Shown here one piece after another: positions 1 through 64,000 of a DNA stretch of 64,000 bases. A program made the translations under genes and the position numbers. This DNA is from Hyaloraphidium curvatum SAG 235-1. Its lineage: Eukaryota > Fungi > Monoblepharomycota. The stretch is taken from positions 688,702 through 752,701 of the forward strand of contig JAIVFI010000014.1 of the NCBI GenBank assembly GCA_025558095.1. Direction: 5' to 3'. Below the pieces are notes generated by a model. It did not search any database, had not been told where the DNA came from, and was given only the letters and a program-made list of their open reading frames with translations. How positions within the stretch are numbered: position 1 is the first letter of the stretch; every line of letters begins with the position of its first letter.

Positions 1-272
1 ACGGCCATCTTGGCCTTCCATAGCCGCTCCTCCTCCGCGGGCGACGACACGGTCGCCAGGATTCCCGACTGCCCGGCGGATTTCGTTTTCGCCTCGTACT
101 GCTCAATGAGCTCCCGGCTCGCCTGCAACTGCGAGCCGGTCACGAGCAGGTTCCGCGGGTTCGTGAGGTCCGAAAAGTGCCGCAGGCGGCCATAGTAGGT
201 CGACTGCGGGTACCGCGGCTGGGAAAGATCGATGACGCGCGGATATAGGGGCGATTCAGACCCCGATTCCAT
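1..272 (-). CDS. FSF1: Sideroflexin (mitochondrial Fsf1/SFXN family), N-terminal part; continues beyond the window start
   Basis: Not in the ORF track. Manual translation from ATG at 272: MESGSESPLYPRVIDLSQPRYPQSTYYGRLRHFSDLTNPRNLLVT...EEERLWKAK, matching the sideroflexin N-terminus (PRYDQST..GR..HF..TNPRNL, LWxAK). Confidence 0.85.
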   Translation of the reverse strand, partial: MESGSESPLYPRVIDLSQPRYPQSTYYGRLRHFSDLTNPRNLLVTGSQLQASRELIEQYEAKTKSAGQSGILATVSSPAEEERLWKAKMA

Positions 273-383
273 GTTTCGGGCAAGATCAAGGTCGGTTTCC
301 AAGTCGCAAGACGGGCCGGGGTTTGTTTACAGGCATCCCGCTTTGCCGTACCGACTCGCAACAACGTGGCAGCCCTCCAATAC

Positions 384-1593
384 GATGGAGGTGCAAATGG
401 ACGAAAAGGGGTTCCTTTTGAAGGATAGTGAGGAGGCTGTACGCCGCTCGCTCATCGACCTCTGCGGAGCGACCGCGCGCGCCAAGCGCCAGGCTTCCGA
501 CGGAACAGTCATCGTTATAGACGATTCTGAAGGCTGCTCGGACGGGGAACTTCCAGCTTCAGCAAGCAAGGCATTGACCTCAGAAGCCAAGAGAGCGCGC
601 ACGGAGGCCTCTGCCTCCTGCAAGGAGCAGCACCCGGTGCGCGACACCGTACCTGCCTGCAAGCACCAGCACTTGGTGCCAGACATCATCGAGCTCTCCG
701 GTGGTTCGATCGACTCGCTGCTGCTGGACCTGGGAGCATTCGAAAGAAGCGCAGCCCGCGCAATCTCCGCCGGTTTTCGTTCGGTCGTTGTCCACGCGTT
801 CCTGAAGGCCGGCGAGGGATCACAGCGGTTCTCCGAAGCCATTTTCCGACGCGAAAACACAGAGAATGCCAAGTACATTGCGGAGCACCCAATGACAGAG
901 ATGCCATCGACCGTTCTGCGCGATTTTGCTGCCCGTGCGTTCGCCATGACGGAGGGAGCCCTCCGCCCGCGCCTCGATGCAGTCAAGGATGCGCTTTCCG
1001 CCCGTCACGGGAACGCCTTCCGCAAGCTCAGGTGGCACGCTATACTCACCTTGCGGCGCGATCCCTTCGAGTCCTTTGCTGAAGACAACGACATCGACAC
1101 GGCGATCCACGCCGACTCGTACGACGGAACGATCGCGGCCTTTGCTCTGCTGAGCACAAAGATGCCGACGCCGATCTACCCGCAAGCGGTTTTCGAAAGG
1201 CCGCCCCTCGCGATGTTCACCGAGGAAAGCACGAGCGGACAGAGGCCTGCCGAGATCAGACTCGCGAGCAAGGACGGCGAGCGCCTCAGGAACGGCATCA
1301 GGGAATGGCGCGGCGGGACGGCGGTGATCATGCCCGCGGCCGTCGCGCACTCGGTCCCTCCGGGCTGGGTGGGGGACTTTGAGTCCCGAAGTTGCACGAG
1401 CGGCGTCCTCCTGGGGTCCAAGCAGGATCCGAGGTGGTTCGCGCGTGTGACGCTCGAGCTCGTTCCGGCGAGGGGCGGGAGGACCGACGGAAGCGCTTGG
1501 GAGCAGCATTACGGCTGGGAGAGCAGGGAGTTGAGGGCAGAAGCGGCGGCTCTGATGGCAGAGCACGTCTGGGGAGACGCCAAGTTCGCCTAG
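384..1593 (+). CDS. Intronless hypothetical protein, possible 2OG-Fe(II)-dioxygenase-like fold
   Basis: Long ORF, likely start MEVQMDEK. Contains IHADSYD...VAHSVP...WFARV, an HxD...H...R arrangement. The fold assignment is inference. Confidence 0.5.
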
Positions 1594-1789
1594 GCGGCGA
1601 GGGTGGAGTTTAGGCGGTCGATGCCGAGGTTCGCAGCCTGAGTCGATTGCCTCATCTAGCCGACCAAGAACATTCGTCAATCTTACTCTCTTGCGGGTCT
1701 CGCTTCCCATGTAGCCATGTCGCAGCCTCCCCGGCTCAGGCGGCCGCTCGCCATGCCAGCCGCACCCAAACATGAGCGCGTCCGACGCG

Positions 1790-2319
1790 TCATGTCCCGC
1801 CCAGTCTTTCGGCAATGATCAACAGGGCGTTGATGATGACGCCGCCCACCATCGCCAGCACGATCACGGTCGGCCCGACGCGCGCCTCGTACGTGCCGCG
1901 GATCTGCCGCCGGAGGGAGATGGCACGCGAGAAGAAGAGAAATAGGGAGTAGAACAGGGTCAGGATCGTGAGCAGGGAAAATACGACGCCTGGATAGAGG
2001 ATCGCGGTCAGCCGGCGTCCCTCTGGTCGCTGCGGCCCGTCCCACCAGCTGCTCGACCCGACGCGTTCCCAAAGTTGAGCAGGCCTATCGCGAGCCCGCC
2101 CAGCGTCACGGCGAACGAGCACCAGGAGAGAAATGTCCGTTCGTTCGACAGGAAGCTGGCCGGTTTGACCTCGAGCGCGTCCTCCTCCTCTTTGTCCGGC
2201 CGGAGGAGCGGCGGTCCGGGCCTCGGGGCGACATAGGGCGAGTCCGGAGGGTCCGTGGGGGAAAGCGGCGGGTCGACGTTGATGATCCGCCTCACGGGCG
2301 GTGATGCCGTGGCGGACAT
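1790..2319 (-). CDS. VTC1: Vacuolar transporter chaperone Vtc1 (DUF202 membrane protein), spliced
   Basis: [35 protein letters not shown], then after an intron [11 protein letters not shown]; three hydrophobic segments. Confidence 0.85.
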
Positions 2320-2587
2320 GCCGGCGCTATCGCGATGGAGCGCGGGACATCTCGATGAAAGTGTCGTTGTTGGTTTGGCGTGGCGGCCACGTGAGGTCGA
2401 CTTCGAAACACACTCGAAGAAACCCCAGCAGGGCGGTTTCGCTGTCGTAGACGATGAATGATTGGAGAAAGACAGTCTGCGGTTCTTGTTCAAGATGCGT
2501 CTTGGCGATGATGTCACTCGATCGCCTGTTCAACGTCTCAACTACATGTCCATGCCTCAAGCTCATCTCCGGCGGCCACGTTACAAA

Positions 2588-3756
2588 TCAGGGAAACTTG
2601 AATCCGTATTTCTTCGCTGCGAACGAGTCGATCGTCTCCGGGACGATGAGCTGCAGCAGTCGGGAAAAGTACGACCAGCCGGGCAGGTAGACGATACGGG
2701 AGCGGGTGTCGGCGCACTTGACGATCTGCGCCTATGTGAGGTGGATGCCGATTGCGCGTCACTCTCCGGCTCACCTTCTCTGCCACGTATTCGGGCGTCA
2801 TCTTGTTCTCCTTCTTGACGTTTGGCTGGGTGCTTTTGCCCTCGACCTTATCCGCGGCCTGGTTCCGCAGGTCCGTGGCCACGGTCATCGGGCACACGAG
2901 GCCGATGGTGATGCCGTACTGCGCCAGTTCGATCCGGACGGACTCGAAGAAGCCGTTGACGGCGAACTTGGAGGCGCAGTAGAGCGCTCGTGAGGGTGCC
3001 TTTGAGAATGGACCGCCGTCAGAATCGCCCTTCCATCGAAGAGACATCATGGGGCTCACTCCGGTGTGTCCAGCGGCAGATGAGGTCACGACAATCCGTC
3101 CACGGGATTCCTTCATGAGCGGAAGGAACCACTTCAGGGTGTAGATGGGGCCATAGGTGTTGATCTGAAATCAAACGGTCAGCTCGGCAGCCGGGCTCAG
3201 TGCGTCGCGTTCTACCTTCATGACGCGATCAATAGCCTTGCTCGAATGTCCCGGCGTCTTTGTGTCGGCGTCCAACAACTCCTCGAAGGTCAGCGTACTG
3301 CCAGCTCCGTCAGGGCCCAGGATTCCGAAGCGCCGACTTCAGGGCCACCTTATCGTCCCGGCATTGATCAGCAGCGTGTCGCAGCCGCCGAGCTTCTCCC
3401 TGACGAAAGCCACGGTCCTCTCCAGCGATGCCTCGTCCGTCATGTCCATCTGGAACGTGTAGCACTCCTTGCTGCCCAGGTCCTGGCACTCCTTCTGCAC
3501 CGTGTCCAGCTCCGCCTGCGCGAACGACGTAATCACGAGGCGGCATCCCGGCCGCTTGGCGTAGATGTGCGCGATGCATCGGCCGATGCCGCTGCGGGGG
3601 CGTGAGTGGACGTCCGGGGGGCGGCGCGGCGCGAACGCACGCGGAGCCTCCGATGACGACGACGCGCTCATTGGGCGGCGGGGGCGGCACAGACTTCTTC
3701 CTCGCAAAGTACAGCGCCGCAGCGCCGGCCACGGCGGCGGGGATGAGCCAGGACAT
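2588..3756 (-). CDS. Short-chain dehydrogenase/reductase with N-terminal membrane anchor, multi-exon
   Basis: VVVIGGSA/GIG, LLINAG, IVVTSSAAG and YCASKFA (YxxxK) spread over several exons. Confidence 0.85.
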
Positions 3757-3940
3757 CGCGTTCACTCCGGACCCTGACGGGGTGTCGCTGCTGTTTCAGG
3801 GTGATCGATCGGGAGCCGGAGACGCGAGGAGACGCCCCGTGCCTTCGACGCGGAAAGCAACTTGGTATCCAATCAGCTAAGCTACACAATGCGTGAAACA
3901 GCTTTCGTCTCGGGGGCCAAATCAGTTACTCCGTCTCCCT

Positions 3941-6900
3941 TCAAGCGCCGCCCCTCCGTCCCCTTCCCCTAGGGCTCGCGCGGGCGCTGCTCGGCGTCGT
4001 CCCACCCCTTCCACGCGCAGGAGACCCTGCTAGCTGCATCCCCTGCGGTGACTGGCCGGACGGCGCGCCCTGCGGCGCCGCGGGCGTGGGAGTCGCCTGC
4101 GCGATCGCCTGGGAGAAGGTGCCGCGAGGCGTCGCGGCGCCCCGGCGAGCCATACCGGGAGTGCCGCCCCTCGCAACCGGGCGGGCTGGGAGAGAGGGAG
4201 GTGCCTCAAGGGCAGGAGGGGCCGACGGCGCAGGCGTCGTAGCCGGCGGCGTGTCGCGGGCGAGCCTCCGCTTCTGAGGTTGCGCTTTGGAAACGCGGCC
4301 CAATGAGAATGAATCGTGCCTATCCTGGTCGCTTCAACCAACCTGCAGGAGTTGCCGAGCCTTCCGGGGTCCCTTCCGCCTTCCGCTTGGCTCCGGCTCC
4401 GGTGGGGTTCCACTGGATCGGCTGGATCTTCTTCTGCTTCTCTTCCGCCGGCGTGGTCTCGGGGGCTTCCGATTTCGCCCGACCAGGCGTCTGGGGCGGC
4501 GCAGATTGCACCACGTCCCGGTTTCGCAGGCGCAGCACGTCCGGTTCATCCGAGGGAGCTGGCGTCTTGGCCCGTTCGGATGCTGCCTCTTTCGGCGCCT
4601 CCTCCGCGGGCTGCTCGGCCGGCGTCTGCACAATGGACCGCGAGCGCAACTGCAGCACGTCTTGCTCCGGAGTCCCGACGGCAGCCTCGGCAGAAACGGG
4701 CGCTTCGCCTTCCTCGTACTCGCCCTCCTCGACCTCGGCCTGCGCATCGGGCTCAGCGACTGCCTTTGTCTCGGCCTCCGTTGCTTCGAGCTCCTTCGTC
4801 GCGGAATCGGAAGTCTCGGGCTCCTTGACCGGCGATTCCAAGGAAGCAGGTTCCTTGGCAGCGTCTTCGGAGGCAGGCTCTTCGGCCTGCGGAGGCGCTT
4901 CCTCTGTCTTCGCAGGCTCGGGAGCGCTCGATTGGACGACGTCCCGACTTCGCAGAGAGAGCACGTCGGGCTCCTCGGCCACGGGTTCCGCCTGCTCGGC
5001 CGTCTGCTCGAGTCCCGGTTCGTGGTGCTCGTCCTCTTCCTCCTCGCCGAAATCGTGCGTCCTTCGGAGAGTTGATAAGAAACTGTCCCAACGAAATAGC
5101 GGGTGCGGAAACTCACTCGTCAAAGGCACCCTCCTCGCCGTCCTCCCCGTCATGCATCTCTTCCTCGAGCTCCCCAACTCCCTCTTCTGCTCCCTCTTCG
5201 CCTTCGCCATCTTCGTGATACTCCTCGCCTCCGTCTTGCTCCTCACCCTCGCCCTCGAAGTACTCCTCGCCACCCTCGTCCATTCCCGTCTCTTCCGCAG
5301 CCTGCTCCGGGGCTTCGCCCATGTCCACGTCCTTCGGCACGGGCGAAAGGGCGCGCGAGACCGACTCCTCCATCGGCTGTTCCGGCGTAGCAAGCTGGGG
5401 TTCGGGAGCTTTCTCGGCAGGCGCCGCGGGTTCCATAGCCGCGGGAACCGCACCCGGAGTTGCCACGGCGGCCGGGGCTGGCTCCTCCCGGGCCAATGCA
5501 GCGGATTCGGAGGCGTTGGAGTCGACGGCCGCCTTGGGAGCTGATTCCGTCGCAGGTTTCTGCTGATCCGCCTCGGGTGCCGAAGGAGCTTCCTCTGTCA
5601 CCTCCAGGGCAGGCGGTTCCGCCGCGCTCGGCCGGCGCGAGGGCACAAACTCGTCGGCATCGGCGCGAAGCTTCTTGAGCGGCGGCGCTTTGGTGGAAGG
5701 CGACGACTCGGTCGCGCCGGACGTGCCCGCTTCGGCCGGGGCCGGTGCAGCGGAAACTGGCGACACCTCGTCCCGTGTGCGCTTGATCCCGGCAGAGGCA
5801 TCGGCCGCCTGTTGAGCCGGGCTGACGGGGGAGGTTGCCGCCGGCTGGCGGTGAGTCCGTTCCAGCTCTTCGACGCGAGCCAGCAGTTTGTCCTTCTGCT
5901 GCGTCACGAGTTGATACCGGAGGTCGTTCTCCGCGCGGACCTGCTGCTCCTTGGCCGCGATCTGCTTGGCCAGAGATTCTTTCTCGGCCTGGAGCTGCTG
6001 CGACAGCTTAGTTTGCTGGACCTTGAGCTGCTCGTTCTCGCCCTCGACCGCCGCCTAGATGGGACTCAGAAACTGCCACTGCCGAATGCGGCCCAACACG
6101 TACCAGTTTCTCCTTCAACTGCGCACCGCTTGTCTTGAACTGCTGGATCTGAGTCTGGTTGTTGAGGTTTTCCTGCTTTGCAGCCTCAAGGCTCTGGAGC
6201 AGCTTTGCCTTCTCAGCAGCCTTATCACGAGATGTCAGTGTCGCACATATTGCTGGAAGTAGAGGGAACCCACGTCGCTCTGCTGCTTCGGACCCTGGGC
6301 CTCCAGCTCCTGAACTCTCTGCTTCAATGTCGCGACCTGCTGGTCAAGCTGGGAACTGCGGCTCTCTGCGTTGGCGATCCGCTCATCCGCCTTCGCCTTA
6401 GCCTCCCTGGTCTTAAACACCTGCGCGAAATATGTGAGATCCGACATGCTCCAATCACACGACAGCTTACTCACGATCTCGTTGCTCCGCTGAGTGACGT
6501 TCTTGACCTTCGCCTCCAGCTCCTCAACCTTCTTCGACTTCTCGGCGAGCTCCGCGGTGAGCTGCTCCAACTGCATCTTCATCTCGTTCTCCCGTGTCTG
6601 GACCTGCTCGCGCGCCGCCGACAAGCCCTTGACCTCTTCCTGAAGCCTCTGGTACTCCACAGGGTCGATGCGCTAGGATGAGGAGCGTCAAGTCCGACAC
6701 GAAGACGAGCCAAAGGGCGGCGAAAGACCAACCTCGTACTTGGTCAAGAGACTGTTGTTCCGCTTCTTCCAGACGTCGACTTCGTTGAGCAGCTTCTCGA
6801 TCATCTCCTTGTTGGCGTCGCGCTCGGCCTGGAGCTCCCGCGACTGGCCGCGGAGGGGTTCCAGCTCCTTCTCCAGATCACGGAGCTTCCCCTCGGCTTC

Positions 6901-9900
6901 GGCAAGGTTCGCGGTCAGCTTCTCGACGTGAGCACGGAGCGTGTTGTTGCTCTCTTGGTAGAGGTTGCGCTCGTTGACCTTGGTCATGAGATCGGCGATT
7001 TCCTGGGCACTGTGGCCAGGAGCAACGTTGCTCGCCCTCTCCTGTATGGATGGTAAGCAACAATCCTCAAGCAAGGGTTCCGGCGCCCCACCTCCTCGAG
7101 CATCTGCCGCAAGGCGCTGCGTTCCTGTTCGAGGGTTTCCGCTTGAACCTTCCAGCGGTTCGCTTCGGCGTCCTTGAGCTGAGCACTGGCCCGTTGCCTC
7201 TCCGTCTCCGACTTCAGGTGGCGGACCAGCTCCCGCAGTTCTGCCAACTCGGTCGAAGCCGCACTTCCTTCGGAGCCGCCTTCCGCGACGGCGCGAGCCT
7301 GGTAGCGCGCGACCTGCGCGGAGATGGTTTCGAACTGGGACATGAGCAGGTTGTTCTGCTGCTCCAGATCCGCGCACCGCGCCTCGACCTCCTGCAGGCT
7401 GCGATCCAAAGCCCGCTTCTGGTTGTTCCACGAGTCCTCCGCGGCGGCGAGCTTGGACTCGGCGGAGTTGGCCCTCAGCGAGAACGAATCGAGGGAAGCC
7501 TTGGCGTCCGCGAGCTCCTTCTTGATGGTGGACAGCTCAGCGATCGCTTGGGCATGATTGGTAACCTCGCGGTCGTAGTTAGCCTTGGTCGTCTCGAGCA
7601 GCGCAGCCTGGCGCTTGATGTCCGTTTCGTACGAAGCGCGCACCGACTCGACGCTCTGCTCGTAGCCAGCGAGCTGGGTGACCCGGTCGTTCAAAGCCTT
7701 CTTCTCCTCTTCCCAAGCCTTGGTGTCGGCCTCGGTCTTGGTCCGCAGCTCGGAAAGCATCGCAAGGGTTGCCTGCCGGGACTCGGCAGCCTGCTCGGCC
7801 TCCTTCGAGAGAGAAGCAACACGCTCCTGAGCCTCCGCGATCTTGGCCTCCATGTCCGTCCGGTAAGCCTCGTAGGAGCTGGTGAGGTCGGCGAGGGCCC
7901 GCTCGTTGGCCGCGCTGATCTCCTGGAACTCCTTCACGTGGTTGGTCTGCGACTTGAGCTCTTCGACCTTGGCGGCGAGCTGCGCCTTGACCTCATCGAG
8001 TTCCAGTTCCAACTCCTTGCGGCGGCGCGTCTGCTCGTCCGTCACATCGGAACGGGCATCCAGGGCCGCGCGGCGGGCCTCCTGCTCCTGGACCTTCTGG
8101 CGAAGCTGGTTCGCGGCCGCTTCGACCTCGGCAAGCTTCTGCTCGGCCTTGGCGACGTTGCTTTCGGCTGCGGCGAGCTTCTTCTTCAGGTCGTCACCCT
8201 CCTCGCGCTGCAGCACGGCGTCGTTTAGGGCGAACAGATCAAGAGCGGCCAAGTCCGAGACTCACGCTCTTGTCGAGCTTGATGTTGAGCTCGCGGGCCT
8301 CGCGATCCTTGGTGCCGACCATGAGCTTGAACTCGTCGACGCTCGCCGCCAGCTGCTTGCGGGCCTCGGCAAGCTCCTTCTCGAGATCGATGACGCGCCG
8401 CTCGGCTTGGCGCCGCAGCTCGCCCTCGGAGCGCTGCATCTCCGCCGACATGGCCTGGATCTGCTTCATGACCTCGGCGAGCTTGTTGCGCTCCACGCTG
8501 AGCGAGTTGGACTCCTGCATCAAGCGAGCTTCGGCAGCCTGAAGCCAACATGGGTCAGGCGTCGCGGACAGAACGCACGGGGCCTAGTCAACCCACCTTC
8601 GCCACCTCTTTCTCGCTCCGCAGCATCGCCACCTCGGCACGCAGGCGGTCCACGTTCTTCTTGGCGTCGAGGAGGTCCGCAGAGAGCTCCTGCACCTTTG
8701 CCTCCTGGGCCTGCGACGTGGCCACGGTCTGCGCAATGCGGGTCCGGAGCGAGACGACGTCCGACTGCTGAGTCTCGTACGACTTCTGGAGGAGGGAGAA
8801 GCGCTCTGCCAGTAATCCATTAGCCTCGGAAGAAGGCAACTAGACAATCGCCAACAAACCCTGAATGAAGTTGAGCTCGGCCTCCTTCTTCTTGGACTCA
8901 GAAACAAGCGAAAAGTTCTCGTTCCTCAGCGAGTCGATCTGCTGCTTCAAGATGCCCATGTCCTTGGAAGATTCCTCGCGTACGGCATCTAGCAGCTCCT
9001 GGATCTCGGCGAGCGACCGCTGCTCCTCCGAAGACCTCGCCGGCCCGGCGGGGGGCGCGGCGATCGCGGGCATGGTGGGGCTCGGCGGCGCCCGCGTCTG
9101 GGCGGCCGAACCCGTCCTGTTGTGCGCGAGCTGCTTGAGCATGTCCCGCTCGGTCTCGAGGGCGCGGTTCCTCTGCTCGTAGGCGGCGAGCTTGGCGTCC
9201 GCCTCCTCGAGCTTCCGCGCAGCGTTCTCGAGCGCCGAGCGCACCGTGTCGCTCACGCGCTCGTCGCGATCGCGTTCCTCGGCCTCGGCCTTGGCGGTCA
9301 GCTCGCGCACGGCGCGAAGGAGCTGCTGGTTGCGGGCCTGCAGGTCTCGCACGTTCCGGAAGCCGACGAGGTTGGAAGAGATGAGCTGGTCCGCAGTGCC
9401 CCCCTCGTCTGCCATCTCCGGAACGATGCCCTCAAAGTCCGCCGGGGAGCCGATGGCGCCGGTGGGCACCGACGGGTTGAGCGATTCGACCTCGCGAAGG
9501 AGGACCTGAATCTGCCGCTGAAGATCCCTGATTTCTGTAGGACATGGGCAGCATAAGTCAGTGTTCCTCAAGCGGCAAAAGGCGGAGACCACGAACCCTG
9601 CTGGTCAGCCTTGGCCGCGGCCTCGAGCCTCTCTGTCCGCTTGGCCATCTCGATCCGCTCGAGCTCGACCTGGTCCAGCCGGCGCGACCGCGAATCGAGC
9701 TCCTTCTGCAGCCTCGAGACGTCGGCAAGCGCCCGGTCGAGGTCCTCGCCCTGCTTCTGGTAGAACGACGCGCGCATCTCGACCTCGTCGAGGATGTGCT
9801 GGAGGTGGGCCTGCAGCCTGTTGTTGTCGAGCCGGATGGAGCCGACCTGTGACTGGAGCGCCACGTACTCCAAGTACTGGAAGGGCAGACGGCACGTCAG

Positions 9901-12750
9901 CGCCAGTCACAACAAGACAACGAAGGCAACCCACGATCTCGGTGAACGACTTGCCTCCCCTGCGCATGCTCTCGGCAATCTCCGCCGTCCGGCTCAGCGC
10001 GCCCAGCTCGCTTCTCTTGCCCCTGGTGCCGACCACCTCGCGCGAGACCTCGTCCCCCACGAGCCTGTCGACCTCGGCGAGCCGCGTGCGGAGCTCGGCC
10101 GACTCCTTCTCCTTCTCCTCCAGGCGACCCTGCAGCGCCTTGGTGCCTTCGGCGGCTTCGCGCGCTCTCCGCTCGGCGGCCTCGAGCGCGGCCTCCCGCT
10201 CGGCCTGCAGCCGCGCCGCCTCCGCCCCCGCCTCCTCGAACGCGCGCTGCAGCTCCGCCGCCCTCTCCTCGTTCAGCTTCGAAACCCTGCGCATGGCCTC
10301 CATCTCCCTTGCGAACGCGCCCTCCTGCACCGCCAAGCGCCCCTCTGCGTCGCGAAGCTGCCCCGCCAGCCTCTCGCACCTCGACCTGGCGTCCTCCGCC
10401 TCCCCGCGCGCCCTCGACGCCCGCGCTTCGGCGTCCTCCGCGGCGGCCTTGGCGCCCTCCACCTCCCCGCGCAGCCGCGCCGTCTCCTCGGCCCGCGCGC
10501 GGCGCCACTCTGCCCACCCTTCCCTCTCGCGGTCGTGCTCTCCCCTCAACCACTCGGCCGTGCCCTTAACCTCCTTGGCCTCGGCCGCCGCAGCCTCGGC
10601 GCGCCACCTCGCCGCTTCCTCGCCGGCCTTGGCCTCCGCGAGCGCGGTCTCGGCGTCAAGCAGCCTGGTGCGGAGCTCCCTCGCGGCCCCCGACGCCGCG
10701 TCGGCCTCGCCGCGCATCGACTCGGCCTCGCGCGCGCGGCGGTCCAGCGCGGATGCGAGCTCGCGGTTCTCGCTCTCGAGCACGGCGATGCGCTGCCGCA
10801 GGGGCGCCAGGGTGCCCTCGGCGGCGTCCGTGCCGGCGGCGGCGCGGGAGAGGTCGGCGCGGAGGCGGTTCATGTTCTCCTCTGCGGGCGATCGTATTGT
10901 CCGTCAGCCGATCCGAACTCTACCGACGGCCCGCAAAGCTGCACCCACCACGCTCAGCGGCGTTCCTCTCCGCCTCTTTCTTGGCCTCCTCCGCCTTGGC
11001 CAACCTCCCCTCCAATTCCCTCGCCCTCTCCTCCGCCGCATGCGCCCTGTGGCCCTCCTCCACCTCCCTGGCCTCCCTCGCCGCCCTGCGCCCTTCCTCG
11101 CCCATGGACACCCACCGGTCCAGGGCGGCCCAGAGCTCCGAAAAGCCGGCGTCGGGGTTGGCGGAGACGGCGGCAAAAAGGGAGCGTGCCAGGGCGGGGG
11201 GCAGGTCGAGGAGGGTGGAGAGGCGGAGCAGGGGGTGGTCCGCGGGAGGGTCGGTGGGCTGGGGGGGATGGATGTCGACGGGGGGTTGGGGGGCCACAGC
11301 GAGGGAGGCGGCCGGTCTCGGGGCCGGGATGGCAGGGGCTGGCGCTGCCGGTGCCGGTGCCGCGGCGCGGGGTGCCGGTGCAGGCGATGCGGGTGCGGGC
11401 GCGGGCGCAGGCGACGCGGGCGCCGGCGCGGCCGACCTCGTTCCCGCGGGCTTGCCCTTGCCCTTCCTCCCCTTTCCGGCCTTCTTCCACCACCCCCAGA
11501 TCACCTCCCCCGCCTCCTCCGGCGTCTTGGCCGCCCTCCCCCCGCTCACGGCCTTGGTCGTCAGTATCGTCGCGCCCTGCGTGCGCACCACGCCGATCTG
11601 CGGCGGGGGGCTCGCGGCCCTGGGCGGCGTCGGGAGCTGCGGCGGGGAAACGGCGCCGGTGAGCCCGAAGCCGACGGTGGCGGCGCGGGGGACGATGGAT
11701 GAGGGGGATGCGAAGGCGCCGAAGGTGAACTTGGGCAGGGAGCGCGAAGGCTGTGGCGGAGGGGGTTGGGTGGGTTGGTATATGGGCGCGGGCTGTTCGG
11801 TAGGCGTCTGCACGACGGCGCGCGAACGCAGCTGCAGCACGTCTTGCTCCGGCTCGGCCTGCGCTGCACTTGCGGGCTCCTCCGGCGCCGGGGCGGGCTC
11901 GGGCTCGGATGCCGGCTCGGGCTGCGGCGAGAGGCGGGGCGAGCGCCGCGGGGGCTGCGGCGAGGGCGAGCGGCCGCGCTTGGGGGTCTGCTGGCGCGCT
12001 CCCGGTTCGGTCGCGGGCGGTGGGGCGAGCTGCGCCGGTTCCGGGGTGGGCTCGCGGGCCGGTTGGGGAGAGGATGCGGGGGCGGGATCCTCCTCGGCGT
12101 GCTGCTCCTCGAAAGGCGTGCCTTCTGCACAGGGAAAGGAGAGGAATGGTCAGAGATCTGGCAAAATCCGCACCTGCACACAACGTACCCGACTCGTCCA
12201 TCGGCTGCGGCCCGTCTGTCGGCAGGTGCCCGTCGGAAAACTGCATCGCGTCGGACGAGTCCTGCAGCACGATGGGCCCCTCAAAGTCGAACTCGCCCTC
12301 GGCCACGTCGTCGTCCACCTCGTCGCCAAAGTCGACCAGCGCCTCCTCCTCGGCCGAGCCCTGCGCCGAGCGCGACAGCTGCGACGAGCCCTGCGGCGCG
12401 CCCTCCTCGTCCGAGTCGTCGATCACCACCGTCTCGACCACGCGCTCGCCGCCCTCCTCCTCGTCCTCCTCGTCCTCGTACTCGTCCTCCTCCACGCCGC
12501 CCGACGACAGCAGCTCCTGCGCGGGCCTGAACCCTCCGTATCCCTGCGCGAACGGGTCGCCCTCCTCTTCTTCCCCCTCGCCCTCCTCGTCGTCGTAGTA
12601 CCCCTCCTCGCCCTCCTCCTCCCCGCCGTCGTCCAGGCCGTCCTCGCTGTCGCGCTCGTCCAGCGCGTCGGGGTCGAAGTCCTCTGCGGCGTCGGCGTCG
12701 AGCTCGTCCTCCTCGTCGGGCGCGCCCGCGGGCGGGTCCCTCTCCGACAT
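3941..12750 (-). CDS. MLP1: Nuclear-basket coiled-coil nucleoporin TPR/Mlp1-like, multi-exon, with acidic and Pro-rich N- and C-terminal extensions
   Basis: Long heptad coiled coils plus TPR/Mlp hallmark segments HLQHILDEVEMRA, QIQVLLREVE and LISSNLVGFRNVRDLQARNQQLLRAVREL. The exons checked join through GT-AG introns; the outer limits are less certain. Confidence 0.8.
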
Positions 12751-12913
12751 CTCCGCCGGCTCCGCCCCGACCTGCGTGGACGTGGGCTTAAAGGCAACAG
12801 TTAGAACGAGCGGGGGACGCGTGCGCCGCGGCGTACCGGCGCGGGGGCGAACGTCGAATGAACGCGTTTCCTGGAATGCCCAATCCCTAGCCTTCCTCTC
12901 TGGCACTCCTCCG

Positions 12914-13492
12914 ATGGGCTTCTGCTGCTCCAAACCCGCGCCGCCGCCGCCGGCAGACGACCGGCCCGATGAGGTGGCCCGCCTCCTGCACGCAGGGCGC
13001 CCCGTCTGACCCCCTCCGGGCGCAGCCCACCGAGACCACGCGCCTCCTCCCGCCGGCGCCGCAGCCCCCCGCCGCGCCGCCGCTGACCCCGCAGGAGCGG
13101 CTGGCGTTGGAGCGGCGGGACGAGTGGAACAGGATCGTGGCGAGGACGTCCGAGTGGGTTTTTTTCGGGGCGTGGGAGGTGTTCTTGCCGGCTGACGAGC
13201 GGACAGGGCGTTCCTGGACATTTCGGCCGCGCGGTCGGCGGGCAGGCCGCCCGCTGGTGTGCCGGTGCAGGAGAGGGAGGCAAGGGAGGCGCGATACAGG
13301 TCCGTCACCCCCTTGTTTCCGCGTCTCGAGCGGCACGCGTTGACCTCCTCCCAACACCATAGGACAAAGCTCCTCTCGACCACGCCTCCGGACCTCTCCA
13401 TGCTCGACTCGGACGATGGCCGGAGCGTCGTTCGCCCGGCACCGCTGTGGGAGGTGGAGGAGGTGCCCGGAGGCGTGCTCCAACCACTCTGA
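12914..13492 (+). CDS. LAMTOR1/Ego1-like lipidated vacuolar/lysosomal anchor protein, spliced
   Basis: MGFCCSK N-terminus (myristoyl Gly2 plus palmitoyl Cys), ETTRLL acidic dileucine signal, and WNRIVARTSEAFLDIS after removing intron 12974-13025 and a second intron near 13155-13207. Confidence 0.6.
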
Positions 13493-14101
13493 GGGGCGAA
13501 TCGCGGCCTGGGGCTGTTGGAGGAGCGCTTGGCGGGACTGCGAGTGGAGTGGCGCGGCACGGGACCGCGGGATGGGGGAGAGGAGTATGGGAACTATCGC
13601 GCTTGGATGTGCCCGCGGGTCGGGCCGGTTGGAGAAGGGAATCGAGATGGCGTTTCCCCGATTCGATTCGTGGCGGGGTCGCTCGCTTCCATGGCGCGAT
13701 CTGGAGTCCGTTCGGCCTGCGGTGTTGCCGCCTGCTTTCCAGTGCCCTACGGCCGCTCCGGGAAATGAGCGGATGCCCTCGGATGCGGTCCCGGGGAACG
13801 GGACGAGCGAGTGAGCGGGCTTCCCGGGGTTTGGCGCGGGGCCGCGCCACGAGCCCGAACACGAGGCGCATCGGATCGATGCCCCGCGAACCGACGGCCA
13901 TCCGTCGAATGCTGCTTTTGCCGCACCTCTGCCCGCGATCGGATGGGCGATCCGCGTCCAGGGAGCATCTGCGGCCTTGCGCGCGTTTGGGCGTGCGGTC
14001 GAGACCCTGCCTTGCGGCGCTGTCTCCCGCACCGAACTCGCTCGAAAACCCCCGCCCAAGGCGCCCTCCCCACCGACCGCCGCTCCGCAACCGGCGCCGA
14101 A

Positions 14102-16451
14102 ATGGCAGTCGACCTCGTCCTCGTATTGGGCGTGGGGGCCGTGGTGTTCCTGGCCTACGTCGTCTACCTCGCCGTGCGCTACCCGAACCGCCCTCCGGGG
14201 ACGCCCGACATGCCGGTGCCCGTGCCGGACGGCGGCTTGCCCATCATCGGACACGCCCTGCACCTCCCGAAAATGACCCCCGTCATCCACGACTGGGTGT
14301 GGGTGCCGCCGCCCCTCTCCCCCGGATCGCCGCTGACACTGCTTGCCGCCCCCGCCCTCCCCCCCTCGGACCGCCACCACTCACCCCTCCAACCCCGCAG
14401 CTTCGAAATGGCTCACAAGTATGGCGACGTCGTCCGCTTCGGCGCCTACATCCCGGGCATCGTGTACGCCGACCGCGTCCTCACCTTCAACGTCAAGGAC
14501 GTCGAGGCCATCCTCCGCGACCCGTACCTGTTCCCCAAGGGCCCACAGCTGTTCGAGGAGGCCACGGATTTCTTCGGGCACGGGATATTCGTGTCGGACG
14601 GGGACCTGTGGAAGGTGCAGCGCAAGGTCACCTCGAACGTGTTCAACGTGGGTTCGCTGCTCTTCCGCGGAGAGCCCAGTCGCTCACGATCGGACGCAGG
14701 TCAAGTCGTTCCGCGACATATACAACCCCATCTTCAACGCCGATGCGCAGCGGCTGCGGGACCACCTCGGCTACGTCGCCGAGCGGTGCAAGACCGACCC
14801 GACCGCGCACCTCGACATCCAGGACATGCTGCTCCGGTCGACCATGGACAGCTTCGTCAGGCTGGCGCTGGGTGCCGACATCGGGAACCTGGCGGGCAAG
14901 GGCACCTTTGGCCCCGACGGCAAATACGTGGGCACTCCGCCCGGCCGCGCGCAGACGGCCCGCTGATCGCCTCCGTCCAAAGAAACTCCACGACATCCCC
15001 TTTGCCACCGCCTTCGACTCGCTCAACCTCGCCGTGGCGAAGCGTACCGCCAACCCGCTGTGGAAGATCACGGAGCTGCTCGACGGCACCAACGCGCGGG
15101 TCACGGCGTACCAGAAGCTCATGGACGACTTCGCATTGAAGATCATCAACCAGAAGCGCGACAAGAGGCGCAAGGGCGGCGCGGGGGAGCCGTCGGGGCC
15201 GTCGGGTGGGGAGAGCAAGGATCTGATTGACCGTGGGTCGCGCCGTGCACCTGGGATGTGTGGTGCTGATCGCCAGCCGCGAAGTGTTCCTGGACCTCAA
15301 GAACGACGACGGGAGCGAGGTCAGCGACCGGCAGCTGCAAGACATGGTGCGCAACATGATCATCGGTGGGCTGCCATCTTGTTTCAGCGCTGGTTCCAGA
15401 TGCTGAGCTTTCGGTGATTGCAGCCGGAAGGGACACAACCGCCCAGACCACATCGGTGAGCACAAATCTCGGAACCATTCGCATTATATGTTGCTGACGT
15501 TCGCGTCGAAGTGGGTCGTGTACAGGATGGCCCGTTGGTTCAGCCTTCCGCCTCGGCTGCCTGCTATCCTCGCTCACCCGCCGGCCGAACGTAGAGCATC
15601 CCGACGTCGCCGCCAAGATGCGCGAGGAGATGGATCGAGTGCTTGGCCCCGACAAGGACGCGCTTCCCGACTACGCGCAGATGCAGCAGCTCAAGTACAG
15701 TGGGTTGCTTTCTCACCCGGTCGGGATGAGATGGGGCTGATGCGGCGTCGAAGCCATGGCCGTGTTCCTCGAGACGCTCAGGCTGCACAGCAACGTGCCG
15801 CTCAACCAGAAGTGGGATTTGCCCGCCGCGCTGCCTTCATCGGGTTCGTGCTCACGCTGTTCCATCGACAGAGAGATCGCCGAGGACACCGTCTTGCCCG
15901 GCACCGGCACCAAGGTTTACAAGGGCCAGCGGATCATGTGGGCGACGTACACCATGGGACGGTGGGATTTGCGCAATGGAGAGCCCGCTGCGGGCGCTCA
16001 CCATCGATGTCAATGGAATCACACAGGCTGGACAGGATCTGGGGCAAGGACGCGCTCGAGTTCAAGCCCGAGCGTTGGATTGACGAGAAGGGCTCGGTGA
16101 GGAAGGAGGACGCGTACAAGTACCCGATGTTCCACGCCGGACCGCGCATCTGTTGGTCCACTGGCTTCGAATCGGGAAACGGAAGTGCTGATCTCCGTGC
16201 GCGCAGGCCTCGGGATGGACATGGCCAAGCAGGAAGCCATGGTCCTCATGTCGGCCCTGTTCCGCAAGTACCGCCTCGAGCCGTACAACGAGGAGGACCC
16301 CGCCAAGTGGGGGGACTTTGCGACCAAGAGGGCGCGGTACGACAACCGTGGGTTCGTCCGGCGCGTCCGCGGGAGGGGCCTGACGTCTGTGGCAGAGATC
16401 ACGCTGGCGCTCAGGAAGTCGCTGGACGTCAGGGTTTATCCCGTTGCATGA
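14102..16451 (+). CDS. Cytochrome P450 (fatty-acid-hydroxylase-like), multi-exon
   Basis: N-terminal TM helix, [16 protein letters not shown]-helix AGRDTTA, ETLRLH (ExxR), FKPERW, and heme motif FHAGPRIC(LG). Confidence 0.92.
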
Positions 16452-16616
16452 GGAGACGATCTTTGTTTTTGGACAGGTCTCGTGGACTTTGCGCGTGTGG
16501 TGGGACATAAATCTTTGTGCCCGTGTTTGAGTACACACCGTTGACCCCTTTGAACATTGACCGAAAGGATGAAGGAGTCCAAAGCCAACGCAAGCACCTG
16601 TCCACCCCGAAAGCCA

Positions 16617-17349
16617 TCATCGGCAGCACCTCCTCGTCGTCGAGCACCAGTTCCAGAAGCACCACGACGGCCTGCTCACGATGCAGTTCTGCCAGGTGCA
16701 CGTGCATTCGCAGAACTGGTTCTGCGACGGGCAAAAGAACCAGGTCGTCGCGCTGACGGCGTTGTAGTACAAGTTGGCCGTGTTCCGGCACCTGTTCCGT
16801 TCGTTCGCGGGAACCGTGCGGGAGTTGCACACGTTCAACATGTTCGAGTAGAAGCTCCAGTCGCATGAACCCTGGCTGGCACCGCATGTCTCTGTGGTCG
16901 GGCGATTGATTAACCCATGCCCCTGCAGCACAACCACGATGAGAGCGCTCACGGTAGCAAACATCGTGCTGGTTGCAAACGTTCTTGAAATAGTAATCGG
17001 GGGAGAAGCTGCACCCGTTGGTGGTGATCCGCCTCGACGACTGACGACGGCCCCCGCCGCCGCAGCTCCCACAGCTCTCGGCAGCGGCGTTAGCCGCCAG
17101 TGCTGCGGGAACTGCTGCATTGGCCGCCAGTGAAGACCCGTTCCCTGCCTGCGATGGGCCGAAGGGAATGTTGCGGGCCTTGTAGTACGCCAGGGTGTAG
17201 TCGTAAAGCTCCTTCGGAGTCTTCAGGTTGGCCGGGAAGTCGATTGGCGGAAGGGTGGGCATCTTCCAGCCCGCCGGAACGGCAGGGGCCGAAAGGACTC
17301 CACTGGGGAGCAGGGCAATGACGAGGCAGGCCGCGAGGAGGGCGCGCAT
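16617..17349 (-). CDS. Secreted Cys-rich phospholipase A2-like protein (copy 1), one intron
   Basis: Signal peptide MRALLAACLVIALLP; TTNGCSFSPDYYFKNVCNQHDVCY-TCGASQGSCD with the sPLA2 His-Asp motif; Cys/Trp-rich tail. Confidence 0.65.
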
Positions 17350-17713
17350 GGTTGTTCCGTTGCGGAAGGACGTTCGGTGTCTTCGGTGGCCGAGCGAAAG
17401 ATGATGGCCCTCGACGGCCACGACCGCTCTGATATATATGCGACCATGGCGACTGCGCCGCGTCAGCCTGTGGGGAGGTGCAGTCGGGAGTCGCAGCGCC
17501 CCGAACGCGTGGTAGCGGAGTCGGGAAGTGGCGCAGCTGCACCACAGCGCCCAAGCCCCGAACCCCCGACTGTCGGGCATTGTTATGGAGCGCCAAGACA
17601 AACTCTACTGAAACTAGCCCGTCGAATGATTGACGTCCCAATGCAGGAGATCCAGGAAGCGGCCTCCTCCTACCCACCGCCGCGCGCAGTCTGTGACCCG
17701 CCCCCCGAAGCCG

Positions 17714-18418
17714 TCACTTGCAGCATCTGCTGCTCGCGGGTGTGCACCAGTTCCAGTAGCACCACCACGGTCTGGAGCCGCAGTTCTGCCAGGTGCACGA
17801 GCATTCGCAGAACTGGTTTTGGGAGGGGCAGAAGAACCACGTCGTGGCACCGACGGCGGAGTAGTACGTGTTGGCGACGTTCCGGCACTCGTTCTTCCGG
17901 CTGGAAGGAACGGTCCTGGAACTGCACACGGTCAGCATTCTCCTGTAGAAGGTCCAGTCGCAGTTGCCTTGGACAACACCGCACGTCTCTAATGGAAGGG
18001 CGGTTGATCAACAACTAAGATAGCAGACCGCGGCCGAAACACGCTCACGGTAGCAAACATCGTGTTGGTTACAGACGCTCTTGAAGTAGTAGTCGGGGGA
18101 GAAGCTGCACCCGTTGGTCGTGATCCGCCTCGAGGACTGCCGGCGGCGGCCCCCGCCGCAACCGCCGCACCCTTCGGCCGCACCATTCGGGCTGATCGAA
18201 GAGCCATTCTTGGCCGGCACAGGGCCGAAGGTGATGTTGCGGGCCCGATAGTAATCGCGGCTGTAGTTGAAGAACTCTTCGGGTGTTTTCAGGCGGGCAG
18301 GGAAGTCGATGGTCGGGAGCGCCGGCAGCTTCCATCCCGGCGGAGTTGGGGACGCTGATAGAGCGCTGCTCGGGATCAGCGCAAGCACGAGGCAGGCGAA
18401 GGCAACGGGGGTGCGCAT
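17714..18418 (-). CDS. Secreted Cys-rich phospholipase A2-like protein (copy 2, tandem paralog), one intron
   Basis: Signal peptide MRTPVAFACLVLAL; near-identical core TTNGCSFSPDYYFKSVCNQHDVCY; same intron position as copy 1. Confidence 0.65.
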
Positions 18419-18665
18419 TGTGTGTTCGATGCGGCGGAAGGATTTTGAGGATCGGAGGGCACGCAGGGTCTCCTTATACGCAAGAGGTCATAGATCTAGC
18501 GTGACTAATCCGTTTGAAATTCGCTTGACTCATCTGCCTCCGAAACGTCATTGTCGGCCTCGGGGATCTTGAGAAAGCCAATGTTGAGAGAACTCTAATC
18601 TAGTTCATGCCGCTGCTACAGACACCGACCATCGCGAACTGTAGGGAAAGCCATCACACAACCGA

Positions 18666-19914
18666 CTATCCCGGAAAGAACCTCGTCAGGAACTGCCTGC
18701 CCGCCGCGACCCACCCGCCCAACCCGCTCCCGCCCTCCTCCGGCCGCCCGTACGAGCTCCCCGACGACGACGACGTCCCGACTGAGCTCCCAGACCCCGC
18801 CGACCCCGGGTCCTCGTCCTCCCTTCCGACCGGCACGATCTGCACCCCGTCGATCCACACGTGCGACTTCCAGTGCCCCGTGTGGCTCCACGCGCGCACC
18901 TCGATCCCGGCGTAGCGCCGCGACCCCTCCCACGCTTCCGAATTCGACGGCACCCGCAGCGTGCCGACGTGCAGCGCGCGCCACACCGGCCCGCCGGGCT
19001 CCATCCGCATCCCGTACAGGCGCGAGCGCGGCGCGGGCGCCTTTAGCCGCGAGATGGTGGGCGGGTCCAGGACCACCGAGATCTCCTGCTCTGTGGCCGC
19101 GCCGGGGAGCTCGTCCCGCGGCTCGGAGGGGTCCACGGCGCGGGCGGTGAAGCGCAGGCCGTCCAGGGCGCCCGAGGGCGCGTTGAAGCCTAGGGCGATC
19201 CGCCAGGTGACGCTGTACTCGCGGTTCGTGGGGATCGAGGGGACCGTGGCGCCGACGTCGAACCAGCACACGGCATTGAGGTAGGCGACTCGGTCGCTTC
19301 GGCTGTGGGGTTGAGGTGCGTCAGCTACCCAACGGCAGTCGTCCAGCGCCCCTTGACCCACCTGTCTTCGGCCTCCACCATCCTCCAGTAGTGCCCGTTC
19401 ATGTGCGCAATATCCATGTTCTCGGCCGAGAAGAACGGGTCGGCTGCCGGCAAGAGCGGGTCAGAACAGGGTCGCACTGCCACGCCATCGCAGACCCACA
19501 GAGGTCCCTGTAGACGCGCTTCCACACCGGTCCCTGCTCCTCCTCGCCCTCTTCTCCCTCCTCAGCACCATCGCCGGGCTCGTCCTCGTCGGGATAGTAC
19601 TCCGTCTTGTAACCTTCCGCCCGCTGCTGTAGGACCACCATTGGCTCCGGCCGCGCCCTTTGCCCGACGGGCCCACCTTGCCGAACCGGAGCACCGCCAG
19701 CCGATGCCACACATAGCTCTCGTCCACCAGCGGTTCCAGCGCGCCGCACGTCTTCGGGTTGGGCGGGGAGGGTCACTCTTGCGCGCGAGCGGAGTTGCGC
19801 TTCCGGCCTCACCAGCGACAGCCGGACGAGCTCGCGCGGCTCGAGCTCGACGGCGATGCGGTGGAGGAGCTCCGTCGGGAGCGTGGAGAGGGTGGGAGGC
19901 GGGGGGAGGTCCAT
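18666..19914 (-). CDS. F-box protein with C-terminal PP2/Nictaba-like lectin domain, spliced
   Basis: F-box LSTLPTELLHRIAVELEPRELVRLSL...DESYVWHRL. PP2-like motifs MDIAHMNGHYWR, VAYLNAVCWFDV and GHWKSHVWIDGVQIVP. Confidence 0.7.
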
Positions 19915-20418
19915 CTTTGCCGGCGCGGGAGGCGGATCAGCAGCGGCGAGTCGGTGGATCGACGTGTTTTACAGACGACGTGGCGGAGTCCAGCGGCCGT
20001 GACGCAGGTTTCCGACACGGACAGCGGGTGATCAGCTAGTTTCCAGCCGAATTGTCCCCCTCCAGCTCGTCTTCATGATACCTTCATCCGCGGCTCTGCC
20101 TGGATTCAGCTTGAGCAGGTCAACTTCGAGCCGGCGCGGATCTCTGCGGCGACGCACGAACTCGCCTCTGGCCCCAAATGGATGCGGATCAGCCTGCTTG
20201 ATCGGAAGTCACTTCCGCAGCACGGGTCGCACGCAAAGAGGGAATCGTCCGCCTCACATCCATGACAATTCGAGGACCTGTTGGGGACTTCGGATCCAGG
20301 CCTGGCCCAGGATCCTCGGGCCGAGGGTCTAGCGAGCTCAGAAGTCGGGGCCCACCCCGGCCCGAACGAAAACCCCCAGGAAACCTTCCATCATCCAACG
20401 AGTCTGCCAGAAAACGCG

Positions 20419-21146
20419 ATGCGCACCGCCGTCATCCTCGTCCTTTTCGCGCTCGTGGCGTCCGCCGCCGCCTCGTGGGCCCCGATCTTGCCCTGCCTCT
20501 GCCTTCCGCGGCGCTAACTCCCGTCGCGTCGTCGGCGCCACCTTTCGCCGCAGGCCCGCCCCCGTCGCGCTGCACGCCGTGTTCAAGCGCACCTGCGCGG
20601 ATTGCGACGTAACCACATTCTGGTATCCGAAAGGCGCTCCCCGCGTCCCCACCTCGGCAGCTGATCACCGCCCCCCCACGCGCAGCGAGTTCGGGTACCC
20701 CGGCGCTCCCGAGGACCACGTCGCCTGCGTCGGCGCGACCGCCGCCCGCGCCTCCCTCTACAAGCGCTACGCGGTCGAGTGCAACCAGGGCGAGACAAAC
20801 TGCGGTACCTACTGCGTGCTGGACCTCAACACCGAGTCCAACGACTGCGGCTCCTGCGGGAACCGTAAGCCGGCATCTGCGCTGCCTTGTAACGCCGCCG
20901 ACCGATCCGCATCCCAGAGTGCACCAACGGCAAGCTCTGCGTCGGCGGGACCTGCAAATGCATTGAAGGGGAACAGCTCTGTAGCGGTTACTGCAAGGAC
21001 ACCAGCAGCGACAGCAGCCATTGCGGGACATGCGGGCACGGTCGGTCTGCGCGGCCGGCAGGCGAGGTGTTCGGTCGCTGACGATCGCCGCCGCAGTTTG
21101 CGCGACCGGCTACTACTGCTCGAACGGAGGATGCGTCCAGGAATAG
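20419..21146 (+). CDS. Small secreted Cys-rich precursor with STIG1-like repeats (5 exons)
   Basis: Spliced translation: MRTAVILVLFALVASAAASPAPVALHAVFKRTCADCDVTTFCEFGYPGAPEDHVACVGATAARASLYKRYAVEC...DLNTESNDCGSCGNQC...DTSSDSSHCGTCGHVC...CVQE*. The D-x-x-[NH]CGxCGxxC units are STIG1-type. Confidence 0.7.
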
Positions 21147-21329
21147 ATCCCATTGTCTGAGGACGGCCGCTTCCTTTGAGTGCGGAACGACCAAGTAAAG
21201 GGAGGAACACTTCAGTGTACGAGCTGCATGCGAGCACGTGCGTTGACGATGAGCTTCAGATCTTGCTCTCCCCGCCCGATACCCCGTAGACTCAGTTCCA
21301 CGCCGCCAGCTCCTCCGTTCCACAGGTCC

Positions 21330-22205
21330 CTACAGAGGCACTCCCCCCGCGGGCAGCGGTATGAACTCCGTCTCGCCAGGGACGGGATCGAACCGCCCCT
21401 GCGCCCAGTCGTCTGCGGCCTTGATGATCCGCTCGCGCCGGGACGAAACGAAGTTCCACCAAAGGAACCGGTGGCCCAGCGGGGCTCCGCCGACCAGTAC
21501 CGCGCGCGCGTCCCCGTCGACGGCAGACAGCGTGGGCGAGGAGCCGGGGGCGAGGACGAACATGGAGAAGGGGGGGATCTCCTTGCCGTCGATTGCTGCT
21601 TTCCCTTGCACGACGTAGACCGCGCGCTCCTCGGCTTGGGGGAGCGTGATACCTTGTCCGTCCGGCAGCGCCATGTCGAGGTAGATGATGGGCGAGCGAA
21701 CGGGCACCGGCGACGTTTCGCCGAACGCGCTGCCGAGAAGCACCCGCACCGTGGCACCGCCGACCTTGACTTCGGGCAACGCGCCCGCGGGGGCATGATG
21801 GAACGACGGCGCCTCCTCCTCCGCCTCGTCCGGCAGCCCGACCCACAGCTGCAGACCGTGGCTGCGGCGGCCGTCGACGCCCTTCAAATCCTCGGGCGTG
21901 CGCTCCGAGTGCACCACGCCGCGCCCGGAGATCATCCAGTTGATTGCGCCCGGCTCGACGCGCTGCACGGCGCCGGTCGAGTCGCGGTGCATCATGGCGC
22001 CCTCATAGACGTAGGTCACCGTGGCGAGCCCGATGTGCGGGTGCGGCCGCACGTCGTGGTTGTCGCCGGGCGCGGCTTCGACGGGGCCGAAGTGATCGAA
22101 AAAGACGTACGGACCCACGGCCTTGCGCGATACGGATGGCAGCAGGCGGCGCACGGTGAAGCCGCCGCCGAGGTCCTTCAGCACAGGCGAGAGGAGCTCC
22201 GCCAT
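21330..22205 (-). CDS. Pirin family protein, intronless, bacterial-like
   Basis: FFDHFGP, DVRPHPHIGLATVTY, HRDSTG, GRGVVHSE, GLQLWV, WWNFVSS. Confidence 0.93.
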   Translation of the reverse strand: MAELLSPVLKDLGGGFTVRRLLPSVSRKAVGPYVFFDHFGPVEAAPGDNHDVRPHPHIGLATVTYVYEGAMMHRDSTGAVQRVEPGAINWMISGRGVVHSERTPEDLKGVDGRRSHGLQLWVGLPDEAEEEAPSFHHAPAGALPEVKVGGATVRVLLGSAFGETSPVPVRSPIIYLDMALPDGQGITLPQAEERAVYVVQGKAAIDGKEIPPFSMFVLAPGSSPTLSAVDGDARAVLVGGAPLGHRFLWWNFVSSRRERIIKAADDWAQGRFDPVPGETEFIPLPAGGVPL

Positions 22206-22546
22206 CGGATCGCCGCGGATCTGCTTTGGCGGACTATTTTCGGCGCGTGCGGTCGACCCCACGATGCTGTGGGAGACGTTCTGTGCGATGGGAGTGGGTG
22301 GCGCACCGAGCAGGCGGCGCTCGCCAAAGTTTGGACCCGTTTGAAAGCCGGCCGCGGCTCTCCCATATCACCGACTCCTCCTTCTCCTTCAGCGCCAATC
22401 TGATAGTGATTGCTTTCGATACATTGGGCGCCATCTCGGAGAGCTTCTCGCGCTGGATTGCCAGCTCGATCACGGCAACCGATGGTCGGCAGGGTGGACA
22501 ATCGTCACCCTTCACCTGGGCAGTCTTCCATAGTTTCGTTTGGCGA

Positions 22547-23779
22547 TCAGCCCGCGTACACCTTGACCACGTCGGGCCGAGCTAGATCCTCCATCACGCC
22601 GTCCATCACCCTCCCGCGGCCTTCCTTCCGGGGTGCTGTGGCGGCGGAGCAATCGTCCGGCTCCTCATCGACGACGTCCATCTCCCAGTACCTGTCCACG
22701 TGGCCCCACTCCGCAAACGGCGGCGTCTCGGCGATGGGCGCTTCGGCCAGCTTGAGCACCTCCGGGTCCGAGCGCAGGTACGAAAACAGGGAATCGAAGG
22801 GCCGCTCGGCGCCCCGCGCACCGTTGACGACCTCTTTGTAGCGCTTGCTGAAGAACGTGTGGGAAAAGAGGTGGAACACGGGCTCGAGGACGGCGTTGGC
22901 GACCCGCTTCCTGCGCTGCGGGTCGGCGGCGGCGATATCCGGTGCGAAGCGGGCCGCGTAGCCTTCCAGCACGCCCATCCGCGACGGTTCCTCGGCGGGA
23001 GGGTCGTCGAAAAAGAGGCGGTCCACGCCGGCGAGGAAGATCGGGCTGCGCCAGAGCGCGCGGCCGACCATGACTCCCGACAGGCGCGGATTCCGGGCGA
23101 GGTGGGTCCGCGCGTCCTCCAGGGTGGAGATGCCGCCGTTGAGCTCAAAGTCAATGGATGGAAAGTCGTCGATCAGGCGGTCGACGACGGCGTAGTCCAG
23201 CGGGGGCACGGTGCGGTTCTGCCTCGCGCTGAGGCCGTCCAACCACCCCTTCCGGGCGTGAACGATGACTCTCCGCGCCCCAGCATCCACGACGCCCTGC
23301 ACGAACTCGACCAGGTGCTCGTACGAGTCCCTGTCGTCCACGCCCGTGCGGCACTTGACCGTCACCGGCAGCCCCGTCACCTCGCACGCCGCCCTGACGA
23401 TCCCTGCCGCCTCGCCGGGCCGCTTCATCAGCGACAGGCCATGGGCGCCCGAGGTGGCCGATTTGGCGGGGCAGCCGCAGTTCAGGTTGATCTCGCCGAA
23501 GCCGTGGCGTGGGTCGCGGGCCGAGAACTCGTCCACGGTCCGGCAGGCCGCGCGCATGCGGTCCGCGGAGCTCGAGCCGATTTGGAGCACCACGGGGCCG
23601 TCGGCGCCGGCGTCCAGAAGCTCCGAGACGGTCCTTTCCTTGCCGAAGGCGAGCACGCCGTCGACGGTCATTTCGCTGTAGAGGGTGGCGTGCCGCGAGA
23701 GCTGCCGGGACAGGAACCGGTGCTCGCGCGTGGTCACGCCGACCATCGGCGCCACGGAGAAGCGCGGCGCGGCGGCCAT
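22547..23779 (-). CDS. dusA: tRNA-dihydrouridine synthase, DusA-type, intronless
   Basis: FSVAPM, LYSEM, INLNCGCP, VTVKCRTG, IVHARK, DusA-type LSARQNRTVPPLDY, NGGI, GVMVGRA. Confidence 0.85.
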   Translation of the reverse strand: MAAAPRFSVAPMVGVTTREHRFLSRQLSRHATLYSEMTVDGVLAFGKERTVSELLDAGADGPVVLQIGSSSADRMRAACRTVDEFSARDPRHGFGEINLNCGCPAKSATSGAHGLSLMKRPGEAAGIVRAACEVTGLPVTVKCRTGVDDRDSYEHLVEFVQGVVDAGARRVIVHARKGWLDGLSARQNRTVPPLDYAVVDRLIDDFPSIDFELNGGISTLEDARTHLARNPRLSGVMVGRALWRSPIFLAGVDRLFFDDPPAEEPSRMGVLEGYAARFAPDIAAADPQRRKRVANAVLEPVFHLFSHTFFSKRYKEVVNGARGAERPFDSLFSYLRSDPEVLKLAEAPIAETPPFAEWGHVDRYWEMDVVDEEPDDCSAATAPRKEGRGRVMDGVMEDLARPDVVKVYAG

Positions 23780-24040
23780 GCCGGGAGGCGCCGAAGCTGT
23801 TTGTTGTCGATTGTTTGACCCCGCCTGGACAAGGCGATGTGCCCATAGAAGCAAGACTATGCCGAACATCCACGGTCTGACAGCAACGAGAGCATCTAAT
23901 GTCTTGCTTTCGGGGCCGTATTGACTGCCAGGAGAGCGTACTTGGGCTTCGGGACAACACGTGACGGCCTTGTCGGCAGGCGGCCCGACCAATCCCGCCG
24001 AGCTCCGCAAACCACCCCTTCCCCCACAACGACCGCGGTC

Positions 24041-25173
24041 ATGGGTGATGGAGTGGACCAAATCAACGGCCTGGCGGTGCCCTCGCTGTTTGATGTCGCC
24101 GGCAAAGTCGTCGTCGGTGGGCCTACGGCGCCTGAAGCGATGTCGGCGACGTGCTGACCTGGTCTCCTTCGTTCCTACTCGTGGACCACCTTTCCTTCGC
24201 CAGTCACCGGGTAGGCGCAAAGACCACGTCCGTGTCGTTGGCTTAGTTGACCATTCCTTCACTCCCCCGTCGCCGATATCGTCTTTGTCGCGTCGGACCT
24301 CCCTGGCCTCTATCAGCGGCTCCCGCGGCATCGGCCTCATGATCGCCTCGGGCTTCGTCGCCAACGGCGCCGAGGTCTACATCACCGCCCGCTCCGCGGG
24401 CGACTGCGACGCCGCCGCGGCGCAGCTCAACAAGCTCGGGCCGGGCAAGTGCGCGTCGATCCCCGCGGACCTGAGCAAGGAGTCCGAGTGCAAGCGGTTC
24501 ACGGAGGAGGTCAAGAAGAGGGCCGGGCGGTGCGATGTGCTCATTTGCAACGCGGGGGCGAACTGGGCGGCCAACTTGGACACCTTCCCCATGGACGCCT
24601 GGGACAAGGTGCTCGCGGCCTTCACCTCTTGCTCTTTCGCCTCACTGAACTGTCTTCCTCCATCCCAGGTCCAAAACCTCAACCTCCGCTCCGTCTTCCA
24701 CCTCACCCAGCTCTTCATCCCCCTCCTCCTCGTCCGCGGCACCCCGTCCTCCCCCTCCCGCGTGATCAACATCGGCTCCATCGACGGCCTGACCTCCCCC
24801 TCCCTCGAGACCTTTGCCTACTCCTCTTCCAAGGCCGCGCTGCACCACCTCACGCACCACCTCGCCGCGCACCTCGGGCCGAGGGGGATCACGATCAACG
24901 CGGTCGCGCCGGGGCCGTTCCAGAGCAAGATGATGAAGGCGACGCTGGAGAGGATGGGGGACCAGATCGCAAAGAGGGCGCCGATGAAGAGGATCGGGAG
25001 GCCGGGGGACATGGCGGGCGTGTGCCTGTTCCTGGCCAGCGAGGCGGGGTCCTACGTGGTGGGCACCATCGGTAGCTGGTTGATTGCCGGGTTCGCTGAC
25101 CGCCGGCTTTGCTCCGCAGAACGGCGTCGTGCTGCCCGTCGACGGCGGCATCTGCATCTCCGCAAACCTCTAG
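24041..25173 (+). CDS. Short-chain dehydrogenase/reductase (RhlG-like), multi-exon with a 7-nt microexon
   Basis: LFDVAGKVVV-VTG-GSRGIG, LICNAG, INIGSIDG, YSSSKAA, VAPGPFQSKM, PVDGG. Confidence 0.88.
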
Positions 25174-25276
25174 ACGACTAGATTCCAGAGCTGCTTTGCC
25201 TGATTGCCGTACATTACCAAGATTGGAATACAAGGCAGCGCAAAATCCCATCGTTCCTTTATCCTCCTCCTCGCCA

Positions 25277-25883
25277 TCAAGAGCCCAGGTCCTCAAATCC
25301 GCCTTGCAGCCGATGATTCCACGGAATCACACCATCAGGTGCCGCCGAGACGAGGTATCGAAACCGCCCGACGCGGTACATTCTCATCTCATTATCGCGG
25401 CGGAAGCGGAGCAGCATGTCCCACATCCCCGTCACGTTGTTCGGGTAATCGTACTCGTAGGGCGGCCAGAGGCCGTCGTCGCGCAGGCGGTCCAGCATCG
25501 CGGGAGCATCCCAGAAGGTGTCCTGGTCGGCGTCCAGCACCCTCTCTACGGCGCGGCAGATGTTGCGTGGGGACCGCTGCGACCGGGCGCGGTGGGCCTC
25601 CCGCTCGGCGGCCTCCTGCAGGCGCTGGCGCTCGGCTTCGGCCTCGCGTTCCGCGCCGCCGTTCCTCGGCCCTCTCCCTGCGGCGCCGCTCCTCGCGCTC
25701 GCGCTCGCGCTCCGCCTCTTCCTCGGCGTACTTGCCCCGCGCCCACTCCAGAGGCCCACGCAGGGATTCGAGCTGGGCGGTCAGAAGTGCAGTCAGAGGT
25801 GAATTGATTGGAGTGAGTGCCACGTCTGCTTCTTCATCCCAAACAATAGAAGAGCATCCGTTCAGTCTTCGTCCATGCAACAA
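25277..25883 (-). pseudogene. Hypothetical charged coiled coil plus possible winged-helix protein, with an apparent frameshift near 25660
   Basis: The E/R-rich helix (AEEEAERERE...EERRR) continues in a different frame (AEREAEAERQRLQE...). No intron is evident at the junction. Confidence 0.35.
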
Positions 25884-26061
25884 GCTCGATCGTTATCCTT
25901 TGATCGCCAGCTCGATGGGTGGGATTCCCCCGCCACCCCGGCCGAGGGCTGGTGGGGCTGGTGCACATCCCCTCGGACCGAAGACCAGACACTTATGGCC
26001 CTTTCTCCTCAACGATCCCTAAAAAAACATTCCGCCAAACCGCACACCGCACACGCACGTC

Positions 26062-26680
26062 ATGCCCGCTGCCCGCTCGTTCCTGCTCCTCGCGCTCGCT
26101 GCGTTGCTCCTCGTGAGCACGCCGACCTCGGCCATGTTGGAGGAGCGAGCAGGCGTGTGCTTGGCGGAGGCTGACTGCCACCGACCCCGCCAGGCCGACC
26201 AAAGACAGTTCCCACGTCCTGTTTGCCAGGAGCTGCGCCGAGTGCGCCGAGAACTCCTTCTGGTACGAAAGCTCTCCTCCCTTCGGCCCCTGGCCGCCTT
26301 CCTGATCGCCCCGCACCTTCAGCGAATTCGGCTACCCTGATGCCCCGGCCTCCCACGTCGCCTGCGTCACCTACACCGTGTCGTCGCCCCACTCTCTGTA
26401 CCGCCGCTACGAATACACGGGTTCTTACGTCAACTGCATCACCTCCCGGACCTGCTGCGGCGCGGCCGGCTACGTCACCGGCGACGCCTTCTTGAACGCC
26501 GGAAACGCCGCGGAGTGCAAGGCCGCCTGCAACGCGGACCCCCAGTGCAAGGTGTACGACTTCTTCGAGGGTTCGTGCAGCGGCTACACCAAGTGCAACA
26601 CCTATGACGGAGAGAACCTGCACACCGGGGCGGTGTTCCAAGCCCAGGACAGCTCATACTGCCCGACCAGCGCGTGCTAG
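26062..26680 (+). CDS. Small secreted Cys-rich precursor with PAN/apple-like C-terminal domain (3 exons)
   Basis: Signal peptide, then HVLFARSCAECAENSFCEFGYPDAPASHVACVTYTVSSPHSLYRRY, then AAECKAACNADPQCKVYDF (PAN-like CxxxC..C). Confidence 0.65.
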
Positions 26681-26915
26681 GCCCGCGATGAATAAGGGAA
26701 ATCCGGTGGGTGAGCTCGATAACAGCGCACCGACGTCGCTCACTCTGGTCAGGGTAGTGCTTCGAGTCGCAGCAGTTCCGCTATATTGAGATGTACATCC
26801 TAGAGCCCAAATCCACGCCGCCGTTTGTTAAAGTTTCGCCTTGCGGCTCGCGTTGAGGATCTTCCAGTCCGCTGCCCGTATCGCTTCCCAGGCAGAAGCC
26901 GGTACGCACCGTCCG

Positions 26916-29372
26916 TCAGAGCTTGGCCTTGCCCGCGTTGAGGATCTTCCACTCCGCCTGCCCGTACGGCAGGTACGCCTGCTCCCCAGGGGGCATCCAA
27001 TACTGGCGGTCCTTGATCTTGTTGGGGTCGCAACCGTCGTTCTGAAGGTCGACCTTGCGATGCTTGTGCGTGCCCGTCACCTCGAGCTCTCCGTCCTGCA
27101 CGCGGAGGAATCTCGGGACGGCTGCGCGCAGTCAGTCGCTCAGCACTGCTCGTCGGCTCGCGATCCGAATGACCCACCGTAGTGCGGCAGCCGCTCCGAG
27201 ACCCACTTGCCCAACTCCTTCATGGCCGCCTTCTCCTTGGGCCCGCCCAGGTCCGCGACCGAGGCGTCCAGCCGCACCACGGCCGCGCCGATCCGGCCGT
27301 CCGACTGTGGAGGGGGGAGCTTGATGCCGTAGACATTGCATTCGCTGATGGCCGGGTGCGTCATGACAAATGTGCCGACTTCAGTCGTCTGTGACGCGAA
27401 AGACGGGTGAGCTCGCAAAAGACAGATCGCGATGCCGGGCAGCTCACCGAGACGTTTTCGCCCTTCCAGCGGAAGGTGTCGCCTATCCGGTCCTGGAAAA
27501 ACACAGGAATCAGGGATCAACTCGAGCAATAGATAGATGCTGCTACTCACGACGAAGAAGAGCCATCCGGGATACTCTCTGCGCAGCAAGTCGCCTTGCC
27601 GGAGCCACCTGTCGCCCTTTTCGAAGCAGTCCGTGAGAACCTGTTGGAAGGATGACAGTCCCCAACGTTACGGAAAGCACCTATCATGACCACGCCCCGA
27701 CCAACCTTCTTGTTCGTGGCCGCGACGTTGCCGTAGTACCCGCTCCAGTTGTCCACCCCGAGTTTGCTCTTCTCCGGCGGGTCGATCCTCCCGATCATCT
27801 CGCCCGGCTCGCCCCAGTCCGCGGGGATGCAGAACCCGTCCGCGTCCCGCACCGGCAGCTCCGTGTCCGCGTCCCACTTGACAAGCCGCGCGCTGCCGGC
27901 CATGCTGTCGAACAGCGGGCCGATGAAGCCGCACGAGCCCAGGGCGCCGGGAGGGGAGTCGGGGCCGTGGTTCTGGAAGGTGAGGATGTTGCCGTCCGTG
28001 GCGCCGTCTGGGGACGGAAGCACGGGTCAGGAGGGGGAAGGGCAATCATGACGGCGGAACCCACAGAACTCAAAGAGGTGCGGGATTCCGAACCGGTTCT
28101 TGAACTCCATCCAGATGTCGGCGCGCATGCCGTTGCCGAGGCCTCCGCGTATCTGGTGGGCGCGGTCGTACTGCGAGGGAGGGGTACCGACGAGGTAGCG
28201 ACCGAGCTGTGGACAAAAAGAACCAGTAATCAGCGCAGTGCCACTGGCAGATTGCTGGTCTCCCTGCCCACCTCGCCAATGTACTGGAAGACGGTCGCTT
28301 TGCTCTCCGCCGCCTCCTTGAAGAAGTTCCGCGCCGAGAACTTGCGCCCGACTTCGACCGCAAGATCAGCTCCGAGCACCCCGCAGACGCTGCGGGCCAC
28401 CCACGGACGAGCGGGATCCCCAGCATCCAGGCCAGCGTGACGCCGATCTGCCCGCTGGAGTGGAAGAGCGGCAGTGTCTGGTAGAACCTGTCCTGCTCGT
28501 TGAACAGGCCGGCGCAGACCCAGGAAAGGTGCGCCGAGCCGGCGCGGGAGAACGGGATGTTGGTCGCCTTGGGCAATCCGGTCGTGCCAGAAGTGTCTGG
28601 TCGGGTTCGAATGAGCGATCCGAAGGCGAAAAGCGACCAGTGCTCCCACAGATCAGGCACATGGTGTCCTCCTTCTTGGTCCCCTCCCGCCTGATCGCCG
28701 GATCCGGCTCCGCGTCGCTGTAGCCGAGCAGGATCTTCTCCGTGATCACCTCCACCTTGCCGCCCCGCTTGGTGATCTCCGACACAACCCTGTCCGCGCC
28801 GCCTTCGTTGTCAAACAGGACGAGCTTGACGGGCTTGGGCCGGTCCAGCAGTTTGTCGAGCGTCTCGAGGACGTGGTCCGCCATGGCCGTCTCGAAGACG
28901 AGGAGCTCGGGGCCAGCGATGTCGAGGCATCCAAGGAAGCTAGCACCGCGGAGGTTGTAATCTGGTCCGAAGCGACGTGGTCAGCATCAAGACCGCGAAG
29001 GACCCCGTGCCACCCACTCATCCACGCCTGCGCGACCTTGAGCTTGGCCAGCCCGATCTGCACCATGAGGAACTCGGGGCAGTTCTGGAGCAGCATCCCG
29101 GCCATCGCCCCCGGCTTGAGACCCATCCGCTCGCTCATGAAGTGGTAAACGCGGTTCGAGATGGAGTTGAGCTCGCGGTAGCTGAAGACCCGGTGCTGGT
29201 ACCACAGGCATTCGGCGTCGGGCTTGACCGCGGCCCAATCGCAGAAGTACTCGATGATGTGGAACTTCTTCTGCTCCCAGCGCCTGAGGATGTGCTCCGC
29301 GAGCTGCTCCGCGCCCTTGAGCGTCCTGAAATCACGCATCTCCGCGTCTATGAGTTCGACCATGTTGTGCAT
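26916..29372 (-). CDS. FAT1: Fatty acid transport protein / very-long-chain acyl-CoA synthetase, multi-exon; may start upstream near 29616
   Basis: AMP-binding TSGTTGLPKA, TLPLFHSSG, FQYIGE, DTFRWKGENVS, TGTHKHRKVDL. Confidence 0.85.
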
Positions 29373-29946
29373 CGCCTACGGGGATCGACAGTGACGTCGC
29401 GCGGCACAGAGCGCGGGGCAGAGCGTGGGGCGGATCAAGGCGAGGTGGGAGACGCGCGTTGGTGCGGTGCGGTGTGGGCGGGCGCGTCGGCGTGGGATGT
29501 GCGGGGCGTCAACGCGGAACCGGGACGCACGTCGGAGCGGGGCGAACCTGCGGACCGGCGACGGTTTGGTCGACCGACTTGTTCGAAGGCAGCTTCGGAG
29601 GCCAGGCCGGTGGCATTTTGGCGCGCTCGGAGCAGGCGGACGCGTGGGGGAGGGGACGGAGTTTGCCGCTGGGAGACAGAGGGAGGCGCGACGCCAGCGC
29701 CAACGCCGCGCCAGTCTCCGACCCGACCGAACAGAACACGGACAATTATGCTTGGGCGACATTCTTCTGCGTTCCAGGAGGCCGCAGGGGAACGGATTTG
29801 GCATTTGCGCTCCCAGTTTCGCCTTCGACAAGACGCAGGAAAAGATCATCGTATTGCAAGGCAGTGCACAGGGGCACGCTGCGTACAGAAGACCAAGGTC
29901 AAGATGAACTTCCCGAGAAGCCGCCGCGACGATCGCCATCGGCAGG

Positions 29947-30956
29947 TCACGGCTTCACCGCGACAACCTCGAGGAACTCGGCGTCGACGCGGACCTTCCC
30001 TTCCTCCCCGGCCACGTTGTGCCTAGCCCAGTGCTCCACCAGCTCGGCCTTGAGCTCCCCGCCCTTCTCGCCCAGAGCCTCGAAAGCCTTGACCGTGGGC
30101 CCGTAGTACCGCGCGAAGAAGGCCACGACGTCGGCCGCGGGGAACGGATACTCAAACGGGTAAGGCAGGCGTTCGGTCTTGACCTCCATGCCCGCGAAGC
30201 GGCGCCCGACGGTGGCTTCGTCGCCCCAGAGCACGGGCGACTGCATCATCGGCGAGGGCGGGGCGTGCTTGCCGACGATCTTGAACATCTGGCCGATGAA
30301 ACCCTGCGGCGTCCTGCGAGAAGACGGCGATCAGCTGGCGATCCGTGTCCGCAAGGGCGATCGCCTCACCAGTTGCACATGATGATCCTCCCGCCGGGCT
30401 TGCAGACCCTGGCCAGCTCCATGGCGACCTTGTCCCCCCTCGGCGCGAACATGGCCCCGAACATGCTGAAGACCACGTCGAACTCCCCGTCGCCGAAGGG
30501 CAGCTCCTCCGCGTCGCCCTCGACGAACTCGGCCGTGGCGCCCTCCTCCCTGGCCCGCTCACGCGCGCGGGCGACGAGGTTGGGGGCGATGTCGACACCG
30601 GTGACGTCGCAGCTCATCTTGGCGAGGGGAATGGCTGTCTGTCCGGCGCCGCACGCGACGTCGAGCACCTTCGTCCCCGCGGGGAACGAGTGCCGCGAGA
30701 GGTAGGCGATCGCGGCCGGGCGCATGTACTCGGCGAAGACGGCGTAGTTGCCCGAGGACCAAGTGGCCTTGAGCTTGGTCTGTGCGGGCCGGGAGGGCGG
30801 GATCAGTGAGAAAAGCTCGCTCGGGCGAGAAGCCACCACCTTGAGCATCGCGAACTCGGGGCTGGCGGAGACGTCCTGCTGCCCCAGCGACGGAGCTGCC
30901 TTTTCCATGGTGGCGGTGACGGGCTCGGGAACGGGGGGGACCTCGACGGGGGCCAT
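29947..30956 (-). CDS. Class I SAM-dependent methyltransferase (UbiE/Methyltransf_11-like), spliced
   Basis: VLDVACGAG, GVDIAP, EGDAEELPF, FDVVFSMFGAMFAP, RVCKPGG. Confidence 0.88.
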
Positions 30957-31340
30957 GGCGTGGTTGCGGCGCGGGGGGGTAGTGCGGTGCGGTGCGGTGG
31001 AGCTCGGCGCTGACGGGGGGCGGTCAATTCTGGCGCTGCTGGCGGCGGAAGAGCTGCTTTTGCACAGTTTCCCGAGGAAGCCAAGAAGGTGGAGCAGCGT
31101 TCCGTGCAGCGCTGTGGTCGAGAATAGGAGCCGTCGAGTCACCCGAATCATCCGCAACCGCGCAGTGCTGTGCTCCCATCCCCTGGCGGGAAGCCCTGCC
31201 CGACGGCACCTGCTTACCAATCGACGTCTGCGTATTTATGCAGGCGACGACGAAAACTACGGACCGGTGCGGATGGATGGGTGGTCAAGATGGAGATGAG
31301 GGAGTCGGCAGCGCCATCGGTCTGTCGCAGTTCGTCCAAA

Positions 31341-31369
31341 TAGTGTTAACGGCTCGGAGATTGGCACTA
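31341..31369 (+). repeat. Left terminal inverted repeat (including the terminal TA)
   Basis: 27/29 inverted match to 36854-36882. Confidence 0.9.
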
Positions 31370-31468
31370 GTTGTTGGGGAAATAGGCAAAATGCAACTAG
31401 AGAAATCCCCCTCGCCGAGTCCCTTCCCCGCCCGCCGTTCCCAGATCAACTTTGACGTGCCCGCAAAC

Positions 31469-32658
31469 ATGGAGAACACCCAGGCGAGCACCGCAATCAC
31501 GTCATCGCCGCTCGGGAAGCTCCAAAAGTCACGCCTGCGGAAGTGGAGAGACGAGAGCACCCGCATGGCCGCGCTACGCATGCTCCGGGACGGCAGCCCC
31601 ATGTCCGCAATCCGACGCACCCTCAAAGTCAGCAAGTCCTGCGTCTACCGCTGGTACAGGCAGTGGGAACAGGAACGCACCCTCAGCTGCAAGAAGCCCC
31701 CAGGACCGGCCCGCAAGTTCACGGACGCGGTGGCAGAGCTCGTCGTCGAGCACCTCGCTCAGCACCCCTCGTCGACTGCCAGGCAGCTCATCGCCGCGAC
31801 GGGCGCCCCGGTGAAAGAGAACGCCATCTACCGGAACCTCCGCCGCCTCGGGATCACCCACAAGAAAGCTGAGGACATGCCTGTCAACTGGCCCACCGCC
31901 GAACACATCGAGGACATCCGCACCTACCTGGAAACCATCGCCACCGTGCCCAAGGAGAAGCGCGTCTACATGGACGAGTCGTTCAGTCACCTCAACGCCG
32001 CCCCTACGCGCGGGTGGGCACGTCGCGGCCGCAAAGTCCGTCGCCACCGCGAGCGCCAGGCCCAGCGCTACATGTTCGCAATCGCAATCCGGCTTGATGG
32101 CCTGGTCCACCCGCCTGCCATATCGCGGGAGAACATGAGCGACGACGTGTTCATGCGGTACGTGCGCGCTCACCTGGTCCCCAACCTGCGGGAGGGAGAT
32201 GTTGTGATCTGGGATCGTCTCGGAAAGGTTCGGGCTCACTCTGGCAGAGAAACGCCTGACTGACTCGGCGATAGGCCGGGCGGGCGAAGAACCCATCCAA
32301 GCAGCACTACAACCCCGAAGCAAAGGCTCTGATCGAGGCAAAGGGCGCGCGCGTGGTGTTCTTGCCACCGAAGGGGAAGCAGTGAGCCCACGGAACATGC
32401 TCAGCGGTAGGGCGTGCTCACCATGCCCTCAGCTTCAACCCGATCGAGTTGTTCTTCGGCAAGGCAAAGAAGCACATTGAGCAGAGCTTTGTGGGCTCCC
32501 TTGCTGATCGGGAAGGGCGCCACCGGCGCGACGGCGAGCTGATCCGTGCCATCATGGAAGGTTGCGCGTCGGTGACCCCCAAGGACATCGCCGGATACTT
32601 CCGTGAGCGCTCAGACGACAGGGCGTTCAAAAAGGAGTATCCCTCCGTCGAATTGTAG
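31469..32658 (+). CDS. IS630/Tc1-family DDE transposase, 3 exons (31469-32227, 32275-32381, 32433-32658), about 363 aa
   Basis: N-terminal HTH (PMSAIRRTLKVSKSCVYRW), second HTH, LGITHKK, catalytic VYMDES, VIWDRLG and FLPPKGKHFNPIE. Removing two GT-AG introns gives one open frame. Confidence 0.9.
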
Positions 32659-32672
32659 CTAAAACACTTGCA

Positions 32673-33368
32673 CTAGAAACGCTCCCTGGGTCCGTTGTGC
32701 CTCTGGCAGCGCGTCGAATCGCAGCAGTGGTAGCACTTCTGCTGCCGGCAGGCGATGGCTGCCAACTCTCCGCAATCGCACACAGGCCCATCCTGATCGC
32801 TGTCGTCGTCGTCCGAGTTGTAGCCACGGGCCTCCCTTTCGCGTTGCGCCGCCTCGCGCTCGGCCTTCCTTTCCTCGTCTCGCCAGCACTTCTCGCACCT
32901 GCCATCGTCCATGCAGAAAGAACACCTATCGCACGTCGCACACTGAACGTCCGAGATACAGTTCTCGCAACCCCAGTCACAGCAGTCGTCGTAGCAGAAG
33001 ATCCGGAAGTCCTCCCACACCGGCTCGCCGCATTCGCAACGATGGATCTCCTCCAAAGTATCGTTTATGACGTCCTCAGTCCTTTCCGTGGAGGGCTTGC
33101 TCAACCAGGCGCCGCGAGACGCTTCCAGGATGGCCTTGTTTGAAAAGGAGAAGCGAGCCGCTGCGACGGTATCCGCCGCGTCGCGCGACCGCAAAAGGGC
33201 ACGAACGATGGCCTCCAGCACCTCCAGGGGCATGGAGGTGAGCGTGGGCGCGGCGGGAGCGGCGGGCGCGGAGCTCTGGTCAGGCGCAGGGTCCGTGTTG
33301 TCCGGCATGGTGGGCGCCACAGGCAAGCCCTCCACAGTGTTTGCGCGCTCAATTCCGCTCAATTCCAT
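32673..33368 (-). CDS. Transposon cargo gene: F-box-like N-terminus plus Cys-rich putative zinc-binding domains, intronless
   Basis: TLTSMPLEVLEAIVRAL (F-box-like); CECG, CCDWGCENC, CATCDRCSFC, CEKC, CDCG...CRQQKCYHCCDSTRCQRH. Lies inside the TIRs. Confidence 0.65.
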   Translation of the reverse strand: MELSGIERANTVEGLPVAPTMPDNTDPAPDQSSAPAAPAAPTLTSMPLEVLEAIVRALLRSRDAADTVAAARFSFSNKAILEASRGAWLSKPSTERTEDVINDTLEEIHRCECGEPVWEDFRIFCYDDCCDWGCENCISDVQCATCDRCSFCMDDGRCEKCWRDEERKAEREAAQREREARGYNSDDDDSDQDGPVCDCGELAAIACRQQKCYHCCDSTRCQRHNGPRERF

Positions 33369-33613
33369 TACAGACAGGCGGCGGAAAAGGCTTTATGGCT
33401 TTCTGGCGTGTTTCGTAATCGAACGGAGGAGAATGTTCGATCAGTTTCCATCAGATTCCGCTTGCGCAAGCGCGGCCTATTTGAGGGCGCGCACCCCCGG
33501 TCTTCCCCTCATCACTGCCACACCCCCGGCGCCCGCGGTGAGTCCCGGCGCCCGTCCGCCGCGCCTGGATAAGTTTCGGTGCTGATACTCATAGCAGGGC
33601 GCGCGGCGAGGCC

Positions 33614-36600
33614 ATGGCAGGGCGCAAGCGACCAGGTTTTGCCGGGCCTTCCGGCGGCCCCGGTCCCCCCGGCGACTACGACGACGAGCACGACCCCGGC
33701 GAGGGCTCCTCCACCAACCCACCGCCGCCCAAGAAACGCAAACCGCGCGCGGACCTCGTCGTCGGCCCCGACGGCGCGCTCCTGCCGTTCCCCATCGCCA
33801 CCAAGGGGCCATGCGACCAGCTCATCTGCACCAACGCGGACCACTGGCGCGACGCCAAGCTCCACGACGGCGACACCTGCGAGCTAGAGATCTGCGGCTC
33901 AACCACCCACCATCCCGGCCACCATTTCGTGATCAGCGACCCCCGACTGCCTGTCACGTGCGAGAAGTGCGGCGGAGACCACCACACCGCCGTGCACGAC
34001 GAGCTCCAGCGCAAAGATGGCAAGGATCTCGTCGATTGTGACGTCTGCGGCGGCCAGGGGCACCTTCCCGTCGCGCATGAGCATCCCTGCCGACACATCC
34101 TCTGTCTCGGACACTTCGATCCAACGCACCAGCACGACTACATCGACGCGGACAACCCAAAGAGCTGCGGCCCCCTTCTCGCCCTCTGTGGAAGCGTCAA
34201 TCACTCCGACGGCGCGCACCTCACCAACGACGTGCGGCCCTTGTTCTGCACGGTCTGCGGCTCCAGCGACCACGCCTCCAAGCAGCACGACGCCGCCATC
34301 ACGTTCATGCACAACAGCGGCGACAATGCATGTGGACACGTCGGGCACAATCGCATTGGCGAAAAGTGCCTGTTTAGGTCCAATGATCTGAGGCAGCTGA
34401 CGCCGAAGCAGACCTTGGAGAGGGAACTTGGACCTGACGCCGAGAACGCAACGGTGGTGATGGCCCTACAGGCGTTCACGCGCTTGCCGTCGCGGCGGAA
34501 GCACGATCCCGTCCCCGCCGAAGGGTCGCAGGAGGATCTGGATGAGGACTTTGCCATTGAGCTCCTGGCAACGATCGACGATGCCGAGCGCAGGACCACG
34601 CGCCTCATGGCGACCGCTTCCCTCTTCCTGGACCTGCTCTTCAAGCACTGCCGTGATTCCGCCCTACCGTTTCCGGAAGTGAACCAGACACTGCTCTGGC
34701 AGATCTTCATTGCGGTATCGGCGGACAGCGGCGGCGTTTCCCACGCCACAGTGCGCTACGTCAAGGAGAAGATCTGGGACCCCCTCGTTGCCGCTCTCCC
34801 TGCGGGAACCTACCAGCGCACGTCTCGGGACGGCTTGACGCAGATTCTCCAGATTACGGCCCTTCAGCATGACACCATTGCCCTGAACCATGTGAACACC
34901 AACCTGCGAACGCGGGTGCGGAACTACGTGCTCACCCACATCCGCCTGGCGCTCCACGCGGCCGGGCGCTACGGGCGCAATGGCTACGGCCGAAAGGATA
35001 CGCAGATCATGGCCAGCTACATCACCAACAGCTTGGCGGACTGGGATCCGAGGGAGCACGGAGGTGGTGGTCAGCCGACGTTCACCATTCAGGGCACAGG
35101 GGACTTTGCGGCGGAGCTACGCCTGGACCTCCCCGTTGTCGCCCTCTGCAACGCCACCTTTGAGCACGTGCGCGACGAGATCATCGGCGAAGGGCGCTAC
35201 CTCCACCCCTACTGGGTCAAGAGCAACTGGCAGAAGTGGTGGAGCCCGCTTTTCCGGATCCAGTGTGCGTTCGAGACCTGGCGTGCCCAACTCGCGACGG
35301 ACTTGCGCGCTGCCAACCCCACCAACAAAGCCGAGCGCAGGGCATTCTACGATGCGCACCCCATTCGGCCCAAGCAGGTCAAAGCGTTCAACATCCTCCC
35401 CATCTACACGACGGAGGCCAAGTTCATCACCATCGAACGCCAGTCGCTGCACCACATGATCAGCCTCACGCGCAGACGGCTAGGCATGCCCCCGCTGACC
35501 GAGGCCGCCTACAAGGCAGCGGAGAAAGCGAACCCGCTCGCCTGGTGGGGCCGCTACTTCCGCCCTGAGCTCGTCACCACGTTCCAGCAAGGGCCTTTGC
35601 CGAAGGAGGCCACGAACCGGTTCCCGACGCTGGTTCAGCGCGCGTTCTACTACTCCTTTGCCACCAACGGCATCCAGGCATCCGTTCACGTGCTTACTCG
35701 TCCGCGGGAGAGGGAGCCGGAGCCGCGCTATCCAACTGCACAGGAGCTCATCGACAAGACCATCGTGGCGGGAGACCCGGGCCGCGACGTGATCGTGGAC
35801 GCCTCCTGCGGCGCCATCGACGACACGATCACCAAGAGCCATGTCGTCACCATCACGAACGCCGAATACTACCATGAAGCCGGCTACACGGAGCAGACGC
35901 GCAAGCTCAACGTGCGCAAGAAGCGGGACCGGATCATCAGGGAGATCGAGAGCCAGGCGCCTCTGGCCAAGCCGTTCTCTTTCATGGACACCATCGTTCA
36001 CCTCCGCTACTCGCTCATTCACCTTGCGCGCGTGACTGCTTTCTATGGGACACGCGTTCACCGCAGGTCGCGGCTCTCCCGCTACATCGGCAAGCACCGC
36101 GCGCAGGAGGTGCTCGGCGCCAAGTTCCTGAAGGCGACGGGCGTGCGCGACGCGCGGGACTTGGTTGTGGGGTTCGGGGCAGCCAAGTTCCGGCACAACA
36201 GCAGGGGGAGCGCGACCGGCCCCAGCTCGTCGCTCCCATGGCTCAAGCGGTTCCTGCGCCGCTACGGCGCCTGGATCACTCCGGACGTCGACGAACACAA
36301 CACGTCGCAAACCTGCCCGTCGTGCACGGGCAAGGTTGCCAAGAGGACACACCGAGGAGGGCACTACCGGGTCAAGGTGAGCCGAACGCGTCTCCCGTGC
36401 CGCGCAGCTTCCAATCTAATCGCCGTGCCTTACAGGATTGCAAAAATCCGAATTGTTTGACCAAGTGCTGGAACCGGGACGTCATGGCAGCGACGAACAT
36501 CCGCACCCTCATCATCTGGATGTCCTGCCACGGGCGGCGGCCTTCCCAGTTCCGCCCGCGGAACGACGGCGGTCCGCAAGACGATCCCGCGTTTGTGGCA

Positions 36601-36663
36601 GAGACCGCGCGCGCCGGGTTCATCAACGCGCACGTGGACCAGATCATGGCGGAGGCGAACTGA
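33614..36663 (+). CDS. Fanzor1-type RNA-guided RuvC endonuclease (eukaryotic TnpB homolog), 2 exons (33614-36376, 36436-36663), 996 aa
   Basis: RuvC-I VAGDPGRD; VVGFG at the canonical RuvC-II position with the relocated Glu in VDEHNTSQTCPSC; zinc finger completed by CKNPNC; RuvC-III WNRDVMAATNI after a 59-nt intron (gtgagc...ctaat...tacag). Also FNILP and FATNG motifs and an NLS-like PPPKKRKP. Confidence 0.9.
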
Positions 36664-36900
36664 AACGGGTCCGTGTGACCCTCCCATTGTCTCGGCGCGC
36701 AGAACACCTTCGGAGCACGGGAGGCTGGGCTGTGTTATTGCCGCCGGGACGCTCGGTCAAGCTTAGGCTGTCGAGTATGGTAAACGGTATCGGGAGTTTA
36801 AAGAGCACAGCTCTTAGCATTTTTGGTTAGCCGGGGTGCTTAGACGCGATTGTTAGTGCCACTCTCCGAGCCGTTAATACTATAGGCCAATCCCCCACCG
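36664..36900 (+). ncRNA. Putative Fanzor omega-RNA: scaffold up to the right transposon end, guide from flanking DNA
   Basis: Lies between the Fanzor stop codon and the right TIR, the known omega-RNA position, and contains several G-U-containing helices. Exact boundaries are unknown. Confidence 0.65.
36854..36882 (-). repeat. Right terminal inverted repeat (including the terminal TA)
   Basis: 27/29 inverted match to 31341-31369. Confidence 0.9.
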
Positions 36901-36937
36901 CATCCCACGCACCGGCCCCCACCCCGCCTCCTCCGCG

Positions 36938-38653
36938 ATGGCGGACCTCTCGGTGTGGTTCCGAGCGTGCAAGGACGGCGCCATCCCCGCGGCCGAGCCG
37001 TTCCTCGCTTCGCCGACGTTCGACCCCGACGCGCTCGACTCCAACGGCTTCACAGGGTTCGCGCTGGCGTGCCACAACGGGCGCCACGAAATGGCCGCGA
37101 GACTGTTGAAGGAGCCGCGGATGAACCCGAACAGGGTCGTCAAGGGCGGCTACACCGCGATGCACCTCGCGTGCCGGTCGGGCCGCGGCAGGGTCGCCAA
37201 GCTGCTCGCCGACGACCCGCGCGTCGACCTGAACGCGGAAAAGGACGACGGCCTGACGCCGCTGATGCTCGCCGCCCGCGAGGGCCACGCCAAGATCGCG
37301 GAGATGCTGCTGAAGCTCGGCAGGGAGCGCAACGTGCGGCCCGACGCGGCGGACGTCAAGGGCAACACGGCCTTCATCTACGCGTGCTCGACGTCGTCGC
37401 TCGAGTGCATCGACGTGTTCCTCAGGCACCACCGGCGGGTGGCGGTCAACGTTCAGAACAAAGACGGGGAGACGGGGCTCATTGTCGCGTGCGTCATGGG
37501 CAACTCGCAGGTGGCCAACGACCTGCTGCACTACCCGGACCTGCTGGATCTGTCCTTGGCCGACAACGCCGGCAACACGGCCTTCCACCACGTGTGCAAG
37601 AACAACGACCTGGAGCTCGCGCGGTCCTTCCTGAAGCACCTGGACCAGGTTCCCGTCAACGCCGCCAACCGGGCCGGCAAGACCCCGCGCGACCTCGCGA
37701 CCGGGGAGCGGTTGCGCGCGCTAATCGACCGCGAAGTGATGCTTTACGAACGGAGCCCGAGCAAGCTTCGTGTCGACAGCTCGCGCGTCTCGTACGACCG
37801 CACGAAGGTCCTTGGGAAGGGGGGCTTCGGCGCCGTTTACAGGGGCACCTTCAAGGAGGAAGTCTCCCCCGGTCGGTTCCGTGACGTCGAGGTTGCCGTC
37901 AAGGAATCGCTTCAGGGCTTTGCGGACGCCAAGATCAGGGCGCTGTTCGACAAGGAGGTCCGCGTGTGGACTGCCCTTGGCAGGGGCCACGACAACGTGC
38001 TCAAGCTCCTGTCTTACTCGGAGGACCCCCTGGTGATGGTTTGTCAGTACGCCAACGCGGGTAACTTGCAGGAGTACCTGTTGCGGATCGCCGGGGAGCA
38101 GGACTACTACCGCCGCGCGCTCCAGCTGCTCCTCGGCGTTGCCAAGGGGATGGCCTTCATCCACGCGTCGCACGTAGTGCACGGGGACCTCAAGGCGCTC
38201 AACGTGCTCGTCGACGCGCGCCCCGGGGGCGGGCCGGTGCCGCTCATCGCGGACTTTGGCATGTCGCGCGTGCGCATGCAGGTGTCCATCACCATGGGGC
38301 AGGCCGACGCGGTCGAGGGCACGCTGGGGTTCCTGGCGCCGGAGCTGCTGCAGGGCGCTCTGGATGATTTCCCGACGCCGCGCAAGGCCAAGAAGGCCGA
38401 CGTGTTTGCCTTTGCGATGGTGGCGTACATGGTCTCGAGCAGGGGCAAGGAACCCTTCCACGACGCCAGGTTCAGGAGCGACAAGGAGCGCATGGGCGCG
38501 ATCCTGGCGGGGCAGAGACCGCGGCCGCCGGCGGATGCCCCCAAGGGGCTGGTGGAGCTGATGGCGCGGTGCTGGGCGGCGGATCCCGAGAAGAGGCCCG
38601 AGTTTGCCGAGGTCGTGCGCGACCTGGACGCCGTGATTGCCGCCGCTCCGTGA
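36938..38653 (+). CDS. Ankyrin-repeat tyrosine-kinase-like (TKL) protein kinase 1, intronless
   Basis: Several ankyrin repeats (GYTAMHLAC, GLTPLMLAA, GNTAFHHVC); GKGGFG, VAVK, HGDLKALN, DFG, APE, DVFAF. Confidence 0.92.
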   Translation: MADLSVWFRACKDGAIPAAEPFLASPTFDPDALDSNGFTGFALACHNGRHEMAARLLKEPRMNPNRVVKGGYTAMHLACRSGRGRVAKLLADDPRVDLNAEKDDGLTPLMLAAREGHAKIAEMLLKLGRERNVRPDAADVKGNTAFIYACSTSSLECIDVFLRHHRRVAVNVQNKDGETGLIVACVMGNSQVANDLLHYPDLLDLSLADNAGNTAFHHVCKNNDLELARSFLKHLDQVPVNAANRAGKTPRDLATGERLRALIDREVMLYERSPSKLRVDSSRVSYDRTKVLGKGGFGAVYRGTFKEEVSPGRFRDVEVAVKESLQGFADAKIRALFDKEVRVWTALGRGHDNVLKLLSYSEDPLVMVCQYANAGNLQEYLLRIAGEQDYYRRALQLLLGVAKGMAFIHASHVVHGDLKALNVLVDARPGGGPVPLIADFGMSRVRMQVSITMGQADAVEGTLGFLAPELLQGALDDFPTPRKAKKADVFAFAMVAYMVSSRGKEPFHDARFRSDKERMGAILAGQRPRPPADAPKGLVELMARCWAADPEKRPEFAEVVRDLDAVIAAAP

Positions 38654-38851
38654 TCTTCAGGAGTACTCGTGTCTTTGTAGCATCCGTTGTGGTAGTGTCC
38701 CCTGGCTCTTCAGCGATCGACATGTGCGATGTCAGCGCCGGCTGTCCGGGGCTGCGACGCGTCCTCGGGTTCCGCCGCATTCCGTCCCCAACCACACGCC
38801 ACACCTCCGCCGTCAGCGCCCTCCATATCCGGCCATCGCCACTCTCCTCCG

Positions 38852-40676
38852 ATGGGGGCGCCCGCGGCGTGGGTGCGCGCGTGCAAGGACGGCGATGCGG
38901 CCGTCGTGGCCATGTTCCTCTCGAAGGCGGACTTCGACCCCGACGCGGCCGACGAGGCCACGGGATTCCCCGCGCTGGTGCTCGCGGCGCACAATGGCCG
39001 CTCGGCGATCGTGGCGACGCTGCTCGGCGACGCGCGCGTCGCCCCGAACCGCGCGGGCAAGGGCGGCTACACGGCCGTCCACGCCTCGTGCAAGATGGAC
39101 AAGATGGAGGTCCTGAAGGTGCTGATCGCAGACAAGCGCGTCGATCTGAACGCCGCAAAGGCCGACGGTATGACCGGCCTCATGGTCGCCGCCCGCGAGG
39201 GCTTCCACAAGCTGTGCGAGGCGCTCCTGGCGACCCCGAAATCACGCGGCCTCGCGTCCGACGCCGTCGACGCCGCGGGCAACACAGCGTTCCACTACGC
39301 CTGCATGAGCAAGAAGGGCCGCATGCCGGTGCTCGACGCCTTCCTGCACGCCGACCGGCCCAAGCGGGTCGGCGTCAACCGCCCAAACAACCTGGGCCTC
39401 ACGGCGCTCGCGGCCGCCTGCGCCGCGGGCAACGTCAACGTGGCCGAGGACCTGCTGCACCACGTGGACCTCCTGGATCTGCGCGTGCCCGACCGCGAGG
39501 GCGACACGGCATTCCACCACGTGTGCAGGGGCGGCAGCCTCGCCCTCGCCCGCGCCTTCTTCCGGCACCCGGGCTCGTTCGACCCCGAGGCGCGCAACAA
39601 TGCCGGGCAGACCCCGGCGGACGTGGCGACCAGCGAGGTCGTGCGGATGCTCATTTCGCGGGAGGTCATGGTCATCCGGGCCAACCCACCCAGCCTCGAG
39701 GTGCCCGCGTCGCGCCTCCACTTCGACCGGAACAACGCCAACATGCTCGGCGAAGGAGGTCAGGCGAGGGTGTACCGGGGCCTGTTCGTCGAGCAGATCG
39801 GCGAGGACAGCTTCAAGGAGACGATAGTGGCGGTCAAGTGTCCGAGGCAGGAGATCGACGACCCGGCCGTGATGAGGACGTTCGAGAAGGAGATCAAGAT
39901 GTGGGCCCTCGTGGGCCGCAACCACCGCAACGTGCTCCCCCTCCTCGGCTTCTGCACCCAACCCTTCGCCATCATCTGCCCCATCGTCGAGGGCACCAAC
40001 CTCCAGCTGTACCTGTGGGAGAACCGCGACTCGCCGCGGTACTGGTCCATCGCCCTGCGGCTCCTCCTCGGGGTCGCCGAGGGCATGCAGTACATCCACG
40101 ACTCGCACGTGGTCCACGGGGACCTCAAGCCGCCCAACGTGCTCGTCGACGTGCGCGCGAAGGGCGGGCCGATCCCTCTCATCGCGGATTTCGGCATGTC
40201 CCGCGTGCGGCTGGAACACAGCGTCACGCATGGCAACGAGAACAACGTGATGCCCGAGGGCACGCTGCCCTTCATGGCGCCGGAGCTGCTGGACCTCGTT
40301 TTCGACAGGACGCTGCCCCCCAGGGCGAGGAAGAAGGCGGACGTGTACTCCTTTGGGATGGTGTGCTTCATGGCGGCCACGAGGGGCTGGGAACCGTACC
40401 ACGGGGACATCGGCCCGGGCAAGAAGTTCAGGGAGACCTACGAGGTGGGGATTGAGCCGCCGGGTCCTGCAAGGGCCTTTGCTGACCCCTTTTCTCTACC
40501 TTCGCCTACAGCTCATCAAGAACGTCACCCAGGGCTACCGCCCCGACATCCCGCCGCACACACCAGTCGCGCTGAGCGCCCTGATGAAGAAGTGCTGGGC
40601 GCGCGAGCCCGAGAAGAGGCCCGACTTTGCCCAGATCGTGCAGGACCTGAAGAGGCAGATCGAGGACTTTGAGTAG
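38852..40676 (+). CDS. Ankyrin-repeat TKL kinase 2 (tandem paralog), one 3' intron
   Basis: Same architecture as kinase 1: GEGGQA, VAVK, HGDLKPPN, DFG, APE, CWAREPEKRP. Confidence 0.9.
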
Positions 40677-40768
40677 GCGCCGGCAAGGGCGGTCTAGATT
40701 CTAGATTGTGTGTTCAGGAAGCAGATACACGGGGATGTCTAGGTGTCAGATGGTACGCCACCCGGCCG

Positions 40769-42795
40769 TCACCGCCCCTTGTGCATGCCGAGGATGCACG
40801 AGTCATGGACCGCCTGTAGCGCCTCCGAGGCCGTCTTGTGCTCGATCACGCACGAGATGTTGATCTCGCTGTCGCCGCCCTCTCCATCAGCGATCCAACC
40901 CCGCAGAACAGGCCGCAAAGACATACCTGGCACCCTGGCTGATCATCTCGATGTTGACCCCGACGCTCGACAGCGCCGTGAACATCCTCCCGCTGATGCC
41001 CACCGCGTTCTTCATCCCCTCCCCGACCAGCGACAGGATGGCCATGTTGGGGAGCACGTCCACCGTGCCCGTCTTGCGGAGCTCCCCGAGCGCGAGCTCC
41101 AGCGAGCGCTCGCTGATGTTGGGCCCGAGCGCCATCGAGACGTGCACCTCCGAGGTGGAGATGAGGTCCACGACGATGCCGAAGCGGTCCAGAACCCTGA
41201 AGATGTGCGCCAGGAAGCCGTGCGAGACCGACTTGCGGTTCGAGTGCACGTTGAGCACCGTCACGGGGTGCTTGATGGTGACGGCCGTGGCGTGCCCCGG
41301 GAGCCGGGAAAAGTAGGGCTGCGGGGTGAGCGAGTCCTCGAGCTCCTCGGGCGGGGAGTCGGGGTCGTCCTCGCGGAAGCTGGGCGGGGCGACGACGGTA
41401 CCCCGGCCCTGGGGGTTGAAGGTGTTCTTGATCCGGATGGGGATGGCGGCGCGGATGACCTGCTCCATGGTGAAGGGGTGGATGACCTCGGAGCCGTAGT
41501 AGGTCAGCTCGGCGGCCTCGTCGGGGGTGATGTAGGGGAGCAGGCGGGCGAGGGGTGCCTTGCGGGGGTCGGCGGTGAAGATGCCGTCGACCTCCTTGAA
41601 GATGTGGAGCTCAGAGGCCGAGAGGGCGACGGAGCAGAGGGCGGCGGTGAGGTCCGTGTAGCCGCGGCCGATGGTGGTGATGATCGAGCCCGGAACGGGT
41701 CCGAGATAGCCTGGAACATCGTTCGAAGATGAGACCAAGAGATTGGAGAACAGAGCGCAGCAATCTCACCGGTGACAACGGGCACGACCCATCCCTCCGT
41801 CCCCGTGGACGATCCCGTCGTCAAGGCCAGGTCGACCTTCGAGTCGTCCCAGCACACTGCCTCGAGCACCTCCTTCAACCGCCCCGCCAGGTAGTCGTAG
41901 AACCCCTGCCCGACCTCCGATTCGCCGAAATGCCGGTCCACGATCCTCTCCAGGTTGACGTACGCCGAGGGCACCCCGCGCGACGCCAGCACGGCGGCAA
42001 AGATCATCGCCGACAGCTTCTCGCCGACGGAAATGACAATGTCACGCGACCGTGGCGACATCTCCTCGATGGTCGCGCACGCGTCCAGGAAGCTCCGCAG
42101 CCTGGCGCATTCGGCCGAGATGCCGCGCAGGCACTCGCCGCGGAGGCCCTCGAGCTCCTCGTCGTCCCCGCCCAGCGCCTCGTAAGCGTGCCGTCGGTGC
42201 TCCTCTTCGATTTTGGTCACAATTTCGGCGTGCTCCGCCGAACCGGAGAGGCAGGATTCGGCGGCGAGGAGGAGGCGAGAGGTCGTGCCTTCGGCCTTGA
42301 CGTACGAGGACATGGCCGAGAGCACGACGACGGGGCGAGTGGCCGGGCTGGAGCCAGAGTGGAGCGTATTTCTGGAAAAGCGACCAAAGGTCAGCCAATG
42401 AAGCCGATGGAAGGAGCAGGCGAGCCCGGATTCCTTGACGAGGTTGGACCAACGCACCTCACGATATCGGCCACCATCCCCATTCTTTCGGCAGTTCCCA
42501 CCGAAGTGCCTCCAAATTTCTGCACGACTAGGGGTACGCGGGCCTTGTGCCTCTGCGCTGCGCCCGCCGGCGACCTCGCCCTGCCGTGGGCTGCCTCCGG
42601 CGGGTGGGCCCGCCCGTTCGCGTGCAGCGAGCCCGAAGGCAACCGCTGCGCCGCGAAGCCGTCGAGGTACGACGAGCCCGACGAGTTGGCCGGCATCGAC
42701 GCCGATTTGCCGAGCGACGACGAGTAAAACAGCTCGTCGTCCGGCGTGTCCGTCGTGCGCGGCGGGATGGGCAGCGCCGTCGTTGGCTGCGTCAT
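40769..42795 (-). CDS. HOM3: Aspartate kinase with two ACT domains, multi-exon
   Basis: VVQKFGGTSVG, VVVLSAMS, SVGEKLSA, GRGYTDLTAA, KEVDGIFTADP, EAAELTYYGSEVIHP, DLISTSEVHVS, EMISQGA. Confidence 0.95.
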
Positions 42796-43817
42796 CGCAC
42801 CGAGCGACCACAAAAAGGCAGAGTCCAGGAGACCGGCACACGGCCCTCGAGCAGGTTACGAGGCCAGAGGGGGTGGCGCAAAGATGTGGTGCGGTCGGCG
42901 GTAAACAAGTCAACAGAGCGCCAGCGGGCCTATGACTCGGCGCTCGATGCTCTGCCTGCACACAGCCAGCACGGCGGCAAGACGCACATCGGGTGCTTCC
43001 AAGGCTTCCTGGAGGCGCCGCTTGGCATTCTCTGGCCGACCTGAGGGTCGCTTGGACCATCGACGACCTGCACTGTGTGCTTCTCGCGGGCTTCGCCCCG
43101 ATCCCCTGGGATTCCAGAACCGCTTGCTGGCCCCGGAGACGTGGAACGATCAGCTTTGAGGCACAGCGATATGCTGGAGCCAAACTTGTGGGCCTCCAGT
43201 GCGAGTTGAGCTCGGCCGCGCTCGGCCGAAGCGGCCAGACGTAGCCCCTCCGACTCCTTCGATTCTCGGTTTCGGAATCTTAAGAGCTCAATTTGCTCGA
43301 TTGAGCCCTTCATTGTCACGCGGACGACCCATGGCGGTGCTGCGATCCCTGATTCCGGTGCCTGAACTGGAGACCAGGCTCACGACGCCCGCTCAGGCGA
43401 CATTCAGGACTCTCAATCGTTGGATCGATCATATCGCTTGCGCGTGTCTCGAATTTTGGGAGCTGTGCGCTGCGCCGCGTTGCGAGGCCGCATGGCATGG
43501 GCACTTCGGGTGATGTTGCTGCCCCCTCGCGATCACAGGCCCTGAGCATGCTGCAACCCGGATGGCCGGTGCCGCCGCACGCCTGTGCTGCCGAGGGGCT
43601 TAGATGCTGCGTAACCGCGGGGGATCGCGCTGATTCCCCCGGGCCCGAGGCGCAGCAGGCTGGTGGCCTGCGGCAGGGTCCTTTGCGCTGGCGGTGTTGC
43701 GTGCCCAACCCAAAGCGGACGACTCGGGACGCCAGCGTTCTGCTGCACTCAGACGGGCGCATCGCGGGCCGGAAACTCGGGAACTCGCAGATCTCGGTCG
43801 GAAGCAACGTCTCCGCC

Positions 43818-44986
43818 ATGCGCGCCGCCGCCGCCGCCCTCCTGCTCGCCGCCCTCGCGGCCATCGGCACCGCCGATGCGCACATCCAGATGACGAACCC
43901 CATTCCCCGAGGCTCGCCGCAGGGCCCCTGGCCCGAGAGCCAGCGCGACTACTCGCTCATGTCGCCCCTCGACAACGGCGGGATCGGCCGGACGTACCCC
44001 TGCCAGGGCAAGGTGCGCTTCTCAACCCGCGATGCTGAGGCGGCCACGGATCGCTCACCAATGCCCATCGCAGCCCAAGGGCGTCAACACGGCGACCCTC
44101 TATGCCGGCAGGACCGTCAACGTGACCTGGGCCGGCTCGGCGATCCACGGGGGCGGCCACTGCCAGCTCGCGGTTTCTTACGACGGCGGCTCCACCTTTG
44201 TCGTCCTGGACACGATCCTGGGCGACTGCCTCGTCCGCGGCATGTCGTACCCCCTGACTCTGCCCGCGGACCTGCCGCGCGCCACCTCGGCCATCTTTGC
44301 CTGGACCTGGGTGAGTCGATCGATGCCCACCACCAGGATGAGCTGACGGACGAGAACAATCACGCCAGATGAACCGAATCGGCAACCGTGAATACTACAT
44401 GAACTGCGCGGACGTCGAGATCGTGTCCAACACCTGCGGGCCCTTCACCGCCCCGCGCCTGTTCGTCGCCCAGGTCGTGCCGCCTTCGACGCAGGTGTTC
44501 CCCGAGTGGGGCACCACGGGCAACGACTACAGGAACGAGCTGCTCAACGGGCGGCCGGCGACGACTGTTGTTGGGGACGGGTGCGCTGGGGCAACGCCGC
44601 CTTCTCCCGCTCCGGCGCCCGCTCCTGCGCCTGCGCCTGCGCCCGCCCCCGCTCCTGCTCCTGCTCCTGCTCCTGCTCCCGCTCCGGCCCCGGCCCCGGC
44701 CCCGGCTCCCGCTCCCGCTCCGGCGCCGGCCCCGCCGCCGCCTCCTCCGGTACGTTCACCATCGCCAATCGCGGCCACATTTTTGCCTACCGCGGCTCCC
44801 CTCCAGACCGGCGTCCTCCCCGCCTGCACCTCGGCCAACAACGGCCAGCAGATCTGCCCCTCGGCCGCGCACCCCGGCTTCTCATGGTGCGTCAACGGCG
44901 TCTGGATCCAGCAGGCCTGCCCCGCAGGCACGGTGTGCAGGGCCCTGAGCGCCACGCAGGTCGTCTGCGACTGGCCCCAGGCCTAG
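43818..44986 (+). CDS. Secreted lytic polysaccharide monooxygenase (AA11-like) with (PA)n linker and C-terminal CBM19-like Cys domain, 3 exons
   Basis: Signal peptide ending ADA followed by His1 (HIQMTNP), [29 protein letters not shown], and C-terminal C...C...WCVNGVWIQQACPAGTVC. Confidence 0.8.
44606..44735 (+). repeat. Coding hexamer tandem repeat encoding the (Pro-Ala)n linker
   Basis: About 20 degenerate CCN-GCN units, in frame within the LPMO gene. Confidence 0.9.
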
Positions 44987-45523
44987 TCAAAGGGAAGGGG
45001 GAAGGACGCTTCGGGTGGACGGAGCAAGGGTGGAGGGGGAAAGCACATTGTCTAGTAGCACGAAAGGCGCGCCTGGCCGCGCCGGATATCTGTTGTCTGT
45101 GTCACCTCTGACGCAACACGAGCCGGTTCTCGCACCACATCGATCGCCTACGTCCATCGCAGAGAGCAAGCGAGCCCGAGAACTAGGAGCAACAAGCGAT
45201 TCGGGATCAATCGAGCGGCGCAGGGGACCTACCTGACGCTGGGGATGGCGTGCGGGTTGTGGCAGACCCAGACCAGGTCTGCCGAGGACACACTACTCCC
45301 CGGTCTGGGTCTGTCACAGGGTGAGCGGCCGTGGGGCGGGGACGCGGGCGGCGGGATCCGGCGGGGCTCGTGCCGGGCGTCGGGATCGGATGATCGGGGC
45401 ATCGCACGGGAGGAGCTTCGACGTGGGGTCCATTGTCGGATCTTGTGACAACAATGCATGGGTCCGTCCGGCGGTGACGCGTCGCGTCATGCATTGCCCC
45501 TCATCCACTCCCTAACCTCCGCC

Positions 45524-45940
45524 ATGTCGCTCTCCGCGCCCCTCTCGACCACCCTCCTCCTCCGCGCGCCGCTCGCGTTCGGCGCGTACCTCTCCGCGTG
45601 GTCGCGCCTGCTCTCCCCGCTGTTCCTCGCGCCGCTCCCTTCCGCCGCGGCCCCGACGCTGCGGGCGACCGGCGCGCTGTCGTGCGCCGCGCTCGCGGGG
45701 GTGCTCTTCGGTTTCGGGCACTTCCAGGTGGCGGTGGGTTGCGGGGTGGGCTACTTCCTCGGCCGCGCGGCGGACGCGGGCGGGTCGGCGTGGGCGCGGG
45801 CCGCGGACGCGTTCGGCGCGCTGGACGGGCGCGACAAAGAGCTGCTGACGCGGGGGACGATCACGGTGGTGAACATCGTGGGGGCGGTGCTGGCGCTGAG
45901 GGGGGAGGCGGGCGCGCTGGCCGCGCTGGCGGGCAAGTGA
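45524..45940 (+). CDS. Small hydrophobic membrane protein of unknown function
   Basis: gccATG context; several hydrophobic segments. Confidence 0.5.
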   Translation: MSLSAPLSTTLLLRAPLAFGAYLSAWSRLLSPLFLAPLPSAAAPTLRATGALSCAALAGVLFGFGHFQVAVGCGVGYFLGRAADAGGSAWARAADAFGALDGRDKELLTRGTITVVNIVGAVLALRGEAGALAALAGK

Positions 45941-46129
45941 GGCCGCGGGAGGGGGAGCGCGTTCCAGGCCGTGGGAGGTCATTCATGGCGATGCGTTCCT
46001 TGATCGAGTAAGGTATACGGTGTAGATGTGATGATGCCTAGATGGTCAGAGAGTGTCGGTATCTTCCATGTCCAAGAAGGCATCCCGGCGCCGTTCCGGG
46101 TCCCCTCCCCTTGAGTCCCGCGCCCCCTC

Positions 46130-47266
46130 CTACGCCGCAACGCACACCACCACGCTCCGCCACAGCACCGCCGCCCCGCCCCCTTCGACGACCCACCCCT
46201 GCTGCCCCCCCGGCTCCGCCACCGCGAGGGCGGTGAACCTGTCGAAGGAGACGGTGGCGTTGCGGTTCCACTGCACCGTCTGCCCCGCCGGCACGCTTAT
46301 CTCGGCGCGGAGGAAGCCGTCGCGGTCCGAGTAGAGCACCGCGGTGCCCTGCGCACGGAGGGCGAGGGAGAGGAAGGTGACGGCCGCCGGGGGTGCCTGC
46401 GGCGACGAGAGCGAGATCGACAGGAGGGAGAGCGAGGACGAGGAGAGGTCGAGACTGAGCGGGCCGAGCGGGATGGCGGCGTTGGGGGTGGCCGGGTCCG
46501 CCAGGCAGGGGATCAGGTCGACGCAGGTGCGGCCGTCCACGGGGAACGGGGCGCAGACGGGCTGCCATGCGCCGTCGGGGGAGGGCGGGGCGCAGGCGGG
46601 GAGGGTGGTGGTGACGGTGATGACGGAGGTCGAGGTGGTGAGGGTGGTGGAGGTGGTGACCGAGGTCGAGGGGACCACGGTCGTCGACGTGGCCAGGCGG
46701 GTGGAGGTGGTGGTCGCGACCGAGGTGAGCCACTGCGTCGCCTGCACCCAGGCGGTCTGCGTCTTCCGCACGGTCGAGGTGGCGAAGCGGGTCGATGTGC
46801 GCAGGCACAGCGTCGCGGTGGTGCGGAGGGTGGTCGTGCGGGCGACCCAGCGCACCGATGTCCGCGTGGAGGTGCGCCAGGCGGTGCGCGTGATCGTCGG
46901 AGTCCGCGTGATGGTCCGCGTGACGGTGCGGAGGACGAGCTGGCGGGCGCGCAGCCGCCCGGCTCCCGCAGCCGAGTCCGCGTGCGGGTCCGCGGGGGCG
47001 CCCTCCCGCCCGGCATCGGCGGGCACCGCGGCGCCCATCGCGGTCACCGCCGCGGCGAGCAGCAGCGCCGCCAGCAGCAGCAGCGCCCACCGGGGCCGGC
47101 CCGGCCCGCGCACGGTTTCCCCCGCGCCGACCCGCCGGCGCCCCCTCCCGCCCCCCGCCGGCTCCCCGCCCTCCGCCGGCCGGGGATCCCGGTGCCCAGA
47201 TTCAATATAGGTATGTGTCCGCCTCGGAGGGCCCATCAGGGGCCCGCGAGGGCGTGGAGGTGCCAT
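46130..47266 (-). CDS. Secreted or membrane-anchored protein with an Arg/Thr-rich mucin-like stalk
   Basis: Hydrophobic WALLLLAALLLAAAV segment, then TVTRTITRTPTITRT...TTSTTLTTSTS, then a small Cys-containing beta-rich domain. The start is uncertain. Confidence 0.55.
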   Translation of the reverse strand: MAPPRPRGPLMGPPRRTHTYIESGHRDPRPAEGGEPAGGGRGRRRVGAGETVRGPGRPRWALLLLAALLLAAAVTAMGAAVPADAGREGAPADPHADSAAGAGRLRARQLVLRTVTRTITRTPTITRTAWRTSTRTSVRWVARTTTLRTTATLCLRTSTRFATSTVRKTQTAWVQATQWLTSVATTTSTRLATSTTVVPSTSVTTSTTLTTSTSVITVTTTLPACAPPSPDGAWQPVCAPFPVDGRTCVDLIPCLADPATPNAAIPLGPLSLDLSSSSLSLLSISLSSPQAPPAAVTFLSLALRAQGTAVLYSDRDGFLRAEISVPAGQTVQWNRNATVSFDRFTALAVAEPGGQQGWVVEGGGAAVLWRSVVVCVAA

Positions 47267-47622
47267 TGTGTGTCCGATGATTGCGGCGCGCGGGGCTGAG
47301 CCCGCTCCGCCGCGGCGGCATCCCCAGCCGGGCCCAGCGCGCAAGGTTCGGCAACGCCGCCCGAGACCGCGCCGAAGGGACGGGATCCGCCATCCGACAG
47401 ACAGTCGGCGGTCCGGGGGCCGCTTTGGTCGCCCGCTGTTCCGGCCGCTCTCGGGCACGGAGGGCGGGCCCCGCATCGGAGGGCCGGCGGCGATCTGCGC
47501 CGATCGCGGACGCGGGGTGGGACGGTGGATGCGGGGAAGATGCTACGATTACCCAACACGGGCAGCGCACGGTCTCGCTCCCCTCTTCCTCCCTCCCCGC
47601 CGCGATCCCGTCCCCGGCTCCC

Positions 47623-48755
47623 TCAGAGGTTCTTGCCGAGGAAGTCCGCCGCGTCCTCCACCGCCTTCTCCACCGCGGCCTTGACCTCGGGGCTGGCCAT
47701 GTTGCCGATGTCGGCGCGGTTGACGAAGCCGTGCTTGACGCCCTTGAAGGCGATCACCTCCGTCGCGGGCTGCACGGCCTTGAGGGCCTTGTAGTACGGG
47801 CCGTCCTCGCTGCAACGGGGCGGCGGCGTCAGTCCGCGGTATCGCGAGGGGGGAGGCGGCGCCGCACGCACAGGTAGACGGGGGGGTCGTTCTCGGCGGG
47901 GCAGAAGAGCATGGGCGCCGACGACTTGCCCAGCAGCTCCGCGGCGTTGCCCCCAAACACAAAGTCCTCCAGGTGGATCGACGGGTGGAAGATGGCCGCG
48001 GCATTGACGTGCGGCTTGAGGTCGGCGTCGCCGGCGGTGTGGGCAATGACCCAGCCTCCCCTGCAAAGCGCGCGGGGCGGTGAGCCGGCGGCGGCGGCGG
48101 GGAACGCGGCGGGGGACAGACCAGCAGTACCCGACCATGCCGATCTTCTCGGCGCCGCCGGCCTTGAGCGCCTCGAGGCACGCCTTGATCTTGGCCTTGA
48201 GCTCGGGGAACTTGAAGTTCTGCAGGTAGCCGACCAGGTCGTTCATCCTGTTCTCGATGTCGAAGTCCGGGGGCAGGGCTGCCGCGCGGCGGAGCGTCAG
48301 CGACGGGCGGCACGGGCAACGCGGGCGCAGGACGCACCGTCGCCGTCGGTGCCGCCCTCGAAGGGCGGGGTGAGCAGCTTGGGCACCATGACGCGGTACC
48401 CGCCGTCGCCGTAGTTGTCCGCGATCCCGCGGAGCCGGCCCGAGTTCCAGCCCCACACGTCGGGGATCATGAGGATCTGCGGTTGCGGCGATGCGGCGGG
48501 GGGCACCGGCGGGAGGCAGTCAGCGGCGCGGACGGCGGGAGGGGACGGCGACCCATACGGCCTTCTTGGCGTCGGCGGGGCCGGTGGTGTACACCTCGAG
48601 GCCGGAGGGCAGCGTGCCGGTCTTGCCCTTGGTCGCGTAGTCGGCCTTGAGGTAGCTGGTGCGGCGGGCGGGCGGGGGTGAGCGCCCGCGCGGCGGGGGC
48701 GGCGGCGCACGCACGGCTCCGAGTTGGGCGGGCAGCACGGCGCGGTGGACGACAT
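47623..48755 (-). CDS. Dienelactone hydrolase family protein (copy 1), multi-exon
   Basis: CCPP N-terminus, IPDVWG, GYCWG nucleophile elbow, FHPS, ENDP, HGFVNR. Confidence 0.88.
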
Positions 48756-50195
48756 GGCGGCGGCGGGGATGCGGGGCGGCGGCCGGTGGGGCGGATGGAA
48801 GGGGGGAGACGGTTTGGCGGACGCGTCGGCACGCGCGCCGATCCCGCGGGCGCGGGGTGGGCCCCGGCGATCGGGGGCCGAAGGAGGGCCGGATGCCTTC
48901 TCCGGACCGGTGCAACCGATCAAGAAGATGGAGTTGAAGGTGGATGGACGGGCGATCCGCTTCGGGAGGACCGCTCGCGGCGGATTGCACGCCGGAACGT
49001 GGTGGAATTCGCACTTCGAACGGCAAGAGATTGTGGACCGACGGCACAGAAGGGTCCGCATCGTCAACCATAGTGTTTCTTAATCAGTTCCACGAACTGC
49101 TGGTTTTTATTCACCTCGAGGCTGGCCGGCCCCAACTGTACGCGGCACGGCAAGCCAAACCTCCGGTTCAGTTCGTGCAGGTGCGTGCGGAGGCGACGTG
49201 GAGGCGGTAACCGCGCGGTGGTTCATGAAGAGGGATCCTTGCGTGGAGTCTGGAGTCTGGAGCCGTTGTTCACATTTATCCACAGCCAAAACAGGCTCAC
49301 AACCCCGCTTTCTCCGGGCCCGTCGAAGCTCAGTCCAGACTCTTTGTGCCCGCCACGGCTGCCGGCACCTGCAATCAGCCTGCGGCGACCGCGACAGCAA
49401 ACCGCAGCACCTACCCCGCTCTCACGACTACACGATTGGATCGGGCGCACGCCCAGACCCGCCCAAGGACCCTGCTATCCACTGCCAGGCGCAAACAGAA
49501 TGCATTCGGGAGGACTCCGGGCGCAGGACAGGCCTGCAAAAGCGTTCCGAAGATGCCATCCGCCATGGGTGCGCTGCGTCGTGCGGGACGGACAGGGCGG
49601 CGGGGGAGCCTGATGCCGAGCCGACTCGGGCCGCCCCCGCTCCAGACCAGCGCGCTCGCTTGGCGGCGCCCGTTCCGCGCGGCGCAAGGCCATCGGCAGG
49701 AGACATCGGCCACAGAAGATGTGCATGCTGCTGTTCTCGGAGGAGGCATGGTGCTCGATAGTAGAACGTCCAAACGGTTGGGGGTACGCGACAAGGTCGA
49801 GGGCCCTCTACATGTGCTCTGCACGCCAGGGGCTTACGGAGGCCCCGGTACGCGGCACGGCACCGATCGGCAACGCGGGATCATGCTTTGCGTCCGCGGC
49901 AACGGCGGCGGCTCTGCTTGGAGGCTTTTGGGACGGCCAGGACTAGGAATCGGGCTCGCCGCAGGGTGCGGCCACGCGGCCGGCCGGTCTGCCGGTCGGG
50001 TATGTGGTCTGGTGGAGGCGGCGGCTCAGAGGCGCGACGAGATGGAAGCGTAGCCCTTGGATTCTTCGAGAGCTGCGATCCAACTGCTACCTCAGCTCCA
50101 AAGAACTAGCCATCTCAATGGACCAATATAGCGGTGCGGTCTTGGGCCCTGACTGCAAGCAATCCTTGCGCATGTTCCGCACTTTCCTTTGAACG

Positions 50196-51032
50196 ATGCG
50201 CACCTTCCCGCCGCTGCTGGCGATTGCCGCCCTCACCGTGCTCGCGCTTCTCGCGTGGCCGATGCCGTCCGCGGTTGCCGCGCCCGCCGCGCGCGCGCCC
50301 TCCGCGCCCGGCGACGCCGCCCGCCTCGCGCCGCGGCAGCCGCGCACCTCCGCGCGGCGCCGCACGACATCGCGCCGCGCGACGCCCCGCGCATCCACGA
50401 CGCAGCGCCGCTCGTCGACCGCTCGCCGCTCGTCGACCGCTCGCCGCTCGTCGACCCGCGCGGTGGGCGGCCGCCGCACATCACGCCGCGCCGCTAACTC
50501 GTACCGCTAATTCGCACCGCCAACCCGCACCGCTAATTCGCACCGCCAACTCGCCCCGCAGACCACCGCACGCCCGCCCACGCCGTCCGTCTACTGCCGC
50601 CGCCCGGCGCTCGCGATCCCCGACCCCGGCAACGCAACCGACGCCGTGCTGGTGCCCGCCATCGGCACCGTGCGCGACCTCGACCTCGTGCTCGACGTCC
50701 TGCACCCGTACGCCCCCGACGTGTTCATTTGGCTGCGCAGGCAGGACGGCCGCACCGCCTTCGTCTTCCGCACCTACCCCGACTCGCGCAGGCGAAACGC
50801 ACGGCGCGCCGTGGCCCCCGCAGCTTGCCTTCAGGTGCGGCGCAACATCACGCTGGACGACGCCGCCACGGTGGGCCTGCCGACCTGCGCTCCACCACGG
50901 ATGCGGCCAACGGAGGGCCTGGACAGGTTCAACGGCGGGCCAGCAGGGGGCCTGTGGAGGCTTACGTTGCGCGATGCGGTCGCCCAGGACAGGGGGACCC
51001 TTTACGGCTGGTGCCTGGTCATCCGCGTGTGA
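50196..51032 (+). CDS. Secreted protein with Arg/Ser/Thr-rich linker and a stand-alone proprotein-convertase P-like domain, one intron
   Basis: Signal peptide; IPD...VRDLDLVLDVLHPYAPDVFIWL...LDRFNGGPAGGLWRLTLRDAVAQDRGTLYGWCL matches the P-domain pattern (H...DL...L, GxWxLxVxD..D.G.L..W.L). Confidence 0.7.
50409..50457 (+). repeat. Coding 18-bp tandem repeat (about 3 copies, RRSSTA)
   Basis: cgctcgtcgaccgctcgc units. Confidence 0.75.
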
Positions 51033-51302
51033 GCGGGGGACTGCTCATCATAAGGCGCAGGGGTTCGGTGTGCCGCGCAGGCGGGATATGTAGACGACCC
51101 ACTAAGAATACCGCGCAAGCCCAGACCCGCGCAGGGCCGCTTTCTCTTGTGACTGGCGTGCGGGATGCTCTGTTGAGAAACTCGGACGCAGGGCACGGTT
51201 TTCATAAGCCCTCGAAGGTGCCCTAGTGCACCATGTGGAGCGGACGGAGGGGTTGGGGAGGCGTTGATGCGACATGCATTTGCTGACCCGTGTGGCTGCG
51301 CG

Positions 51303-52958
51303 CTACATCCCTGCCAGCACTGCTGCGAGTTCGTCCCTGACCTCTGCCGCCGTCGGCCGGTGCCTCCAATCCCGCCTGCAGCACATCCTGTAGACGCGCT
51401 CGAGCTCCCGCTCCGGCGCGCCACCCTGCCAGTCGGGCGGCCTCCCCTGCCCGAGGTAATCCCTGACGATCTGCGACAAGGAGCGTCAACCGCCGACACG
51501 GGTGCGGGACCGCCAAGCGCGTCGCAGCCCACCTGATCCCCCGCCATCCTCCCGAACGGCCTCCGCATCCGCGCCGCCGCGCACCAGCACATGACCCCGA
51601 GCGCCCACACGTCACCCGCCCTCCTCCCCTCGGGCGTCGCCCACCCCGCGCGGTCGATCCACAGCTCGGGCGCGGCAAAGTGCACCGAGCCGTGGGGATG
51701 CCGCGCGTCGCGGCAGGAATACACGCCCAGGCCGATCCGGGAGAGGCCGAAATCCGCCACGGCGGCGCGCGACGGGAAGAGGAGCACGTTGGCGGGCTTG
51801 AGGTCCGCGTGGACGAGGGAGCACGCGTGCAAGAAGGCGACGCCGGCGGCGGCGTCGCGGAGGTGGGAGACGGCGAGGCGGAGGTAATCAGGGCCCTGCG
51901 CGCCGGCGAGGAAGGCGTCGAGGGAGGAGTCGGCGCGGGGGGAGACGGTGCGCCGGGGGCGGGTGCCGAAGGCGATGAGCTCCAGGACTGCAAGCGCGGT
52001 ACAGGGTGGAGGCGGTGAGGGGCGGCACCGGGTTGTGCCGATGGGGCCCACCGTGGTCGCGGCCGTCGTTCCCCGCGAGGTCCGCGTTGGCCGGGTCGGT
52101 CGCTTGGCGCGAGAGGAAAGTCCAGTAGATGACCTCCTTCCTGAAGGCTTCCATGGCCTCAAAGTGGATGGGAACGTCGCCGGCATTCCTGCGGGGATCG
52201 ACGGCGTACTTGACCGCGACGGGCCGGCCGCGGTAGCTGCCCCCGAACACGACGCCCTGGCCGCCGCTTCCCAGCACGTCGTTGAAATCGACCGCCAGCT
52301 GATCGTCGTCGATCTGCGCCGTGGCCATGGTGGCCTCGTGCTGCGCGGCCCGAAGGTCCACCAGGTCCCGCGTCGAGCCCGCGGCCAGCTCGCGCGGGGC
52401 CTGCCCGGCCCGGTTGCGAGCCGAAAGGTCGATCGCCCAGGGGTGCTTGAAGAACTCGCTGATCAGCGGGTCGGATGCGTTGCGGCACGCGTGGTGGAAC
52501 GGCGTGTTGCCGTCCCGATCGACGCGGAGCGGGTCGACGGCGAACGCGTCGGTGAGGGAGAGGAGGTACCGCACCAGGGCGACCCCGCGGTCCGGGAAGG
52601 ACGCCGAGCTGGCGCAAATGGCACCGAGGCCGGTCTGTCCCGCCTGTGTGCCCGCCCACTTGGGGCCGTGGACGTCGCCGAACGTGTCGACGAGCACCCT
52701 CACGGCATCGACGTGGTTGTGCCTGCACGCGAGCGTGAACGGCACCTCGCCTTCGATGTCGACTTGGTGGTTCTCTGCTCCGCCTTCCTGCAGCGCCAGC
52801 ATCACGTCCGCGTGGCCGTTGCGCGCGGCCCACATGAGCCCCGTGCGGCCGCGCGGGTCGCGCACGTTCGGGTCGAAGCCGGGCGATTCGAGGAAACCCC
52901 GCACGGCATCGACGTCTCCATTTTGGCAGGCAGCGAACCACCTGCGGAGGTCCGCCAT
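51303..52958 (-). CDS. Ankyrin-repeat TKL kinase 3 (diverged paralog), 3 exons
   Basis: MADLRRWFAACQNGD resembles kinase 1 (MADLSVWFRACKDG); ankyrin repeats; GSGGQG, VAVK, HADLKPAN, DFG, APE, DVWALG. Two GT-AG introns restore the frame. Confidence 0.85.
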
Positions 52959-53110
52959 CCGCGTCCAATGCAGGAGAAGGGAGGGCGGCCCGTTGACGCG
53001 ATCGCGTTGTCGGCCAAGGGCAAGGGCTTGCCATGCCGATCTTCCGCGCCATCCTCGCCCCGGCCATCGCGGCGTCCTCAGCCCCTCTGCGCCTCCTATC
53101 CGCCGCAAAG

Positions 53111-54318
53111 ATGTCGTCCGGCTGCTGCCCGCCCAACTCAGAGCCGTACCTCAAGGCCGACTACGCGACGAAGGGCGCCACGACCACCTTGCCGTCGGGC
53201 GTCGAGGCCTACGTCGTCGGTGGGCGGATCGGCCGCCGGACGCGTGGAATCCCGCTCATCGTGCCCGTCCGTGTGCGATGCAGGCCCCAAGGATGCCAAG
53301 AAGGCGGTCGGTCCCGCTGCCTTGGCCCCGCGCGTGGCCCCCGCTCACCCGACCGTCCCCCACGCCCTCCCTTCCCGCTCCCCAGATCCTCGTGATCCCC
53401 GACGTGTGGGGCTGGAACTCGGGCCGTGTCCGCGCCATTGCCGACAACTTTGGCGACGGCGGCTACCGCGTCGTGGTGCCGAAGCTGCTGACCCCCCCGC
53501 TCGAGGGCGGCACCGACGGCGACGGTGGGTCCGGTTGCCCATCACGTGTGGCGACCGGGGAGCTGATATCGCCCGCCACCCACGTCCAGCGCTGCCCCCG
53601 GACTTTGACATCGAGAAGCGGATGATGGACCTCGTCGGGTACCTCAAGAAGTTCCCCTTCGCCTCGAGCCTGAAGCCCAAGGTCGCCTCGTGCCTCAAGG
53701 ACATCAAGGCCGGCGGCGCGGACAAGATCGGCATGATCGGATACTGCTGGTTTGCCCCCGCTCCGTCAGGGCTGTCGGGATCACGGCTGATCCCGGTCCC
53801 GCCCGCCTGCCAGGGGAGGCTGGGTCATCGCCCACACCGCCGCCGACCCCGCGGCCGGCCCGCTCGTCAACGCCGCGGCCATCTTCCACCCCTCGATCCA
53901 CCTCGAGGACGGCGTGTGGGGCGGCAAGGCCGCGGAGCTGCTCGGGAAGTCGTCCGCGCCGATGCTCTTCTGCCCCGCCGAAAACGACCCGCCGGTCTAC
54001 ATGTGGGTCCGCCGCCGCCGATGCTTGCGTTGGTTCCGGTGCTGATGGGCGAAACACGGCAGTCCGGGCGGCCCGTACTACGACTCGCTCAAGAAGGTCC
54101 AGCCCGCCACGGCCTCGGTCCCTTTCAAGGGCGTGCAGCACGGCTTCGTGAACCGCGGGGACTTGGCCGCGCCCGGCGTGAAGGAGGCCGTCGGGAAGGC
54201 GATCGACGACGCCGCGGCGTTCTTCTCGACCACCCTGTGGGTTGGCCCGTCGCTAGGCGGACGGATGCGGGGTTGTGCTGACCGTACGTTCGGCAGGGGA
54301 TCGGGACAGAAGCTCTAA
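53111..54318 (+). CDS. Dienelactone hydrolase family protein (copy 2, inverted paralog), multi-exon
   Basis: CCPPNSEPYLKADYATKG, IPDVWGWNSGR, GYCW, ENDPP, HGFVNR; highly similar to 47623-48755. Confidence 0.88.
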
Positions 54319-54399
54319 AGGGCGGCAATATCATGGCAGCCACCTTGTTCTCCGAGCGATTACAAGTAAACCGACGCCCCGCGGTCGAAGCTGATTCAT

Positions 54400-55169
54400 G
54401 TCCCCCCCGGGTCATTCCGCCCCAACCCCGATCCATCACTCGACCGGATCCCCGTACTTGTTCCGCTTGGGACCCTCCGGCGCGCCCTCGGTCTGCGGCT
54501 TCGGTCCGCGAGCGGCCGCCGGCGGTGGGGGCGGTATGTACAGCGTCGTCCCCGGCGGCGGGCCCTGCGGCCAAGGCCCCATATCCTTCGGGAACCTTCA
54601 CCTCCGTCAGCCTTACCATAAAGCGATCGCGGTTCACCCACGGCCAGTTCGGGTTGTACTCCTCCTCCCCCAGCCCCCTCGCCTCGCGGTCCCTCCGGAT
54701 CTCGTCCCGCACGAGCTCCACCAGCGCCGAGCCCTCGAGGTCCCGGCCCAGCCGCGTTAGCGCGGCCTGGCCGCCGAGCATGGATCCGAACACGAGGCCG
54801 ACGATCGAGAACACTTCCACCGGGGGGCGATGAGCGCGTTTCGGGGGGGGAAACGCGTCGGGGCCCACCGCCGTACGCGACCGCCGCCCTCCCGCCCTTG
54901 AGTTCCCGCCTGACCGTGACCACCCTGCCCAACCCCAGCCCGACCGCCGTGCCCGCGGCCGCCGACCCGCGGAGGGTGGCCCACGCGCGCCTCACTGCGC
55001 GGTCCTCGTCCGGGGACAGGGTGTACCGCGAGGTGCGCTCGGCGAGGTGCCTGAAGAAGGCCTGGTCGGGCTGGTACGTCTGGTGCTCGGGGGAGTGCGC
55101 GGGGGAGTCGACGGGGAAGAGGGAGGAGGACGAGGATGGCGAGGAGGAGGGGGGATCGGGGGAGGACAT
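54400..55169 (-). CDS. Hypothetical membrane protein (two Gly-rich TM segments), spliced; 3' end uncertain
   Basis: AAAGTAVGLGLG and FSIVGLVFGSMLGG segments in two exons. Confidence 0.45.
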
Positions 55170-55273
55170 GGTGCGCGGAGTTGGATCGGATGGCGCGGGG
55201 GGCAAGGGATTCAAACAGACACGCGTTCGCGTTCTCCCAGGTGTGAATTCAATCCAGAAACCCCGGCCATCGA

Positions 55274-55969
55274 TCAACTTGCACCGGAGTGTGCTTCATC
55301 ATCCGCGGGTCCCTCGGCACACCAGCGTTCCGCCTCACGCAGCGTCCGCGCAGCGTACACGTGGTCCGTGCGCGCCGCCAGCCTACCCCGCATCCTCGGG
55401 TCGTCCAGCGACACCGTGGGACGGTGCGGCCGCAACCACGGCGGACCCCAATAATGCTCCGGACCGGCGCTCTGCGCCGGGTCCAACAGCCCGATCGGGC
55501 GGCGGTACCAATGCGACCGCGGCGCGAACGAGACCGCCACGCACTCGAGTACCGGTTTCGGCCCCGCTGCGGGGGCAGCTACGGGCTGTGGCCTCTCCCC
55601 GGGATGTGACTCGACTTCCGGCGGGCGAGACTCCCCGCCGAGTGCCACGACCGTGGTCGCAGCCGCCTCCGCCGGCCACGGTGGTTCGCGGTGCCTCCGC
55701 TCCTTCGCCTGCCAGAGGTACCCGACCGCCCCCGCCACCGCGTCGCGCAGCCGCTGCACGCTCATCGGGGGCCCGCAGAGCGCGTCCAGCAGGCGCCCCG
55801 TCACCAGCGGCGGCAGCCAGTGCGGCACGACGGCCGGCGCACGCAGCCGCCGCCCGAACTCGCGCGCCGCCGCCGCGTCGTCCCTGTCGACGATGATGCG
55901 CCCGGCGCCCGGGTTCGGTTCGAGCGCGAGGTGACCCGGGCCTCCGTCGGGGTCCCTGCCGCCCCACAT
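55274..55969 (-). CDS. Hypothetical protein
   Basis: 231-aa ORF of plausible composition (HYWGPPW..HRP); no family recognised. Confidence 0.35.
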   Translation of the reverse strand: MWGGRDPDGGPGHLALEPNPGAGRIIVDRDDAAAAREFGRRLRAPAVVPHWLPPLVTGRLLDALCGPPMSVQRLRDAVAGAVGYLWQAKERRHREPPWPAEAAATTVVALGGESRPPEVESHPGERPQPVAAPAAGPKPVLECVAVSFAPRSHWYRRPIGLLDPAQSAGPEHYWGPPWLRPHRPTVSLDDPRMRGRLAARTDHVYAARTLREAERWCAEGPADDEAHSGAS

Positions 55970-56439
55970 CGCTGCGGCGAGTTCAAATCAGACGGCGGCA
56001 ATGTGGGGGTCCCCCGTCAAACCCGTGGCTGACGCGGGGCTCGCTGGCGCTCGCAGAGCCGCTCCGCGGCAAAGCTACATGGCAGACCGCGGTCGGGATG
56101 CGGTTGGATTCATAGCGACGGTAACGCATCGCCCTTCCGCCGCAAAAGGTAGAATCAGTGTCCGTTCGCGCACCGGTGTAGAGTCACAGCGGTGCCAGCG
56201 ACACGAGGATATCCTGAGTCGGCACATCCCGGCGGCGTGATGGATACGTTCCTTCAATACTACAGAAACCCGCTGGAGGGTTCGACCTCGACCCGGCTTG
56301 CGTGCGGCTTGACCTCGCCGGACCGCTGGCTGCGGCGGCGAACCAGCATCCGTCCGCGCGGGGCACTCCTTCCCGATCGTCCGTCCTGGTTCGGCACCGC
56401 TTAGAGCGGGCTCGCTCGGGGCCGACCGGGGCGTCCCGC

Positions 56440-57717
56440 TCACCCCTCTCCTTCGCCCCCGCACCCGTCCGGCAGCCCCACGTCCTCCCCCCTCAGCATC
56501 GCCTCCACCACCGCCACGTTCCTCCGGATCAGGCACTCCCTGTTCTCCGCCAACCTCCGCAGCATCGCGCCGTACTCTTCTTCCCCCACCCCGGACATCG
56601 CCTCGTGCGCCGCGCGCACGCTCCCGTCGCGCGCAGCAAAGTGCGCCCGCGGGTCCAGGAACGGGAACCTCCGCAGCACCCCGGCTTCGATGCAGAGCGG
56701 CGCGAGCGCGACGAGGGAGTTGAAGAGCACCGAGGAGGTCGTGTGCAGGCCGTACCCCGCCGCGGGGGCAAAGGCGGGGAGCAGCGCGCGCGCGGCGGAA
56801 AAGTGGGAAAAGTACTCCCCGAACGGCACCCTGCGCCCGCCGCCGGGGAAGGCGACCAGCCCGCGTTCCAGGAGGGCGGGCGGGATGCTGGCGTTGGCGT
56901 GCGGGGGCCCGGAGGAGCCCAGCAGGCGGACGGGGAGGGCGGGGGAGCCTGGCGGCGGGGGCGAGGTTTCGAGCTCGCGGAAGACGGAGGCGTAGTCCCG
57001 GCGCGTGGTGTCGAGCTGCCCGACGATGCCGAGGCCGCGGCGGGAGGTGGAGTTCCAGCCCGCGGGGAAGAGGGGGTAGATGGTGGTGAGGTAGTCGACC
57101 CTGCCCCTGCCGAAGGGGCGCAGCAGTTCGGTGTTGTGCGGTGCGGTGCCGAGGACGTACGACGGCTCGAGCCAGGCGAGGTGCCGCCGGGCCGTCTCGG
57201 TCGCGAAGAGGTCCGCGGCGTGCACGATCACGGCGATGCGGGGCCGCGTCCCGCCGTGTGGGCACGCCAGCCCGGCTCGCGCTGCGGTCTCGTTGATCGG
57301 CGGGTGGAACTTGTCGAACGTGGCCGTGATGAACAGCGCCAGGTCGTAGGAGCACGCGGCGGGCCAGAAGTCGGCGGCGTCCCTGACTGGGGAACGGTGC
57401 CACGGGCGCATCAAATCCCCGACGCCCTGGTCCCAGCCGGGCGCGGCGTACACGTCGATGAGCGGGGGCTGCGCGGCGGCGGCCAGGGTGTAGGTGTGCG
57501 CGGCATAGTTCTCGCGGTGCCAATTGACGCCGTTGAAGAGTGCCACGCGTGGACGCCGCCCCGGCGAGCCGTGTATGTGGAGCGGGGGGGCGTCGGTGCC
57601 CCGCAGCGCACGCCAGCCGGCGGCGGCCAGTCCGACGGCGATCGCGAGGCGCAACACGCGCCCGCCGCCGCCGTGCAGCCGCTTCAGGCAGTCCGGCAGA
57701 GGCGTCGGCCGCCCCAT
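56440..57717 (-). CDS. Putative glycosyltransferase-like type II membrane protein, intronless
   Basis: N-terminal TM (VLRLAIAVGLAAAGW), then alternating beta/alpha segments (RVALFNG, IAVIVH, GLGIVGQLD, ALLPAF, TSSV..SL..PL) reminiscent of a GT-B fold. Family not established. Confidence 0.45.
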   Translation of the reverse strand: MGRPTPLPDCLKRLHGGGGRVLRLAIAVGLAAAGWRALRGTDAPPLHIHGSPGRRPRVALFNGVNWHRENYAAHTYTLAAAAQPPLIDVYAAPGWDQGVGDLMRPWHRSPVRDAADFWPAACSYDLALFITATFDKFHPPINETAARAGLACPHGGTRPRIAVIVHAADLFATETARRHLAWLEPSYVLGTAPHNTELLRPFGRGRVDYLTTIYPLFPAGWNSTSRRGLGIVGQLDTTRRDYASVFRELETSPPPPGSPALPVRLLGSSGPPHANASIPPALLERGLVAFPGGGRRVPFGEYFSHFSAARALLPAFAPAAGYGLHTTSSVLFNSLVALAPLCIEAGVLRRFPFLDPRAHFAARDGSVRAAHEAMSGVGEEEYGAMLRRLAENRECLIRRNVAVVEAMLRGEDVGLPDGCGGEGEG

Positions 57718-57809
57718 CGAGGGGAGGCAGCCAACGCGGGAACGCGTCGGTAAACAATCCCTCAATCCCTGAGCGCCCCAGTCGCCCCCATCCGCCCCCA
57801 ACCAACACG

Positions 57810-58466
57810 ATGGACCGCCCCGCGACGCCGCCGAGCACGCCCGACGCGCAGAGAAGCCCCCGCACGCCGGAACAGGCGGGGCTGCCCGCGATGCGCGCCG
57901 CGGAGCTGATTGGCGTCTTGGGCGCGGTGCTCGCGGACCGCTCGCCGTCGGGGCCGCTGGCGGGCGCGGAGCGCGCCGCATCGATGCTCGTCGGCTGCTT
58001 CCGGGCAGGCCGCCGCGTGTACCTTGTCGGGAACGGCGGGTCCGCCGCGGAGGCCGCCCACCTGGCCGCCGAACTGGCCGGGCGGTTCAGGCTCGAGCGG
58101 CCCGGGCTCCCCGCCTTTGCCCTGACCGAGCCGTGCATCCTCACCGCCGTGGGCAACGACTACTCGTTCGATGTCGTGTTTGCGCGGCAGGTCGAGGCCG
58201 CATGCGGCCCCGGGGACGTGCTGCTCGCCATCACCACCTCGGGCACCTCCCCGAACATCCTGGCCGCGCTGGCGGCGGCCAAGCGCAAGGGCGCCCGGAC
58301 GATTGCGCTGTGCGGTGCGGGCGGGGAGCTCGCGGACGCGGACGTGAGGGTCAGGGTGCCGTCCAGGGACGCGGCGCGGGTGCAGGAGGCGCAGATGCTG
58401 CTCGGGCACGCGGTGTGCGAGTTGGTCGAGCGGGAGATGTTTGGCGGCGGGGCGGAGGAAGGATGA
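57810..58466 (+). CDS. gmhA: D-sedoheptulose-7-phosphate isomerase (SIS domain), intronless
   Basis: GNGGSAAEAAHLAAELAGRF, TAVGNDY, FARQVEA, GDVLLAITTSGTSPN, RVQEAQMLLGH. Confidence 0.88.
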   Translation: MDRPATPPSTPDAQRSPRTPEQAGLPAMRAAELIGVLGAVLADRSPSGPLAGAERAASMLVGCFRAGRRVYLVGNGGSAAEAAHLAAELAGRFRLERPGLPAFALTEPCILTAVGNDYSFDVVFARQVEAACGPGDVLLAITTSGTSPNILAALAAAKRKGARTIALCGAGGELADADVRVRVPSRDAARVQEAQMLLGHAVCELVEREMFGGGAEEG

Positions 58467-59007
58467 ACGCGGCGTGCGCGTTGTGTACAGCCCGCGCGCG
58501 AGATACCCTCTTGACTTTGCCGATACGCCTTCCCGCCCGCGGGCACGTCTTTTTCAACCAGCGTGCTGCCGGCCATCCGCATGCTCCGCCCGAGACAACT
58601 GCCCGAGGTCCAATTTGTACCGCCGCGCTGGCATTCCCTCCTCCCACAGCACCGCGCGATCTTGCAACCCGAGCACCGAAAGGCTCCGAGCCCCTGAGAT
58701 CGGCATCGTACCCGTCGCAGAGGTCAATGATCAGGCCGCTGTCGTTCGGGCGGGACCATGTTTGCTCCGAGACCGCAAAGAGTAGGAGTAGGACCCGGCG
58801 CGGCCGCGATCCGCCGGGACCGGGAACGTCTTCGAACGGGCATCGCGGTGGCCTTCCCAGCCCTCTAGGGTCCTTGGGAATCATCTGCGAATATGCCGGC
58901 GCGTCGCATCCGCGCTAGGACTTTGGAAGATGGTCGCCTGCAGGTGCCGGGCCCGAAGTTCTGCCGGCGGCGGCACCAACCCGCCCGACGTCCAACCCCC
59001 CGCCGCA

Positions 59008-60371
59008 ATGTCGCTCCCCGTCGTGCCGCAGCCTGCGCCCCTGCGCGAGGGAGAAGCGCCCCGCAACTGGGGCGTCGTCCTCACGGGCACCAAGGAGATC
59101 GGGAAGCACCCGCGCGCGTTCCCGGTCGGTGCCCCGCCGCGCCTCGCCCCGGCCGCCGCTGACCCGCATCGCGGCAGGACGACCCGCCGGAGGGGTTCGT
59201 GCAGGTCAACGTCAAGATGTGCGGGATTTGGTGGGTTTCCCTTCGCGAGATGCTGTGGGGGAGACACCGACGGGACGGGCCGGCAGCGGATCCGACCTGC
59301 ACGCGTGGGAGAGCGCGAACATGACCTCGGGCCAGTCGAAGCATCCCTTCCCGATGGTGAGCGACCGCGCCACTTGCCGACGAAAGTATTTGGCTGACGA
59401 TGGTTCCCACTCAGGTCATGGGCCATGAGGTCGGTTGACGGCGAGCGGGTGGGGCAACTCCGTCTTACGCTCCGCGGCAACAGGCTTCGGGGATCGTGAC
59501 CAAGCTCGGCCCCGGCGTCACGAACCTCAAGGTCGGGCAGGCCGTCACGCTGCAGCCCTGGAGCTTCTACGGCCTGCTCGCCACGCACATCAACCATCCC
59601 GCGGCGATGGCACTGCCGCTGCCCGAGGGCGTGTCGCTCGAGGAGGGCGCCTACACCGAGCCGTTTGCCGTCGGGCTGAACGCGGCGCGGAGGGCCAAGG
59701 TCGAGGCCGGGAGCAGCGTCGTGGTGCTCGGGTCCGGCAGCGTCGGGCTGGCGTCGCTGGCCAGCTCGCTCGCCCTGGGCGCCAAGAGGGTTGTCGTAAC
59801 GGACCTCTCGGACGCGCGGCTCGAGGCGGCCAAGCGGTGCGGCGCGACGGCGGTGGTCAACACCACGGGACTGTCGCCCATGGACGCGGCGTTCAAGATC
59901 GCAGAGGCGCTCAAGGGAGAGCCCATTGCCAGGAGCGAGGTGCTGGGAATGGAGATCGGGCTGCTCGAGCCCGTGGTGGACTGCGTGATCGACGCCGCCG
60001 GGTTCCCGTCCTCCATCGCGGTGGGTTGCCTCCCCAGGCCGCGGCCGTTCTTCACCTCAGACCCCCGTCCCGCCCCACAGACGGCCGTTTTTGCCTGCAA
60101 GCCCGCCGGCACCGTCTCCATCGTCGGCCTGGGCGACAACACCCCCCAGATGCCGCTCCTCGCCGCGGCGCTCAAGGAGGTCGACCTCCGCCCGTGCATC
60201 GGGTACGGCAAGACCGGGTTCGCGGACGCGCTGAAGATGATCGGCGAGCGCAAGGTGGACGTGAGCAAGCTCGTCAGCCACCGTTTGCCGATGGACAAGG
60301 CGCAGTACGGGTACGAGATCTGCCACGGGACGACCGACGGGGCGGTCAAGGTCATGTTTTCGACCGAGTAA
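59008..60371 (+). CDS. Zn-dependent medium-chain (sorbitol/xylitol-dehydrogenase-like) dehydrogenase, multi-exon
   Basis: CGI-GSDLH, MGHE, GAYTEPFAVG, GSGSVG, LVSHRLP, AVKVM. Confidence 0.82.
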
Positions 60372-60423
60372 TAGATCGGCCGACGGGCCGGGCGGCGATA
60401 CTCCCACCCCACCACTCCCTTCT

Positions 60424-62045
60424 TCAGATGTCCAGCTCCCCCGGCCTCGCCACGATCGTCATATCCAGATCCCTCCTCATCTCCCCCGCCATCCCCCCGA
60501 ACGTCGCCCTGAAATCCCGCTCGGCCCCCTCCTCCCACTTGATGTACTCGAACCACACCACCATCCCCAGGTTGGGCATCTCGGCGAACAGGACGCTCTC
60601 GTACGTCTGCCGCCACCACGCGCGCATGACGGCGAGCTTCCCCGGGCCCGGCCGCGACGCGGGGTAGAAGGTGCCCGCGGTCTCGAACACCGCGAACCGC
60701 TTCCCGCGCTCCGAGGCGAAGCGGTACAGGTCGAACCCGCTGCCGTTGGGAGACCCGCCCTCCCCCTGGCTGTTGCGGATCTGGCCCCGGAGCTTGCCGG
60801 CGGGGGGGAGCTCGTTCTCGCCCCAGGGCCACGCGACGCCGTAGTGATACGCCTGCGCCGAGGGGAGCGGATGAGCGGGACGTAGGGCGCGGGAGCGGAT
60901 GGGATGACCCACCGACATGCCGATCCAGTCGACGTACGAGTCGCCGGGGTAGTACGGCGACCAGGGGTCGTCGCCGCGGTCGAGGCGCCCGTTGCGGTTG
61001 GTGTCGAGGAGGGCTGGCCGGGGGCCGGGGCGTCAGAGATCCACACACGCGCGCTCCTGCAGTGAGACACTTACGGTCGAAGCGCGTCGGGCCCCACGGG
61101 TAGCTCGTGGTCTCCATGACGTGCCAGCCGAAGCGGACCATGTTGCGGTCGACGCCAAAGGCGCGGGTGACGTCGACGATGCGGCGGAAGGAGGCGACCA
61201 TGGCGCCGGGCTGGTTGCCGTACGAGAACCTGGGCGGGGAGAGGGGTGTCGTGAGTGGGCGTCGGCTGCCCCGCTCGCGAGACGCACCAGTAGCCGTTGC
61301 ACTCCGGGTAGGGCACGATGATGACCTTGACCCCGTACCCGTTGATCCTCCTCACCGCCTCTGCCATCCCCCGAATGCTGACGTCCGTCACGCACCCGAT
61401 CCCGCAGTCGCTCAGGAGCTGCATCACGATCGTCAGGGAGCCCCGCGGTTGCCCGAGCTGGGACAGCATCCAGCCCAGCCCGGCGGGGTTGCCGACGTTG
61501 AAGGAGGCGCCGATGCGCTCGTAGGTGGTCCAGACGGTCGGTACGAAGCCGACGCGCTGGACGTAGGCCGCCGGGGTGTCCCGGTCGAATTGCACGGCGA
61601 CCCCGAAGTGGAACTTGGGGTTCGCGTTGGAGATGGGGGGCGGGGGTGGGGGCGGGGGAGCCGCCGTCGTCCTCGTCGCCGTGCGGGTATTGGTGGAGGT
61701 GGTCCGCGTTGCCGTGCGCGTGGCCGTGCGTGTGGAGGTCCGCCGCTCGACCCTGCCCCGCGAGGTGCGCGCCGGCCGCGGCCTGGGCGGCCTGGTGGTC
61801 CGCTTGGCCGCCAGCTGCCGCGCATTCAAAGCATGTTCATTGTGCTGTGGGGCCGCTCGACGAGCAGCGGCGTCGGAGTCTTGCAAGGGCAGCGCGCCGG
61901 TCCGCGGAGCGTCCTCCGCCGCGGCGCCGAGCACCCCGCGGAGCCCCGCCGCGCGCACCGCATCGCGGCCGTTCGCGTCCGCGAAATGCAGCGGAGGCAG
62001 CAGCGCGGCCGCGCACAGCGCCGCGAGCAGCCGCAGGATCGCCAT
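60424..62045 (-). CDS. Secreted glycoside hydrolase, GH26-like, with Arg/Thr/Pro linker, multi-exon
   Basis: Signal peptide; YPECNGYW (acid/base Glu), PYYPGDSYVDWIGMS, FAVFETAG (nucleophile Glu), VVWFEYIK. Confidence 0.75.
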
Positions 62046-62261
62046 CGCCGCGGGGTTGCTGCGGCGCTTCCGAGTTGAGCGGAGTTTTGGGGCCGCCGGC
62101 TGGCTGCCGCAGGTCCCCCGCTGACCCAAACAGCTGACGGCGCGCTGCGGAATCGGCACGAAGATGGCATCGCAGACATCGCCGAATGCAAATGGTGGCG
62201 TTGGGGTCTGGTGCGCCGGAGCCCCCTTGCTACCTGCCGCCCGTCTACGACCGACACCGCC

Positions 62262-63128
62262 CTAGACCCGCGGCTGCATCTCATCGTACACCCGCTCCAG
62301 CTCCTCCTCCAGGTTGATCTCCCCCCTCCGCATCCTCTGGAACGTGATCTTCTCCGGCAGCGCGAGGTTGTGCTCCCTCGCCACCGCGTTGATCCTCTCC
62401 ACCTCCTTCCTCCTCTCCTGCACCACGTCCGCCGCAGACCACCACCGGTGCCGCCGATCGCGCAGCACGGGCGCCGTGTCCCACTCCTTCCGCAGGCGGT
62501 CGCGGAAGGCCGAGAGCAGCTCGGTGTGCCGGCGGGCGAGCTCGAGGAACGAGGGGAGGATGTCCTGGGCCTTCATCATGCGGTTGAGGATGAACTCGCT
62601 GGGCGCGCAGCGGGGGAGGATAGGAGAAGGAGCAGAAAAGGGCGAGCAGGCGGAGCAAGGTCAGCCCTCGCGTCAACGCCCTGCCCTCGCTGCCACCCAC
62701 GTGTTGTCGACCCCCACCACGCCCCCCTGGTCCTCTATCCTCTTCCCCCTCCCCTGCAGATTGTCGAACGCGCCCTTCCTCCGCGCCTCGGCGATGCGGC
62801 CCTCGATCATCGCCTGCCACGGCGAGGTCGGGGAAGAGAGGGTCGTGCCGGCCGCGCGGGCGTAGGCGGGGAGGTCCGAGAGGGGCGATTCGGGGGGTGC
62901 GGAGTCGTCCGAGGCATTGCTCTGGTGTTCGGGAGTCCGCTCGGGGCGAGATGGAGGCTCAGGCTCCGTTTCCTCCGGGAGACGCGACGCGTTGCGCGCC
63001 CCCGGGGAGGCCGAAAAAGCGCGGCGGGAGACGCCGGCCCGGCAGAGGGCGCAGGCGGCGGAAGCAGCGGGCCTTTTCGAGGGTGCCGGGACGGCCTGAA
63101 CGCCGCGGAGAGGCCGGAAGGCGCGCAT
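62262..63128 (-). CDS. DUF1992 / DnaJC28-like domain protein, spliced
   Basis: IEGRIAEARRKGAFDNLQGRGK, then NRMMKAQDILPSFLEL...INAVAREHNL. Confidence 0.72.
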
Positions 63129-63607
63129 CGCCGCGGTCGGGAAGCAGCGGGTCCGGCGCCGAGTCCCTTGCGGCCGCACCGATTCTTCCGATGCCTGGGG
63201 ATCCGCGACGGCGTGGACCGAACGGTGGATGCGACGAGAGAGGACAGGCTCGATGCCGTCAGAAGTCGCTGGCGGTAGCCTGCCCTTATCTTGGCCTTGT
63301 TGTCGAAGCACGTATCCCAGGCGAGAAACGGGCGCAGTGGATAGGAACAGCAGTCTGAGGCACATGCTTGGACTGTCCTACGATTGTCCGATGATGACAC
63401 TGAAGGCCTGTGTCGTCTCTTGTACGTCACAATCGAGGTCTGAGATACTTATTGTTCTCCGGCATCCGGCGTCAGATTCACCAGGATTGGGCAACACACC
63501 CGTTTGAGAAGCCGATGGGCACGCAGTGGGAAGCAGAGGGCTTCAACCACGCGTGGCGCAACTTGGTGGTCTATAGGATGCAGTAGCCTATACCCTGGAC
63601 CGGGTTG

Positions 63608-63687
63608 CGAACGGCGTTCGGAAGCCTTGCCATCACTTGCCAAACGGAGGGCAACTTTTCCGAACGCCGTTCGGAAGACTTGCCATC
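63608..63687. repeat. Subtelomeric 27-bp direct repeat (2 copies) with an internal palindrome
   Basis: 63608-63634 and 63661-63687 are 25/27 identical; each begins CGAACG-N-CGTTCG. Confidence 0.75.
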
Positions 63688-63800
63688 CCGGACCCGCCAC
63701 TCCGGACGACCACTGTGCCCCCCCGGCGATTGCGGACGCCGGTTCCCGGGTACCATTGGCTTGAGCAGGTTCGGCGCTGTCTTCTGCCGGGTGGAGAGCC

Positions 63801-64000
63801 TTAGGGTTTAGGTTAGGTTAGGTCAGGTTAGGTCAGGTTAGGTTAGGTCTTGGTTAGGTTAGGTTAGGTTAGGTTAGGTTAGGTTAGGTTAGGTTAGGTT
63901 AGGTTAGGTTAGGTTAGGTTAGGTTAGGTTAGGTTAGGTTAGGTTAGGTTAGGTTAGGTAGGTTAGGTTAGGTTAGGTTAGGTTAGGTTAGGTAGGTTAG
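63801..64000 (+). repeat. Telomeric repeat array (TTAGG)n, right chromosome end
   Basis: G-rich strand runs 5'->3' toward the window end. Proximal variants TTAGGG, TTTAGG, TCAGG and TCTTGG precede mostly pure TTAGG with occasional TAGG units. Confidence 0.97.

Follow-up and report, generated by a model that had tools for sequence, protein, structure and literature searches.

Does the 5.5-kb DNA transposon found in the monoblepharid fungus Hyaloraphidium curvatum carry an intact Fanzor nuclease system, and if so is it a new kind of element? A sequence-only reading of the locus had proposed the former and implied the latter. The element holds three genes and lies at positions 31341-36882 of the window, by which we mean the whole 64,000-nucleotide stretch of DNA that was analysed. 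This stretch forms the telomeric end of scaffold JAIVFI010000014.1, with the telomere some 27 kb from the element. The insertion point is a TA within a short divergent promoter region, which puts the element 55 nt upstream of a kinase ORF. We are confident in identifying an intact Tc1/IS630-type element that carries a Fanzor1 gene; its features are collected in Table 1.

Table 1. Features of the element, in window coordinates.
Feature	Position	Strand	Details
TA, left outer edge	31341..31342	.	Read from sequence; flank CCAAA/TA
Left terminal inverted repeat	31343..31369	+	Pairs with 36854-36880, 25/27 (27/29 counting TA)
Transposase exon 1	31469..32227	+	253 codons; helix-turn-helix domains, D169 (VYMDESF), D249 (VIWDRLGK)
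Transposase intron 1	32228..32274	+	47 nt, GT..AG, CTGAC branch motif
Transposase exon 2	32275..32381	+	35 codons plus 2 nt
Transposase intron 2	32382..32432	+	51 nt, GT..AG
Transposase exon 3	32433..32658	+	Catalytic Glu E294 (FNPIE), stop codon
Cys-rich 231-aa ORF	32673..33368	-	Homologues P0179, P0180
Divergent intergenic region	33369..33613	.	245 bp, between Cys-rich ORF and Fanzor gene
Fanzor1 exon 1	33614..36376	+	921 codons
Fanzor intron	36377..36435	+	59 nt, GT..AG, CTAAT branch motif
Fanzor1 exon 2	36436..36663	+	75 codons plus stop; second half of zinc finger, RuvC-III (WNRD)
Candidate omega-RNA scaffold	36664..36880	+	217 nt untranslated, from stop codon to last base of right inverted end
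Right terminal inverted repeat	36854..36880	-	Pairs with left repeat 31343-31369
TA, right outer edge	36881..36882	.	Read from sequence
Flank templating putative 14-15-nt guide	36883..36897	+	TAGGCCAATCCCCCA; assumes SpuFz1-like read-out

Ends, transposase and Cys-rich gene

The ends reported earlier, inverted over 29 bp with TA outside, were recovered again, as a 30-nt pair with 93% complementarity by the boundaries of the search tool (31340-31369/36854-36883). The pair is unique in the window, and shuffled sequences predict 0 matches. The earlier proposal of a young element finds no support in these ends, whose two mismatches among 29 positions could point to some age, or in the single copy seen in the window. 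Duplication of TA is a hallmark of IS630/Mariner elements (PMC13565253, PMC3627910), and the TA at both outer edges is presumed to be the target-site duplication. Solved Fanzor1 complexes suggest, by analogy, that the left TA forms the 3' part of the TAM, and the right TA may similarly complete the 3' edge of the omega-RNA scaffold as its final bases (PMC13565253). A search of JGI metagenome contigs with the element end sequence produced no match.

The transposase is, as had been read, a spliced DDE enzyme. It comprises 363 residues, and its catalytic triad of D169, D249 and E294 aligns with that of homologues. In a profile scan exon 1 matched HTH_23 (4e-9), DDE_3 (29.5 bits, above the 28.6 cut-off) and the NCBIfam IS630 family (2.7e-24), the 86 bits of the last falling under the 100-bit whole-protein cut-off because exon 1 alone was scanned. 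These domains, together with the terminal inverted repeats, place the element in the IS630/Tc1/mariner superfamily. With 44 residues separating them, the second Asp and the Glu are spaced more widely than in classical Tc1. Intronless homologues are continuous over both junctions, marked here by slashes (VVIWDRLGK/AGRxKNPxKQHYNPE...FLPPKGKx/FNPIEL). The intron 1 junction, DRLGK/AGR, is unbroken in P0162, P0163, P0164, P0170, P0171 and L010, exon 2 aligns to the homologue segment AGRxKNPxKQHYNPExxxLIExKGxxLxFLPPKGK, and intron 2 if left unspliced introduces an in-frame TGA. The GenBank model of the transposase starts at an upstream in-frame ATG (31391); the relative in L008 starts at the position that corresponds to 31469.

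An ORF for a Cys-rich protein that matched no family in Pfam or NCBIfam converges tail-to-tail on the transposase gene and diverges head-to-head from the Fanzor gene. The intergenic region that it shares with the Fanzor gene is, from the positions of the genes, presumed to be a bidirectional promoter. Alignment of the Cys-rich protein with its homologues, of which P0179 is 48% identical, gives 57 invariant columns that include about 18 cysteines and a C-terminal RHNG.R..F. The gene for P0179 has a PF07282 gene of 1009 residues on one side and the remnant of an HTH_23 transposase on the other, so repeating the order Fanzor, Cys-rich ORF, transposase, and its contig carries a second transposase-plus-Fanzor pair. 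In L010 the Cys-rich gene is again tail-to-tail with a transposase remnant. The earlier description of a cargo gene is thus right as to the presence of the ORF and falls short as to its nature, since retention of the same position in a diverged relative makes it more than random cargo.

The Fanzor1 nuclease

The nuclease gene, which is absent from the scaffold annotation, encodes 996 residues in two exons. Exon 1 carries an NLS (KKRKPR, residues 40-45), a Cys/His-rich knuckle-like array (about residues 60-270), the REC/WED region and the RuvC-I aspartate, D721, within DPGR. The DEHNTS motif begins at residue 893 and provides the relocated glutamate, E894, six residues before the CxxC of the zinc finger; the canonical RuvC-II position holds Gly855 instead of Glu. 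C901 and C904 (CPSC at 901) belong to exon 1 and the C-x4-C to exon 2, such that the intron interrupts the zinc-finger (TNB) domain. The motif of Bao & Jurka (2013), D ... [TS][TS]xx-C4 ... RD, is present as D721, T897-S898, C901-x2-C904, C-x4-C and NRD. Across 89 aligned sequences D721 and G855 never vary, and E894, C901, C904 and the two cysteines that follow are almost invariant. All of the RuvC acidic residues and finger cysteines listed in the sequence-only reading (DPG, DEHNTS, NRD; CxxC...CxxxxC) were therefore found in position and conserved in relatives, and its statement that splicing leaves no stops or frameshifts holds for every exon of the element. The relocated glutamate had been taken as a Fanzor signature. 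Its presence, with the canonical Glu changed to Gly or Pro, is a recognized Fanzor criterion, but the same relocation is seen in some bacterial TnpBs and is therefore not exclusive to Fanzors (PMC10530073, PMC13565253).

Our whole-protein comparisons used natural intronless homologues, and the protein itself was searched and modelled as exon 1. Exon 1 scored 17.3 bits against PF07282, under the cut-off of 26.3, because the intron splits this domain; the intronless homologues P0001-P0003 scored 28.7-30.9 bits. A whole-library search recovered 198 relatives of the Fanzor, and PF07282 was the sole Pfam domain in ten that were sampled. Comparison with a 78%-identical relative gave a dN/dS of 0.15.

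The earlier reading had staked its case on a RuvC fold and on removal of the 36377-36435 intron, one of three that it had proposed. Intronless relatives cross the junction of each. At the Fanzor intron P0001 and P0002 run through as HYKVK/DCKNPNCLIKCWNRD, and P0003 is likewise unbroken at HYKVK/DCKNPNC. As for the fold, the exon-1 AlphaFold model has pLDDT > 90 over about residues 260-900 and its best seven matches in the PDB are all Fanzor1 structures (SpuFz, PpFz, GtFz; E of 3.4e-17 to 8e-15, TM 0.52-0.65 when normalized by target length), with Cas12h/i/m/f and TnpB ranking next. The intronless homologue P0002 superposes on SpuFz1 (8GKH) with a TM of 0.75.

A subfamily profile, compared with solved structures, matched only Fanzor1 at E < 0.2 (SpuFz1 2e-7, GtFz1 3.4e-6). 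The alignment spans DExxTSxxCxxC and WNRD, and pairs E894 with SpuFz1 E541 and the NRD aspartate with SpuFz1 D606 (SpuFz1 residues from PMC10432273). Fanzor2 (9B0L) and TnpB (8H1J) appeared in the structure search only at E of about 1e-3 or worse. The profile and structure comparisons with Fanzor1, TnpB and Cas12 that had been proposed, made with exon 1 and the homologues, thus rank Fanzor1 best; the nuclease is nearer to Fanzor1 than to either Fanzor2 or the TnpB of prokaryotes, and its predicted architecture (REC, WED, RuvC, NUC) is that of Fanzor1.

Candidate omega-RNA and proposed mode of action

The untranslated segment that follows the Fanzor stop codon is a candidate omega-RNA scaffold. 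The omega-RNA of SpuFz1 occupies the matching 3' position (PMC10432273). The spacer, described earlier as structured and of the same 217-nt length, folds somewhat better than shuffles (z = -2.1), and it has no match in Rfam. From position 36683 onward it holds a motif, CCCATTGNCTN6GCAGA, common to L001, L002 and L003; a search 3' of the L005 and L006 Fanzor genes did not recover it. An anchored helix (36689-36697/36742-36750) has compensatory changes in relatives from two independent lineages: of its seven variable positions, five differ in both arms, and for a random arm P would be about 1e-3 per sequence. The relatives that share motif and helix are 45% identical. RNAalifold, run on an automatic alignment, gave a negligible covariation term. 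Transcripts of SpuFz1 run 14-15 nt past the conserved region (PMC10432273), and a similar read-out here would place the guide in the right flank.

From the families involved we can outline a mode of action, which we offer tentatively and would rate somewhat short of even. The transposase would cut and paste the element at TA sites. A transcript of the 3' region that crosses the right end and covers about 15 nt of flanking DNA would serve as the omega-RNA, and the N-terminal KKRKPR signal would carry the Fanzor1-RNA complex into the nucleus. There the complex may read an AT-rich TAM made of the left flank and TA (..AAATA), followed by right-flank sequence. Only a site lacking the element would offer this combination. 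The complex would therefore cut an allele without the insertion, or a donor site from which the element had been excised precisely, and repair templated by an occupied copy would restore or copy the element. Such homing-like retention is a published hypothesis, the benefit of which is debated for cut-and-paste DDE elements (PMC13565253). DDE excision itself leaves a break, and usually a footprint (PMC13565253), and therefore the value of re-cutting is uncertain.

The element might instead be an immobile, fixed relic, its genes appearing intact through recent insertion or host co-option and its Fanzor no longer serving transposition. We consider this unlikely, though it deserves real weight. 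The window holds a single copy, the annotated transposase fragment forms a 90% cluster of one member on one contig, the ends have diverged slightly, and the other Fanzor of the subfamily recovered from the same genome (L005) is frameshifted; the element might also now act as promoter of the neighbouring kinase ORF. Against this, the element retains all three ORFs in intact form, along with its three introns and every catalytic residue, which would be unexpected in a neutral 5.5-kb relic of any age, the low dN/dS indicates that the protein evolved under constraint, and related elements are multi-copy in metagenomes (L001, L003).

A chance nesting of a Fanzor unit (gene, RNA region and perhaps the Cys-rich ORF) in a functionally unrelated, ordinary Tc1/IS630 element is improbable. 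Chimeric Fanzor elements are common (PMC3627910), and Fanzor1 genes of this subfamily also occur with neither transposase nor Cys-rich ORF nearby (L001, L002, L003). Yet the inverted-repeat search found no repeat bracketing the Fanzor part inside the element, the candidate RNA region extends into the right end of the whole element, which is what use of that end by the nuclease would predict, and the gene order recurs on the contig of P0179, where there is also a second transposase-plus-Fanzor pair. Still less probable is a nuclease-dead or guide-less Fanzor with a role in RNA-guided DNA binding or regulation, in the manner of the TnpB-derived TldR. A preprint documents domestication of this sort for TnpB (bioRxiv 10.1101/2023.11.30.569447), the long N-terminal Cys/His array is atypical, and the intron-containing Fanzor1 CrFNuc gave no cleavage in vitro (PMC10530073); here, however, the family's conserved D721, E894, NRD aspartate and four zinc ligands are all in place, and the gene sits inside a transposon beside its end rather than at a host locus.

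Known systems and the Cys-rich partner gene

Mariner elements that encode a transposase and Fanzor1 and are flanked by TA were described by Bao & Jurka in 2013 (PMC3627910), and autonomous Mariner/Tc1-Fanzor associations by Jiang et al. in 2023 (PMC10530073). The element therefore joins a known kind; it is a new example and not a new kind, and the novelty implied earlier was set too high. Judged from the published descriptions of these elements, PUl-1 of Pythium ultimum and PGv-1 of a Phaeocystis globosa virus are alike in having terminal inverted repeats, TA duplications (presumed in the present element) and a Tc1/mariner-superfamily transposase with Fanzor1 (PMC3627910), and PGv-1 also has a third gene between the two. 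The present element differs in its host, a monoblepharid fungus, and in genes with short introns of host type. Its third gene is Cys-rich with no known fold, where that of PGv-1 encodes a GIY-YIG nuclease, and its Fanzor, unlike those of PUl-1 and PGv-1, is extended at the N terminus by ~270 residues that include knuckle-like Cys/His motifs as well as an NLS.

The best structural and profile match is SpuFz1 from the Spu-1 elements of Spizellomyces punctatus (PMC10432273; PDB 8GKH, 9CEU-9CEZ), which shares the catalytic layout and a Glu six residues before the zinc finger. Identity is about 15-17% and SpuFz1 is shorter, at about 640 residues; Spu-1 elements, of about 2.1 kb, lack a transposase between their ends, whereas this element has one. 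Bacterial TnpB (IS200/IS605, IS607; ISDra2 TnpB; OMEGA) has the same RuvC-plus-zinc-finger core (Foldseek match 8H1J) and follows the logic proposed here, with a guide read out from the right end of the transposon and a TAM at the left flank. Its partner is an HUH or serine recombinase rather than a DDE enzyme, and the element differs further in its inverted ends and presumed target duplication, and its nuclease in the relocated Glu, more than twice the length, the NLS and the intron.

The new features are the conserved Cys-rich partner gene and, at the N terminus of the nuclease, the zinc-knuckle-like array. Elements of this family probably use the Cys-rich protein as an accessory factor that binds zinc. 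A bolder reading, which we judge rather unlikely, would make it a third functional component in a distinct lineage of Fanzor1 transposons: a divergently transcribed, zinc-binding partner, retained after loss of the transposase, that together with the N-terminal Cys/His array might influence guide-RNA loading, the choice of target or the activity of the transposase. If the Cys-rich protein is such a working partner, this would be the first Fanzor system to have a dedicated accessory protein.

Setting of the element

The segment listed in the table is very probably an intact Tc1/IS630-type element carrying a Fanzor1. The inverted ends, TA edges and gene content described from the sequence alone are all present. 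No long inverted repeat surrounds the region other than the one formed by its ends (30 nt, 93%), and TA stands immediately outside each 27-nt repeat. Within the window there are no additional copies of the end repeat, where none is expected by chance, and an exact search of metagenome contigs for the end sequence gave no match. A search for related loci with the subfamily alignment, covering JGI metagenome contigs and viral contigs, found nothing. One copy of the element was seen in the 64 kb window searched.

Window 21391-42097 and the corresponding GenBank locus (GCA_025558095.1, JAIVFI010000014.1 710092-730798) agree at 100% identity. The window is the final 64 kb of this scaffold, which has a length of 752,701 bp; a (TTAGG)n array of about 39 copies closes both. 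The 5-nt unit of this telomere-like array differs from the common TTAGGG, and the element lies some 27 kb away. The host is a monoblepharid (zoosporic) fungus with a G+C content of about 65%, and two stretches of the window reach 70-76% G+C and hold a number of tandem repeats that are short and rich in G+C. An origin in a prokaryote or a virus was considered for the window and rejected, as the flanking genes, introns and telomere repeat are all eukaryotic; nor is this human DNA.

The sole GenBank gene model within the element is a truncated helix-turn-helix protein of 215 residues. The DDE part of the transposase, the Cys-rich ORF and the entire Fanzor gene are uncalled, so that protein-based surveys would miss this Fanzor. 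The element interrupts a divergent intergenic region of about 180 bp and may now supply or disturb the promoters of both the methyltransferase and the ankyrin-kinase genes. Another ankyrin-kinase gene follows the first, for which an exact-product search returned no record.

Coordinates of the element, its parts and surrounding features (window numbering unless stated)
Feature	Position	Strand	Remarks
G+C-rich stretches	10000-14000, 44000-62000		70-76% G+C
Class-I methyltransferase gene	30366-31220	-	gene start 121 nt from element
Predicted TAM	31336-31342		AT-rich, ..AAATA
Left inverted end	31340-31369
Element	31341-36882		5,542 bp
GenBank model DFJ74DRAFT_669128	31391-32097		L007 (GenBank locus) 10001-10707
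Transposase exon 1	31469-32227
Cys-rich ORF, 231 aa	32673-33368	-
Fanzor exon 1	33614-36376		921 codons, uninterrupted
3' helix	36689-36697 with 36742-36750		9 consecutive pairs
Subterminal stretch	36778-36800		pairs with 36858-36880 in predicted fold
Right inverted end	36854-36883
Predicted guide template	36883-36897
Ankyrin-repeat protein kinase ORF, 571 aa	36938-38653	+	ATG 55 nt downstream of element; GenBank start later, 37304
Tandem repeat (example)	44600-44746		period 6/12/36
(TTAGG)n array	63808-64000

The Fanzor1 protein

The 996-residue protein predicted after splicing is a Fanzor1. Exon 1 is followed by a 59-nt GT..AG intron and then by 75 codons and a stop. RuvC-III depends on this intron, which had been proposed in the sequence-only reading. 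The closest relatives, P0001, P0002 and P0003 (about 46% identical, from Logan and ENA metagenome assemblies), are intronless and read ...GHYKVK-DCKNPNCLIKCWNRDVMAA..., matching the window across the splice junction (...GHYRVK/DCKNPNCLTKCWNRDVMAA...). The agreement is strong comparative evidence for the spliced reading.

Exon 1 alone gives weak matches (PF07282, 17 bits; Guillardia Fanzor1 in the PDB, E 0.009) because the intron splits the zinc-finger domain. A four-sequence profile searched against the PDB recovered Spizellomyces punctatus Fanzor1 (SpuFz1, 2e-7) and GtFz1 from Guillardia (3.4e-6), with no other match having E below 0.2. The alignment places D-E894-x-x-T-S on SpuFz1 E541 and the exon 2 WNRD on SpuFz1 D606, both of which are catalytic in the published structure (PMC10432273). 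An exhaustive HMMER search yielded 198 relatives. PF07282 was the sole Pfam domain in the ten sampled, nine of them above the cut-off, which the full-length P0001-P0003 also exceed. In an 89-sequence alignment D721 (of DPG) and G855 are invariant, and E894, S898, C901, C904, two later cysteines and the arginine of NRD nearly so. Gly855 occupies the canonical TnpB position of the RuvC-II glutamate, and Glu894 lies six residues before the zinc finger; the same rearrangement has been described for Fanzors and TnpB2 (PMC10530073, PMC13565253).

AlphaFold models exon 1 with confidence between residues 260 and 900 or so, and the seven PDB entries that this model matches best are all of Fanzor1 (SpuFz, PpFz and GtFz; E 3.4e-17 to 8e-15). 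Cas12h/i/m/f and TnpB rank after these, at E 1e-5 or worse. The complete RuvC fold was assessed on the natural intronless homologue P0002 in place of the joined window exons, and this model superposes on SpuFz1 (PDB 8GKH) with a TM score of 0.75. The earlier reading, which a missing RuvC fold in the structure prediction would have refuted, is not refuted by these models. Over residues 412-787 dN/dS is 0.15 against L004, a metagenomic locus 78% identical that itself has a stop codon and a frameshift.

Residues 1-270 are of low confidence in AlphaFold, with values below 50 for the N-terminal 269. This extension has a classical basic NLS, KKRKPR (40-45). It contains 16 Cys and 23 His residues, and the motif C-x2-C-G-x3-H-x4-H is clear at three places. 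Fanzors usually carry an N-terminal NLS (PMC10530073). The region is kept in P0001, P0002, the H. curvatum paralogue on scaffold 2 and the relative at locus L008, and has no PDB sequence match and no Pfam match. A narrow literature search found no published report of such a knuckle-like array.

Transposase, Cys-rich ORF and related loci

The transposase exons were searched one by one. Exon 1 matches HTH_23, HTH_32 and, over the Pfam cut-off, DDE_3; it also matches NCBIfam IS630 (2.7e-24) and is 99% identical to an annotated H. curvatum hypothetical protein. Splicing of this gene, also part of the earlier reading, is borne out by comparison: the exon 1/2 and 2/3 junctions placed from GT..AG exactly match the intronless metagenomic homologues (P0162, P0163, P0164, P0170 and P0171) and a remnant at locus L010, all of which read uninterrupted VVIWDRLGK-AGRxKNPxKQHYNPE...FLPPKGK-x-FNPIEL. 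The two introns are of 47 and 51 nt and have CTRAY-like branch motifs. The DDE triad is Asp169, Asp249 and Glu294, with the second Asp and the Glu 44 residues apart. In the homologue P0155 and in L010 (3568-3723) 17 residues are inserted just ahead of YNPE, at a point occupied by one His in the other transposases; the insertion probably represents a 51-nt intron left unspliced, at a site different from those of the window's introns.

Two relatives of the Cys-rich ORF were recovered, at 48% and 46% identity; about 18 cysteines are invariant, and the C-terminal RHNG.R..F is conserved. One relative, P0179, lies on a 13-kb JGI/NCBI contig, with an opposite-strand PF07282 gene of 1009 residues to one side and a 76-residue HTH_23 remnant to the other, a gene order that mirrors that of the window with most of the transposase deleted. 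Two Fanzor genes of this type, separated by a phospholipase-D-like gene, are present on that contig; one has the Cys-rich ORF and the transposase remnant, and the other has a 261-residue HTH/DDE_3 gene directly upstream. At L010 the ORF is tail-to-tail with a truncated, frameshifted transposase. The L008 flanking fragment is 37% identical to the window in the Fanzor N-terminus and 52% in the transposase N-terminus. The ORF had been described as a cargo gene. The gene is there, but its recurrence with Fanzor and transposase, in conserved position, marks it as a conserved member of the lineage and not random cargo. It is absent beside the Fanzor genes of three further relative loci (L001-L003), so Fanzor does not universally require it. 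The ORF has no Pfam match even at E = 10, no NCBIfam match at E = 1 and no similarity to the Fanzor N-terminus; against the PDB its profile gave only an insignificant B-box-like match (TRIM5, E 0.39).

A second Fanzor of the same subfamily is present on H. curvatum scaffold JAIVFI010000002.1 (locus L005, 8391-11878). It is 32-43% identical by tblastn and likewise has the N-terminal Cys/His array; it is frameshifted, has WNRF in place of WNRD and appears in GenBank as a 625-residue hypothetical protein (KAI9033133.1). L005 also holds a distant PF07282-like gene (about 20448-21878, minus strand). L001 and L003, both ENA GROS21 metagenome scaffolds, contain the same related Fanzor element at two different sites, the common sequence stopping at ...GCACCGAGCCC (L001 4685), 239 nt past the stop codon. 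The copy in L003 is frameshifted, and its RuvC-I region is gone. No transposase, Cys-rich ORF or clear inverted ends were found in either. A separate 39-nt inverted-repeat structure occupies L001 150-489.

The 3' region and a possible mode of action

The motif CCCATTGNCTN6GCAGA occurs 17 to 20 nt past the stop codon in the window, in L001/L003 and in L002, whose Fanzor proteins are about 45% identical to that of the window. The bases directly after CCCATTG can pair with those directly before a second common motif, CGCTC, giving a helix that has eight pairs in L001. Five of the seven differing helix positions are changed on both sides, and in an anchored scripted check a random 3' arm did equally well about once per thousand trials per sequence. 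The evidence for a conserved helix is genuine though thin, drawn as it is from two lineages. An automatic alignment of the 3' regions put the motif out of register, and RNAalifold run on it yielded no useful covariation. In L005 and L006 the sequence beyond the Fanzor genes has no such motif, and no Rfam family matched anywhere in the window. The subterminal stretch (AAACGGTATCGGGAGTTT) resembles an internal, degenerate version of the left-end sequence; its predicted pairing with the right end would make a terminal hairpin in any transcript crossing that end.

The TAM, the DNA motif beside the Fanzor target, takes in the 5' duplication in solved complexes, and the scaffold takes in the 3' one (PMC13565253). 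Under this rule the AT-rich sequence at the left edge is the predicted TAM, and the guide would be templated by the sequence at the right edge. The two would adjoin only at an unoccupied site, which would read ..CCAAATATAGGCC... We regard this mode of action as tentative, somewhat short of an even chance. The homing model is a published hypothesis transferred from IS605/IS607 TnpB, and the benefit of an RNA-guided nuclease to a cut-and-paste DDE transposon is uncertain and debated (PMC13565253). With one copy seen and a frameshifted paralogue in the same genome, the earlier description of the element as young and possibly active is possible but unsupported.

SpuFz1, the best-studied fungal system, has no transposase inside its ends (PMC10432273), whereas the H. 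curvatum element has one. Bao & Jurka (2013) described TA-flanked Mariner elements with a transposase and Fanzor1, namely PUl-1 and, with a third gene, PGv-1, and Jiang et al. (2023) listed autonomous Mariner/Tc1-Fanzor associations. Our literature search found no paper naming Fanzor together with Hyaloraphidium. Transposase-Fanzor1 elements are therefore already known; the H. curvatum copy is a new one, absent from the annotation and more complete than usual.

The Cys-rich partner, which is conserved, and the Cys/His array at the Fanzor N-terminus are two features that merit further attention. The protein is one more candidate for a programmable nuclease, and its N-terminal zinc-knuckle-like array is unusual. 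Because its transposase, its nuclease, the candidate guide RNA and the two ends are all intact within a single culturable fungus, the element offers a natural test bed for the role of Fanzor in eukaryotes and for its debated benefit to a DDE transposon.
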